Below, one piece after another: positions 1 to 64,000 of a DNA stretch of 64,000 nt; position 1 is the stretch's first letter; every line of letters begins with the position of its first letter. The position numbers and the translations under genes were made by a program. The stretch comes from Rhizodiscina lignyota. Lineage: Eukaryota. The notes below the pieces were generated by a model that made no database searches, was not told the origin of the DNA, and saw nothing but the letters and a program-made list of their open reading frames with translations. The stretch lies in contig ML978124.1 in assembly GCA_010015805.1 (NCBI GenBank), positions 1,426,001 to 1,490,000 on the forward strand, written 5' to 3'.

Positions 1-640
1 TAGTCCCATTGCCCATCCTGAGTATGATAGCAATGTCTTCCCGGGAAGGATATGCTGCAAGGAGAGCTTGCGAGACTTTTTCATATTTGCCTGCATCAGA
101 AGTGGAGGTTCTGGCGGGTGTGGGCGTCTGAGAAGCTGGCGTGCGAAATGCCGACGTCGAGTGATGTGCGCCTTCGTTTGCTTGAGGGAAACTTTCCTGG
201 AGAGATTTTTAGCAACCAGTGACGGAAGTTTGAGTGGTTGTGCCCACCGGCGAGAGCTCATTCAAGGACATGAACGGGGTGTGCTCAGAGTCAACAGGCG
301 TGGGAGCAGCAGGTCTAGGTCTTCGGCCTTCATCAGACGTTGACTGAGCTCCATCTCTTGCAGCACTATGATCGGCCTTCTCAACCAGCTGGCTTAGCAG
401 CGCTTCGACGCGTATAATGCGGCCGGCACTATCCTCTACCTGACTGGGCTCTTCAGGCAGCTCCTGACTGATGCACTTTGTACTGCGCCGCTGACAGGTG
501 ATGCACACTGCATCTGTGGCCGATGCAAACATGCACCGTACCTTTCTTCGCTTGCACTCCCAGCAGCTGTGCGTTCCCTTCCGCACTCTCCTGCGCTTGG
601 CTTGAGGTTCAAGGCCCTCATGTTGCTCGTCGGAAGCCAT
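1..640 (-). CDS. Zn(II)2Cys6 transcription factor, 5' part only (runs off the window start)
   Basis: RKGTHSCWECKRRKVRC...CITCQRRSTKC binuclear-cluster motif; probable intron at about 247-197 (GTGGGC...GCTAA...CCAG) continues the gene. Confidence 0.9.
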
Positions 641-791
641 GTGTCCAGCGGATGAAGCTAATCGGGGCTGGGTGATTTCCGTACGCTTAGCTCCGTCCCA
701 TTGCTCGTCGGAGATGCCTCTGAAGTCATTTATCGAGATGAATCAGTCCGATCAGTTGCGAATGAGGCGAGAACGTTTATTGCTGGATCGT

Positions 792-846
792 CCGCCGACT
801 CGGCGGTCTTATTTGGTATGCGCCGAGTTTTCGGCCGAGTTTTCGG
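792..846. promoter_or_regulatory. CGG/CCG-rich elements upstream of the first TF: inverted repeat CCGCCG-ACT-CGGCGG (792-806) and perfect tandem CCGAGTTTTCGG x2 (823-846)
   Basis: Read directly; CGG triplets are the known Zn2Cys6 half-site. Confidence 0.45.
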
Positions 847-1370
847 GCCAAGTCATGGGCAACCCTTGTCCGCTCAGGGGCTGTCAGGAATGAAAACATT
901 GCCTCACGGTCGAAGACAGTTGGTTCTCTGACTCGTTGGCTGGTGTGAACGCGCCTTATCTGCCACCTACCTAATCCACGTGGGCCTCCCAGTATCCTAC
1001 GCCATTGAGGCTTTACTTAACATTGCAAGATGCTATTGAGCATCGTGGGTTAAAATATTTCAAGTTGATACTTTGGTTGGACGTGACAAGGAAGCTATCC
1101 TCAAGTGCAAAGTACCAGACTGCTAAGGTGATATGCTCTTCTGTGGGTACGATAAACGCTAAGGCGCAGTTGTCTTGATAGATACTGTCTAGACCGGATT
1201 GAATTGAGCTTTCAAAGATGCTCTCGCCTGCCTCGAATAGTAAGACCTGCACGTCGACAACTGTAACACTTCTTCTCGGATTCAACAATTAGGTTGTTGC
1301 TCTCGAGGTTGACGTAGAGTATCTGTGTCTTACACGACTCAACTCGCTCTGACTAAGCCGTATGCACGAC

Positions 1371-2279
1371 TCAAGCGAAAAGGAGGCTGGGATTTTCAAC
1401 CCAGAACTTCTGCCACGTCGTGTCATCTGTTATCCACTCTCTCAGTTTCTGGATATGGGCCGCATTTGGAACCTCCCGAAAGCCTTCTACAGTCTCTAAG
1501 CGCTGCTTCTCTGTCATCCCCGTGCGCCCTTTCCCGAGCTGCGTGTGTGGCCAATCTGAGCCGAAGATAATCTGCGTCGGCCCTGCTTCAATGATGGCTT
1601 TTGCGAGAGGTGTCAAGGAGTCTATGCCCTCTGGGATGCCATTGTACAATCTCTCAAAGCCTGAGAGCTTGACCCATAGGCGCTTCTCTTTAACCAAGTC
1701 CAGGAACTTGCCGAATTCTTCCAACTTCTCCTCCCCCGGAAACGTGCCCCCAAAATGGTCGGCTACAAACTTGATCTTTGGATACGCACGAACTGTAGGG
1801 GCTAGATCAACCCAAGTCCTGAAGTCGCAGAATACATCCACGATCCACTCATGCCGTGAGTCTTGTGATAGTCGCTTCGCCAGAGCGTCAACCTCCTTGA
1901 TCAGCGGTTCCGAACTAGGCCGGCTCTTTGCCTCCCACGCCATCCTATGCAGGCGTGCACCTCGCACGCCAGCGGCATACAGGTGGTTGAGCTCGTCATC
2001 TGTGACGGTATCTGGGACAACCGTTGCAAGGCCGCGTAGCTTGTACCCATCGAGCTTCTTCTCTTCGCTAATCGCCCCGAGCAGAGGCTCAGCTGAATTC
2101 CCCTGCATCGACGCGTGCACAATGACAATGTTTTTGCAGCCGGTGACATCGTTTGGGTAATCTGTTATCAGAGCTGCTTTGGGGGTATACGTGCGTGGTA
2201 TTGCGTATGGGAATTTATCAGGCATGAACACATGAATATGGGTTTCCCAAGCCCCTTCTGGTACCAGTTGATTTCCCAT
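1371..2279 (-). CDS. Amidohydrolase_2 / COG3618 family (2-pyrone-4,6-dicarboxylate lactonase LigI-like), intronless
   Basis: Motifs WETHIHVF, AGVRGARL, DHFG, WVKLSG, FGSDWPHT, ENP; first ATG at 2279 (the ORF-track start at 2333 is TTG). Confidence 0.85.
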   Translation of the reverse strand: MGNQLVPEGAWETHIHVFMPDKFPYAIPRTYTPKAALITDYPNDVTGCKNIVIVHASMQGNSAEPLLGAISEEKKLDGYKLRGLATVVPDTVTDDELNHLYAAGVRGARLHRMAWEAKSRPSSEPLIKEVDALAKRLSQDSRHEWIVDVFCDFRTWVDLAPTVRAYPKIKFVADHFGGTFPGEEKLEEFGKFLDLVKEKRLWVKLSGFERLYNGIPEGIDSLTPLAKAIIEAGPTQIIFGSDWPHTQLGKGRTGMTEKQRLETVEGFREVPNAAHIQKLREWITDDTTWQKFWVENPSLLFA

Positions 2280-2567
2280 CTTCTTATTTACTTTCTCCTT
2301 TAATCTGTTCCTTTCAAGTGCTCGTGGACGCAATGGACCTTGATCCAGATGCTAAATGGGAAATAACAACCCGGGAGAAGCTTGGATACGTGTGTCTAAA
2401 ACCTTTCCAGGTTCCATGCGTGTGAGGATTTAGTGTACGGCGTTCTTGATCATTAGCATCTACCGCAACCACCCCCGCAACCGGGCATGGAAGATCATCA
2501 CCATCCTTGCGAAGTAGTCGGCGAAGTACAATGTTTGTTCGCCTTGTTTCACTGGCTCTAATTTCTG

Positions 2568-2584
2568 CGGAATGAAAGCCCCCG
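2568..2584 (+). promoter_or_regulatory. CGG-N11-CCG putative Zn2Cys6 site, copy 1 (CGG AATGAAAGCCC CCG)
   Basis: Lies in the amidohydrolase/transporter divergent promoter; matches copies at 6215 and 10400. Confidence 0.7.
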
Positions 2585-2937
2585 ATGCCAAGGCGTGCTA
2601 GACAGGGCAGTTCTCACGGAATTGAACAGACCGTGGTCTCATAAGTCATTGAAACTACAAGCCTTGCATACAGCTGTATGTAAGGAGGAGGAGGAGTACT
2701 GTAGTGCCTGCATACTGCCATGCCTGTGGCAAGCGTCCAACAACCCAGCCAACAACCTCGCACTGCAACCTATTCCCATGCTGAAGAACCCTTCTCCGCA
2801 TTTTACTATACGTAGTACATCGCAATGCTGATCAGGATAAAGTGTGGCAAGTACCTTGGACTTCAATTTCTTCTCGTCTCTCGTTATCATTTTGCTGCTG
2901 TCTCTTCAACTCGCTCTGTTCCATACGATAGTTCACG

Positions 2938-4527
2938 ATGGCGTTACTGCAAGACATCAAGACCATTCCTCGTGACTTTGCGGACGCTCTTCGCATGAAG
3001 CCAGTCCAGTACCTGGTCTGGTTTTGCTGCTGGGCTTGCTGGACCTTGGGGTCACTTGATTTCTATTTGCTTCCCTTCACCACGACGAACATGGCAACGG
3101 CATTCAAGGTTAAACAGACGAAGATTTCTGAAGCAAATACGACCTCGATGCTCTCACGTACCATTGGAGCGTTGATATTCGGGATTGCAAGCGATCAGTA
3201 TGGGCGAAAGATTCCATTGTTGATCGATCTTGTCGTTATGGGCGCTGTCACCCTCGCAAATGGGTTTCTCACGACGTATTCGCAGCTCGTCGGTGTGCGC
3301 TTTCTCTTCGGCGTTTGCTACGGCGGTACGTACGGTTTGGCAATGGCTGCGGTTCTCGAAGCGACACCTCAAAAGGCTAGAGGTATTGTCGCGGGCTCGA
3401 CGCAGCAGGGTTTCGCGGCCGGGTACCTGTTTGCGTCGGGTCTCCATCTGGCGATGAGCAAATACAAGTGGCAGGCCCTTTTCTGGCTCGGTGCTGGGCT
3501 CACAATCCCCGTATTCATCATTCGGCTTGTCACTCCGTCATACTCCGTTGTGGCAGAAGCTGTAAGAGACGCTGAAGGCATTCAACGGGTTACAGAGGCT
3601 GCGGCAGTCGGTGGTGAACTCTCGTTTTGGAAGAAGTTCAAGTTCGTCGCACGTCGTCATTGGGCCGTCTTTATATATGCTATCGGTATGTGAAGTCCTG
3701 AGTGGGCTATTAATGAACTGCTGACTCTGGTAAGTTTTGACGGCATGCTTCAACACTACTGGACATGGATCGATGGACCTGTACCCCACATTTCTTGTTA
3801 CCCAAAAGAAGCTCTCTGTTCTCCATGAGACATGGGTGACTTGCATACTCCAGATCGGAGGCATATCCGGTGGTATTGTCGGCGGCTTCTTGTCAAACCG
3901 CTTCTCTCCTCGGTGGGTTGGAGCGACGGCAGCACTAGCCATGGCACCATGGCTTCCGCTGTGGTGCTTGCCAAAGACGTGGAATCTCCTGGCACTTGGA
4001 GCATTCTTCTTCCAGTTCTTCTACGGTTGCGCGATTGGTAATCTGGGCAACATCATGCAGCAGCTCTGCCCGCATCCAGGTATCCGCGGTGCGTTTACTG
4101 GAGTTGCTTACAACTTGGGCAAGTGAGTATCACTACCTTGAAATTTGTGATAGTCGAAATCAGAGATTCTGACGAGATAATCAGCGCTATATCAAGTATT
4201 GCACCTACAATTGAAACTGCGCTAGGCGAGCGCTTCCCTACCGCCGATGGGACTCCCGATTATGCGAAGACTCAGATGATCCTCGTTGGTATTGTCATTG
4301 CGCTGCTCTCTCTGACCCTTGCGTGCATGCCCACGGGGAATATCAACAGGTATTGGGACAAAGAAGATCCGAATGCTGAGATCCCAATCCACGAAGCCAA
4401 GACTATGGATGACATGGCGATTGAGCCCCAGCCAAGGGAAGGACACAATGCGCCATATGGCGATAAGAAGGCTGACGAGATCGAGCAAGTTGAAGAAGTC
4501 CAGCTGCAGGACATGAAGAAGGTGTGA
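2938..4527 (+). CDS. MFS carboxylate/H+ symporter, JEN1/SHS family (3 exons)
   Basis: Hydrophobic TM pattern, SDQYGRK MFS motif, ARGIVAGSTQQGF, JEN1-like signature NTTGHGSMDLYPT, GVAYNLGN; introns at about 3686-3734 and 4123-4184. Confidence 0.88.
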
Positions 4528-4635
4528 TGGAAACGTATTTATTCATCAGGGCAATCTCGGCCAGGTGGAGGGTAAGGTATTCAAACCACTTCCTCTCAAA
4601 CGACCTGTCAGGCCCTTCCCAGAAGCGGCATTTTG

Positions 4636-5813
4636 CTAGTCTGTAGTACATATTATCTTGCCAGCATTGATGTTTGCCTCCATTCTTCTGTGAGCGTCGG
4701 CAACCTGCGTCCATGGATATACCTTGTCGATTGGTACTTTCATATTTCCAACCGCAAAGTGATACATGCACTTCTCGACGAAGGCATCTCGTAGATTGTT
4801 CTGATATTCGGCAGTCCGGTTCCTCAGCGTCGTCCCCTGGATCATCAGCCGCTTATTGAGGAACACTCGAAAGTCGAGGTCTGGGATAACACTGCCGCTC
4901 AGAGAGGCAACAATAACCATTTTCGCCTCCATCGCGGCCGATGCGACGTTTCGAAGCCAGTAGTCCTTTCCGACAAGATCGACGATCAAGTCGACTCCCC
5001 TGCCGTCGGTTTCCCGCTTTACAACCTCCGCGAAATCTTCCTTTTTGTAGTTTACGGCAACATCGGCGCCCAGGCTCTCGCACAACTTGCACTTCTCATC
5101 TGTTCCCGCGGTCGTAATAACCTTCGCTGCGCCGCCCCATTTAGCTATTTGAATGGCAGATGAGCCGACGCCGGAAGCACCGCCGTGGACGAGGACATTT
5201 TGGCCCTTCTGGAGATTACCGACTAGATATATGGCCTGCATGGACGTGAAGAATGTCTGAGAGTTTGATTAATGTGAATTCGAGATGGCATTGGTGCTGC
5301 ATCACGGCGCTGATGGGGCTGTACCTCTGGAATACCCGCGGCGGTCTCAAATGACATGTCCGGTGGCATGTGAATTAGCATCCTTTCTCGTACGGAAATC
5401 TTCTCTGCATACTACAGCAAAATATCAGAACTAGTTTACTCATCAGCTCCAGGGAAATCCACTCACTGCAGACCCATATGCAAGCCCGAAGACCCTGTCT
5501 CCGATTTTGAAGCCCAGCTTGCCTGCAGTGGAGAATCAGCAATTGAAGTGCAAACTCGCGAATAAGACGACCCACACTCAGGGCCCTTCTCCTCGACAAG
5601 TCCACTGAATTCGACTCCCAAGAGCGGTCCCGATTCTGGAAAGAGGACCAATGGATACACAGACTCTCGTTGCATGATATCCATTCTGTTCAGGCCGAAG
5701 GCTTTGATTCGAACAACAATGCGGTCCGTCTCCGCTACCGGATCTGGGTAGTTGTCGTCCATGAAGAGGTCATCGGCGGTGCCTTTGCGGCCTTTGATAT
5801 CAATTACCCTCAT
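4636..5813 (-). CDS. NAD(P)H quinone oxidoreductase, PIG3/zeta-crystallin MDR family (multi-exon)
   Basis: AFGLNRMDIMQR, LGVEFSG, VLVHGGASGVGSSAIQ, GTTLR, MEANINAGKI. Confidence 0.9.
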
Positions 5814-6214
5814 TCTGGCGATGTTTGGAGGAAGAAGAACGAGAGAAGGAAGGGTATGTGAGAGCTGATATGGACAACAAGCAAATTGACACCTTGAATG
5901 CAGGATAGAAAAAAAAATTAGGCTCGAAATTTGAGAAGGAATTTCGCATGCCGCACGCGTCGCTCAACTTCCCGGCCTATGACCTCGACGCGTCTCTACA
6001 TTAGCAAGCAACGGAAAGCCGCGACCCACGGCGCGAACTACCGTTACGCCACCGTACTAAGATACCTAGGTACATTCAATCGCCTCCTTAGACCTTGCAA
6101 CATGACCAGGGCTTTGGCATCTCTGCACAGCTGACCACATCAGGGAATATCAAGGGAATACCATCTCGATATGAGCATGTCTCCGACCCCGCGTTTGAGC
6201 AGAGTGCGGAGAAG

Positions 6215-6231
6215 CGGAACGAAGATCTCCG
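6215..6231 (+). promoter_or_regulatory. CGG-N11-CCG putative Zn2Cys6 site, copy 2 (CGG AACGAAGATCT CCG)
   Basis: Lies in the reductase/aldolase divergent promoter. Confidence 0.7.
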
Positions 6232-6431
6232 CTATACCGGAGAGAAGGTGACCGGTTTGCCTCAAACACCATGTACAGTAAGAGATATTGACTAGTTCAT
6301 GGTCGAGCGGAAAACAAAGATAAAGGACAGTCGGATTTTCCGAAACTTATCATATTAAAACCAAGTCTCAGTCACGAACGACAACAATTGTACTATCTCT
6401 AAAAGAACTTTAACATCAAATCACACTAAAC

Positions 6432-7390
6432 ATGGCACCAAGCCGGATCACCGCTGAGACTGAGGTTGAACCCGCAGTGATCAGACCGAAGCCAGTGGAC
6501 AAGTTCAAGGACGCATATTTTGAAGACGTCCACTCTCTTGGAGACAAAGCTGGCAAAGTCGTCATCCGGTCTCCCCCAAGATTCGATGATCCCTTAGACA
6601 GCAGGCAATACCAGAAGCAGCACCTTGCCGCAGCTTTCAGGGCCTTTGCAAGACAAGGATATGATGAGGGCGTTGCTGGACATATTTCTCTGCGAGACCC
6701 AATCAACCCAGGTATGCAATGAACACAAAAAGATTTGACAACGTAGAGCTCAATTGCTAACTCTCCCCAGAATGGTTTTGGATCAACCCTCTCTCTCAGC
6801 ATTTCTCGCAAATCCGCGTCTCCGACCTTGTGCTGGTCAATGACAAGGGTGAGGTCCAGCCAGAGGGCAACCAGGCCGCCATCAATGGCCCTGCTTTCTC
6901 CATCCATTCCGAAATCCACAAGGCTCGGCCTGACTTGAACGCCGCCTGCCACGCTCACTCTGTGTACGGCAAGGCCTTCTCCTGCTTTGGCCGTCCAATT
7001 GAAATGATCTACCAAGACGCCATTCGCTTCTACAACGACCTCGCGGTCTATCCCCGCTACGGCGGCACAGTGATATCCACCGAGGAAGGCGCCAGGATCG
7101 CAAAAGCCCTTGGACCAACCTGCCGCAGCGTCATCCTCCAGAACCACGGCATGATCACCTGTGGTAAGACCGTGGACGAGGCAGCGTTCCTGTTTATTGC
7201 CCTCGACCGCTGCTGTCATGCGCAGATGATGGCGAATGCCGCGAGTGGCCCGGATTGGCCGAAGATCTACATCGGGAAGGAAGAAGCTGAGATGACGCAC
7301 AAGAAGAGTGGCAACTCAAGTAAGATGTGGTTGGCGTTCCAGCCATACTATGACCAGGAAGTGCAGACGGATCCTGGTTTGCTTGAGTAG
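6432..7390 (+). CDS. Class II aldolase/adducin-head family protein (MUG14/NovR-like), 2 exons
   Basis: [40 protein letters not shown] metal-binding His; intron at about 6712-6769. Confidence 0.9.
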
Positions 7391-7681
7391 AGAGCTTGCG
7401 AATGATAGAGTCCAAATCTGCCGGTTGGAAGTGACCGAAGCCAGCAATGCGGTTGTTTTTGTACTTTCTTCTCCAATGTCTTACTGAGGCATAATATGGC
7501 ATGACACCAAAACTCTCTTTACTTTTAACACAGCTCTCGGTAGCAAAATGATGGGATCCAGTGAGTCGGATCGCTACCATAGAGTTTGAACTTTTAATAC
7601 AGTTACGAGGCAGTGTGCCTTCGGCTGAGAAGGGCATCAAATAAACTTCGAGTCGGACCAGTCTTGCAAGATCGCGCGACG

Positions 7682-9875
7682 TTATGCTGGGCCGTTCAGG
7701 AAATTCTCGTTCATGAAGCCGAAAAGTAGATCCTGGCTAATTGTCTCAAAGCCAGTGAGATCCTGCAGCTGTGCCATATCCCCAAATGGGAACGTTTCTG
7801 GCACCAGCGGTGAGGTGGTCTCAAACTGGACGGTAGACGGCGTAGGAAGATTTGGCAAGGAGTCGGCTACATTCGAGCGTTAGTCATTGGCATACTTGCT
7901 TCTCATTGGTGGCGAAGAAGGGGTGACTTACCTTCAAACGTCGGAATACCATTGTCCGCCATTAGCTTCCTGATAATATTTGCCAAGTCTACAACTCCGC
8001 CGTTCGGCAGCGACAAAATGTCCAGGAACTTCAGACAGGTGAGGAGAAGTGAGGTGTACTTCTCGCTTTCACTACCTTTGTTCTCGGCCGTCGCGAGGTT
8101 GCGTACATGTATCGAGCAAGCTACGTATACTGCGTAACTCAGCAGGTACGATGCCCGGCGTAGTGGATACGCTGATTGATATGAAAGAACAAGGTTCGTA
8201 ATATTTCTAGCAGCAGCAGTGCACTTCCTCCAGGAGTTTGCCGGGATCTTTGTGGAACGGAGATCGCTGTTTGAGATGAATGGTCGATGCAGCAAGATGA
8301 TACATGCGTGGTACGTCGTCAGCAAGATGAGGACGTTCGGAGCCGGTACATTCGGCAGCTGCGTCGAAGGATTTGATGATGGTTCGAAGACTAGATGCGA
8401 CGGGAGGTTGCGATACCATGAGGAAAGGCTGCTGTCAATGGAATCAAGCTCGGCCTGAGTATTGCTTACGGTTGATCCAACAATATAAAACTGATTGATG
8501 ATCCTTGTCATAACCATGGAAAGCGTGCAAATATTCTGGAAGGTAGATATGGAGTAGATTGGCGTCGCGGCTTTGTTTGAGACGTTGGGGCCGGCATCGG
8601 GATTTTGAGGGTCGATGTAAGGAGTCCAAAGCTCCAACTCTTCTATAGTGTCCATGAAATTGCGGCTCACGTTTGCATCACGCAATTCAATGAAGACCGA
8701 GCGGCCGTGATACAGAGATTGCAGTTTATCAACAACAAACGCACCCCAAAATACGCGTCGGCGGATTTCAACAGTCTCCGCATTTTCTTGACTCTCTTTA
8801 ATGTCAAGGTGTAATCCAAGATCATACACCATGCGAAACGCGTAGCCGGTGTAAAGCCAACCTTTTGAGCTCGAGCCTCTTGCGTTAAACGTTGAGCCCA
8901 ACAGAATGAGACCGATAATGGTTGGAATGCTTGAGTATGTGAGAAGAGACTGCTGTGCAAGCAGCTCGTCACAACGAGCGAAGAATCGTTTATCGCTGAC
9001 GACTTCTGGTCGCTCTGAGTACTTGCTTGAACTTGCAAATACTGCGTTGAGGAGGAAATCAGTGCAGTAAGATCCACCTTCCACAAGCTCCCTCATGAAT
9101 AGCGGTCTGTAGGTAAGATGGAACGTATGATGCTGCCGATTCCAATGCAAATCCAAAAGATGAAGTGCTAAATCGGCAGGGACTCCACGAATATAGTTGA
9201 GGCGTCTAAGTCCGTGCTCTTTCTGGAGTTGCAAGGCAGCATTTGCTGTGAGTTGGAATCGCAAATGCTCGGGCACAGAGGTTTCCATATCCATTTTGTC
9301 GTGCGATAATAGTGCCTCGAGTGCGGACGGTGGCCGCACCGCCGGAGAGCCTGCCATAGGCGGACTTTGGAAACTAGGTTCTTCCGGTGCAATCCATACT
9401 GGAGAGCTCTTGTCGTCTTCATGTTGCGAACTTGACATTGCTCGACTACGCGCCTTGCCGTCCGCATTGGCTTCTGAAGCTGATGCCGTCGTCGACGGCG
9501 GTGAGGGGAGCTGAACTGTGCCATCGTTGACCGTAATATTTTCCAACGCTGAGATCCTCTCTTCTTCGCTACCGTTCTTAAGGCGAATTAAAACATCTTT
9601 GAATGCATCTCGCTCCCTCTGGAGAGCGTGTATAATAGCTTTCGATGGTCTAATAACAAGTCAATCACATGATACTATGGTTCCTCTCAGGGGTATCAAT
9701 CTGCATACCTTTTCTTGGGAGGCTCAATTACATAAACGCACTCGCGGCCATTCGCATTGCATGAACCACAACTTGGTCGTTTCGTATCGCATTTGATTTT
9801 GCGGATTCGACAGAATTGGCATGCTCGGACCGAACTCCGGGGCAGCGATGAGTTTGAAGGAACTCCCGAAGACAT
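7682..9875 (-). CDS. Zn(II)2Cys6 transcription factor with fungal-specific TF (middle homology) domain, NirA-like; 3 exons
   Basis: Exon 1 (9875-9709, not in the ORF track) encodes ACQFCRIRKIKCDTKRPSCGSCNANGREC; it splices in frame to ORF 7903-9546 (GWLYTGYAFRMVYDLGLH, RRRVFWG); last exon ends at TAA 7682. Confidence 0.9.
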
Positions 9876-10399
9876 CGGAATTCAATTGTCCAGTTTATTG
9901 AGCATCGAATGTCTCCGCTGTAAGGGGTCTGTAGCAGAGCACGAACTGAAACTCGCCGCTCGAATTGGTCCGGCGCGAGAACACAACCCGCTGGACAGTT
10001 GATGCTGTGTGGCGGTGGACTTCTCTCCAATCAAGGATCCTGTCTGTCGATGTTGCTCCGATGGACAGAAAAGTTCCGTTGAGCTATCCACAGTGTTGGT
10101 ATAAGGGTTGAGTTCTTCCAATTGATGTTGCTCAATGGAATATGAAGTTTTGGGTCAAAGAATCAATTAAGCGTTTCTGAATCGCGGTGTTCTGAACGAA
10201 GTGGAGTGGAAGTATACAGCCGACGCTATTGCGGGCACCGCTGTGGCCGATTTCCTGCACTCTCAGAGCGAAAAATCGCATTACCCCGCAAGTCAGCGGA
10301 CAGAAATCCCCACAGCAGAGAGGTCCCAAGGTCCTCAAGTGATGTTCGCGTTTGGTTAGACCGGTTGCGCTCTCTGGGTGCCCCGGTTAGCATGCTGAG

Positions 10400-10416
10400 C
10401 GGAGCGAAACCCTCCG
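10400..10416 (+). promoter_or_regulatory. CGG-N11-CCG putative Zn2Cys6 site, copy 3 (CGG AGCGAAACCCT CCG); degenerate copy at 10297-10313
   Basis: Lies in the TF/dehydrogenase divergent promoter. Confidence 0.7.
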
Positions 10417-10600
10417 TAAACTTCGAGCCACCCCCAGCACTCTATCCAAAACACGGAGATATCCAGCTTCGAGCTCCCAAGGAGGCAGAGCACGTGTGCT
10501 GCAGGAGCAGATAGAATTCCGATGTAAAAACCTTTGCACTGAAGACCGCGATTGATTGGCTCTCTGCATTTAGATCGACTTGGACAACTCTTCAACAGCC

Positions 10601-11676
10601 ATGGCCGCCAATCGGACGTGCACTATCGCCATCATAAGTGTGGGCGAGATGGGACTGGGCATTGGCCAGCTGCTTAAGGCGCACAAGTATAGAGTCGCCA
10701 CATACGCTGCCGACAGAAGGTATGATGAGATGCATTGTACGCAGTCCAGGCCTAATCGATAGTTGCAGTAAGGGGACTCAAGATAGAGCCTTCTCTGCTG
10801 GAATCGAGCTATTACCTTCACTAGAAGCACTCTTTGACGAAAGCGACTACCTGCTATCCATAGTGCCCCCGCGAGATGCCCTGTCTACTGCAAATCGCAT
10901 CGCTTTGGCAGCGTCCAAGTGCAATCAGAGAAAGGAGCCATTATACTATTTGGATTTGAACGCTGTATCACCGCGAACAGCTCGGGAAACCGAAGAGTTG
11001 TTCCGCCAATATTCAAATATATGCCTAATTGATGGCGGCATTATTGGAGGTGTCCCCTATCAGAAGAAGGCTGCCGACTCCACCGCAGGAGACCCGGACT
11101 GGCATTGTCCATCACTTATGGTCTCTGGGCCAACGCAAGTTCCGGATCAGAGCCTGGCAAAGATTCTCAATGTCCGACATGTCGGAGATACCATTGGGCC
11201 TGCTACTGGATTGAAGATGTGCTTTGCAGTAACAACAAAGGGATTCATCTCGTTGGCGATAGAGTCATTCGTAACAGCACACCGACTGGGAGTTCTACCC
11301 GAACTAAAAGAGTATCTTGGTGAGTACAACGCATCCACGCTGAAAATTGCGGAGAAAGGCCTTGTTACAATGCCGCCGAAAGCCTACCGTTGGGTTGGGG
11401 AGATGCTGGAAATATCGCGAACAATGCATGAAGATGGAGGGTTTGATCCAACAATGTGCGTATTACAGTCTTGTGAGCTCAAGGAAATGCCCGTTAGATG
11501 ACGAGATGACCAGATTCGAAGGCGTAAGCGAAGTATATAGATTTGTTGCTGACGAGTCTGAGCTGGGAAAAGAAAAGCCAGGCGCCAGAGTCCGTGGGAA
11601 GACGGTCGAAGATGTAGTCGAGCTATTGAGTCAAGCCATGGAGCAGAGAAGCCCCGATGTCAACAAGACCACATAG
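10601..11676 (+). CDS. NAD(P)-dependent beta-hydroxyacid / 6PGD-like dehydrogenase with DUF1932-type C-terminus (3 exons)
   Basis: IAIISVGEMG Rossmann start, YLDLNAVSP, IDGGIIGG, ATGLKMCFA, MPPKAYRWVGEMLEI. Confidence 0.8.
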
Positions 11677-12090
11677 ACAATATGGGCCAATTCTGAGCAG
11701 TTTTTATGGCATCCGAAGTCAAAACAAGGCGACATTTGATGCACTACAGCAAATGGGTCAAACCCAATTTCGCGCTGAGCCGAAAGGAGCATGAATATTG
11801 CCCTGAATTGAAGTATCTGGGAGCCAGAGCACCCAAAATTGATGCGTTGTATGACGAAGATAAGAAGAGAGGTTATTGAGCAAAAGCGAGATTACATTCC
11901 AGCCTGTATCGTGGAAAAGCAGAGCGTCGGCACGTGACCGCGTGATTTATCGGCATTCTCCGTTGCCGCCTGCTAGGCTGGTCGCGTCTAACTCGGCGCG
12001 TCATCTCTGTTGCTTCAACTCTCAGAGACATCACCAATTCGTCCCAAAACCTTCCATCGAGAAACGAAAACTGTCAACGACTCGGTGGCC

Positions 12091-13850
12091 ATGCCTGCGT
12101 ATGTATATCATTGCTTAGTCTGCACAATGACTAACAGTTATCTCAGGCCAGGCGACCAACACAAGGCAATCAACAATCCATTCCACGATGAGAGGCCACG
12201 CATCAACGAGTACACTGCACAGGAGATAGCAACACTGCAAAGTCGGCTGGACAAACAGCTCGGGCCAGAATATATCTCGACTCGCCCTGGTGCAGGTGGA
12301 AGCAAGGTTCATTATTTGGCGGCTGAGAAAGTCATAAATCTTGCAAACGAGGTCTTTGGGTTTAATGGTTGGTCAAGCTCAATACAAAATGTTCAGATTG
12401 ACTTCGTGGGTATCACATGCTCCTTCCCTTTTGCCTACTGACCAAAACCGCAGGTCGATGAAAGTCAAAGCACCGGCAAAATCAGCCTCGGCCTCTCGAC
12501 AATTGTGCGGGTCACACTGAAGGATGGAGCTTTTCACGAGGTATGGGTGGAATACGCTTTCCATGGTTTTACGCATTTTCTAACATTGTGAAGGATATCG
12601 GATATGGTCAAATTGAAAACTGCAAAGGCAAGGCAGCCGCGTTCGAGAAAGCCAAGAAGGAGGCGGCGACAGACGCGTTGAAAAGAGCACTGCGGAATTT
12701 CGGAAACGTACTCGGAAACTGTCTTTACGACAAAGACTATCTCCAGAAAGTAACGAAGCTCAAACATCAGCCGGCTAAATGGAATGTGGACAAGCTCCAC
12801 AGGCACCCAAGCTACGCGGCAGCGCGAAATGACTCGCCATCTGAGGTCCCGACAGAGCCTATTGGAGGCTCTAGAACTGGAAGCCTACAATCCAAAGCTA
12901 CCAACAGCACTGACTTTGAGGATGATTTTGGAGGAAACCTCTTTGAAGGGGTTGATCTCGACTCAGCACGGCCAGACGAAGTCGTCCTCGACACCACCTC
13001 TGCCGCTTCAGGCGACATCTCAGACCCTCGACAATCGGATGGTGCACAAAGGACGTCTCACAATTCCGAGCTGAAGCATCAAGTGCCTAGAGTGCAGTCA
13101 ATGCCCGCACTGCAGCCACCTGAACCTGGACCTGGACCACAGAATTTCCAACCTCAAAAAGCCTCCTTGCCACGACAACAGCAGCCACCACCGCAGAATA
13201 TGCACTTGACCTCGAATGGTGAAACTATTCGTAACCGCTCATTAGCAGTACAGCCAGAGGCGAACCAGGCCCATAGAATGCAGCAAACGTCTCATCCGCA
13301 GGGCAACAATACCTCAAATACCCCACCGAACCGTAACCTCCACCAACAACCACCCAACCAACAGAATGAAAAGCAAGGGGAGTCGGTCGGTTTCGTATCT
13401 GGCCGCGCTGCGGAGCTTATGCAGAACCATGGCGCACCACATGCACCATTACCTCCCAATGCACCAGCTTTCAACCCGCATCAGGATAGTCCTTCGTTAA
13501 GACGCACAAATGGAGTCGATCATAACAAGTCCTTACCAATCAACAGGAGTGCCCTGACGAGCGTGGCACAGAATGGCAATCCCAACGCACAGCCTCAACA
13601 GCAGCAACCTCCTCAACCTCGAGGAAACTTTGTCAATCCGCAGGCAGACGCGAACCGAAGGATCGGAATGCCTAGCGTTGCTCACAGTCCGCTCGCGAAT
13701 AGAGGTGGTTACAAACCACCGGGACCTGCGATCCAGAAACGCGGGCCCGATGGAATGCCGCGGCCCCCTCTTGCAGATATGAGCAATGTAATGTTGGATG
13801 CCAATGGAGGTGAGGGGGTGGATGCGAAGAGGCCCAAGATTGCAAGTTAA
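12091..13850 (+). CDS. RAD52: DNA repair/recombination protein Rad52 (Rad22)
   Basis: [59 protein letters not shown]; 3 introns. Confidence 0.97.
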
Positions 13851-14124
13851 TTCTTCTCCTTCATGGAAGAACCGAAGCACAAGCGTTGCATAGAACGGTT
13901 ACTTTGCATATGCGAACCGGACATAGCTGAGGCGTTTTGCTCTATACTATTGGCATTTCTTAGCGGTCACTTTGGTGTTCATGATACCAAATGTATTGAA
14001 TTCTACAACGTCTAGCATGCTCATCTGCTGGATATCAACGCCGAAATTATTTTAAGCACGTTCTGAGAGGTTCGCTCTTCAATCATGATAAAGCTCTTGC
14101 TTAAAGGAGCGGCATGTATTGCCT

Positions 14125-15169
14125 TCAACCATTGACAATTACGCCACCGTTTGCGTGTATCACCTGTCCACTGACCGATGAGCTGTCCGTACTTGCCAGA
14201 AACACAAAACAGCAAGCAATCTCGCTCGGCTGACTCGGCCTTCCCATAGGACTTGTGAACTGATCCTGTGCCTTGTGGTTCATCGTTGCCGGTATCAGTG
14301 GCGTCCAGACTGGTCCTGGCGCAACGGCATTGACGCGAATGCCCCGTCCAACGTACTGATTCGACAGACCGCGTGTGAAGGAGACAATAGCGCCCTTGGT
14401 GCTGGTGTAATCGAGCAGGTCAGGACGGCCGATGTAGGCATTGATACTGGCGTTATTGATGATGGTGTCTCCCTTTTTCATGTGCGGGAGGATGTATTTG
14501 GAGAGGTAGAAGAAGGGGTGAATGTTCGTGTTGAATGTGCGCTCCCACTGCTCTCTGGAGATGCTGTCAGCTTCGTGATGATTCATGTAGTCAAAAATCG
14601 TGAAGGCCTACTCTGAGAGGTCTTGAATGTCCTGGACCATCATCTGATACGCGTGGTTGTTCACAAGAACGTTAATTGCTCCCATTGCCTCGAGCGCCTT
14701 CTCGACCGCGGCCTTGCAGTTCTTCTTGTCCGTCAAATCGGTGGAGAAGAGGTGGCACTTCCTGCCTTTTTCTTCAACCTTCTTCTTCGTCTCTTGAGCG
14801 TCTTCCTCTTCCTGCGGCAGGTATGCGATAAAGCTGTCGGCACCCTCCATCGCGAAGAGGATCGCAATGGCACGGCCGATGCCAGAATCGCCACCTGTTA
14901 TCAATGCCTTCTTGCCTTCGAGTTTGCCTGCCGCTTTATAGAGCTGGTAGCCGCCATCTTCGGTCGGGACATGTTCGGACTGTGGAGTGGGACCTTTGAG
15001 CTCAGATTGGAGTCCTGGTGGCTGCTGGTCTTGGATGGGAACTTTGTGACCTAGACGCGAAGTCAATTAGTCATTTCTATCAACCTTTACTTGTTTTGAC
15101 GCACTTACCAGACTCGAACTGGGAGTCTGAGCCGGTCACAGACTTAGCAACGTTCTTCGCGGTGTCCAT
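14125..15169 (-). CDS. Short-chain dehydrogenase/reductase, YghA / general-stress-protein-39 type
   Basis: ITGGDSGIGRA, LDYTSTKG (YxxxK), IRVNAVAPGPVWTPLIP; 2 introns. Confidence 0.92.
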
Positions 15170-15754
15170 ATTGAGAGATTTCAGAAGCTGTTTGGGTTGG
15201 AGAAGCTATGGAGTCTCTTGAGAAAGAAATTGAATAGGATATGGAGCGAAACGGAAATGGATACTTTAAGCCTCTGAAAATTTATGACATATTTCGATGC
15301 GAAGCGCGTCGTACTTGTGACATCACGATCGATCGGCATCGGAATCCGACATTGCCATGCAGATCACTTTCACATGCTGCTTGGGGGGATCCATAATGAA
15401 GCGTTTGTCGCAAAGGTATCGGAATCCATCAATGTTGAAAACACGAAAGCTCGATGAGCGTGGCTGCAGCAAGGCCGGAGAGACGACTCGCTCAATATCT
15501 CCTTCTGGTTAGCGCAGCACCTTGTATATCAAGGTAGCCCACACTTCGACTCAGCCCGACCAGATTTGCACCACCACTACTCAAGTCTTTCAGTTTAAAA
15601 TGAATCCCGTGTAAGTCTGGTTCCAGTCCTCGAGAACATTTACAGTCTATCTCGATCTCTGCCTGTCGCCTCAGCTCTTCCCAGCGAATCTCAAGTCAGT
15701 CAGTTCAACTGCATATTATCAGGCCTCCAAACGGGCTCCTATTCTTCTAAAAGC

Positions 15755-17863
15755 ATGACCGGGCAATATCAATTTACATCTCTCGAGCCACGTCGTTTTC
15801 GTCTTCTCAGTGTATTACCTGGCACTGTTCCCACGCCTTTGGTTTGCTCCCTCTCAGATAACTCACTGGACGATCCTCCCGCATATGAGGCGCTTTCATA
15901 TGCCTGGGGCTCTGCCGAGTTCTCTGAGCCAAATTTAACGCTTAATGGGTACCAAATTTGCATCATGACTGAACTGGAGAAAGCCCTCATTCGACTTCGG
16001 CACCCAGACGCTGTACGAACCCTGTGGATTGACGCCATTTGTATCAATCAGGCTAACACTCAAGAACGTAATGCTCAAGTCACAATTATGACTGATGTTT
16101 ATAGAGCTGCGGAGCGTGTGATTGCATGGCTGGGTGAAGAGACTGCCGATAGCAAAAAAGCGTTTACCTTTCTCAAAGAGATGGCAATGCACAAGAAGTC
16201 CGCATTGCGCCACACTTGGATGGATGGCACTAGAATGGGAAGCGATACCAGCTCTGAATGCGGAGATGGCAGTACGGACAGGCAGCATGTGCAACCTACC
16301 GACTATCAAAGCGATGACGACGAACTATCGAACTGGCAATTGAACAGGCAGAGCGATGACGAAGACGAGAGCGGAGAGGTCGAAGATGAAAGCCAGAGTG
16401 AGAGCAGTGTGGATGAAATGCCAGACAAGGAAAGTGAGGATAAGATATCAAGTCAGAAGAGAAGCGACGAACCGAACCGGGAGGACATAATAAATGAAAT
16501 GATGTCGAATCGGAGGCAGCAGGGACACCACCTTGTAACCGGAATTCCAGAACTCTACTATGACGGTGATATGGTGTATGACTCTTTCTTCGAAAACAAT
16601 CAGCAGGCAAACTGGAAAGCCCTGGACAACTTGTTGGCACGGCCGTGGTGGTCACGAACATGGATCGTCCAAGAAGTATGGCATTCATCGAATTGCTTGT
16701 TACAGTGCGGCAGGTCTACTCTCAAATGGAAGACTTTCGAAAAAGCCATGGACTACCAAGAAGGTTGGGATGACATGGGAAACATGATCAAGCAAACGAA
16801 GAGATGGAAACATTGGCCCCTGCTCAAGAGAAGGTATGGGCTCGCAATACATCTTTCGCAGAAACGCCTGCTTGGTGCGAAGCTCTCTGATCTATTGTGG
16901 AATATGTGGGACAGAGAAGCAACAGACCCAAGGGACAAAGTCTTCGCAGTTCTGGGTTTGGTTGGGCATGGAAGTCGAGAGGTTCTTCCGCTCCCTGATT
17001 ACTCCAAGAGCGTACAACAAGTATTCCAAGAGGTCGGGGTACATATCATACAGCAAGACAAGAACTTGGACATTCTACTCGCAGCAAATGGTCTAGAGAG
17101 ACGAAACGGACTGCCTTCATGGGTTCCAGATTGGAGACGGGATGCCAACGATGTCCGGCCCGCATTATTTATCAACGGGGCACGTATGCGAATGCTCTGC
17201 TATTTTTCTGGTTCTGCAGACATGGTTCTTCTACACGGCCATGGATACTCTGCATCAGGAGACTCAGAGGTCTGGACCCAGTTTAGTGAAGACCTGGCAA
17301 CCCTCCATGTTCGCAGCTTCCTCCTGGGGACTGTCGTCAGTGTGGGACCTGTGTGTGGCGGCAACAGGAAAGCTGCCACTATCATCAAAGCAGCTCGGTC
17401 AACCATAGCGAGCTCGAATACTCTAGCAAGCCCTCAGCGAGCGCTTGCCGTGTCGAAACAAAAGCTCGGTCTAATTCTCAGGGCTGGGTCTTATGTGAAT
17501 AACGGCAGGGATCCTATGCCAGGCCAAAAAGAAGATCAAGTCATCGAAAACATCATGGATAAGCGGCGCTTCTTCATTACCAGCGCTGGCCATCTCTGTA
17601 TTGGAGCAGCTCGAACACAACCAGGGGACAATGTGCGCATCATTGCTGGCTGCAATTTCCCTATGGTGTTGCGGCCCGAGGGGGATAGCTATAGCCTCGT
17701 TGGCGAGGCTTACGGTGAGACATATCTGTGATAATTATTTCACCTATCACTAATTGTCATGATGATAGTCCACGACAACATGGCCGGTGAGGCTTTGGGT
17801 CAGCGAAATTCTCAGGGCAAGCTTGAGAAAGAACCACAGTGGTCGGAGATACGTATACGATAA
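15755..17863 (+). CDS. Heterokaryon incompatibility (HET) domain protein, HET-6-like
   Basis: YEALSYAWG, LWIDAICINQ, ERNAQV, RPWWSRTWIVQE, ATDPRDKVFA, LPSWVPDW, LVGEAY|VH; terminal intron at about 17715-17768. Confidence 0.92.
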
Positions 17864-18226
17864 CGGAAGTCGTCAAGTCTTTTGGGGGAGATGGTTATTG
17901 AAATCTCTTCGATAAGTTAAGAGGTTATGATCGGTGGATATCGCGATATTGTGCTGTTAAACAGCCTGTGTGCATGGAACGACTTGCACTCAGGTGTGTA
18001 CGAGCCTAGACTCAAGAGCGGATGCAAGGTATGAATCTTCCATTGGTAGTCAAAATATCTAGGCTCACTTGATTGACTCCTTAGATTACGCTCGTAATCC
18101 GTACACGCCCTATGCGCGCATCACGAACGCTCAGTGAGTCATAGTCGGAAGAGCTACATAGACTTGGACGTGAGCCTCAGGTATGCGCTTAGGTCTGCTT
18201 ACCATCGAATGCGAGAATTCTCTGCG

Positions 18227-18680
18227 ATGACTGTCGAGCCTCCGCCGCACCCCCGACCGTATTGCGCTGCGACCGTACAGCTCGTCCCTGAAATCTATGT
18301 CTCCGTGTCACGCTCCGATGCCTTCTAACATCAATCGGATTCAGACTGGAATGGTAAGTCCCGGACCTGTTCGCACAACTGTCCTGTGATGACAGTCTCC
18401 TCTTCTTGAAAGCCCGGAGCTCAGAAAGTTGGTCCTTCTCGACCTCCAATGTTCGCGTCATGGTGCCCGACGTTGACGCCAAATACGAAGAGATGAAGGC
18501 TGTTTTGGGAGATGACTGGAAAGATAGAGTCGTGCAGGATATTGGAGATAGGAAATTGTGCTGAGGGACTTCGTTGTGATGGATCCTGATGAGTTTGAGA
18601 TGCGGCTTGGGAGCCTCTTGGCGGGTGGAGGGAGGGAAGAACCGAGCGGTCCGGACGATGATATTGTTATCAAAGCATGA
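18227..18680 (+). pseudogene. Glyoxalase/bleomycin-resistance (VOC) family pseudogene
   Basis: Reconstruction gives QLVPEIYVS..RSDAF(Y)TSIGFRLEW*VPDLFAQL..LLFL..NVRVMVPDVDAKY..IGDRK/VLRDFVVMDPDEFEMRLG; frameshifts at about 18327 and 18556, in-frame TAA at 18355-18357. Confidence 0.75.
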
Positions 18681-18828
18681 GAGAGCCTTCCAGAAGATAT
18701 TCTGATTTCGAGTCCTGTTCCCGGCCACTCAAGCCCAAAGACACATGCGCTGCAAAAAAAATTGGTTGAGAACATTCTGAGATACTGCCGCACACGCAAT
18801 CTAATGCTAAACAATTTATCCCACTACA

Positions 18829-21800
18829 TCATCGAAGTTTACACCCGCGCCATGAGTACGCTATCATCATCTCCTTGTCTTGGCTATGCAGCCAAACTGC
18901 CCAATCTAAGAGCGATCGACGTACCCGACCATATCGCCCTTCCAACGGAATCTCGATTTGGCGGATGCCTGACCAGAATTTCACTCGTTCCAGGGCTTCT
19001 GGAAGCTGGCCTCCTGCTTCAATTGCGAGCTGTTCGGTAACTTGGTCGACAAGGATCCATGCCTGGAGATCCGGGAAGTCTTTCGAAGCCATGTATGCCA
19101 TTGATACAATGGCAACCCGCTCAGCAGAGTGCAACAAAGCTCTTCGGAGAAGACTTTTTACGGCGCACAGTCTTCCCCATGAAGCGGCTCTGATGAGTGC
19201 CTCGCGTAAGGACTCCAAATCCGTATTTTCCAGTTCTGTGCATATAAGTTCGATGAGTCGAGCATCATCTCGAAGCGCTGCTGGTACCAAGAATTGCATT
19301 GCTTTCTCTGCGGTGCTCTTGTCAGTTTGAGGCCGATTTCCAGTCCTGGATAGTCGTAATAGCATCCTGAATTCTTGAGGAAGTATCGATACCCAAATTT
19401 GCAGAGATGTGGGCTCATGGTTGTCCCCAGGCCTTGAATTCATGATAAACGTGCTTAGGCTAATGGATCCCTCGAATGTCATATCCAAAGAGCTTTCAGG
19501 ACTGGATTCATAATTCCAATGACATCCTGCGGTGACTGCCAACGAATACATATCCGGTCCCCGGCAATACATGAGGGCAGTCGCCTTCTTTACGTTTTGG
19601 GCATTGACGTCTGCGCCATACGCTACAAGAGTTCGGAAGACGTCGTGCTTCCCACACTCAGCAGCATGCATGAGCGCAGTACCTCCAAGCAAGGTTTTCC
19701 TGTTTGGGTTACTATTATTGTCAAGCAAAAGCTTTACCATTTCCAGATGGCCCCGGGATACTGCAAAGTGCAAAGGTGTCCACATCCAAACGTCTCTGGT
19801 GTCAACCTCTGCACCATTCTCTAAAAGCGATTTCGCCGACTCAACCTCATTCATAACAGCAGCCAGGTGTAGCGGAGTCCCCGAGAAATTTGATTGAAGA
19901 AGATGGCGCTTGTTTCGATCTTGAGGGTCGATTAGCTCAAGCTGTGGTCGACGTTCGTTCGGATAATCTCTCGGGCGTTTGTTAAGCATTTCCGTTATTA
20001 GTTTACGAGATATGGAAACACGTGGGACATTGCCATTCTGTCGTTCGACTCGTTCGACACTCGCTGTCTCCGCCATGAATCGGAGTAACGCAACAGTTCC
20101 TTCGTGGTTCCTACATGCCACCGAAACATGGAGCGGTGAGAATTGGTTTGTGCTCCATTCTTCCGGATCCACAGCATCCAAGAGTGTAGGAAGCAAGTTC
20201 CTGGAGAGATCTGCGTGTCTAGCGGCCAAATGCACTGCTGTATATCCCAACAGAGGTCCACAGTTAATTTGTCCTCTTGGATTGCACTTCAAGTTGAGGA
20301 GCCACTTGGGAAATGGAGTTTCACTGCGACAGAGGGAAGTTACGAAGAGGGTGCAGACTCCACAATGTGAGGACATTTGATCAACACTTTGTCCAGGCGC
20401 AGAAGTAATCTGCTTGAACACCTCTAGGTTTCCCCGTTCTAAAGCCCTTGATAAGGCGAAGGATTGGATTAATTCAGCACGAACTGCCGCTGATGTTGTT
20501 TCAGGAGCGTCTGGACTGAGTCGTACTGTTCTCTGTTAGTTAACAGTCGCGATGCAAGAATATGTGCATGAACACCGGCGAATTATGGGAATTATGGGAA
20601 TTATGTCAATCATACCTTCGTCCGTCTGCAGTCCCTTGAGAATCTCCATCGCCTTGCTTCTCCCCTCGCACATTGCAAGCGCCTTTGGTGTATCACCATT
20701 CTTATCCGGCCCTTGTGGAGTTCCACTGTCGACAAGCAAGCCGAGAACCTCTTCAGATGCTGTTACGTTGAAAACTCCGTGATGTAACGCACTCCATCCG
20801 AGGTTGTCGAGAAGCTTGACATCTGCACCTCGATCGATCAGACTTGCAATCATGTATCCATCTGTGACGGCAGCAGCAGAGTGTAATGGAGTCCGGCCCC
20901 TGTCGTCTCGAACATTCACGTCGATCAGTGCACGGTCAAGCAAGAAGTTGACGGCAGTAACCTTGTTGTTCAGTACGGCAAGATGCAGAGCACTGCAGCC
21001 ATCAAAGCGTGTACCCGCAGGTTTGAAACTTGCTGCTTTCAGATTCCATTCCACGGTATGGCGTGAGAATAAGTGCAGTATATTTTCGTTGCCTAAGTGT
21101 GCTGCCCAGTGCAGGGGGTACCAATTCCTTTGGTTCACAGAGCCGCCTTTTAAGTCTAGCCGTGCACCAAAGACGAGGAGTTGTTCAACAAACGAGACAT
21201 TGCCCAGTTGTATCGAATGGATGAGACTTAAGTCTCCGTTTTCGCCGCGGATGTTCACGTTGGGAATCAATTTGTGGGTATGGTGCAAGAGCGACTCGTT
21301 AGTACAGGGCCCTTTGCAAAGAATGTGCAGCAATGAGTCACCAGTTGAATGTAGTGAAGGTGCCGATCTGTACGCCTCACAAAGTTTCAAAATGAGGTGT
21401 TCGCTGTGATTCTCCGATACGGTGATGCACAATTGTTCCAACGCGGAGAAGCCCCCTGGACTGGGATTACGGAGATTCGGATCGATGCCTTTAGACAAGA
21501 GCTGCAGTGATAAAGATTCATCGAATATGCAAGCTTGAAGTGGTCGCCAACTCCCTACAGGCTGTTCCAAGTGGCGGACCTCGTTTATTGCAGCGATAGT
21601 GATATTGAGGAGCTTCCGGATGTGTTGTGTTTTGGAAAGATGTTGCTTGATGCCTTCTGGTGTATTCTCGTAGCTGTCTTTGATGAGTTCTCGGATTAAT
21701 TCGCAAAAAAAAGAACCTCGGCTGCTGGTTCGCAACGTCAAGTCTGCTCCAATCTCGAGGAAATTTGCAAGCAGACGAAGCTTCACGTCAACTACTATTT

Positions 21801-24800
21801 CCGCATCTAGCAAGAGGTGCAAAGGAGTATTTCCCTTCTGGTTTGGAATATTGATGTTCGTCTCCGATGCCAGGAGCATAGCAAGGCAAACTTTGGGATC
21901 GTTTTGAAAATGTTCCGAAACGAGTAGTACGTGCAATGGTGATGTGCCGTTCTTCGCTGTGTCATTCTTCGACACTCCACGATCAAGGACCATCTGGACA
22001 TACTCCATTGTTGCTAGAGGATTTGCTGCTATATGATGAAGTACTGTCGAGCCATCTGCACATTTTGCAAGTGGATCTGCTCCCCTATCAAGGATCGTCG
22101 TGACATGATTGAGGCTCAACTTTTTGGCTGCATGATGTAAAAGTGGCTCATCATCTAGATCTTTATCGTTCGGATTCGAAAAAGGGAGAAGGAACTGTAG
22201 AGCAGCTCCAGAGGCACCGATGGCAGCATTGATCGCTGGTGTCCGGCCGAGTGCGTCTCGATCGTTAGCGTGTAGATACTTCTCTCCAAATCTTTCAAGT
22301 AGCATCTTCAATACCTCTCGGTTGTCTTCATAGGCAGCTAGATGGGATAGTGTTTCGTCGTCTTCTGTTGTTTCCTCTGGGTCCAATTTGAGTTCCAAGA
22401 GCATATCGATACATTCTACTTGTGAGCTTGAAGCCGCATAATGCAATGCTGAACGGCCTTTGGAATCCCGTTTGTTGATGAATGCACCTTTCTGTATCAA
22501 GAGGTCCATACATTGCGTTGACCCTATGCTGGCCGCGAGGTGGAGCGCAGTTTCGCCGGCTTCGCCAGGACTATCGACATCTACGCCGTGGAGACTGAGA
22601 ATTTCTTTGACGAGGTCGACTGAGCCCTGCGCAGCAGCAGCACGAAGCAGTACAGAAGTATCCTCGCAGTCCGCTGACACTGTCTCGAAATTGTCGGTAG
22701 TTCGAATTCGAACAGCTAATTTACTGTACTCAACTCCACAGGTCATAGGAACATTTGAGGCATCAATGATCTGCAACACGCGAAGAGGCAGGTCCGAATA
22801 GTGGCTAACCTCGACTAAGAAACGTCGAAGGCGTTCAAGCCAGTCAGCGCCAAAGGGATCATTCGGCTTGGGGACTTGCTTAATCAGCCCGGTGTCACAA
22901 GAGTAGAGGAGAAGCTCGTATGTAGTGATAACGCCGATCTCAGAGGCCAGCCAAGGGATATCCATATCTGCTCCATATGAGAGTAGTAGTTCCACGCACG
23001 ATCTATGCCGGCCATTCCATTTCCATTTCAGTTCTATTGAATTGAAGGCCTGGACACTGGCTTGATTCGACGTCCAGTCACCATCGGAATCGGATTCAAC
23101 AATCGTCCGAGGGAGATGTAAAGCATCCGCTCCAAGTATAGCCGCATGTAGTGGCGTGCCAAATGGTGTGCGGTGATTGACATCGCTCCCACTAGATAGA
23201 ATGATTTCAAGTAGCTCCGTAATATGCATCAGTGCAACCCAGTAAAGGGTACTGGTACCGCATAGATCCCTCTGATATTCATCAAGAAATGATTTCCAAG
23301 AGCCGTGGTCATTAAATTTCGGTTCTATTTCCATGTATGAGTAGTAGTGACACCATAAAAGGGAATTGGGGGACCTCTCGGGGTCGAATAGCTTTTGTCC
23401 AAGTCGTTGGATATGACAATGGTGCCAAGATTGGCCAGCGTATTCGTTGAATCTTATTGCGGCATGATCGTAGAAAGGATATTTGAAATACTCGCGTATA
23501 TCATCGGGCACGGGGCGTTTGAAGTCCGCATAATTGAGATATGTCAAGCATGTTGATGCCAGATCGGCGCAAACTGATTCCTGATTCATAGCGAAACGAG
23601 CAAAGCAGGGCTTGGTCTTCGGATCCAGATTCAAGAAAAATTCCTTTACCGTGAAATGCGCAGACTCGATGTTCATACCGTTTGCGGATTTACGAATGAA
23701 GCTACCACAGTGTCTTTCAACAGCCGCAGGTTTGACAATACTTCGCGGGTTGCGTTTCTCAGCACCGACTTCCACCGAAACCGCGTCACACAATTCGGGC
23801 ATGTCCAGAGGGGTCCAGGCAAACAGAATCCATTTCAGCGCTTCTTGAACCATTCTCTGTGTTGATTCGGGTAGCTTGAGGACTCTTTCTAGCATACGCT
23901 CATAGGTGGCAGGCAGATCGGGAGGCAATGACTCCAACGCATTGCGATATGCCTCTTCGCTTGTGAGATTTTCGAGAAAATCAAATTGGCATGCAACCCA
24001 ACGAAACCTGGTCATTGTCAGGGGCTTCTCCATACTATGAATTTCTGGTTACTCACATGCCTTGGGCCTTCTCAACCAATTTGTCCATGATGTAGCCTTT
24101 CAAACTGGGATCGTCAAGCTCCAAAGTCCCGCGGCGGCATCGCCTTTCGATCTCAGTTCCCGCATATAGTTTGATGTCTGTGCTTTGAGCAGCAATAGAC
24201 AACGTGGTGTAGTGTTGGTCGCATAATGCCTTGCGTATACTGAACTCATCCCTGCTGAAAATGGCTGTCCTGAGAGCACCGGCTGGGCCTTGAAAGAGAT
24301 TCGTCCACTGATCAAGAACATCATGAATATTGTCTCCACATTCATCCAGACCATCCACGATGATTGAAGTAGTTTTGAAATGGCCCGTCATATGTCTGAT
24401 AAGATCTACGAGGTGTTCAACGTTAAGTCTACCAGAGGCACTTCCGTTGTGGTGAATCTTGGCATGGTATTGGGACAGCAGTTCAAATGCGTCCTGGCTT
24501 TGGATTGCGAGCTGTTTTACAAGTGATCCAAAAATGTGTTGCGGATCTTGCGTTTCTTGTTTCTTGTAGTCGCAATAGAAAAATGCGACAGCCTCATCAG
24601 GCTTGCATATCTCCAAGACGGTCGCAATCGCCGCAGATGATAAGACAGTCTTCCCAGCACCGGGTATCCCGTAAAGCCATAGGTTTGAGTCTCGAGAAGC
24701 CAACCAGTCGCGCATTGTGTCGCCCTTAGTAAACCAGACACCGGTACCCTCATGCCTGATCCTGCGGTTGGTGTCAAAATACTCTTTGGCGTCAACTTTT

Positions 24801-25348
24801 TCGAAAAAGGATAAAATCTGTTTCCGATGAGCGTTCAATTCTATGCGTGCCTCGACCTCATGGCGGGTTTTGATCTCTTGTCTTAGGTCTCGAATTTCAT
24901 TGGCCACCTCATTCTGATTGCGAAGGACGGCAGATAGCCCTTCTGAAGAAATGGCCAGGTTAAAGGTCGCTTTGTGCCTTCCAATCTTTTCTATCAGTTC
25001 CTTCGTGTCTGGTAAAGTAAATGGCCACTTCAGGCTTTTCGCGAACCGCTTCATGCGTCCATCGGAAGTTGAATCGGACTTTGACTTCTTTAGACGATCA
25101 TCAATCTCCTGGAGTAAGCTCAAGCATTGGTTTATTTGCTCATCAGTGATTGCTGTCGATCGGACTTCGCGGAACAAAATTTCCGCTGCGCGAAGTGTTC
25201 CCGCAAGTGTCACGATTTCGCTGGAGAGGTGCGACAGCTCCTTCTGAGACTCTTTGACAGCTTTGGCATAACTCAAAACATTTGAAAGCACTGCTTCTGT
25301 GAAAGCGGCGAGAGAAGCTACAGCACTGACGAAGGACACCGGATCCAT
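18829..25348 (-). CDS. Fungal NLR-like protein: HeLo-like N-terminus, NACHT NTPase, winged helix and long ankyrin array; 3 exons, about 2126 aa
   Basis: MDPVSFVSAVASL N-terminus; Walker A GIPGAGKT, Walker B IIVDGLDE, GMFRWVACQ; many TPLH/TALH ankyrin motifs; introns 24056-24008 and 20615-20526 join three ORFs in frame. Confidence 0.9.
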
Positions 25349-26420
25349 TGGAGGACAATCCTGTCTGGGTTGAAAGTCAGCCTTGCCGCTACTTCAAAGT
25401 ATCATATGGACAGTGCGACTCACAAAACAGCTCAACGTCAGCAAACAAAAGACATCAACATTACCGAAACATCGGCCACGAAGACGGGCTGTATGAGAAG
25501 CATCGGGGGAAGAAGCAACCATCTCGATACTTAAGGCACAGAGACGTTGGAGACAAGGCTGGCGTTATCCTATTCGGAACATGCTGCATGCACTTCATCG
25601 GGGGCGGGGCTTGAGCAGCTTAGGCGGATATTGTATGTGTACGAAGACCAGCAAGGGTAATCGAAACGTCTACGGATGCACAGTAACAACCCTATGCGAG
25701 CCTTCCAGTCAGCACTCGAGGACACGTAGTGATGGAAATTGAATACCTCACCAGGGTTGCTTCAGGCGTAAAACTGACCCTGTGATTCGCGAATAGCGAG
25801 TGTCCACGCATTACACGAGGCGTTACGACGAGGCAGGATCCCATCCATTGGGCTCACTCCGTCGAGAAGGCTGAATTCTAGCCTTGCAATTGCCAAATAC
25901 ATTGCCGCGGCCAAGAGGGAAGCACAAATATTCTGGGTCGGGCTGACTGCCGGTGTAGCGGATAGATCGGTGAAAGAACATGGGTAGAGGGCCGAAAATG
26001 CTATGCTGTAATGTAGAAGGTGGAATGATATTCGACGGAGTACGTACTCAGCATCTCGTGTCAAGTGCAAGAGTCAGTATTGGCTAAACCTAATTTGGTT
26101 AGCGTTCTTCACGGTACTCCGTTGAAGGGGCTCGGATTTAAACCCCAAATGATTGCACCTCAGAGCTATCCACGATCAATTGTTGCGTGCACACTCCCTG
26201 GAATGCATCGTGTCACATCTTGGAAACCAAATTCTGGTTAGGGCGTAGAGCTTCGGGATTACCAGTCTCAAAGTCCACTATGTCCGATTGCATTTACGCA
26301 GATCGCAACGGTGATAGAGTGCGCTCAAGAAGGATAAGTTGTTGGCGTTTGATCGTTCCATAAACATGCTTCTCTTTACAATACTTATCAAGCAGAGTAC
26401 TCTAACAATTGGAGTTTATT

Positions 26421-28376
26421 ATGAGCGAACATATGCGGGATACTGTCTTCGGACAAGTTGTTCGCTTGCTCTCTCGAAATAGACTTCTCAAGTTCCCTGA
26501 TGAGCTGGACCCAACGTTATGGAAACAGTGTCTCCAGGAAGATTCAACGACCTCCGAAGAACAGAAGGGCCTCACTGGAACTAGCAATTGGACAACAACC
26601 GGTGAGAGTGGTAACACAGCAGAGGCGCAGAGTCCAGCCTTTACAAACGAGAACTTGGATCATGTCAAGCCTAGCAACGAGAAGGTTACGGATGCGGTTC
26701 TTGTAGACTGGTATGGACCAGATGATCAAGAGGTTCGATTCTCCACTCCGTAACAGCATGCTCACGATCCTAATATGCGTCGAAGAACCCACAAAACTGG
26801 TCAGACAGCCGCAAGCTGCTTGTGACCTTTCAGATATGCATCCTCAACTTCGCAGTCTACATCGGCAGCGCCATCTACACGCCAGGCGAGCTGAGCGTCA
26901 TGGAAGAATTCGGCGTCGGTGAGGTTGTAGCTACGCTCGGCCTTTCATTATTTGTCCTGTAAGCACATCCCGCCTCGCAGCCTCAAGCGGTAGTCCGCGT
27001 TTACTCCCATATCTGTTGCTGTTCAATCATCTTTGTCCAAACAGGTTCTCGCTAACACCATGTTGCATCATAGCGGCTACGGCCTCGGACCCATGCTCTT
27101 CTCCCCCATGTCCGAAATCCCAACGATCGGACGCAGCAGAATTTACTTCTGGACGCTGTTCGCCTTCGTGTTAGTTCAGCTTCCAACGGGCTACGCCGTA
27201 GACATGGGAATGCTGCTCGTATTCCGGTTCCTGAGCGGATTCTTTGGGGGACCAGTCCTCGCAACTGGTGGCGCCACTATTTCAGACATATATCCGCCAG
27301 CGCAGGTCGCGTATCCGATCTGTATCTACGCGTCGTTTGGAGTTCTGGGCCCTGTACTAGGACCTATTGTCGGCGGCTTCGCAGCCCAGGCGAAGGGGTG
27401 GCGCTGGACTATCTGGGAGTTGACGTGGTTGTGTTCGAGCGTCCTGATCTTGCTCTTCGTCCTCCTGCCAGAGACAAACCCAGCCAATATTCTATACAGG
27501 CGGGCTCAGAGACTCAGAAAATCAACTGGAAATTCTAGGCTGAAGAGCCAGTCGGAGATCGATGCCGCAGAGCTGAGGGTGAAGGATCATCTTGTCGTAC
27601 TAGGCCGAGCATTCACGTTGACGTTCTCTGAACCTATCGTCTTCTTCATTGACATGTACTGCGCGCTCTTGTACGGCGTGCTCTACCTCTGGTTCGAATC
27701 GTTTCCGCTCGTCTTTGGAGACATCTACGGCTTCAACATTGGTCAACAAGGGCTAGTATTCTTAGGCATCCTTGTGGGTGGCTTCGTCACCCTGCCATGC
27801 TACTTGCTCTGGATCCGCTGGTATATGGTTCCACGCTTCAGCCGGCCGAACTTCAAGCTCGAGGTGAACCTTCCGCCAACGTTCTTCGGATCGTTTGCGC
27901 TTCCGGTGTGCTTGTTCTGGTACGGATGGACGTCGAGGCCGAGTGTCCACTGGATGGTGCCCATTGTGGGCTCTGGCCTCTTCACCGTCAGCATAATCAC
28001 GCTGTTCATTCCAGTGCTCAACTACCTCGGCATGTCATATCCACAGTATGCCGCATCGGTGTTCGCAGGGAACACGCTCTTTCGGGCGTCGTTTGGTGTG
28101 GTATTCCCACTCTTCGTAAGCGCTGCAGGAGCATTCGTACTATTGCGAGTTTTGGCTGATTATTATAACAGGCACGAGCCTTGTTCCGCAATCTCGGAAT
28201 CGGTCCTGGTAACTCTCTTATTGGCGGACTGTCGATACTCTTCATACCCATACCATTCACACTGTTCTACGTAGGTCCATCCGATTCCCAAACAACAGTA
28301 GATGAGGCCGCTAATGCTCAGCCAGTACGGTGAACGAATTCGTCATCGGAGCAAGAATGCGCGACATGATGTGTGA
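26421..28376 (+). CDS. MFS drug:H+ antiporter, DHA1 family (Caf5/Flr1-like)
   Basis: VDWYGPDDQE|NPQNWS, GYGLGPMLFSPMSE, RFLSGFFGGP, LPET, ASVFAGN; 4 introns. Confidence 0.92.
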
Positions 28377-28488
28377 AAGTAGAGTGCACGATTGACGTTT
28401 GAACAAGTTGGGTTGCATAGCACCGACGCCTCGGTAGATGCCAGAGGATTCTTAATTTTATAGCTTCTGTCATTAAACATGTATGCAT

Positions 28489-30706
28489 TTAACTCTGGTC
28501 CAAATCTGCTCTCCTGATGAGTCTCATGACCTTTTGTCCTGTCCTCTCCTTTGGTGGCTCGCCTGGTCTCAGCGCTGGTTCTGGTCGTGCAGGCTGTGGT
28601 GGCTGCGCAGGCTGTGATGGAACCTCCTGTACAGGCGGAAGCGCCGCCTTACTCTTGAGTCTGGATTTGTTTGTCGTAGAAGAACTGGAGCCGGAGGTCA
28701 TTGACGCAGAGCTGGAACCAGCCCTCCTGGACTTCTGAGGCAGCGACGGCTGTCTATGGTCTTCGCCCTTTCCAAGCAAGTGCTTCGGTAGAGATGGCAC
28801 AAGCTTCCACGCCTTCTTGATCTCCTCGTTCTCCGCCTCCTCCCTTTCCTCCTCGATCTTTCTCCGCACAGCCGGATCAATCTCTCCGCGCTCTTCTGCT
28901 TCTTTCAGCCACCGCTTTTCAATCTGCTCTATGGCCTCGGAAGTGAGCTCCTGACGCATCATTCGCTCGATCACATCCTTCTTGCGCGTTCGTTTGTCGC
29001 CCATGGAGATGAGCACGCCGGCCATGATGTTGCACGTGATACTGCAGCACAGGATCACTGTTGTAAGGGCAAATGGGCGCGTTTTATAGGAGATGCCCCA
29101 CGTGCATGCTCCGAGAGAGATTTGCAGCGCAGAATGGAAATCGAGCAAGACGACGACGGCGACGAGCAGCTTGAGCGGGAAGGCGTAGTGCGTCTCGGTC
29201 TCGTGCGGCTTGTAGAAAGTGTGGCTCTTGGAGAACTTGCGCTCGTGGTGCTCGAGCTTGGTTTGCTCTTCCACTGAGAGAACGGAGTATTCGTACGATG
29301 GGTTGTCAGTCTTGTTGCGAGTTACCATTCTCTGGGCAAGTCTCTTTGGGATTCTGGGAGCGATTCTACGAGCGAGACCGCGGGGAAGCCTTCGAGCAAC
29401 CAAGCTCTCAAGATCAACTTCTTTAGGCTCAATGTCTTCCTTCCGGAGATCAGGCAGATCGTTGTGGTCCGCTAATTCGGGAAGCCCCATCTTTTCTCGT
29501 CTCTTCCAGGTCTTGCGGTGATAGCGTGCGATATAAATCATGTGATACGTGTCGACGGCACGGAAAGGAGCCAGACCATCACCGATGACTGCAAAGAGAC
29601 CCACTAAAACATTATCCACCACGTTGACAATGTAGTCTTTCCTGGAACCGATCGATATCCAGCCGATGAGGAAAAGCACCCAGGCCGCGCCGAAGAGGGT
29701 AATCAGAGTAGCGTATAATGTTATGAATAGTCCAAGGGCTGCGAGATTACGTTAGTCAGAGAAATTCAAGAGTAGGATTGAGGTGAACTCACGTCGGCGG
29801 ACATACTGCCAAAACCCCTTCATCGAGCGCTTGAATTTTGCTCGTCGAGAATGAAGCATGTGTCTAACAATATCATTCAGTTCGTCCTTATCCTCCTGTG
29901 TCCAGCCCTGCAGTGTTTCCCCAGGAGGCAGGACAGCGTATCTACTGTCGCTCAGTTCTGAGGTGATGGTGCTGGTACGCGCCAGTCGTGGCTGCTGTTG
30001 TCCCCCTTCTAACCTTGATTCGCCTCCTTTATCATCTCCTTCCTCTGCTGGAGCTGATATGCGCTTCAACGAAGCCCTAATCTTGTCGAGTGTACGTGCC
30101 TCTTCTGGACGCTCGGTAAGTCGGTATGTGGGGCGACGATTGACAAGCCTTCCGAGTGAAGGGACGAAGAGTGAATTTTGGACATTGGTAAGGGTAGAGA
30201 GTGTCGATATTTCTGGGTCTGTCGAGAGTCAGTCTACTTGCTTTAAATTGAAGTTGGGAGCACATGCCTACGACATCCAGCAGATCAACTGTGTCCGGAT
30301 CGTACTCGTTCTCGAAAGACTCATTCTCCGTGTCATTTTCCTCACGCCCGAAGATTGAAGAGACTATGCTTCCAGCACGCTTTCGAGCGCCGGTAAAGCG
30401 GCCAGTAGTCTCCTTCTCATTATAAGCGTCTGCATGGGGAGCATAGTGGTCTGCAAGCTCTCCACGCCTTCCAGGTCCATGTGCTTTTCCGTGAGGTGCC
30501 AGGTGAGGTGCAAGTTTCTCTGCGGTGCTTTTAGATACGGGCAGACGACGTTGCTCTGCAGTCCGTTCGCGTCGTATGCGAATGCTTGGCCGTTGGTGTG
30601 TAGTCAATACCGACTTCACCTTTCGCCCAACTGCCACGACAGGATTCTCCGTCGTGGAGGGTGTCGAGGGCGTGGCCGGAGGTTGTGCTGAGCCTGGGCG
30701 ATCCAT
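28489..30706 (-). CDS. Conserved fungal integral membrane protein (probably DUF2985 family)
   Basis: Three ORFs joined by introns; HMLHSRRAKFKR, LFLIGWI, GDGLAPFR, HTFYKPHETETHYAFP. Confidence 0.7.
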
Positions 30707-31837
30707 TGCGAAAATATATTTTCACAATTGTGTTCAATAGTCCATGAAATCGCTCATGAGAGGAGGAGAAGGAGAAGGGGCTTGAAGAGTGCCCAGTCAA
30801 CACCACTGACACCAAGAAATGTAGGCGGGGCCTCTCTGAAGTAGAAAATGAGGTGGTGGGGAACAATTACTTCATCCATCAGCCGACGCCATTAGAACAA
30901 CTCGCTTGTGTGTTCATCTCTATCACTTCCATGGCACTAGTTGTTGCGCGGTGCAGGGGTATGGTCTTGTTTTCCAGGAGGTGCGTACGCCGCGCCTATG
31001 TCATTCTGCAGATGAGATCTTGGTCCGCAGTGCGGCTCCACCCCAATCCAGCGACGATCTGCCTGCCACTTCCCACTCTGGTCCAGTCTCACGCTACAAG
31101 CGGCACGGTGACACACTTTCGCAACACAGTTTACGCACGATTGGTTGGGTGTCTGTCTTGTACGAGAAATGGGACGTTCCTGTCAGATTCCATTCGATCC
31201 ATCTGTCTCATCGTAGTGTGGCGCTGTGGCGGTGCATCGGCAGTCCCTTGTCTTGAAGCTAACTTCAATCTCGGCATTCATGCAGGATGCTCAGGCTTGG
31301 CATCAATATGTAACCTGCGTCATGTCTCTCGATATATTTCAGTGTATGCTGGCCCTGAAACTACATGTGAAATGGAAGTTGTTGATGAGACTCTTTCAGA
31401 TCTCTCTTCACGACAACACCTTTCGTCAATACATACATTCATGACACTTCTAACCTATTCGAACGCCCGGCTTTGTTCACCAATCGCGTGAGACAGCAGT
31501 TCAGGCATTGAGTCCTCTCAATACTGAAGCTAAAATACTTTTTTCACTATAGCTACACTCAAAGAAAACGCAAGTTTACACCTCGGTCCTTCAAGGCTTC
31601 TGAGTCTTGGATCCTTTCTTCATCTCAACTCCTCTCCGCTCCCGTCATGAACAAAGTATGCCCAATTGCCCTCATGCAAGTGTGAGATCTTTCGCCAGCC
31701 CGATGGAGGATCGTCCTTCTCAGCATGTCGCTGACGATTTGCTCCGAATATCTTTGCTAATAAAGATGAGAGGTGCCCAAGGCTGAGATAACCATGTCAC
31801 GAGATGTTCTCTGGGACGTGCATCGTCATTCGTAAGA

Positions 31838-33789
31838 CTAGGCAAGTTTTGCGGATAGTTTGTTTCGTTTGTATCGTCCATCATCACGGTTGTAGTCCGC
31901 AATGACGCTCTCAGCGACCGTCAACCCGATCAGATACGCCACGGACTGGGGGTGGCAATTGGGCAAAAAGGGTAGACTGCTCAAGTCAGCCACCCTAAGC
32001 CTCTGCAGGCCCCGGACTCTGAAAGCGGTGTCTAAGCAGGCCATCTTGTCGTTGCTCCTGCCCATCTTCACCGTACAAGACGGGTGAAATGTTGAAAATG
32101 TGACCTCTCGCAGAAACGTCAGGATATCCTCGTCCGATGTGCTCTTGGGGAGCGATATTGGTTGCAGTGTACGCGATCTGATGGCATGGGATCCGAATAA
32201 CTGCATTATGTGACGAATGGAGCTTATCATCGTTCGCCTATCGAACGGGTGGGATAGAAGCGCTGGGTCTGATAACGGCGCGGCGTATGGGTCTGCTGAA
32301 GCAAGTTTGACAGTCCCTTGGGATTGAGGTACTTGTCCGACAGCCGAGACCATCAAGTACTGGATTTTAGGGTCGAATTCTGGTCCCGATAGAAGCGGTA
32401 GATTATGCGTTATGATTTCTGCGTTCGGTACTGTCGGCTGAGAAAGATAGCTACGGACATCTTCAGGCAGAGCTTTGAACTCTTCGGATTCAAAGACTTC
32501 TCGGTGGCGGAACCAGCCTACGATGAGATGCTGATTGTAGACCGATAAAGAACCCGTGCCACCAGCATGCAAGAACTGTTGGCGAGCCGAATCCAACTTA
32601 GTGCCGTTGCCATAGAGCGAGAGAACACCGTCGCTAGAATCTTTTAATGCGATTATGCAGGCGCATAACGGATGGTCACGTAGGTTTTCACCAACTCCTG
32701 GTAAGTCGTGAATAACATTGATCCCAAGCTGGGAAAGCTCTCGACGAGGACCGACTCCGGATAGTTTTAGTAGCTTTGGAGAATCAAGAGCGCCGGCACT
32801 CAGGATTATTTCACAGGTCGCGTCATCTATGTCCCTGTTAGACTGGCCTTCCCACTGCTTAGACACAACTTACATCGTCTAGAGTTTGCTTGTACCGCCA
32901 CTGCGGTCTTGCCATTGAACAAGATCCTCTCCACACGAGCATCAGTTAAGACCGTAAGGTTTCGCGGCGCGTCACGTAGAAATGCGCTCGACCCTGTATG
33001 GCGATATCCGTCATGTGCAGTTGCCGGAACTACTCCAACACCAAGGGGGTCGCCAGAATTAAGATCCACGTTTATCTTCGTACCAGCAGCCTCAAGGTAG
33101 TCTAGGGTATTGATCAAACTACCCTCCCATTCGGCTGCAAACTCCACATTCAACTTTCCACTGTGTCCATGGTCGTGATCGCGTAGACGAACGTATTTAC
33201 TGTATGGCCTCCCAGATGCAGCGGCACGGTTTTTGTAGTTTTCGAGTTGTTTGTATCGCCTCTGTGTGTTCTCCCAGTTGAAGTTATCGTCTCCAACGAC
33301 TTTGGCCCATTCATCGTAATCGTGTTTGGGGCCGATAGTGTACCCACATAAGTTGTTTGCACTACTCCCGCCTAGGCCCTTTCCACGGCGAGCATCGATA
33401 GCCCTGTTGTTCAGCTCCTTCTGTGGCGTAGTGAGGTATTCCCACGACAAGCGTGGATCTCTCATAACCTCATACTTATCCGCCAGTACTCTGTCTCGAA
33501 TATCATCGTTTGGACCTCCGGCTTCCAGGAGAAGCACCGTTGGTACCTGGGGACTGCTTGCAAGGTGGCTCGCAATGACACAACCAGCAGGCCCACCTGA
33601 ATGATGGCAATCAGCCAGATCCCCTTGAGAGATCCCAAAGGAATAAACAAAACTTGGGTCAAGGTAAGGAAGGGAATATACCTGGACCCAGACGGAAAAG
33701 CGGGGTCAAGGAACAGGGAAACGACAAAAGCAGTCAAACACACCTCCAACAACGATGAAATCGTATTTGTTGACAGTCTGAGCGGACAT
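31838..33789 (-). CDS. GMC (glucose-methanol-choline) oxidoreductase, no evident signal peptide
   Basis: YDFIVVG|GGPAGC, LLEAG, RGKGLGGSSANN, LSAGALDSPKLL, VGENLRDH, TFHPSCTVKMG, LRVADLS. Confidence 0.92.
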
Positions 33790-34297
33790 TGAATCCAGAG
33801 CAACGAAATCTACTCGAGATCTGAGAATTATCAGTTTACGGCGAACTGCAGCTGCATTTCTGCTGCAGTTAGGATTTCTGTTTGAGCTCGGCTACTAGAA
33901 ATCCCCACTCGGCGTCTCGAACAGGAATTCGAGCCTAGCGCAAGCCCAGAACATTAAAGAGTTCTTGGCAAAGTTCTTCTAGTCGGATTGGAATTTGAAA
34001 GTGGTGTTATGATTTCCATGGAGCTCGTCGATGTGCGGGAGATCGCACGTCGAATTGGAGCGCAGCACTTCCTTGTGTACTGCACGGTGTGCACCAAATC
34101 AAGTTGCGCAGAACCTACGTTCTGTAGTAGAGGCACCAATTAACGATACTCGTCTCACGGGATGAGCTTGATGGATATCGGAATAATCTCCATTCATTCC
34201 GAAATATCCATGGAGTCGTATATACATGTATCGAAGCCAGACGCGCCTGAAATTGATGCAACTTTTCGTCCTTTGTGCCTCCATGCGACATCTGAAC

Positions 34298-35476
<1,179 letters not shown>

Positions 35477-35986
35477 TTTCGTATTTTGTTTTGCAATTCC
35501 TCAAATAATTGTGTCGTGCTCGTGCTCCGTAGGTTCGTCGTGTGGGGAAAAGTTCGCCGGGCGCACTGGAAAACTGGTCTGTAGCGAATGCCACGGGAAA
35601 GAGGAATTGAACAAAGATTCGTGGAAAAGGGACAGAATCGGAGGCAATTAAGGATTGAGGGCAGTATCAGTCGGTGTATATGCCGATTACGAGAGCCCAA
35701 GATCTGGAATCGTGTGGTGCACTGGTGTCTATTGTTACACACACTTTGCGCGCGATGAAACCGAGCCGTCAGCCGAGTAGTGCGGAGAGCCAATCACTGC
35801 GCTCATATTACGATGGTGTCGTATAGCGCTCCGACTTTGCCCCGCAGAATCGCCATCGGCATATTCCGATATTCAATATGAGAGCACACGCGAGTGATGA
35901 TTCTGTTATTGTTTGCTGAGCAGTTGATATTTGGCTCTATCTCACTCCTCATCATATCAATCTTAATGTCTACTGGAAGCCACCAG

Positions 35987-37385
35987 TCACTCCGTCTCTG
36001 GTGACTGTATGAACAGATCGTCCAGCGCCGCATCCAGCTCTGATCCATTGTCAAAGCTTGGCAGGGTCCCTCTCACTTGACGACTCCACTGTCTCTGCTC
36101 CTTCTCCTTCGCCAACTTTCTGTCAATTCTGGAGATTGGCGGGCTGTTCGTGTCGCACACAACCTTGACTTTTAACACTACACCGGTCTTTGTTTCTGTT
36201 CCGTCCCATTCGTGTACGAAGCGGTGCAGCTTCTCCTCGGTTGGAAGACATATCCAGGCATATCTTCCCTTCGGTCGACGAATGCCATGTCCTTCTTCTA
36301 CGCCTTCAATCCCTCTGTGGCCACGGACGCTGACTGCTGTCACATCATAGTCTTTGAAGAAGTGGTAGAATCTGTATCCTGAATCCATGTCAGGGGGAAG
36401 AGAGGTATTATTTAGTGTTTCGACTTTTGCAACAAACGGGAAGTGCTGTTGCGGAGAGGGTCGCGATGTGAATATTTTTGCCTGTGGTCGCCTTGGGGAT
36501 CTTGCGACAACTATTGTCTCTCCGGTTTGAGCATAATGAAGGAGGGCAGTGAGTACGACCAGGATCCGCACTGCATCGTTTCCAGCACTATGGTGTCCTT
36601 GGCTCTTGTGGTACTGAGACGCCACCGCCGCATCTAATCTATATGCCGCTGTGATATCCTTGAGAGCCGGTTGATTCAGCCCCGTCATTCCTCCAACGAG
36701 GTCCTGGACATCAACCCATGCGACGAAGAATGGGAGCATGGACTGAAGATCTTTTGACAGTGTTCGTAGCTCTGACACTATGTGGTATCCCAGCAAGACG
36801 ATGTCTTTCTTGGTGGTTGTTTTAACTTCGGTCAAGATAGCTGTCAAAGTGGTTTCTACCTGGAAGGAAGTAAGATGTGTTAGCAGAGCCCGTAAGTTGA
36901 AGTGAGAGTCGGTCGAACCAATCGTAAGTAGCCGGTGTAGTTTTTGCAAGCACAAGGAAAGTGTTGAAAAGCGAAGTAGAAAGAGACGAACCTCTCGCCA
37001 GCATACGTTGTGGACAGAGCCGAAGAAAAAGTTCTCCTTTCTAGACTTCTTGCTCACTCCATGGTCCTGGACTCGGATGCAATGCGTTTGAATTTGATGT
37101 CGTTGGATCAGGCTGTGCCAGGTTTCGTTCAAAGGAGAGCGAACATCATCCAGCTTGCCTCCTGGAAGTACCGCCAGCCCAATTTCATGAATTGTGTCGT
37201 CACTGCCTGCTAAGAGATTAGATACCTGGGGCATGAACTACAGAGGAGCGCGACAAACCTTCGAAATCGATGGCGACAAATGTCGACTTCGGCCATAATC
37301 CTCGAAGGGAGTCAAGATCTGTAATTTTGTTCTCCCATAATGTTCGCCAGTGTTTGATTGGGAACAAGTTGTTGCGATAAGGCAT
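35987..37385 (-). CDS. DEDDh-type 3'-5' exonuclease, QIP/Gfd2-like, with an extra C-terminal domain
   Basis: FVAIDFEG|SDDTIHEIGLA (Exo I), LLGYHIVSEL (Exo II region), HSAGNDA (Exo III); two inferred introns; start codon uncertain. Confidence 0.7.
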
Positions 37386-38076
37386 GTTTGATAGAAAAAG
37401 GCAGAATCTCTTTGCTCGGATGAAGTTAAGAGTCTTGGACAGTCTCGATGGTGTTGAGGGCCGAATCTTTCTATTTTCCAAAATGAAAGAGATGAAAAGG
37501 GGTTGCGGAGAAATAGTCAGTTAAAAATGGAGGGGCGGCCCGCAAGCCGTTGAAGCAATCAGCTTCCATCGACGCATGACTGGTGAACGTCTTCGAGTCC
37601 GCCCACCTTCAAAAATGATCACATTTTCTTGGATTGGCCGGGGCTTGTCTGTTGTTGACGTTACCATCGGGTGGTTTTCATCTACCGTGGCTTTCGGTTC
37701 AGGAGCTTGGGAGGCACTTAGCTAAAAGCGGCCGTCAAGTCTATAAGAGAAATAGTAGACACTTTTTAAACAGGGCCAATGAAGAGAGAACAAAGGTTTG
37801 CGCGAATCTATTGGTCGAAGCAAGGCCGTGCGCGCAATAGCAAAGCGTTGCTGGGCGAAAGCTACCTTACGGTATGCAATCTGCAACATCTCTTGGCACG
37901 AGCGCGTCCAAAGCACAACCGAAAGAGAAAGCGCTCGGTTAGAAATCACATAAGTGAGTTCTGTTCAATGATTTCTACTTAGTTCTAGGGTATCTTCTGG
38001 AAGCTGGCCACATGAGGGGTGACGAGGACGTCGATGTGCCCGATTGTGGGTCCTTTCAACTGAAATTTCTTGTAGT

Positions 38077-40067
38077 CTACGGGGTTGGCCTTTTGAGTGG
38101 ATGTGCCTCTGTGTTGCTTTAAGATGTTAGTTAAACGCAGTTTAATAGTTCGGACGACACTCACAAGACGAATTCATCCAGACTGACAAGGTCGGACTCG
38201 CTAAAGACCAGGTAGAAGTATTTCAAAGTCTCAGCTGTAATGCAGTCAGTATGTGTTGTTGGTGAGGATAATCGGAAATTGCTTGCCTGTCCAAAAGGAT
38301 TCGCAAGTATCGAGCTGTTTCCCGTCGGATTTGCTGACGTCTGCCAGCGACGCGTATCCGATCTCTGTTCGCGCAGCCTGCTCAATCGCTTGAAACATCT
38401 TCCACGCCTTATCCTGCCACGTCGTGTCGCCGGTAACCCTATACAATACGAAAACAGATTCAATCGCCTCTGGCCTGAGCAAGAAGCGAGAATCCCTGAT
38501 ATTTGTCCATCCAGGTTTCAGCCTATTCCCCTCAGCAAAGCTCTTGCCTCTGGCAACTGGGGTCTCGCCGCCGTCGATTTTATGCCGCTGGTCAACTCCT
38601 GCATACCAAGCGTCTTCGTCCCACTCGCAACTGGAACCAGTCAAATTCGCGCACGGAACGAGGTGGAAGAGTTCAGGCATGATGCCGGTGGCCATCTCCC
38701 CATACGCCCACACACAGCCATCTGTTAATTGACGGGCGTAGCTCAAGTCCTCAGGGCGGCCGAAGACTTGAGCGCCAAGAGCGACCATTCCACCGATGAA
38801 GCAGGTGAGGTGCTGCCCAAGCGGTTCGAATTTGACATCGGCGACACCGACGACGCGTATTGTCCCAGAAATCACGATGTCTACAGGTTCAGGTAGCATC
38901 GGCCTAAAGAAGAGGTATTTCTTCGCTGCCTCCAAAGAAGTCTGATACATGTATCGGTATCGTTCAGCCGCTCCGCCGAGAAGGATATATTGCTGAGAAG
39001 GTATTAGTAGGTGTGCTTGAGGAGCCAGGAAGCTGAGATTACCTTTGGAAGATATTCGTACAACGAATCGGCCATTCCTCCTAGTGTGAAGCTTCTATCA
39101 TCTGTAAAGTACTTCTTCCGAGCATTGACCATTATCGGCCACAGACCTGGAGCCTTTGTATTGTTTTGCTGCGCCTCGAATTCGTCCATGATTCGCTCAG
39201 CTGCGTCATGGAACTTGGGGTTGCCGGTGAGTTGCGAAAGACGTGTCATCTCGAGTGTGAGTGAGCCGAGTTCGCTCGAGATTGCATCTCTTGCTGCCTC
39301 CTGCTGCTTGTTCATCGCGAAACTATAGCCTAGTCAGCATAACCATACGCCAACAAGATATTCGGAGGGGTTGCATTAACGCACTCGGCCCAATTCCATC
39401 GAGTGACTGGCATTCGGTTTGGAGTGTCAAATGCAGAGTACATCATCTCTCCCAATTCCAACGCCTTGTCAAGCAGTACCGAGTATTTTCCGCCGCTCAA
39501 GTCATACGCGCTCAGTAGTCCCCCAAGATACCGAATGACAGTTTCGAATAAATTCAGAGTCTCCATCTGTGGCCTGGAGAAATCGATCTTCCGCACGGCT
39601 TTAACAGCGACATCGAACTCTTTCTCCAAGCCCATGATCCAGAGCGTGTCTAACGTGTCGACGAGTGTTGCAGCCCAGCCCCCAAAGTTGTTGTTCGAGC
39701 CTCCCGAGATAGGCTGGACCTCATCTTTCAACCACGCGTGCTCGCGATATGTCTCCCATGACCTTATAAACACGTCTTTGACCGCTGCGAGGCGTTCCAA
39801 ACGTTCGGCCTTGTGCTTATCAGACTCCTCGCTCTTGCTGAAATCATGCTGGACGCGTGGAATGGCGCGAGGCTGTTCCGTGGGGAGCGGGCGGATTGAC
39901 TCTGGAGGATAGCGATGCTCGATTTTGCTCCACTGGATTTTGGCATCCGCATTGAAAGGATTAAGCACAGTGACATCCGGAAGAGCTTGAAATTGCGCGA
40001 GGATAAACAGGATAAAGAGTGCAGCGGCGAATATCGAAATCCAACGGCGTATCAATCGGGAAGACAT
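38077..40067 (-). CDS. Class I alpha-1,2-mannosidase, GH47
   Basis: N-terminal TM anchor, GWAATLVDTLDT, FETVIRYLGG, ADSLYEYLPK, LRPEAIES, AETLKYFYL, NTEAHP. Confidence 0.95.
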
Positions 40068-40493
40068 TGTCAACACGAGCAGTTCAGCACGGAGCTGCAG
40101 AGCGTTGTGCTAGCACCGTCGCGAATCCGGACCCCAAATGATGGAAGCAATGCAGCATCCTGAGGAGGGAACGAGATTGAACGATTCGTAAAGGAGATCT
40201 GCGGACTGTTGAGGGATAGAGCTCCGCCCTTACGCGTGAGAAGTCGCAGTAAATATTCTTGGAGCAACATGGTCAGCGGAAGGAAGCTTGGCCCGACGAA
40301 TACGATCAGAGCTTGCCCCTGAAATTCGAGACTTGGCGAACAAGGGTACACGCAGTAGTCAAAGCTTGGTTTGGAAAGAGATCATAATCGTAGCATATTT
40401 TAATTGCTATGATATCTACCGCAATGAGAGAAACAGTGGTCTTTCCCATTGTCGTGCCATAACACCAAGGAAATCATCAGGTAGTTTTGGCCA

Positions 40494-41852
40494 TCACGCT
40501 TTGCTTTTCCCAATCTTCGATTTGCTCTTCTTCACCTTCGCCGCCTTGAGAACAGTATCATTCGCAGTGCTCTCTGCACTGTGAGTCTTTTCCTCCACAG
40601 CCTCACCCGATGTAGTAGGCAGTGCTTTTGGTTCCGTCTCGGTTTCCACACCTTCCAATGTCTTGTCTGCTGCCTTCCTGAAAGGAATTGACTTGGTGCT
40701 CTTCAACTCAGGGAGCTTGAAGTCATAACCGAACGCCATGAGCTTCTCTTCCTTCGCTTTCCGCCTTTCAGTCTCCCTTTCAATCCTCTTTTCCCAGCCA
40801 TCCCTTTCCATTGGTTGCCTTAGCTTCCGTCCTAGGATTTTGTTGCGTGGGATAACCTTGAACCGCCTGTTGGCGCCCTTGAAAAGATCTTTATGGATTT
40901 CTTCAGGAGCCAAAAGTCGCACTTGAAGAATGTGTCCGAAAAGCAGGTACTTGTTCATTGTTGCAGCGACAATCTTGGCCACTTCGGTCGAAGCAAATTC
41001 AATGAATGCATAATGCTTGCTGTGGCCAGTCTTTTTGTTCCGTGAAAGCCTCAAGCGTTTGATATCGCCGAATTGAGAGAAGTAGGCGCGCATCTGATGC
41101 TCATAGAATCCGTGCGGTACGCGACTGTAGTATCCGTCAGTAACCAAACTGTCCACCAAGAGCTTCTACATTCACTCACCCTACGTAAATAACACCTGGC
41201 GGGTCATTATCATTGCCCGATACTGATTTTAACTTCTTCGCGAGCTTTTTGTTGGCTGGGATTGGTGGGACTTCATCGACTTCCACTTCTTCGGCAGCAT
41301 CACCACCATCCTCATCCTCTGAACTACTTTCAAAGCCTTGAAGTAGGGCAGCTGATTGGTCGTCTATATCATCGTCCTCAGTGACTTCCCAGATGTCCTC
41401 CTCTTCGATCTTCTTCTTAACAGCTGGTGTGCCATTGATAGACCCAAGCTTGTCTTTCTTCATTTCCTTGCTACTTGCACCACCTTTCGCAGCATTATCT
41501 CTGGCCTTGCCCACGGTGACATCGTTCTTGACCTTCTTCAGCTTCGAATCTTTGACTTCGGTTTCTGCATCACCCGGCTCGAAGAAGTCGACAGCTCGCT
41601 TGCGCTTGCTCGTTTTGTGCGTAGAGGATTTGTTGGACGCATCAGACGGTAAAGAGGCCGCCTTCTGCTCTAATTTCGAAGTCGTCCCTCGACTTTTTGA
41701 TTGGGCGGCATCTTGGGCGCCCCGATTTGTTTTGGTCTTCTTCGAAACAGCAGCTGCATTCTCGCTGTCTACCACAGGATGTTAGCGGGCGAAGTGTTTT
41801 GATGGGCATCAGGCATACTTTTGCGCTTCTTCACTTTTACCTCAGGTGCCAT
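40494..41852 (-). CDS. NOP15: Nucleolar RRM ribosome-biogenesis protein Nop15/NIFK
   Basis: GVIYVG|RVPHGFYEHQM, RLSRNKKTGHSKHYAFIEF, MNKYLLFGHIL. Confidence 0.92.
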
Positions 41853-42125
41853 CGGTGATTGTTCGCTCAAATTGGTTGATCCTGCGATACTCCGTGGTAA
41901 TATCCAAACTTTTTATCATCAAGGGCCCGGAACTGGTCCGTGCGTACGGATCGGAAAAACTAGCGAAGGCCCCTCCGCTGCGGGTGGAGCTTTAATAGTT
42001 AAGCCAACACGTGAATACAAACAAAACAAACATCTTAGTTGCTTCGCAATTCTGAGAAAATCGATGACTTCTCAGCTCAAAGTCTAAGTCAAACGCCGAT
42101 ACTTGCGTGGCATCAACCCGTCAAG

Positions 42126-43093
42126 ATGCCGCCAACCAAGAACCCTTGGAATGATCAGGAGCTCGTCGACTCTTGGGATGCCGCCCTCGCAGAGTATGAG
42201 GTATGACTTCAATTTGAAGATAGTTCGATCTTCTAGCTTACGGCCTACCAGAAGTACCACAGCATTGCAGCTCGTGGCGAGGACCCCGAAGAAGTCCTGC
42301 GCAACTTTGTGAATGGGACTGATCCGGCATCAGCGTTTGGCACCGTTTCTGTCGCAGACAGAAATATGGTTTTGGGAAATGCGAGCACTGCAAACTCGAG
42401 CAACGACATGGCCGAGGGCAAGTATGAGAAGAAAGAGGAAGAAGAAGACGAGAAGGTAGATGAGGGCGAAAGCGAGAGAGTCGATGCCAGCGAAACCCCC
42501 GTCAACGGTGTTACCGAAGGAAATGCAGATGCTGGCGTAGAAGGCCTCACTAATACGGTATGTTTGATACGCCACCTACGTTTGGTGTACAGCCAATGTT
42601 TAGCACAGTCGCTCACGATCAACTCCTAGGTGCCGACGAACGAGACTGCAGCTGCCCAAGGACCTGCAGGCCCTACAAACGGCGCACCAGTGGACCTTCC
42701 TGCGGAGCTCCTCGGAGGAGGTAAGATGTCTGCTCACAGTCTTTGCGCATGTGTATACTGATATTCTGTAGACCAAGACCCTGTGTTGCGAAACCTGATG
42801 CTCTCGTGGTACTACACCGGCTACTATGCAGGCCTGCTCAACGCTCGCCAGAGCCAAATGCGCTCGTCCAAGCGTAATTGTACGTCTGAGTGAAATTGAT
42901 TGAAGAACAGTCTTACTACTCGATCACAGTGGAAACAGCAGTCGATGAAACCATGGCGGAACCATTGAAGAATGAGGAGCTCAGTGGAGGTGAAGACTTG
43001 AGTTGGGCCATTAAAGGCGAAGATGAAACCGATGAAGACATGGATGGAATCACTGAAGAAGGCGAGGTCATGGACGAGGCGCAGGATGCTTGA
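42126..43093 (+). CDS. SMN: Survival motor neuron (SMN)-like protein
   Basis: Exon 1-2 WNDQELVDSWDAALAEYE|KYHSI (Gemin2-binding helix) and YG box LMLSWYYTGYYAG; ends at 42893, or at 43093 if intron 42880-42929 is spliced. Confidence 0.85.
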
Positions 43094-43997
43094 GTGATGC
43101 CGCTCTAGCACCCGAAAGGCTGAACCTGTGCTATGCCATGGATGTCATGGATCAAGCTCCTCCGGAAAATGGAGAGATAAGCATCCGATCTATGAGATCC
43201 TGTAAATTGGAGCATCCCTTTTCCGTCGGGGCTCTTGAATGCGATTAGTCGCAAGTTTGGTTGAACAGAATGGACTTCAGGCTTTGGCCGGAACATGAAT
43301 ACTACACACACGACCACACGTTCCATTTGCAATTTTCCTCCGATCGCTGAACACCCACAAAAATAACATCTGGTACAGCCTCTTAATTTTCTTCTCTGAA
43401 ATTTGCTTCCGCCCTGCTCGTTGATGGCTTGCTTTTTGTCAGTTGCGGCAAGGCTTGGCCGCGCGGATCCCGGTCTGAGTTTCTACCCGCCGCCCTGCGA
43501 CACACCTGAGACGTCACCTGCAACGACTTCCACACAACAAACGTCGAGGCATTCAATTTCCCAGCCCTCAATGCCGCCGTGCTCAGCAAATTTAAGCGTC
43601 TGCGGAGAAACAGACATGGTTCTCTCACGGGTTTCGCCAACCCGAAGCGATGTGATGTTTCGGTAGACTGTTCTTCCACCGCCCCCTTTCAAACAATCAT
43701 TTCCTATGCTCGCCCTTAAGTCTAGATGGAGTCCCAGGACGCTTCACACTTCCTTCGCTCATCTGGAAGGCAGAATATTCGTGCGCATCGCTTCTCTTTC
43801 GTCTTAACGTTCAGTCCCTTTTGTCGATTCTTCTCACTTCGTTTCCTCCTTCACGAGCAGGCCCTCACTTTGTGCCTTAACCTTTCTCTCAATAATCGAA
43901 TCCTCCGCAGAGCGGCATTCTAATACCGAGGTCACGAATTGTTCAAACAGCTTTCCGGCAAAGCCCTTCCACATCCATTCATTCCACAATCGCCATA

Positions 43998-44994
43998 ATG
44001 AAGTCTTACTCGTTCGTCGCTCTTTTTGGGGCGGTCGCGGTAGCACAGTCATCATCTGCAACGGGAACATCGATGGCAGCAATGTCCATGTCGGTCAAAC
44101 CCAACCCTTCGGCAACAGCACCGGGCGGAGGTGCGATACATGAGGTATGGACAAGCAATAATATACGAGTCTGAAACCCCCATCTAACAAAGGAACAGGT
44201 GGTAGTATCAGAATCCGTCGCGTTCCAGCCCAGTTCCGTCTCCGCCAACAAAGGAGACATCGTCCGGTTCATGTTCATGGCTGCCAATCAATCAATCGCA
44301 CAATCAACCTTCGATACGCCCTGCATTGCCGTCACGAAGGGTATCACATCAGGCTTCAAGGCAAATCCAAATGGCAGCGTCCCTCCGCCAACCTTCGATT
44401 TCTCAGTGACAGACTCCACGAAGCCAGTTTGTAAGTCGTCTGTACGTCTAGTATTTGTAACCCAACTGACACCACATAGTCATGTTCGCCGAGCAAGCAA
44501 ATGACTGCTCTATGGGCATGGTCTTCGCCGTCAACCCTGCCCCAAGCACAGGCAGCACTACCGACCAGAGCGTGGCGAACTTCATGATGAAGGCCATTGA
44601 CACGGGCAACAAAGCGGCCGCATCTCCTGCAGCCATGGGCCTCGTGGCTGCGGGTGCTGTCTCGCAATCAGCAGCAGGCCAAACCGTCACCATCAGCGTG
44701 GAAGGCGCTGCAGCCGCCACGGGCTCGAGCGGCTCGAACCCTTCTGCCGCAGGCGCTGCTCCGGCGGCGGCAACGACTGTCGCAGGCCAAGGCATGACCG
44801 GCCAGGGATCAGCCTGTGGCTGCACGTGCTTGTGTGGTCTCACCTCTTTCCCACAGGGCGCTGGTACAGGACAGTTCGGCGGCTTCCTGGGTGCAATGCC
44901 GGCCGCACCTGCTGCCTCGATGGCACGACGCGCGATTGCCGCTCCACAGATGCAGGCTGGTGTCATGCCTCCGATGAGAAGGTACAAAGCATAG
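43998..44994 (+). CDS. Secreted Ser/Ala-rich cupredoxin-fold protein
   Basis: Signal peptide MKSYSFVALFGAVAVA; FQPSSVSANKGDIVRFMF, QSTFDTPC, CSMGMVFAVN; C-terminal CGCTCLCG; 2 introns. Confidence 0.82.
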
Positions 44995-45790
44995 GTCTCA
45001 GGTAGATAGTTCCGGTGAGATCGCTTGCGTTGAAGACATTGGTGTTGAAGGAAGAGGACTTGGAGGTTTCTCGAACTGGTTCGGTCGCACTCTAGATCGG
45101 GAAGCGGCATGGTTGTACTATTCTCGCGGACGTGCGTTGCATTAATATTCCCCAGGCAGCTGGCGTCTCTTTGCTACGCATATGTTGATCAGATTAAACA
45201 CTTTGTGCATAAGATCATGATATCAAAGACATTAGCTATATTATCTCTTTAGACTGCGTCGATATGACTCCAAATGTTGATTTGAACTGTGTGAATGCTG
45301 GCCATAGTCGAACTCTGCTGCTAAGGTTCCCCTTTGCTTTGTTCAATACAAATAGATCTTAGTGGGGCCAAGAACGATTCAGAAGGCTGTTCTGATAGAG
45401 CAGTGAGGGATACGACATGGTGGATACAGACATGCGATGACTGTTAGGTCGGTAGATCGTATTATTAAACGGAAGAATTGGTACTCTTGTCATTCAAAAC
45501 AACTGCCGAGCTCGTGGTAGGGCCACTGGTTCGTATCGCAATGCTGTAGCACATGGAGCAGTTCGTGATGGTAGCGGAGAAGTCGGAACGAGTTGGAATG
45601 CAGTGTCTTGCGGGTAATATGCAACTCCATTCATCAGGAAACTCGTAGTAGTCGTAACGCTAATCTTGCAGCACTGCCAAAATCAAACCAAAACAGCCTC
45701 ACGATGCTCAGGTCACCGCACTCGCACCGTCCGTATCCCCAATCATGCGCCTTCGACATCTTGAGCTAGAGGGAGCCAACGGGTCGTGGG

Positions 45791-46158
45791 TCATTTCTTC
45801 TTGTCTGTGTCGGTCTTTTTCGCATCCGCTGTGGTAGAAGTTACTATCGCATGGCCGTAATATGGCTAATGAATAAGAAGCAGTGCTCACCGGCAGCTTG
45901 TTTGGCGCGCATAATCGCTGCCTGATCCTCCTTCGTCCTCGCGAATTCAGTGCCAGATTGCTATTGTATTGAATGAGTATGTATCAAATACAGGCTTGAT
46001 CGATGGACTGTGCGTACGCTATTCTTCTTTCCCTGCACAAGGTGGAGTTAGTAATGCGGCAGAAGTGTAGAGAGAAAGGGCATTGGTGAACGTACATTCG
46101 CTGCCTGCGCCTTGAGGTTCTTCTCACGGGCCTTTTCTCTCTGGTTACCGCGCGACAT
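45791..46158 (-). CDS. SERF: Small EDRK-rich factor (SERF/4F5 family), 61 aa, 4 exons; absent from the ORF track
   Basis: Exons 46158-46096, 46032-46018, 45960-45891, 45828-45791, all GT-AG, give MSRGNQREKAREKNLKAQAANGKKNSQSGTEFARTKEDQAAIMRAKQAAADAKKTDTDKKK. Confidence 0.92.
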
Positions 46159-47247
46159 GGTTATGGGAGTTGCTAGATGCTCTTAATGGTTTCGAAACCG
46201 TTCGAGATGTGGAGAGAGTTGACGATATGGGAACTCGTCGGGATCGAGTGGCAGAGAAAGGTTCTCGAGGCTCTGCGGTAAGCGAAAATAGCACAGCCTC
46301 CGAGCGACGCCCGCGCCTAGCTGCAACGGGTGTAGCCTCCCAGAGCGTTGGTTCGAGAACACATGCCGGGCTCTGACTTGACGACAGCATCCGATTTCTC
46401 CAGATGCAAATGTCAATTTTGGACTTTCTCAGCAGCTCGGATTCTTTCTTTGGTTTCAATTTTTGCTGAAACAGGAACCGCCTGCTATGTCTCTCGCTCT
46501 TTTGCAGCCTAGCGGCCATGTCCCCAGAGGTCGGAGTGTTTCGAGGCCAACATGAAACATCTAACCGCCACGCTCACGCTCGTGTACGCAACGCGTCCAT
46601 CCAATGCATTCGCGGTGATCTCCTGCAGGCCAAACCTGCTTTCGAACCCCAGAACCCCAATCCATCGCAGGAACCACCTCCCACCACCCCCTCCACAGCG
46701 TCCGACTCGCTGTAGAGATCATGCAGCGCGAACGGTCTAACGAGCACCAAGCCTTCCTCCTGCGTCGCCTACCCGGTCGCTGGAGATTTGCAAGGTACGG
46801 CACAGACGGGACAGGCGTGAGTCTGCTTGATCAGGTCGCACTCGGCTTCGCGCCAGGGTCGTTGGACGGGCTCTTTGCGGGAGAGTGGGAGACCAGTCGA
46901 TGTGCTGATCCTAAATGGAATGCTGCTATTGTGACGCATTGACAATCGCACAATAGCGTGTTGGTCTGGAATACTAATGGTAGGCGAGACTCCAGGTCCT
47001 TCTTGGATTTTCACTTTTTCTTTCCTCGTTCCCTATTGTCGCCATTAGCTATTGTCATTCGAGCCCAAGCGGTGCTTTTCTGCCTTGAAGGCCCAGTCGA
47101 TCTTGTACTTTCTCTCTCACTCCTCGCCCTCGAAAATATTTAGTTTCTTCTCTCTTTGATCTGCCCATCTAGAGTCTGCTGGCCAGCTTGTTCTCAGCCA
47201 TAATCCAAAATCGCATCCAAGTTGAAAGATATCGAAAATCCACCACC

Positions 47248-48264
47248 ATGCCGCTCTCCAGCAAACGCCTCGCAGGCCCAGGCTATATCATTCTTAATAC
47301 CCTTCGCGTCATGAACATCATTGGTCTTCTAGCAGTCGTCACTGCCAGCGTTGTAATGCTTGTAAACGCCTTTACCGCCAACATCTCGAAGTTCTTCTTC
47401 TTCGACGCCGTGAGCCATGTCATCACCTTCTTCATCAGCAGTGAGTCAAACTATGAATTCAACAAAGAGAGTTCACGCTTAACAATATGCAGTCTTCCTC
47501 GCCATCTCTGAGATGTCCCTCTTCCGCTCGTACTTCCAGCGCAATTGGCCTCTCTTCGGTCCCGATCACAGCTTCGTCATGCTTGGCCTGTCAATGGTCG
47601 TACTGGGCGTCAATATCTTGGGCAACATGAATAAGCAAGCCATGAGCCAAAAGGCGCTCGGTTTAGCATTCTGGCGTATTGTTCTTGCGTCGGCCATTAT
47701 TGTCCTTGTCCTTGGTGTCTTCAATATTGTAGCGGTAAGTCTTGACAACCAGCATATTCGACGCCACCACTGACGCGATAAATCCAGAGCTATGTCTTCC
47801 GCGATAAGAAACTGGGAATCACCGCTCGCAAGGTCCGCAGTCACGGCGCTGTCGCGATACCCGACCAGCCAGAGTACTATGCGCCCAGCATGACGAAGAA
47901 AGCCCCGCTAAGCATTCGAACGACTCTCCCATCCTCCTCCGCCTCCCTCCCCACCGCCTCGTCCATTTACTCTCCCGTAAAGTCAATCAAGACACCCACT
48001 TCGGCGACGAAAACGTCTGCGGCAACGGCCGCTCTCAGGTTCCCTGCACGTGCTTATAGAGCAGCGAGAGAATCAATCCTGCCATCTTACCACAGCTCCT
48101 CGCCAACAAGGACCAGGGTAACTCCTACAGAGACCAGCAGACCTATGGAGATCTCGGCCCCGATGAACATCAACCCGCAATTTGCGCATCTGGTCAAGCC
48201 AGACAATGACCACCATCCAAGCAGGCGGGAACAGGAAGGCGCTTCGCCTGGTGGCTGGGTCTGA
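47248..48264 (+). CDS. Fungal membrane protein of unknown function (about 4 TM plus Ser/Thr/Pro-rich tail)
   Basis: Good start context CCACCATG; LAGPGYIILNTLRVMN, YFQRNWP, FWRIV; 2 introns join three ORFs. Confidence 0.75.
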
Positions 48265-48887
48265 AAATCTTATTCGCAAACAAGGCTACAATTTCTTGAT
48301 TGAGGTCTACTTCACGGCCTAAATCTCCAATCGCGTCTTTTAGCGGGCTACGGATGGCGTTCTAAGGCATATGCATTGCGGTTCATGAAGCTACGAGTGG
48401 TTCAACGGCCATAGCAGTCATTACGACTCTCATATGTATCATACGCTCACTTTGATGAGGATTCTTCTTCTCCAGCAAAGCTTTGATAGGGAAGATACCA
48501 TCTTTGACTAATGGCGCACGAGAAGGACTGGGGAGGCGCTTGGTTGACGTTCGCTTGTATTCTACGATACCACCGGTCTCAGAGCAATGAGGTGTGACCG
48601 TAGTCTATCATTTAAAAGCAAATCTACTATGTTCAACCTTCAATAGATTCTCAGATTGAACCAAATTCTCTGGCGTAACTTGGAAAATTTCCTTAGGGAT
48701 CACGTGCTGACGAGCCACTTTCGCGTTTCCTCAATTTGGCAACTTCGACGCGCCTTAAATATCCACACACAACACATAAACTCTCTCAAGAAATGCATCG
48801 CTCGCGCATTTCAGCATGATGGTTATAGTTCGCTTGGGTGTCGCATGAGTACTCGCATCCTACGACCTTCAGCAAATCAACTCCAGA

Positions 48888-50497
48888 ATGGCCCCAGTAC
48901 GGAGAAAGCGCAGAAAGGATTTCGACCTTGACTTGACACTTCGTAGGAGATTTGGCAAGTGTAGTTTCAGGTAGGCTTTCAACCACATATTCTATACTCA
49001 ATCTGAGACGATGTAGGCCATTGCAACGAGAAGTTATCACAACGGCACTGGACGGTGAAGATGTATTTCTTCAAGCTGCCACATCTTTCGGCAAGAGTTT
49101 ATGCTATCAACTACCAGCTGTCGTTGATTACGGAAGTATGTGTTCCTTCGAAACATATCTCGCTGCCGTGCTGATAATATTAGTTACGATTGTCATTTCC
49201 CCGCTTCTTTCTCTGATGGTGAGTTGAATGCATAATTCAGCCTGGAAGCTCATGTTTAACCTATACTCAGAACAATCAAGTAGCCGCCCTTCAAGCTGCG
49301 GGTATCGAAGTTGGCTGCTTGAACAGCACTACTTCACGCGATGTCAAGACAGAACTTATCAGCGACTTGCAGACCGGCCACCCGCACACGCGTCTTCTCT
49401 ATGTCACGCCAGAGTACACCACTCTTGATTACTTCCGACGTATTCTGCGCACCATTCACATGCAATGTGAACTATCTAGAATCGCCATCGACGAAGCCCA
49501 TTGTATCAGTGAATGGGGTCATGACTTTCGGCCCGCTTTCAAGGCTTTGTCCTTCTTCAAGACGGAATTCCCAGATGTGCCAATGATATGCTTGACTGCG
49601 ACTGCAACTGCTGAAGTGCGAGAGGACATCATTACGGTCCTTGGACTGGATCCACGCAAGCTCAAAATCTATACGATGACAACGGCCAGACCGAATCTTC
49701 ATTATGAAGTTCGATTCAAAACTGACGACCAGGATCACTACAACGACTTTCTGAAATGGCTAAAGGCTGTACACAACCGGCGAAGATCCTGTCCTGAGAG
49801 GAATGCTCAGCTGACACAAGTGAATGAGCGCGTAGACAATGTCTGCGGGATCATATACACACTCTTCCGGAAGGACTGTGAGTCTCTCGCAGCCCGACTC
49901 TGTGGCGACGGCATTGGCGCCAAACCCTACCATGCCGGACTGGAAAACTCTCAGAAGAACGACCATCTCGCTGGCTGGGTGGCGAACAAACAGGGATACG
50001 ATGTCATAGTCGCAACCACTGCATTTGGAATGGGCATCGACAAAGAAAACGTCCGATTCGTCGTTCACTGGCAGATCCCTAAGAGCTTCGAGGGCTTCTA
50101 CCAAGAAGCTGGTCGAGCGGGACGTGATGGGAAGGCGAGCCTTTGCATCATGTATTATAGCCGCGAGGACCGCGACAGGTCTATACAGATGCTCTCCAAG
50201 GACCAAGCGAAGCAGGCGGCAAACAAGCATGGCAGCTTCCACATGTCGGAACAGGCTATGAATCGCGCAAAGAGTTTGCAAGCGCTCATAGCGTACTGTG
50301 AGAATACTGGGGCGTGTCGCCACCACCTGATTTGTCAATACTTTGGTGAAGAGATAGTACCAGAGTGCGATTATGCGTGTGATTGGCATAAAGATAAACG
50401 GGCACTGGAAAGGGCAAAGAAGGAGGGTCTGGCATCCGAAGATTGGTGCTCGACGCAGAGAGACAGTGGGGCATACGCTGTCGACGAATATGAGTGA
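48888..50497 (+). CDS. Short RecQ-family DNA helicase (helicase core plus Zn-binding subdomain only)
   Basis: TSFGKSLCYQLP, DEAHCISEWGHDFRP, LTATA, ATTAFGMGID, YQEAGRAGRDG, CRH..YFGE..CDYACD. Confidence 0.93.
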
Positions 50498-50680
50498 GAA
50501 GATTCGTCGTGCATGCACTGACGACCGACTTGAAAATGATATCTCCTTTGATGAATTGCGGCGTTACTGGCCTAGCCTATACAGATACCCCTCCAATGTT
50601 TTTGCAACGCTTAAAACGCTGAAATATGCTTACAGGTCTTTGTACATGAGAATTACCAACTATAGGACTTTCACAGGAGC

Positions 50681-51768
50681 CTACGTCTGCGCCTCCACCT
50701 GCTGAGTCGTCGTTTCTAATGATGGTAGAATCCCAGGCAGATCAGGCCACGGCTTCTTGACCGCATCTTGGATCTTGACGATACAACCTTTCGGTCCACT
50801 AACAGGCCCTATTGTGAAGTTAGCAAAATCTCCTGCCGACCAGCTGAACTCCCTTGACATACCACTAACGAGGACCAGTCCATTCGCCTCATCCACCTTC
50901 AGTACCTTCAGGTTTTGTATTGTGTGTTGCTCATTGCCCATTCTCCCGGGCATGTTCTTACCCGGAATGACTCTCGAACCGCTGCCTTGCGAACCACCAG
51001 CCGAACCCATAGTCCTATGCGTGAGAGACTGACCGTGAGAGGCAGGTTGGCCACTCCAGCCGTGTCTTTTCATACCCTGAGTCGCAACATCAGCACTATT
51101 GCACATTCTCGTCTCATCGGCTCAATACTCACACCCGCGAAACCCTTTCCCTTGTTGTTACTCTTCGTGTCCACCCACTGGCCCTCCTGAAACCATCCTG
51201 CTGTGATTGCCTCACCCACTCCAAGTAACCCCTTCGCATCCCTCACTCTAAATTCCGCAACTCTCTCTTTCGGTGCAACTCCTTGTCCTGCATACACCCC
51301 CAGCATCGGCCTTGTCATAGTCGCCGGCCGCTTATGCCCATAGCCCACCTGAACCGCCCAGTACCCGTGCTTCCGCGCCGTCTTGTGGCCCACTACCTGC
51401 ACGCGATCAAGCTGCAATATCGTGCACGGCGTGCGCTTCCCAGTGTCCGGGGAATACAAAGCCGTCATACCCTTCTTCGTCGCGAGGACACCGGTGCGGA
51501 GAGGCAGCGTGTCAGAGGCAATGCGGCGCTCAATGGCTGAGCGAGCAGAGGCACGGAGCTTGGGGAGGGAGGGGAGGTTGTTGAAGCGCGAGAGCTTGAG
51601 GAACTTGGTGTGGTGCTTCGTCTTTACTACGGTGCGGATGGTGCGCTGCTGCTGCTGTTGGGTTTGTTGCGGACATTGTCGGGCGATGGAGGCGTATAGG
51701 GTGGGATTGAGAAATGCGGGCGGTAATTGTGCGAGGCGAGCATGGGATAGCTGTATTCGAGGCGGCAT
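50681..51768 (-). CDS. MRPL9: Mitochondrial ribosomal protein uL3m
   Basis: [36 protein letters not shown]; 2 introns. Confidence 0.95.
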
Positions 51769-52510
51769 TTTGGCGATTGGTGGTCGAGACGGCGAAAGGA
51801 TGGTGTAGCTTTTGAGCTTTAGATATTTGCATTTTACGCTACGCTGAGAATGATCTAGTACGTCAAGAATTAAAATTACGGGTAAATACTTTACTATATG
51901 TGGTCTAGTGTATACTAGAAAGGCATAAGTTCGTAATGGAATACCGTCTTGACCCGCCTCGCAAAATGTCGCAGTTCTACCGTACCAGGGTTCTTCATTC
52001 TCTTTTCAACTTCATCTCGACCTCACCGACGCGTTTTCTTGCCTTTGCACAGCTCAATGCCAACGTAAGCGCTCCTGTTCGGGTCAATGGCAGTGCGATA
52101 CACATGATGGCATCGATTCTGTATACCGTTTATGGAGAGTCTCAAAGGTGATTGGCGATTGACCGAACCGTCAAAAACGAAAAGCATGCCTTGCGCCGAG
52201 GGGCCAAATCCTATAACGTTTAAATAACCAATTGAGGAGGTAAAAGCGTTTTCCCAATTCAGCTCAGCTTCGGTGCCTCCAGTTTCAGGAAATTGCGAGC
52301 CTGGCTACAGGGTTAAACAGATGGCAGTTGCATAAGCACGAAGAGCATGGAGCGATGATGTGGTTCTCGATTAAAAGTGACGATCCACAGCGTGGAGAAT
52401 ACATCAAAATGGGCTATAAGTACGCCGGTCGTAGGTGGATTTCAAAATCTACATCTCTATTTCATTTCAATATCGAGTTCCACCCTGAGCGCGCCATTTC
52501 CTTTACAGCC

Positions 52511-53894
52511 ATGTCTTCATCAATTGTCTCAGCTTTAGAAGACCTCGAAGCGGTGGACAAGTCTAGTCTTCTGGACAATATGGTAAGAACCATGTTACAA
52601 ATTCGGCTTTACGCTACCGCTGCACTGTTCACGTCCAAGCGGCAGTTGAACAATTTCGAAAACTACTCCTGGCTTACGCACAGGAACCCCGCAACGTGAG
52701 CCGTACTGATGTGGATTTGACAAACTTAGGCAGAGCGCCGCAAAGCTCTTCAGCTCGCCAGAAAGCTCTGTGTTCAACTCGAGTCGCCAATGGACACGAT
52801 ATTTCGAATATCTTGGACTGATCCTGCATACAATGCGGCAATGAAAGCATGTGTCGACCTCAAGGTCCTCGACATCCTCCAATCGCGGCAGGGCTTCGTT
52901 CCGGTGGCCGACCTCTCAGAGGCCACGGGTGCCGATGCATCGTTACTTCATAGGCTTCTAAGACATCTTGCCGCGATGGGAGCGGTGGATGAGCAACAAC
53001 CGGACAGCTATCGCGCAACCGCCCTATCGAATGCAATGCTTCGCAATGAGATCAACGGTGGCCTCGACTTCTGGTTTGACGTCGGCACGCCTGTCTTCTC
53101 TGGCATGCCGTCTTTCCTAGCCAAGTCCGGTTACAGGAGCCAGCCGGTGGATGAAGCCGGCATCTGGAAGGCTGCGAAGAACACCAACTCTACATTTTAC
53201 GAATATATGAGCGAGCACCCGAGGGAGATGGCAAGCTTCGCCAGTCATATGTCAGGGTATACGTCCGACCGTGGGGTTTGGACGGAGATCTACCCTCTTG
53301 AAAGGCTGCTGAAAGGCGCGGACGATAGTTCCTCCCTGATTGTGGACGTCGGTGGAGGCCAGGGACAGGACATGGGAAGTTGCAGAAGCAGTATGGCTTT
53401 CAGCCTGGCCGGCTTGTCGTCCAAGATCTCCCGCTGGTCATCGAGCAGGCGAAGCTTAAGGTGGATAAGAATGTAACGTTAATGGGCCACGATCTCTTCA
53501 CAGCACAACCGGTGAAAGGTAGGAGAGATGCTGGACGCACATAGAAGGCTTGACTGACGCGCTTTTCAAATTCGCAGGTGCCCGAGCCTATTTCCTACAC
53601 TGTGTTCTTCACGACTTCACCGACGAGAGAGCAATCGACATCCTCAACACTCTTAAACCAGCATTTAAGCCGGGTTACAGCAAACTCATCCTCAACGAAT
53701 GCGTAATTCCAAGTGTCGGTGCCAATCCTTTGACCACTGGCTTAGACTTGATCATGATGGGCTGTTTTGGATCACGCGAACGTAGTCAAGTGGAGTGGGA
53801 AGCCTTGCTGGAGAGGGCCGGATTTCGCATCGTGAGTGTTTGGACAGATACTACAGTCGCATGGGATAGTATTATCGAGGCTGAATTGGTTTAA
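52511..53894 (+). pseudogene. SAM-dependent O-methyltransferase (Methyltransf_2) with one frameshift (pseudogene or assembly indel)
   Basis: LHRLLRHL, VDVGGGQG; the frame changes at about 53375 into RLVVQDLP..GHDLFTAQPVK|GARAYFLHCVLHDF. Confidence 0.78.
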
Positions 53895-54757
53895 TTTTGC
53901 TATTGCTACTGGCCACCCACTCTCACTCGGGAATGGTAATGAGGCGATATTGGAGCCAGTGTGGATTTGAAGGGGAAAACTCTCATGTATGATACAATAG
54001 ATCCTGGTCTCAACGGGTGGTTCGAGGCCTTGAGATATCTCACACAATATAAAGGATTTTGAGATTACCATGTCCATGAATGCAAAGGCGGCCTATGCGA
54101 AATACATCAGATATTCACATTGGTGCGCCTTTTGAGTGACAGATACCCAAGGCGAGAGACAAATGGTACTAGACTCGGGACGCCCTAGTTTTGAGAGAGC
54201 CAGATGCATGAAGAATACCCAAGCTGTCTTCACCATGTCTTCTCAAATGCCGAGATCCAATGCCAAGTGCAATCGATGCTGAATTGGGTGTCCGATTTCG
54301 TTACAGTGATCCCGGCGATGTCTAAACAGTTGCTCGAGTCGATGTGCGCGCGTTGAGTGTCAGAGTGCAAGGGAAAGTACCTCGAGAAGTTTTCTTCTAT
54401 ATAAAGTTAATTCGTTGTAAGAGAGTTCCACGACAGAAAATAATAGCTAGGAATCAGATACCTACCCATGTAATTGCGCTGTGACGTCTGTGGCGCTAAG
54501 GCGTGGAACGTACATATACATATGTACAAACATCAACACCCCTTGACAGATGATTACCCCGAGCCAAAGATGGAGAACTTGGCCAATCTGTCGCCAAGTT
54601 TTAGCTGGAATCCTACAAGGCTGCCTTTGTCTTTTCGAATAAAGTTGGCATTCTGGATTCCGGTTTTCTTTTTTAAGTCGCTTCACTCATTAGCCGCTAG
54701 AGACAACTGTCACGCTATTACTTTTCAAGATCGTATGATGCATACCGCAGTTGGAAT

Positions 54758-57048
54758 ATGCGGAGGTCGAGTGATCCGGAGCTCAACATCACCAAGCGGC
54801 GCGCACCAGATAGACTATGCAATGTCTGCGCCAACATCGACTTCGATCGCTATCTTGAAAAGCATATGATCGAAAGGAAGCTCGGCTCTTGGAGAACGAT
54901 ACTTCGGAAGAAGAGCTGTCCTTTTTGTCGAGTAGTCGTTTATTGCATGCTGGCTGGTCACCACAAGTCCACACCGACCGACCCAGAAGATCGCATCGTC
55001 TTGTACAATCGCAAGAGCTGGGAGCTTGGAATTGAAGTTCTCCATTGGGATGGGCTGAGGTCCGGATCGTATTCGAATCGCGTTGACCTCAAATCGAAAG
55101 CGAAGAGGGAGAAGTTGGATGATAGATACCGATTACTTGTCGGACTTGACCGCCACAGTTACGATGACTACGGCTGTATCCAGTGCATCGCTGATGCGGA
55201 GCCGCGCAGAGAGATCGCGCATTCTTCGGACGCGCAGTCGCACAAGATAGGGTAGATCCAAGACTGCTCAGTTCGTGGCTTCAGCGATGCCAAAAATGGC
55301 ACGACACGTGTGAGAAAGATGGAGTCTCGTCCAGCCACTTACCTGAGAATCTCCGTGTTGTCGACCTGCGCTTGGGGTGTGTTGTCCGAGCCCCGTCCGG
55401 TTGTCAGTACGTGGCTTTGAGCTACGTCTGGGGTCAGCAAGCGATGAAAGAACGAGGGGCCATGGACATGCCTCTTCTCCTCAGAGGCAACATTCGTCAT
55501 TCGAAGGCTGGTGTGGAGTACACGCCTATTCCAATACGACTCCCACGAACTTTGAAGGACGCCATGAAAGTCACCAGAGGACTCGGGTACAATTACATCT
55601 GGATAGATGCGCTGTGCATCATCCAGGATGATCCCTATGACCTCAAGTACAGTCATCTGCACAACATGGATGCGGTGTATAGCTGTGCTGCCTTGACGAT
55701 TGCGGCAGGGTCAGGAAACGACGCAGATTACGGGCTCCCAGGAGTCGGTAGGCTAAGAAAATTCGTGCAATACTCTGAAAAAATCGATGGGATACGGCTA
55801 GCTACAATGTTCCCTTCCTTCTCCGACGTCGAGAACTCGGGAGATCTGTTTTGGAACACAAGAGGATGGACTCTACAAGAGAAGCTTCTATCGAAACGGC
55901 TTTTGTTGTTCACAGACTACCAGGTGTATTTCAAGTGTGCAGAGTCAATCTGGACGGAGGAGATCAATATGGAGACTGGACAACTATCCAGCAGTGTAGA
56001 AGCTAGACCTAGCAAGTATCGGTGGGTTGCCGATCGAGAAGTGCACGAAGTACACGGCTGGGATCGACTCGCTGGAGTTTTCAACTTTCGAGATGTCAAA
56101 GATAAGGATCCGCATCTCGGATTTTTGCCAAATTACGTACAGTTGGTTGAAAACTATTCGACACGTTCATTATCCGATCCGAGAGATTATCTATTTGCCG
56201 TCGAAGGACTGCTCAGGACAATTGACGAGGTTCTGTTCAGTGGAATACCACAACAGTACTTCCATAAGGCTCTTTTATGGCGATGCAACTCTGTACCGGA
56301 GCACAAAACACTTGCGGATAACGTTCCGTCTTGGTCATGGGCGTTTCACATGGCCAGGAAGTTCTGGGATACTCAGACTATTGAATATACGTTCTCGACA
56401 CTCAATGTTCCTGTTCATCTCAAAGATATCATAATCGACGACGGTATTCATGATTTCTTACGTCCGGCAGAGAGTGTCGTCTACTGCACGAAAGGTCGAT
56501 TCAAAAAAGTTAAACCCGATTCGGAGATAGAGGAACCATGGCGACAAATTCCACACTCCATGCTCACTGCGCGAGCATTGGCTGAAGTCAATGAAACGCC
56601 TGGGCTATGGATCTCTACAGCAGTCGTCAGACTAAAGATTGGCGCTCAGTTGTGTGAGAGGAAATGTCACAGACGAGTTCATTGGTATGAATTGCTTGAT
56701 TGGAAAGGCAGATGCTGCGGCGAAGTGTGGCTAGCTCCTGAAGTAGCAGAGAGCCGTCGAAATCGAAACCAGGATTTCGTTACTCTTTCCTGGGGCCGGA
56801 GATTTCATCATGAGAGGCTCTTCATTGACACTGCGTACCGCCCTGTGCAGAAAGTAACTAAACGACTCGAGGACGGGAAGGAAGAGGTGCAAGAGCGTCA
56901 GCAGCCTTACATTAACTGGGTCGTAGCCAACGTCCTTCTGATCACGCCGCTTAATGGGGGTGTGTCAAGGCGACTCGGAGTCGGAAAAGTGATCTTGACG
57001 GCATGGATACAAGCACATCCTGAAAAGGTCTCTGTTTTGCTTGGCTGA
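54758..57048 (+). pseudogene. HET domain protein (TOL-like) split by an apparent frameshift near 55210; 5' end uncertain
   Basis: LCNVC..CPFC N-terminus in one frame; FFGR..WLQRCQKWH..LRVVD, YVALSYVWG, IWIDALCIIQD, WNTRGWTLQE, PSWSW in another. Confidence 0.72.
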
Positions 57049-57199
57049 TGTGCAAGTTACGTGCAGCAGACTCAGTTGGAGCAAATAAGTTCCGTAATAT
57101 TGGCTCTGGAACCTTACGCAGCTCGTAGGCTTTATCGTTTATGGAGGCTCTAGATTATAGCTGACCATTGTTTTGAAAGCTGCAGCCAACTTTTTATTG

Positions 57200-58289
57200 T
57201 CACCTTTGAGGCATCTCAAATCTATCAGCCTGGTTGAAGTCATACTCGTTCCCATAACCGCGTTTCAGATATCGTTCCATGATCTGCTTCTCTGGTAGAT
57301 ACTTGCATTGAATCTGGAGCTTATCCTCGTACTTCGCCACAAGTGGCCTCAGCTCTTCTGCAAGCTCAATCGTCATCGTATTGCTGCTGCCTTATTAGCA
57401 CGCTGTAGTGTCAGACCAGATCCTTCTCGAATGGAGCACGTACCGATACCAAGGTGCGAAATGAATCAACGCAAGCATTACCCTGATCTCCTCACTCAAA
57501 TTCGGCCTACCATTGTGCCACAACCTCAAATCTCTTATTACAACGCTCCCCTTCTTGACCACCGGCTGACTGGGCGGCCTCACCTTCCTCCTCTCCTCCA
57601 ACACATCCTTCTTAATACATCCGCTCGCCCTTTCACCATGCCTACCCACCTGCACGCTCACATCTGCAATGTTATGCGTCCCAAGCCAGATCTCCGTACT
57701 GCCGTTCTCCGGCGTCATCGTGACCAGGGGTACATTGATGACAAGAGCGAATGGGATGGATGGGAAGTCAAAGTCTGCGTCGGAGTGCGTGGGCTGTGAT
57801 TGCGGAGGGGCGTCAGGCGTTGGTGGCAGAGCGGTATTGCCAGAAAAGAAGGACAGGCGTGGGAGAGGTCCAAGGAGGGACGATGTGACCTGCGTCACGA
57901 CGGGATTGAGGAAGATGTTCGGGTTAAAGTATTGGGATGTTGCGGGTGGGTCTTGCTGGATATTGCTTTAGATGTATAGTCCATCAGCAGGCGTCTCAGA
58001 TACTGTGGATGTTGAAGAGCGTTGCTAACCCTTTGTTGAAGTTGTATGGGCCATCTTCACCCGCCGCCTGCAGAATCCGCGCGTCTTCAGCCATTGTGGC
58101 ATTGAGGAAGTCTAGCTCGCTATGGTCAATAACATCTTCAAGGACGACGAGGCCGTCACGATGGAGAGCGCGGATGGCGAGCTCGAGATGCGGCCAGGAG
58201 AGGCGACCATCATTTAGCTCTTGTTGCGTTACGGCAACGGCGATAGGTTCTGAGGAGAGCTTATGAGCACAGCCATTTTGATTGAGCAT
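57200..58289 (-). CDS. Phytanoyl-CoA dioxygenase (PhyH) family Fe(II)/2OG dioxygenase
   Basis: LHRDGLVVL, QPTHSDAD (HxD), ENGSTEIWLGTH, RDLRLWHNG, RVMLA; 2 introns. Confidence 0.9.
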
Positions 58290-58676
58290 TGCGTAAATTT
58301 CATTGACTGTGAGTTTTCAAATTGGAGGTTGAAATACGGAAAGAATCTACTTGAGCGGAGCTGTGAGCTTAATGAGTTCGACAGATATCTGGAGATGCGG
58401 GAGTGGAGTTCCAGAAGTAGAGATTCCGTGAATGAGCAGAGAACATGTCAGGCGTGGGGATTTTCTCCGATTTGCGCGATAAGCTCGTCATTCGAGCTCA
58501 ATGCGGAACTTGGCCGAAATAATCATGGGTCAATGAGATCTCAATACTTAACTATCTGAGGTAACTCGGAGAAAGCTGGAGGAAGAAGGTGATCACGTGT
58601 CGACGGGCGCCAAGCCTTCGCGTTCATTTGTCGAACTTTTTTCGAGGAAGAGTTGAACCTTCATCCATACTATGAG

Positions 58677-59816
58677 ATGACAGGCGGACGCACTAGCTTA
58701 TGGCAGAGAGCCATTCAATCCAGTGAGAATTACTAGGTTCTAGTCTTGTGTATTCTAAGCTAATGGCTCCGCCAGGTCGCCCGAGCAAGGAGACAGTATG
58801 CATCTCATGTCTTCAAAAGCTCTCCCGCAGATCCTACGCTTCTGCTGCAGCCGCAACAGCTGAGGCACCGCCGCCTCCCTCCCAGCACCAAGTCCCTCCA
58901 GTCGTCCAGGCCGTAGCACCAAAGAAGGTGTACAAGATTCAAACTGGAGTGGTTCTCTCGCGACCTCCGCAAATCACGCGCGACCTTCATACCTTCGAGA
59001 AAGCGTTCTTCCTCTACCAACGACGTCTAAACGAGCGTCTCGCGCTTCCTTTTACTAGATATCATTATTTCACGCGTGGGACGCCAGCATACAAGGAATG
59101 GTATCGAAAGTTTAAGCTGAGAGAGACGCCCGCTCATGAAATTGGCGTTTACAATGCCTATGGAAAAGAGGGTTGGAATGATGAGTTGCTGGTAGGTGCA
59201 GTGGAAGCCGATACACAGCACCAGGTCGATGTGATGTTGGAGGAGGCCAAGGTCCCTAAAACGAGCGAAAGCTCCGAGGGCAGCGCAGCCGAGGAGGAGG
59301 TGATCGAGAGACCGGTCCCTCGAGTTACTGAGGCAGACCAGAAAGGAGACTTGAAGAGCTTAGACCGGCTACTGCAAATGTCGTTATATCTGCTGGTGCA
59401 AAACCCAGATGGACGGTGGACCTTCCCCACAGCTGCCGTAGTGGGGAAGGAAGGATTGGCTGATGTATGTCCCACTCCAAGAGGAGGTTGAATTATTGCT
59501 AACAGGGCAGCAGACCGCAGAGCGTATCCTAGTCCAGACCGGTGGGCCGAATATGAATACCTGGGTCGTTGGTAATGCGCCAATTGGCCATTACGAATTC
59601 TCTTTCTCAAAACCGAACTTCAACGAGCAGCTCGGCTTTGAAGAGCTTGGCGAGAAGGCTTTCTTCATGAAGGCACGGATCATGGCTGGACAGGTTGACC
59701 TCAGTGCCAACAAGCTCGGCTTGAAAGACTTCAGATGGTCGTCAAGCGAGGAGATCGAGAAGCTCGTCAAGCCCAAGTATTGGAATTCCATTCGGCGGAT
59801 GCTTCCCAGACGATGA
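58677..59816 (+). CDS. MRPL17: Mitochondrial ribosomal protein mL46
   Basis: VVLSRPPQIT, FEKAFFLYQRRLNERL, SLDRLL, MNTWVVGNAP, FFMKARIMAGQ. Confidence 0.92.
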
Positions 59817-60490
59817 TATCCTTGTCTAAGCTCTATTTCAGATTCATGTATAAATATGGTGTCATCGTATGTACAAGTCTCACTGGGCTTGGCGTTAGCT
59901 GTTAGGAGAGAGACCACGCGACAGCGTGATTGTAGAATCGGTCACGAATCTTCAAGAGAAGCATTGCATTCACAATAGCGATCAATCCCTAGGTTCTCAA
60001 ATACCAAACTATAATTCTAATATAATTCTCACCAATTAGAGGTGTCACTCTGGCACCTCCTGCCAGGTTTCATTATGCCCAGGATATGACCTTACGCGGG
60101 TTTTGCCGCGCATTGAACCTCCTCCATCAGCAACATCAACGATTGCCTACGGTCACTCAAAAGACTGCGCACTCATCTAGAAGCCTGCACGACCATCCGC
60201 GGATCCTGAAACCTACTTCGAACACAAGTCGACGTTCTATTCGCCTTTTTGGGGGCCACGACAGCAGCGCTCCGCAGCTGAGGCAGTGCAGAATACCAAG
60301 AACCTCCAAGCTTCATCAAACGCTAGCCAGTACGACATACAATTTTGCGCCCGTCACTCGCTACGCATATGCAATCGATTCGACGACTATAGCGATCGTT
60401 TTCACACCATGAACCTGTCACGATCCCCGATATCTTGATCAATACTGCGGGCGCAAGAGTGATTACGACTCTCCTCCGCTACCTACCGCC

Positions 60491-63400
60491 ATGGCAAGAC
60501 CTCCGCCTGGTAATAATGAAGATTTGTTGTTGGATTTAGACGATGGACGACCATATTACTCTTCCGGGCAGCGACCCGTTGAGACCGATGAGGAGCTCAT
60601 GCGCCGATACAGTACGGAAAACACACAACAGCCCCGACCTTCAATATCATACGATGACTTTGTTGGAGGGGGCACATCGAGAGCTGCGCTGCCTGGAGGG
60701 CCTGGTGCGCCTCCGGCAGGACACTCGCAAGCACCTTACATGACGAGTGGCGATAATCTCTACTCACAAACCTCTGAGCTCCACAACTACCAACGATACA
60801 CAGACGCGGATGAGTTTGAGCAGGATGACAGGTCCATGCAAGGCTACTACGCGACAGGAGGCGTAGATGATCACCTGTCACCTGTGGCACATGGAGCGAA
60901 GCCGAAGAACAGGAATAGTATCATGAGCATGGGTGGAGGTTTTACAGGCAGGCTGAAACACATGCTTGGGAGGGGGCCTCAGTACTCGGAGATGGATCTG
61001 CCACTGACAGAACAGGGTGGTGGACATACTCTAAGGACGGAGTCTTCGGGTACGGATGACCAGCTGAAAGCGCCGAAACGACGAAGCGGCGGATTCAAGT
61101 TTGGCTTCTGGAATGACAAGCGGGATCCATCGACATTGGGACCAAGGATCATCCACCTTAACAACCCTCCAGCAAATGCTACAAGCAAATTCAAGAACAA
61201 CTCCATCTCGACCACGAAATACAACATCGTCACCTTCGTCCCGAAATTCCTTTTCGAGCAGTTCTCAAAATATGCCAACATTTTCTTCTTGTTCACTGCG
61301 ATCCTGCAGCAGATTCCCGGTATTTCTCCTACACAAAAATACACGACGATTGTGCCTTTGGGTGTTGTCCTCTTGGTATCTGCCATTAAGGAAGCTGTGG
61401 AAGACAATCGCAGAAGATCGCAAGATGCTGTGCTCAATGGGTCAAAAGCACGGGTGTTGAGAGGCTCAACATTCCAGGAGACGAAGTGGATTAAAGTTTC
61501 AGTCGGTGACATCGTTCGTGTGGAATCAGAGGAACCTTTCCCAGCGGATCTGGTGCTCCTGGCTAGCTCAGAGCCAGAGGGCCTGTGCTATATCGAAACT
61601 GCGAATCTCGATGGCGAAACGAACCTCAAAATCAAGCAAGCGATTCCTGAGACCGCCAATCTTGTGAGTCCGAGTGAACTTAGCAGATTGGGTGGCAGGA
61701 TAAGATCGGAGCAACCGAACAGCAGCCTCTACACATATGAGGCAACTCTAACGATGCAGGCCGGTGGCGGCGAGAAGGAACTTCCCCTCAACCCTGAGCA
61801 GTTGCTCCTCAGAGGAGCAACGCTACGCAATACTCCTTGGGTACACGGAGTCGTCGTATTCACAGGTCACGAGACAAAGCTCATGCGCAACGCAAGTGCA
61901 ACTCCTATCAAAACGACCGCTGTCGACAAGATGGTCAATATTCAGATCTTGCTACTTGTCGGAATCCTTCTCATTCTCTGTGTCATCAGCTCCATTGGTG
62001 ATTTGATCATCAAGGCCACGACCGGCAACAAACTGCAATACTTGGACCTTGGATCGCAGAGCGCGGGCCAACGAGTCAAGGGGTTCTTTTCTGATATCCT
62101 TACATACTGGGTGCTATATTCAAACTTGATCCCTCTCAGTTTGTTCGTGACTCTGGAAATTGTCAAGTATGCGCAAGCGTTTATGATTAACACAGATTTG
62201 GACATTTATTACGATCCAACAGACACGCCCGCCAACTGTCGAACATCATCTCTCGTTGAAGAATTGGGTCAGGTCGAGTACATTTTCTCCGACAAAACTG
62301 GGACATTGACTTGCAACATGATGGAATTCAAACAATGCTCCATCGCTGGACTGCAATACGCTGACGAGGTTCCCGAGGACCGAAGAGCTACGGTACAAGA
62401 CGGCGTGGAGCTGGGGATACATGACTTTAAGCGGCTGAAAGAGAACACTCAGAATCATCCGACAAGGGAGATCATCGAACAATTCCTTACGCTGTTGAGT
62501 GTTTGCCACACCGTTATTCCAGAGCGAAATGAGAAATCATCAAAGATCAAGTACCAGGCCGCATCGCCAGATGAAGGCGCTCTTGTCGAAGGTGCTGTTA
62601 TGCTCGATTACCGATTCATCGCCAGGAAACCTCGCTCTGTTACCATTGACGTACTTGGCCAGCAGTTCGAGTTTGAGCTACTTGCGGTCAACGAGTTCAA
62701 CTCAACCCGCAAGCGCATGTCGACTATTTTCCGATGCCCTGATGGCAAGATTCGGTGTTACTGCAAAGGTGCCGACACTGTTATCCTGGAGCGTCTGCAC
62801 AAGGACAATCCATATGTCGAGACGACGCTGCAGCATCTTGAAGAATATGCAGCAGAAGGTCTGAGGACACTGTGTCTTGCAATGAGGGAAGTCCCGGAGC
62901 AAGAGTTCCAGGAGTGGTTCCAGGTTTTCAATCAAGCCGCAACGACTGTTAGTGGCAACAGAGCGGAAGAGCTCGATAAAGCTGCTGAGATCATCGAGCA
63001 TGACCTCACTCTTCTCGGTGCAACGGCCATTGAAGACAAACTTCAAGATGGTGTGCCGGATACCATCCACACTCTTCAGACTGCTGGCATCAAAGTCTGG
63101 GTGTTGACGGGCGACCGGCAAGAGACTGCTATCAACATTGGCATGTCTTGCAAATTAATAAGTGAAGATATGACTCTGCTTATCGTGAACGAGGACAATG
63201 CGGCTGGAACAAGGGATAACCTCACGAAGAAACTTAACGCGATCCAAGGCCAAGCAACTGGCGGCATCGAGATGGAGACCCTTGCGCTCGTTATTGATGG
63301 GAAGAGCTTGACTTATGCGCTTGAGGCAGATCTGGAGAAGATGTTCCTTGATCTGGCAGTGATGTGCAAGGCCGTGATATGCTGGTACGTGTTCACTTGG

Positions 63401-64000
63401 TCAGTTTCAAAAACAATTGCTAATGAATTGCAGTCGTGTATCACCACTTCAGAAAGCACTGGTCGTCAAGCTTGTCAAGCGCCATCTCAAAGCAATCCTC
63501 CTCGCCATCGGAGACGGTGCCAACGACGTCTCCATGATCCAAGCCGCGCACGTTGGTATCGGTATTTCTGGTGTGGAAGGTCTTCAAGCAGCTCGAAGCG
63601 CAGATGTCGCCATTGCGCAATTTAGATATTTGAGGAAACTTTTGCTCGTGCATGGTGCTTGGAGCTACAGGCGCGTTAGCATAACGATCTTGTACAGCTT
63701 TTACAAGAACGTTGTGCTTTTCATGACACAATTCTGGGTAAGTCAATCCTACGACCGGCATCGCCATAATGACTAACAGCTCGTCCTTCACATAGTATGC
63801 CTTTCAAAATGGCTTTTCCGGTCAAGTCATCTACGAATCCTGGACATTGTCTTTCTACAATATCCTCTTCACCTCACTCCCACCTTTCGTCCTTGGTATT
63901 TTCGATCAATTTATCTCCGCTCGACTGCTGGACCGCTATCCACAGCTCTACCAGCTCAGTCAATCTGGCGTCTTCTTCAGGATGCATAGCTTTTTGTCAT
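60491..64000 (+). CDS. DRS2: P4-type ATPase phospholipid flippase, 3' end beyond the window
   Basis: [42 protein letters not shown] motif of the Drs2 clade. Confidence 0.95.

Follow-up and report, generated by a model that had tools for sequence, protein, structure and literature searches.

Six genes at positions 1371-11676 of the window, a 64-kb stretch of DNA from Rhizodiscina lignyota analysed here as a whole, make up a metabolic gene cluster that is conserved among filamentous ascomycetes. It could well be governed by its own Zn2Cys6 factor and break down a lactone of the pyrone or muconolactone class that is both carboxylated and unsaturated. Compounds of this class arise from ring cleavage of aromatics or lignin, and if this reading is true, the cluster encodes a route for a plant- or lignin-decay lactone-type acid that has not been described before. 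A preliminary description of the locus had not recognised it as a described fungal pathway, in line with our literature search, which returned no published description of the cluster or its route and no cluster with a matching enzyme set.

Gene models built across the interval yielded six intact genes on alternating strands (-, +, -, +, -, +), with all frames open and every intron of the GT-AG type and 49-68 nt long. From left to right, they are predicted to encode a COG3618-type amidohydrolase (g1; 1371-2279, minus strand, 302 aa, single exon), a sialate/Jen-type MFS carrier (g2; 2938-3685, 3735-4122 and 4185-4527, plus strand, 492 aa, three exons), a PIG3-type NADPH quinone/enone reductase (g3; 5813-5576, 5522-5467, 5411-5325 and 5256-4636, minus strand, 333 aa, four exons), a class II aldolase-fold protein of the NovR/CloR/TqaM group (g4; 6432-6711 and 6771-7390, plus strand, 299 aa, two exons), a Zn2Cys6 transcription factor (g5; 9875-9709 and 9649-7903, minus strand, 637 aa, two exons) and an NAD(P)-binding DUF1932 dehydrogenase (g6; 10601-10719, 10769-11455 and 11514-11676, plus strand, 322 aa, three exons). 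The next gene after g6 is RAD52 (12091-13850, Rad52_Rad22 domain). The coordinates and orientations given earlier for this layout beside RAD52 are confirmed, the introns are canonical, and the six family assignments hold in domain, NCBIfam and PDB matches, with a corrected subgroup for the class II aldolase-fold protein. The left border of the cluster is open, because another Zn2Cys6 gene begins at 640 on the minus strand and extends past the left window edge.

Orthologues of these genes are linked in other fungi. Three near-identical fungal contigs of 381-755 kb (L007, L008 and L009), which represent one organism in three samples, carry g6, g1, g3, g5 and g4 within 9.2 kb (8189-17401) at 45-80% identity to the window genes, with the g3 matches split into four pieces near the window's exon boundaries. 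The gene order there is unlike that of the window: what is conserved is gene membership, not the architecture of three divergent pairs. Contig L004 carries g1, g5 and g6, and L003 carries g2 and g1 divergently; the g5 orthologues within the cluster in L004 and L007 show 44-53% identity. Both L003 and L004 are short contigs with partial gene sets. Across the match tables, where equal-size contigs from the same source were taken as shared, g1 and g4 occur together 13 times, g1 and g6 17 times and g4 and g6 7 times. Contigs of at most 61 kb account for 7 of the g1-g4 cases and for 7 of the g1-g6 cases, the smallest of the latter being 2.5 kb, and locus tags (V492_04690/04696, IFR05_001276/001281) are consistent with linkage. 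The tightest pair is g1 and g6, which share contigs of 2.5, 3.9 and 7.1 kb and are adjacent in L007. In Aspergillus niger ATCC 1015, five labelled cluster-type genes and an NmrA-like gene among them lie within 11.5 kb on chr_502 (100082-111600), in the order MDR (-), class II aldolase (+), Zn2Cys6 (-), NmrA-like (-), amidohydrolase 2 (-) and MFS (+); their orthology is judged from labels, sizes and order, not from sequence, and we call this cluster probable. Sequence matches of the window genes revealed no g2 in the L007 cluster, and the labels around the A. niger cluster name nothing g6-like, so the gene set varies. No comparable operon is seen in bacterial relatives: g1 and g4 neighbours are absent from all 80 DUF1932 loci, and 20 regions around g1-like genes contain only one g2-like, one weak g3-like and two weak g6-like neighbours. 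The linkage in L007-L009, L004, L003, the shared contigs and the A. niger table substantiates the cluster first put forward as a candidate.

All three shared promoters contain Gal4-type CGG-N11-CCG sites on the plus strand: two in the g1/g2 divergent promoter (2568-2584, 2617-2633), two in that of g3/g4 (6215-6231, 6238-6254) and one in that of g5/g6 (10400-10416). Thus, 5 of the 11 sites in the window fall within 2001 bp, or 3.1% of its length (binomial p = 1.2e-5), and among CGG-Nx-CCG spacings of 0 to 15 the enrichment is found at N11 alone. L007 has 13 sites compared with 3.18 expected, a count reached in 0 of 100 shuffles, and nine of them are situated 5' of genes in or beside the cluster; in both L003 and L004 a site lies upstream of g1. 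A refined motif, CGGARNGAA-N5-CCG, is a post hoc definition. The g5 product (Zn_clus 44.4 bits, Fungal_trans 101 bits) probably acts through these Gal4-like sites, a link between factor and motif that we infer, and the self-regulation suggested earlier is likely, given a site in every shared promoter and the enrichment in a second species. The quinate qut and nicotinate hxn clusters are Zn2Cys6-controlled fungal catabolic clusters of similar composition: they combine a resident factor and a dedicated carrier with several enzymes, and likewise have divergent promoters and CGG-type sites. The enzyme set found here equals that of none of the published clusters that we found. That six unrelated genes came to lie together by chance is highly improbable. 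The families are all large and widespread among fungi, and the alternating orientation by itself would have a chance of about 3%, but the linkage is kept in rearranged order across several lineages and the N11-specific motif marks all three promoters; these two observations contradict a chance neighbourhood and make the six-gene set more than a coincidence.

The surroundings of the L007 cluster point to catabolism of a ring-cleavage pyrone or a tricarboxylate. It is flanked by a true LigI-type pyrone-dicarboxylate hydrolase on one side and a TcuA-type tricarballylate dehydrogenase on the other. The LigI homologue, three genes from the cluster, matches 4d8l with E values of 7.5e-54 and 2.8e-45 and retains R124, R130 and Y156. 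The TcuA match reaches 485 bits (NCBIfam equivalog cut-off 369), and the gene is transcribed away from g4, two motif sites lying in the stretch that separates them. A lignostilbene-dioxygenase-like gene, an anion-type MFS and a mitochondrial carrier are found in the vicinity, and some 2 kb to the left of the A. niger cluster there is an aromatic-ring hydroxylase. The 64-kb window itself lacks a ring-cleaving dioxygenase, as well as TcuA, a stilbene dioxygenase and an orthologue of LigI, so that the aromatic link comes from one other organism (three samples) and the A. niger neighbour. The L007 gene, which passes the TcuA cut-off, is a point in common with tricarballylate utilisation by Salmonella tcuRABC, where TcuA is an FAD dehydrogenase; here TcuA stands beside the cluster in one organism only.

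The amidohydrolase g1 (PF04909 Amidohydro_2, 79.9 bits) has 4-sulfomuconolactone hydrolase as its best NCBIfam match, at 88 bits and far under the cut-off of 500, and its PDB matches are 4i6k, LigI (4d8l, 4dia), 2ffi and 4mup. Within COG3618, these matches place g1 closest to the LigI/sulfomuconolactone-hydrolase side, and it is a probable lactone hydrolase. Like LigI, it keeps the fold family and an R124 equivalent, and its H14, H16, H175 and D242, invariant in 46 sequences, align with the H-x-H, H180 and D248 of LigI. R130 and Y156 of LigI are replaced by W115 and F150, and therefore PDC itself is unlikely as the g1 substrate. The aromatic ring-cleavage pyrone named in the preliminary description gains indirect support from the L007 neighbours. 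In the bacterial lower pathway of protocatechuate/gallate 4,5-cleavage, PDC hydrolysis by LigI is followed by a hydratase and an aldolase. In contrast, the g1 PDB search gave no LigJ-type hydratase at E <= 0.01, and the downstream enzymes here would be a PIG3 reductase, a DUF1932 dehydrogenase and a NovR/TqaM-type enzyme, which implies reduction and decarboxylation, not hydration and aldol cleavage.

The conserved, factor-controlled catabolic unit might instead act on a sugar-acid lactone (aldono-, aldaro- or ascorbate-type) or a hydroxy-tricarboxylate lactone (isocitrate- or hydroxycitrate-type), with g6 and g1 as a dehydrogenase-lactonase pair and g4 shortening a 2-hydroxy acid by one carbon. 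COG3618 includes sugar lactonases too, the tight g1-g6 linkage is typical of dehydrogenase-lactonase couples, and the TcuA neighbour in L007 also fits a tricarboxylate substrate; 2-hydroxy acids are substrates of TqaM-type enzymes. We nevertheless consider such substrates unlikely, as g1 groups with LigI and sulfomuconolactone hydrolase, with no sugar lactonase among its PDB and NCBIfam matches at E <= 0.01, and it is not obvious what a PIG3-type enone reductase would do with a saturated sugar acid. Moreover, galactarate does not induce the probable A. niger genes: on galactaric acid, g4 stays at 0.6-3.7 FPKM and g1 at 0.09-1.3 FPKM, compared with 545-6627 FPKM for genes induced in the same study, which weakens the sugar-acid lactone alternative offered at the outset.

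For g4, exon 2 alone scores 254.4 bits against NF004855 PRK06208 (cut-off 255), and P0120, its A. niger orthologue, scores 344.6. The motifs IHSEIH, CHAHS and NHG presumably occupy the usual class II aldolase metal positions. The best PDB matches are TqaM (1.8e-46), NovR (1.2e-45), 9n43 and 4xxf, and the TqaM carboxylate-binding residues H74 and N123 have aligned counterparts in g4, namely the AGHIS His and the INGPAF Asn. Two reports describe NovR, CloR and TqaM as iron- and O2-dependent oxidative decarboxylases of 2-hydroxy or 2-oxo acids (PMC13351049, PMC13111500). On sequence grounds g4 belongs with this PRK06208 group, whose characterised relatives are decarboxylases, not aldolases, and this amends the original assignment. 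Unlike these best solved relatives (E about 1e-46), which serve aminocoumarin (NovR/CloR) and fungal 2-aminoisobutyrate (TqaM) biosynthesis, g4 forms a separate orthologue group in a catabolic-looking cluster.

Because TqaM and NovR are both biosynthetic, the locus could also be a small cluster that, in the manner of kojic acid, has no PKS/NRPS core and makes and exports a small acid or unusual amino acid, with g4 playing the part that TqaM-type enzymes have in making amino acids and g2 serving as the exporter. A transcription factor, an MFS protein and a few tailoring enzymes are a known biosynthetic layout, and the probable A. niger cluster is low in all 8 columns of an RNA-seq table (rlog 2.4-6.6 for enzymes and carrier, 6.7-7.8 for the factor), as are many silent biosynthetic clusters. 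This is improbable, however, since a scaffold-forming enzyme is absent from the cluster, no TqaL/TqaF-type partner stood out among the annotated neighbours, the L007 neighbours are of catabolic types (LigI, TcuA, lignostilbene-dioxygenase-like) and the 75-90% identity of g4 orthologues across four fungal classes is unusual for secondary metabolism. The carrier also argues against export: g2 has MFS_1 and Sugar_tr domains, its best NCBIfam match is TIGR00891 (132 bits for exon 1 and 68 bits for exon 2; cut-off 552.9), the second-best family is an aromatic acid:H+ symporter, and by these matches it is a Jen/SHS-type MFS carrier of H+-symport importer families.

The reductase g3 contains ADH_N and ADH_zinc_N domains, reaches 216 bits against TIGR02824 on its last exon alone and has 4dup, 2oby and 2j8z, all quinone oxidoreductases, as best PDB matches. 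The g6 product has the length of database protein P0238 (322 aa) and is 100% identical to it over exon 2; P0238 matches PF09130 DUF1932 (78.7 bits) and PF03446 NAD_binding_2 (26.2 bits). PDB matches of g6 are limited to 4ezb and 1i36, both uncharacterised, and its K189, K197 and R39 do not vary when it is aligned with 40 distant relatives. As a lactonase, a PIG3-type quinone/enone reductase and an MFS protein are common detoxification parts, and the cluster occurs patchily in wood, plant and soil fungi, it might remove a plant or microbial lactone or quinone toxin (butenolide-, pyrone- or quinone-type) and not supply carbon. We give this little credence, because the carrier is of an importer-type family, and the decarboxylase, the hydroxy-acid dehydrogenase and the TcuA and mitochondrial carrier of L007 point to central metabolism.

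For breakdown of a pyrone- or muconolactone-class acid, we infer the substrate class, the order of steps and the direction (breakdown as opposed to synthesis) as follows. The anion would be imported by g2 and its lactone ring opened by g1, after which g3 would reduce a conjugated C=C or quinone-like bond with NADPH. Interconversion of 2-oxo and 2-hydroxy acid by g6 would then precede loss of C1 as CO2 in a metal-dependent, probably Fe(II)/O2-dependent, oxidative decarboxylation by g4, leaving a saturated polycarboxylate. The TcuA-type dehydrogenase could, in at least one fungus, turn a tricarballylate-like product into an aconitate-type intermediate of the TCA cycle.

Gene models for the window were spliced by hand, guided by open frames and Pfam scans. 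Six complete genes occupy nucleotides 1371–11676, with introns of 49–68 nt that are all GT–AG: g1, an Amidohydro_2 protein of 302 aa (1371–2279, minus strand); g2, an MFS protein of 492 aa in three exons (2938–4527, plus); g3, a medium-chain reductase of 333 aa in four exons (4636–5813, minus); g4, an Aldolase_II protein of 299 aa in two exons (6432–7390, plus); g5, with Zn_clus and Fungal_trans domains, 637 aa in two exons (7903–9875, minus); and g6, with NAD_binding_2 and DUF1932 domains, 322 aa in three exons (10601–11676, plus). RAD52, recognized by Pfam, follows downstream of g6 at 12091–13850, so the six contiguous genes ending next to RAD52 that the preliminary description reported are confirmed. 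The left border is open, as a second Zn2Cys6 gene (Zn_clus; 1–640, minus, start at 640) adjoins g1 and leaves the window at its left edge; it may act as a further cluster regulator or be part of a neighbouring unit. Just past RAD52 lies a short-chain dehydrogenase gene (adh_short; 14125–14850, minus) with no sign of cluster membership.

To follow the genes into other fungi, we scanned metagenomes with the g1 alignment, which returned 15 loci, and the spliced g1–g6 proteins were then compared with these loci by script. Three of them, L007–L009, are near-identical fungal contigs of 381–755 kb carrying g6 (8189–9228, plus), g1 (10001–11120, plus), g3 (12726–11557, minus, in four match pieces that break near the exon boundaries of the window gene), g5 (13623–15651, plus) and g4 (17401–16553, minus) at identities of 45–80%; g2 was not found there by comparison with the spliced proteins. 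Locus L004 has g1, g5 and g6, and L003 has g2 and g1 in divergent orientation. On a GC-rich contig (L005, 10001–10957) there is a g1 homologue of 47% identity, with no other cluster gene in the 10 kb upstream of it. Linkage was also cross-read from the match tables of g1, g4 and g6 (117, 120 and 120 rows listed), taking equally long contigs from the same source or species as a shared contig. On this basis g1 and g4 share a contig in at least 13 cases (7 on contigs of 8.3–60 kb), g1 and g6 in at least 17 (7 on contigs of 2.5–57 kb), and g4 and g6 in at least 7, e.g. locus tags V492_04690/V492_04696 and IFR05_001276/IFR05_001281. Among the matches listed, those with a species name belong to Dothideomycetes, Eurotiomycetes, Sordariomycetes and Leotiomycetes. 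There are counter-examples: g1 and g6 of Aspergillus ellipticus lie on different contigs, and g4 and g6 of Pestalotiopsis fici carry distant tags.

The Aspergillus niger ATCC 1015 gene table, with InterPro labels and coordinates (PMC5153877, Supplement 1), places on chr_502 a zinc-ADH-type gene (100082–101240, minus), a class II aldolase (101744–102691, plus), a Zn2Cys6 gene (102969–105451, minus), an NmrA-like gene (106525–107778, minus), an amidohydrolase 2 (108182–109081, minus; 900 bp, fitting the 299-aa g1 orthologue P0008) and an MFS gene (109985–111600, plus). From labels, sizes and order we infer that all of these except the NmrA-like gene are the cluster orthologues; chr_502 has none of the table's 12 genes with a 6-phosphogluconate-dehydrogenase-like label. 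Given the rearranged or partial sets in L007–L009 and A. niger, it is gene membership that is conserved, not the order or the three-pair layout. The proposed cluster is thus borne out by orthologues linked in other taxa (L007–L009, the match tables and the A. niger table), while the three divergent pairs hold in the window but not as a conserved layout, the order being different in L007 and A. niger; some lineages do without g2 or g6.

The three divergent promoters (g1/g2, g3/g4 and g5/g6) make up 3.1% of the window (2001 bp) and hold 5 of its 11 CGG-N11-CCG sites (at 2568, 2617, 6215, 6238 and 10400; binomial p = 1.2e-5). This motif is the classical Gal4 site. With the spacing varied from 0 to 15, the 15 alternatives to N11 show no enrichment in the three promoters, and neither do CGG/CCG triplets in general. 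No exact k-mer of 8 nt or more is common to the three; the promoter signal is a gapped motif. The window's only four matches to a refined form, CGGARNGAA-N5-CCG, all fall in these promoters (0.12 expected), the motif having been derived from the same sites. The symmetric variant CGGA-N9-TCCG was set aside, as its 3 occurrences in the window (0.86 expected) were reached by 7 of 100 shuffles and are not significant alone. An independent test is provided by L007, which contains 13 CGG-N11-CCG sites where 3.18 are expected, a number reached by none of 100 shuffles. Nine of the 13 are upstream of genes: a LigI-like gene (2913 and 2952), an MFS gene (5651), a carrier/g6 pair (7658 and 7717), g1 (9623), the g3/g5 pair (13151), and the pair formed by g4 and a gene resembling TcuA, the tricarballylate dehydrogenase (18020 and 18255). 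A single site precedes g1 in L003, and likewise in L004; upstream of the second Zn2Cys6 gene of the window, which starts at 640, there is none. The cluster therefore has a shared cis-element and a resident regulator, g5, which would bind CGG-N11-CCG. That the six genes are adjacent by chance is contradicted by the conserved linkage together with this promoter motif.

The g1 protein scores 79.9 bits against PF04909 (Amidohydro_2 TIM-barrel; cut-off 26.4), and its top NCBIfam model is the 4-sulfomuconolactone hydrolase NF042924, at 88.2 bits below the equivalog cut-off of 500. At E ≤ 0.01 its PDB matches are limited to five COG3618-type structures: 4i6k, 2ffi, 4mup, and 4d8l and 4dia of LigI, the bacterial 2-pyrone-4,6-dicarboxylate (PDC) hydrolase. 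Residues H14, H16, H175 and D242 align with the catalytic H-x-H, H180 and D248 of LigI and are invariant across a 46-sequence alignment. By domain and catalytic residues g1 is thus a predicted COG3618/LigI-type amidohydrolase. Among the LigI residues for the substrate carboxylates (R124, R130 and Y156), the alignment equates R124 with R109 of g1 and replaces R130 by W115 and Y156 by F150; all three are kept in the LigI-like paralogue of L007. An identity of g1 with LigI proper was rejected on these replacements, which argue that its substrate is a related lactone and not PDC.

For g4, exon 2 alone scores 254.4 bits against NF004855 (PRK06208; subfamily cut-off 255), and the full-length A. niger orthologue P0120, 87% identical to g4, reaches 344.6 bits. 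The closest solved structures are TqaM (1.8e-46) and NovR (1.2e-45), with fuculose-phosphate aldolases only at about 1e-7. The gene model contains the three-His metal-site motifs IHSEIH, CHAHS and NHG, and its AGHIS and INGPAF segments align with TqaM chain index 73 and 122, which equal H74 and N123 of PMC13351049 if a +1 numbering offset is assumed. According to that paper, TqaM is a non-heme iron enzyme whose metal has three His ligands and which holds a 2-hydroxy acid via its carboxylate and hydroxyl and then decarboxylates it oxidatively, H74 and N123 being carboxylate-binding residues. CloR/NovR are described in PMC13111500 as O2-dependent oxidative decarboxylases acting first on a 2-oxo acid and then on a mandelate-type acid. 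We would place g4 within the PRK06208 group that includes NovR and TqaM, with metal identity and O2 use as predictions only. The kinship with TqaM/NovR and the retained His and Asn make decarboxylation likelier than an aldol reaction for C–C cleavage by g4; the fold of the class II aldolase-fold protein proposed earlier (Aldolase_II) stands. Among the matches listed, g4 orthologues are 75–90% identical over four fungal classes, and those of g1 and g6 about 50–68%. As judged from these identities, g4 appears to be under much stronger constraint than g1 and g6.

The remaining assignments vary in depth. The top family for g2 is TIGR00891 (sialate/Jen-type MFS, which includes Jen1), with 132.4 bits for exon 1 and 68 bits for exon 2, missing the cut-off of 552.9; the aromatic-acid:H+ family comes second, also under its cut-off, and MFS_1 is passed (67.3 versus 33.4). 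The 206-aa last exon of g3, the only part scored, gives 216.3 bits against TIGR02824, the PIG3 family (cut-off 296.8), and the top PDB matches are the quinone oxidoreductases 4dup, 2oby and 2j8z, so that g3 is predicted to be PIG3-like. Both domains of g5 (Zn_clus 44.4 versus 21, Fungal_trans 101.1 versus 23) point to a Zn2Cys6 fungal transcription factor. A Rhizodiscina lignyota database protein, P0238, is 100% identical to g6 over exon 2 and has the same length as the g6 model; its NAD_binding_2 (26.2 versus 21) and DUF1932 (78.7 versus 25) domains characterize g6 as a putative DUF1932/6PGDH-like NAD(P) dehydrogenase. No NCBIfam model matched g6, its only two PDB relatives are both uncharacterised structures, and the Atlas DUF1932 clusters, ascomycete and bacterial, carry no function.

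Bacterial DUF1932 loci were collected via a narrowed alignment (the top 80 among 590 confirmed, chiefly from Poribacteria and Chloroflexota). Within 10 kb of the DUF1932 gene, no g1 or g4 homologue occurs in any of these best 80 of 590 loci; 6 have a weak match to the zinc-ADH-type reductase family of g3 (MDR) next door, and the Pfam content of the neighbours in eight of the bacterial loci is heterogeneous. The sample is biased, so it rules out only an origin of the simple shared-operon form. Matches to g1 occur in 52 of 401 Pseudomonadota genomes; in 20 regions of 19–19.5 kb around bacterial g1-like genes from the same scan there is one g2-like, one weak g3-like and two weak g6-like neighbours and no g4 or TcuA neighbour, and the Pfam domains beside the three most g1-like loci were uninformative. 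In the loci sampled, bacterial DUF1932 and g1-like genes have no neighbourhood comparable to the fungal cluster.

Clues to the substrate come from the flanks of the cluster in L007. A lignostilbene-alpha,beta-dioxygenase-like RPE65 gene (1–1488, plus; 432 bits, under the cut-off of 800, truncated at the end of the locus) is the neighbour of the LigI-like gene (1665–2759, minus), which matches LigI in two open-frame pieces (E 7.5e-54 and 2.8e-45) and is probably split by an intron. The LigI-like protein is 60–78% identical to Pseudomonadota proteins, which suggests that the fungus acquired a bacterial lignin-pathway enzyme by horizontal transfer. The flanks further contain an anion-type MFS (TIGR00893), a mitochondrial carrier and, divergent from g4, the TcuA-like gene (18449–20263, plus), which passes the NCBIfam TcuA equivalog (485 versus 369); a literature search listed no publication about a fungal TcuA. 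None of these five flanking genes occurs in the 64-kb window.

The mechanism we consider most likely from these assignments is a pathway in which g2 would import a carboxylated lactone, g1 would open the ring, g3 would reduce a conjugated double bond with NADPH, g6 would interconvert the 2-oxo and 2-hydroxy acid, and g4 would carry out an oxidative decarboxylation, the whole being controlled by g5. The boldest version, which we consider improbable, is an unrecognised lower pathway by which filamentous ascomycetes process ring-cleavage acids derived from lignin. LigI or g1 would open a pyrone or oxalomesaconate-type tricarboxylate, the PIG3-type g3 would carry out an ene reduction, and the DUF1932 enzyme g6 would set the product to a 2-hydroxy or 2-oxo acid; g4, as a NovR/TqaM-type iron enzyme, would decarboxylate this oxidatively to tricarballylate, which a TcuA-type flavoprotein would convert to cis-aconitate and return to the TCA cycle. 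As conjectured, this route would give every enzyme a role, would account for the L007 neighbours and would replace the hydratase/aldolase steps of bacteria; if true, it would provide the first physiological roles for DUF1932 and for the PRK06208 proteins conserved in fungi. The same genes might alternatively form a biosynthetic cluster that lacks a core enzyme, or a detoxification unit.

A Zn2Cys6-regulated fungal catabolic cluster is a known type of locus, and there is a fair chance that this one encodes new pathway chemistry. No description of the six-gene set was found in the literature covered, subscription journals lying outside that coverage, and the part of a preprint on fungal phenylpropanoid-degradation clusters that was available (10.1101/184242) does not mention the six-gene families. 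Fungal handling of aromatic and lignin ring-cleavage acids is poorly mapped, clusters without a PKS/NRPS core are missed by standard cluster finders, and the locus represents a defined, conserved unit of five to six genes with its own regulator and candidate binding site. It could give roles to three groups of proteins that are poorly understood, namely fungal COG3618 enzymes, DUF1932 dehydrogenases and the highly conserved NovR/TqaM-like proteins of fungi, and it is a possible source of enzymes for conversion of lignin-derived pyrones and production of tricarboxylic acids. The cluster is probably present in Aspergillus section Nigri, Paecilomyces variotii and Rasamsonia emersonii, and as it occurs in tractable species, its function is directly testable.

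Directly left of the probable A. niger cluster on chr_502 lie a gene for an aromatic-ring hydroxylase and a second MDR gene (PMC5153877 supplement). The substrate could also be another class of lactone, derived from a sugar acid or a hydroxy-tricarboxylate; one sugar-acid route, the galactarate pathway, was rejected, since the seven genes of PMC5153877 Table 1 are others and neither the probable g1 nor the probable g4 of A. niger shows induction. On galactaric acid at 0, 5 and 18 h, the probable g4 gave 0.76, 3.73 and 0.63 FPKM and the probable g1 gave 1.09, 1.31 and 0.09 FPKM (PMC5153877 supplement); the genes selected in that study reach 545–6627 FPKM. Across all eight columns of the PMC5153877 expression table, whose labels the text available to us does not explain, the five probable cluster genes are uniformly low (rlog 2.4–7.8), and the NmrA-like gene, at rlog 9.7–12.6, is thus not co-regulated with them. 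Elsewhere in the A. niger genome, a class II aldolase (1181626; chr_201 671412–672471) and two amidohydrolase 2 genes (1157716, chr_401 430355–431493; 1156173, chr_102 1621530–1622962) are induced 12–13-fold on galactaric acid (PMC5153877 supplement), so paralogues of g4 and g1 may serve sugar-acid catabolism.

Follow-up and report, generated by a model that had tools for sequence, protein, structure and literature searches.

Gal4-type CGG-N11-CCG sites in three divergent promoters of a Rhizodiscina lignyota gene cluster are predicted targets of the Zn2Cys6 regulator encoded in that cluster

Examination of a 64,000-nucleotide stretch of the Rhizodiscina lignyota contig ML978124.1, hereafter the window, revealed exact CGG-N11-CCG elements in all three shared promoters of a catabolic-type cluster of six genes, which are arranged as three divergent pairs (A/B, C/D and E/F). 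These elements are probably Gal4-type upstream activating sites for the product of gene E, a putatively autoregulated and cluster-specific Zn2Cys6 factor whose binding to them is predicted. An earlier sequence-only reading had proposed this binder, along with co-regulation of all six genes including the regulator itself, and the computational tests all point in that direction and lend the proposal support. The cluster and the gene adjoining it are made up as follows.

212-640, minus strand: second Zn_clus factor, at the left edge of the window and adjoining the cluster
1371-2279, minus strand: gene A, Amidohydro_2 hydrolase, LigI / 4-sulfomuconolactone-hydrolase-like
2938-4527, plus strand: gene B, sialate / aromatic-acid:H+ symporter-type MFS transporter; our own reading gives it two introns
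4636-5813, minus strand: gene C, PIG3-family NAD(P)H quinone oxidoreductase (ADH_N and ADH_zinc_N)
6432-7390, plus strand: gene D, class II aldolase/adducin-family protein, TqaM/NovR-like, whose exon 2 is 87% identical to the Aspergillus niger homolog
7682-9875, minus strand: gene E, regulator with Zn2Cys6 and Fungal_trans domains
10601-11675, plus strand: gene F, DUF1932-containing NAD(P)-dependent dehydrogenase-like protein

The identification of the gene at 7682-9875 as a Zn2Cys6 factor, made earlier from the letters alone, was borne out by the domain searches. Pfam Zn_clus was recognised on the minus strand at 9711-9875, in exon 1, with 44.4 bits against a cut-off of 21, and a Fungal_trans domain was recognised in the main exon. 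Exon 1 runs from 9875 to 9709 and is followed by an intron (9708-9650) and by exon 2, which starts at 9649; a further intron lies near 7900. A Rhizodiscina lignyota record matches the protein at 100% identity, and the public gene model of 563 amino acids is devoid of the Zn2Cys6 first exon. The best PDB matches of the DNA-binding exon are Gal4 chains (E 7e-7), this PDB match to Gal4 covering the DNA-binding region only. Residues 12-75 of the ortholog P0007 align with residues 8-71 of Gal4 without a gap, through the zinc cluster, the linker and the dimerisation helix, and the stretch from CVY to LKN in the window protein is as long as that of P0007 (33 residues, by our own count in the spliced reading). 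Since the linker and dimerisation helix of the ortholog align gaplessly with those of Gal4, an 11-bp spacer fits gene E. Source records label orthologs of gene E 'NirA' or 'xylanolytic activator domain', both of which are automatic names.

Exact and near-exact copies of the element in and around the three promoters are distributed as follows.

2568-2584: exact CGG-N11-CCG in the A/B divergent promoter, left half CGGA; 18-mer GCGGAATGAAAGCCCCCG at 2567-2584
2617-2633: second exact CGG-N11-CCG in the A/B promoter, missed by the sequence-only reading
6215-6231: exact site in the C/D divergent promoter, both extended halves present (CGGA...TCCG); 18-mer GCGGAACGAAGATCTCCG at 6214-6231
6238-6254: another exact site in the C/D promoter, starting 23 bp after the start of the site at 6215, likewise missed
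7942-7958: exact CGGA-N9-TCCG inside coding exon 2 of gene E, which may be due to chance
9876-9892: one-mismatch copy (CGGA...TCCA) abutting the ATG of gene E, in the presumed 5' leader; weak, possibly chance
10062-10078: one-mismatch CGGA-N9-TCCG (TGGA...TCCG) in the E/F promoter; weak, possibly chance
10297-10313: degenerate copy in the E/F promoter, left CGGA intact and right triplet CAC; GCGGACAGAAATCCCCAC at 10296-10313
10400-10416: exact site in the divergent promoter of E/F, which serves the regulator itself, both extended halves present; 18-mer GCGGAGCGAAACCCTCCG at 10399-10416

A further one-mismatch copy of CGGA-N9-TCCG was observed at 5937. Re-reading of the three sites first described (2567-2584, 6214-6231 and 10399-10416) and of the degenerate fourth copy (10296-10313) returned the sequences and positions originally given. 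The distance of the three sites from the plus-strand start codons, put at about 185-355 bp, was computed from site end to ATG as 354 bp (ATG at 2938), 201 bp (6432) and 185 bp (10601). The description of one element per promoter, three in total, was right in that every promoter carries an exact site, but the exact sites number five once those at 2617 and 6238 are added. That the elements share one orientation, as was also claimed, says little because CGG-N11-CCG is nearly palindromic.

CGG-N11-CCG is not enriched over the window as a whole (11 sites found and 10.63 expected, with 55 of 100 shuffles reaching 11), and CGGA-N9-TCCG with one mismatch allowed gave 27 matches for an expectation of 23.4. 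Five of the 11 sites fall inside the 1,999 bp that make up the three divergent promoters (binomial P 1.2e-5). Among 20,000 dinucleotide shuffles of these promoters, none reached five sites (the mean was 0.29 and the highest count 4), and in 12 every one of the three promoters carried a site. When the 84 combinations of orientation and spacing of CGG and CCG (N0-N20) were compared in the three promoters, only CGG-N11-CCG reached five occurrences; the runner-up, CCG-N15-CCG, reached four and the remaining combinations two at most. When 25,813 trinucleotide dyads were counted without bias in the promoters of the window, CGG-N10-TCC came first (11 vs 0.50 expected) and CGG-N11-CCG third (5 vs 0.19 expected), the Poisson P values of this ranking being uncorrected for dyad number. 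It is because these two dyads rank first and third that the half-site can be written CGGA/TCCG. Rarity was judged against a background of about 630 kb of fungal loci plus 52 kb from the rest of the window. An origin of the shared element by repeat or duplication was rejected, no longer repeat connecting the promoters.

Adenine occupies position 4 in 46 of 62 promoter half-sites; for CGG-N11-CCG sites elsewhere the figure is 24 of 90 (Fisher 9e-9). Across species only this base beside each triplet is conserved (CGGA/TCCG). The spacer had been described as conserved as well as the triplets, which holds for the triplet-adjacent base but not for the spacer as a whole: the proposed 18-mer consensus has three matches in the window, all of them its founding sites, and none in 632,067 bp of related fungal loci, and was therefore rejected as a conserved feature. 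As judged by sequence comparison, the conserved element is CGGA-N9-TCCG and not that spacer consensus.

Orthologs of gene E in metagenome loci of other fungi adjoin the same enzyme genes together with a TcuA-like flavoprotein gene, and CGG-N11-CCG marks the promoters of these loci as well as the regulator's own upstream region. Conservation in orthologous promoters had been named at the outset as a check, and its outcome was favourable: at 12 ortholog loci, the 1 kb preceding the regulator gene contains the N11 spacing 16 times in all vs 1-6 times for each other spacing. After removal of two close relatives, N11 still occurs 10 times upstream of the regulator orthologs vs a mean of 2.7 (P 5e-4). 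The density of sites is 1.49/kb in these upstream regions and 0.40/kb elsewhere in the same loci. A site lies within the upstream 1 kb in seven of the 12 loci and is absent from it in the other five (L003, L009, L010, L014 and L015), the available upstream sequence being short in L003 (241 bp) and L009 (503 bp).

One of these loci, L004, is an orthologous cluster that differs in gene order and belongs to a Cadophora-like fungus, its flavoprotein and a Cadophora protein being 93% identical. Six of its 12 sites fall in its four promoter regions; taken alone, it ranks the ungapped dyad CCC+CGC above both CGG dyads, with CGG-N11-CCG sixth. In nine promoters pooled from three organisms, CGG-N10-TCC ranks first (22 vs 1.94 expected) and CGG-N11-CCG second (12 vs 1.02 expected), each being present in eight of the nine regions, with the qualification that the cross-species promoter sites were chosen by position post hoc, once the sites were visible. 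In three related loci of about 80% nucleotide identity the sites form conserved islands, and the spacer of one site diverges. Locus tags also place the regulator and aldolase genes side by side in A. niger (An16g00430 and An16g00420, respectively), A. tubingensis, Penicillium cataractarum, Leptodophora and two Pseudogymnoascus. Given the five exact elements in the shared promoters and their reappearance next to orthologous regulator genes of distant fungi, the sites are very probably those of that regulator.

A homodimer of the gene E product would bind these sites in the fashion of Gal4, with one CGG contacted by each zinc cluster and with the linker and coiled coil dictating the 11-bp spacing. 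With all three promoters occupied, the five structural genes would be activated jointly, and occupancy of its own promoter would exert feedback on the regulator gene. Physical binding, the dimer state, activation rather than repression, the need of the sites for induction and the inducer are what we infer in this scheme; the enzyme families suggest, as a guess, that the inducer could be a tricarboxylic or lactone-type organic acid.

The divergent GAL1-GAL10 promoter carries several Gal4 sites in one shared promoter. In Saccharomyces cerevisiae, Gal4 sites are inverted CGG triplets exactly 11 bp apart (PMC10250231). The window resembles this system in its 11-bp inverted triplets, in the multiple sites per shared divergent promoter and in a Zn2Cys6 regulator that is colinear with Gal4 through zinc cluster, linker and dimerisation helix. 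It differs in that the targets are unrelated to galactose use, that the regulator gene lies within the cluster and carries such sites in the promoter from which it is itself expressed, and that no partners of the Gal80 or Gal3 type were seen here. A second relevant system is that of CLR-2, the cellulase regulator of Neurospora crassa, for which ChIP-seq gave the motif CGGN11CCG, nearly identical to that of Gal4, and whose targets are dispersed cellulase and transporter genes (PMC4620465). Gene E, beside which CLR-2 is set by description, likewise encodes a Zn2Cys6 factor of a filamentous ascomycete associated with CGGN11CCG; unlike those of CLR-2, the sites described here mark a compact catabolic cluster, in which no carbohydrate-active or plant cell-wall enzymes are encoded.

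Bacterial tricarballylate utilisation genes comprise the TcuA dehydrogenase, a transporter and a regulator. The cluster in the window shares with them a carboxylate-type MFS transporter but neither the type of regulator nor the remaining enzymes, and no TcuA homolog is present in the window. In other fungi, the TcuA-like flavoprotein is the most constant neighbour of gene E orthologs. The flavoprotein of L004 (14238-16055) scores 485 bits with NF006130, the TcuA model of NCBIfam (cut-off 369), which it passes, and 233 bits with TIGR02485, a second model for TcuA (cut-off 372.55), which it fails.

The motif alone does not name its binder, since Gal4 and CLR-2 share it and loci of paralogous regulators are also rich in N11 (178 occurrences vs roughly 74-149 at other spacings). 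The geometry is not peculiar to one factor, because CGGN11CCG is also bound by the Neurospora factor CLR-2, in about 60% of its 114 ChIP-seq regions (PMC4620465). The sites might then be functional but bound by another Zn2Cys6 protein, either the second Zn_clus factor, whose gene adjoins the cluster, or a global factor resembling Gal4 or CLR-2. We consider this unlikely. The DNA-binding region of the second factor has no tblastn match (E <= 1e-5) in L004 or in L010, another ortholog locus, where sites persist, and its own upstream region (641-1370) is free of CGG-N11-CCG. The sites instead track gene E orthologs through differing gene contexts, directly upstream of the regulator in seven of the 12 loci. 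As for a CLR-2-like binder, the cluster is without the plant cell-wall enzymes that the cited work gives as CLR-2 targets (PMC4620465).

It is slightly less probable still that the sites are functional and that gene E represses the cluster or works with a partner protein, with only some of the five sites being of importance. The direction of regulation is not readable from sequence, the spacing of site pairs (23-103 bp apart) suits cooperative or multi-protein assemblies, and the one-mismatch copies at 9876, 10062 and 5937 would be in keeping with such an arrangement; on the other hand, neither the window nor L004 showed a linked gene of repressor type, and most cluster-linked factors combining Zn2Cys6 and Fungal_trans domains are activators. 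Functionless clustering of CGG and CCG in GC-poor promoters, by chance or composition, would fit the window-wide count and that of one-mismatch copies, but it is close to refuted and very improbable given the shuffles, the limitation of the enrichment to the inverted N11 arrangement, the lack of a longer repeat connecting the promoters, and the recurrence of the arrangement in orthologous promoters of other fungi, where A is also preferred, independently, at position 4.

Beyond the probable control of this cluster by gene E, it is possible, although we put it forward tentatively, that gene E and CGGA-N9-TCCG constitute an autoregulated regulon conserved in Dothideomycetes, Leotiomycetes, Sordariomycetes and Eurotiomycetes (Aspergillus niger among them), four classes of Pezizomycotina. 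At its core would stand the TcuA-like flavoprotein together with a class II aldolase-fold enzyme of very strong conservation, and the regulon might serve an undescribed fungal pathway whose substrate would be a polycarboxylic acid of the tricarballylate-like or lactone type. Paralogous regulators of the wider family may likewise have the N11 geometry and regulate themselves, with a different triplet-adjacent base. Among the main texts of the literature searched, no fungal tricarballylate-dehydrogenase-like gene tied to a regulator was found, and An16g00410 to An16g00440 were named in none.

That a cluster-linked Zn2Cys6 factor uses Gal4-type sites will not surprise specialists. The contribution is rather a concrete cis-element kept across fungal classes, together with a regulator, for a cluster on which no published study was found; in addition, the public gene model that omitted the DNA-binding exon is now corrected. 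The cluster occurs in well-studied fungi such as A. niger (An16g00430, An16g00420) and, with the cis-element and the regulator in hand, the pathway becomes testable.

Scans against Pfam and NCBIfam assigned families to the six genes of the cluster, which are arranged as three divergent pairs and lie between a second zinc-cluster regulator gene and a DNA repair gene read from its translation.

212-640, minus strand: second Zn_clus regulator gene, running off the left edge of the window
1371-2279, minus strand: gene A, Amidohydro_2 protein, nearest LigI and 4-sulfomuconolactone hydrolases
2938-4527, plus strand: gene B, MFS transporter of the sialate / aromatic-acid symporter type
4636-5813, minus strand: gene C, PIG3-family quinone oxidoreductase
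6432-7390, plus strand: gene D, class II aldolase/adducin fold, nearest TqaM and NovR
7682-9875, minus strand: gene E, Fungal_trans regulator
10601-11675, plus strand: gene F, DUF1932 dehydrogenase-like protein
12010-13850 (start near 12010): Rad52-like DNA repair gene, bounding the cluster on the right

The aldolase-fold enzyme is unusually conserved, with 87% identity between the window (6830-7387) and either the metagenome locus L004 (12342-12893) or A. niger. The other cluster enzymes fall below this (45-62%), and the regulator reaches only some 57% identity between window and L004 and 53% between window and the A. niger cluster representative. Two features lie upstream of the second Zn_clus gene: at 792-806 the perfect palindrome CCGCCG-ACT-CGGCGG, and at about 822-848 two CGAGTTTTCGG-like units in tandem. 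The stretch (786-850) contains no CGG-N11-CCG.

The sequence-only reading had proposed a CGG-N11-CCG element, present in each bidirectional promoter, as the binding site of gene E. Inspection of the sequence located its three elements exactly as described (2567-2584, 6214-6231 and 10399-10416), together with a degenerate fourth copy at 10296-10313, and added two exact copies at 2617-2633 and 6238-6254. A pattern search of the 64-kb window found 11 sites against 10.63 expected from shuffles, thus no overall excess; their placement is far from random. Five of the 11 fall within the 1,999 bp of the three divergent promoters (2280-2937, 5816-6431 and 9876-10600; binomial P = 1.2e-5), and of the 84 ways to combine a triplet orientation with a spacing from N0 to N20, the inverted N11 is the only one reaching five in these promoters, the second best reaching four and all others at most two. 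As to the six remaining sites, those at 7942 and 9328 are inside the regulator coding sequence, three are within open frames of at least 311 amino acids and one, at 43628, is outside any long frame; the four outside the cluster region are without an A/T extension of the CGGA/TCCG type. No longer repeat joining the three promoters was found, so the shared element did not arise by duplication.

All pairs of trinucleotides separated by gaps of 0-20 were counted as dyads in the three promoters, with the strands merged and the window beyond 12 kb as background. CGG-N10-TCC ranked first of 25,813 dyads (11 against 0.50 expected, uncorrected Poisson 8e-12) and CGG-N11-CCG third (5 against 0.19, uncorrected Poisson 2e-6), and the conserved unit is therefore CGGA-N9-TCCG, the triplets with their adjoining base. 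On the plus strand the left half is CGGA in all five exact promoter sites, and the right half is TCCG as well in two of them (6215 and 10400); copies with one mismatch occur at 5937, 9876, 10013 and 10062, that at 9876 abutting the regulator ATG. Allowing at most one mismatch, the whole window holds 27 matches against 23.4 expected, which is no enrichment, and 14 of these are in the first 11.2 kb. The exact copies, three in all, are confined to the cluster region: promoters hold two, and the third is at 7942-7958, near the end of exon 2 of the regulator coding sequence, and could be a chance occurrence or an intragenic site. The longer spacer consensus advanced as a conserved feature did not survive, since it matches the three founding sites only and has no match across 632,067 bp of DNA from related fungi.

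Over exon 2, gene E matches a public Rhizodiscina lignyota record of 563 amino acids at 100% identity; the record starts inside that exon and has no Zn_clus domain. The Zn2Cys6 domain is encoded in the window by an upstream exon (9875-9709, minus strand; 44.4 bits on Zn_clus, cut-off 21), followed by a 59-nt GT...AG intron read from the sequence (9708-9650), and full-length gene E orthologs also start with a Zn_clus domain. Compared with all solved structures, this exon gave Gal4 chains as best matches (E 7e-7), then Hap1, Lac9, Ppr1 and Put3. Residues 12-75 of P0007, the Aspergillus ortholog, align without gaps to Gal4 residues 8-71, a stretch that runs from the zinc cluster through the linker into the beginning of the dimerisation helix, and the counted distance from CVY to LKN is 33 residues in the window protein as in P0007. 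Gal4 binding requires two inverted CGG triplets exactly 11 bp apart (PMC10250231), the spacing of the window sites; for the Neurospora regulator CLR-2, PMC4620465 gives the ChIP-seq motif as CGGN11CCG, again the same geometry. The geometry expected of gene E by homology would therefore be the geometry found.

An alignment of regulator orthologs, used as query, retrieved 80 loci from metagenome contigs. L004, identical to L005 and L047 across the stretch examined, has F, A, C, E and D orthologs in another order, with a mitochondrial carrier gene and a FAD_binding_2 flavoprotein gene whose product shares 93% identity with a Cadophora protein. Of the 12 CGG-N11-CCG sites in L004, half (six) fall within its four promoter regions. 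L010 contains A, E and F; a single site lies upstream of A, and its short A-E spacer has none. Sites near the regulator or its neighbours are as follows.

L004, 3447 and 3506: upstream of F
L004, 5412: upstream of A
L004, 8940: between C and E
L004, 13809 and 14044: between D and the flavoprotein gene
L001, 8768 and 8813: between the flavoprotein gene and the regulator
L002, 4414: between the flavoprotein gene and the regulator, sole site in 10.5 kb
L016, L017 and L018, three sites each: between the flavoprotein gene and the regulator
L006, 348: upstream of the flavoprotein gene
L006, 4438: between an Fe-ADH gene and the regulator
L011, 4411, 4667 and 4698: upstream of the flavoprotein gene
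L013, 2653 and 2827: between an MFS gene and the regulator

In the Cadophora-like cluster of L004 the mitochondrial carrier gene (1283-2289) has its promoter region, with two sites, in common with F and adjoins an MFS gene (1-654), an arrangement that fits organic acid traffic. In L004 alone an unrelated CCC-CGC dyad outranks CGG-N10-TCC, which is second, and CGG-N11-CCG, which is sixth. For the window, L004 and L010 taken together (nine promoters), CGG-N10-TCC ranked first (22 against 1.94 expected) and CGG-N11-CCG second (12 against 1.02) of 40,369 dyads, each occurring in eight of the nine regions. L016, L017 and L018 share about 80% DNA identity; aligned with one another, they show a block without variation at one site, and another site keeps CGGA and TCCG with a varying spacer in DNA of 60% mean column identity.

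The TcuA-like FAD_binding_2 gene is the regulator's most constant neighbour in other fungi (L001, L002, L004, L006, L011/L012, L016-L018), with 58-62% identity to the L004 copy in other loci; it passes the cut-off of one TcuA (tricarballylate dehydrogenase) model and falls short of that of another, and no homolog was found within the 64-kb window. Source names and consecutive locus tags gave linkage in named genomes.

Leptodophora, ACEPPN_006729/006730: regulator and aldolase adjacent
Pseudogymnoascus australis, ACLOAV_002722/002723: the same
Pseudogymnoascus sp. 05NY08, VF21_00727/00726: the same
Penicillium cataractarum, N7496_007155/007156: the same
A. niger, An16g00430/An16g00420: the same
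A. tubingensis: the same
Cadophora sp. M221, IFR05_001273, 001276, 001277: regulator, aldolase, flavoprotein
Kalmusia, N0V90_012469, 012468: regulator, flavoprotein

Upstream of the regulator in 12 ortholog loci (at most 1 kb each, 10,744 bp), the number of CGG-N11-CCG sites is 16, compared with 1-6 at any one of the 20 other spacings; their density is 1.49 per kb there and 0.40 per kb elsewhere in the same loci. Seven loci have at least one upstream site; L003, L009 (these two with only 241 and 503 bp upstream), L010, L014 and L015 have none. Leaving out L017 and L018, close relatives of L016, still gives 10 sites, in five of 10 loci; the mean for comparison is 2.7 and the maximum 6 (P 5e-4). 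An annotation-free count of CGGA-Nx-TCCG over 14 ortholog loci (119,986 bp) is highest at x = 9 (10 sites), the other gaps giving 0-6. A adjoins the triplet in 46 of the 62 half-sites of 31 promoter sites and in 24 of 90 for the other CGG-N11-CCG sites of the same sequences (Fisher 9e-9; 35 of 50 promoter half-sites without L017 and L018, 9e-7), and the inner spacer carries almost no information. Because the 31 sites were selected by position after inspection, this position-4 test is the independent part of the promoter-site evidence.

The main rival is that another Zn2Cys6 factor of the same geometry binds these sites. A tblastn search at E <= 1e-5 found no match to the DNA-binding region of the second Zn_clus factor in L004 or L010, two loci that keep the sites, and a global factor of the CLR-2 type leaves unexplained why the sites track gene E orthologs. 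Chance clustering is effectively excluded, dinucleotide-preserving promoter shuffles (mean 0.29, maximum 4) reaching at least five sites in none of 20,000 and at least one in every promoter in 12 of 20,000.

The Gal4-type element is itself of a textbook kind. Main texts yielded no publication on the gene E regulator, its site preference or the cluster, and nothing relevant on tricarballylate dehydrogenase with fungi or a regulator, or on the locus names of A. niger. Where the regulator is a paralog at 35-45% identity (L019, L026, L038/L039, L045, L063, L073-L075), the locus likewise has CGG-N11-CCG no more than about 250 bp upstream of that regulator's DNA-binding exon; in L038, L039 and L045 G replaces A beside the triplet (CGGG...CCCG). 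The window sites are probably a Gal4-type upstream element for gene E, whose predicted homodimer would occupy them and so regulate the three divergent pairs jointly and, through its own promoter, the regulator itself; the sign of this regulation, the dimeric form and the inducer are all inferred. The paralogous loci hint that self-regulation through N11 sites may extend across the wider regulator family.
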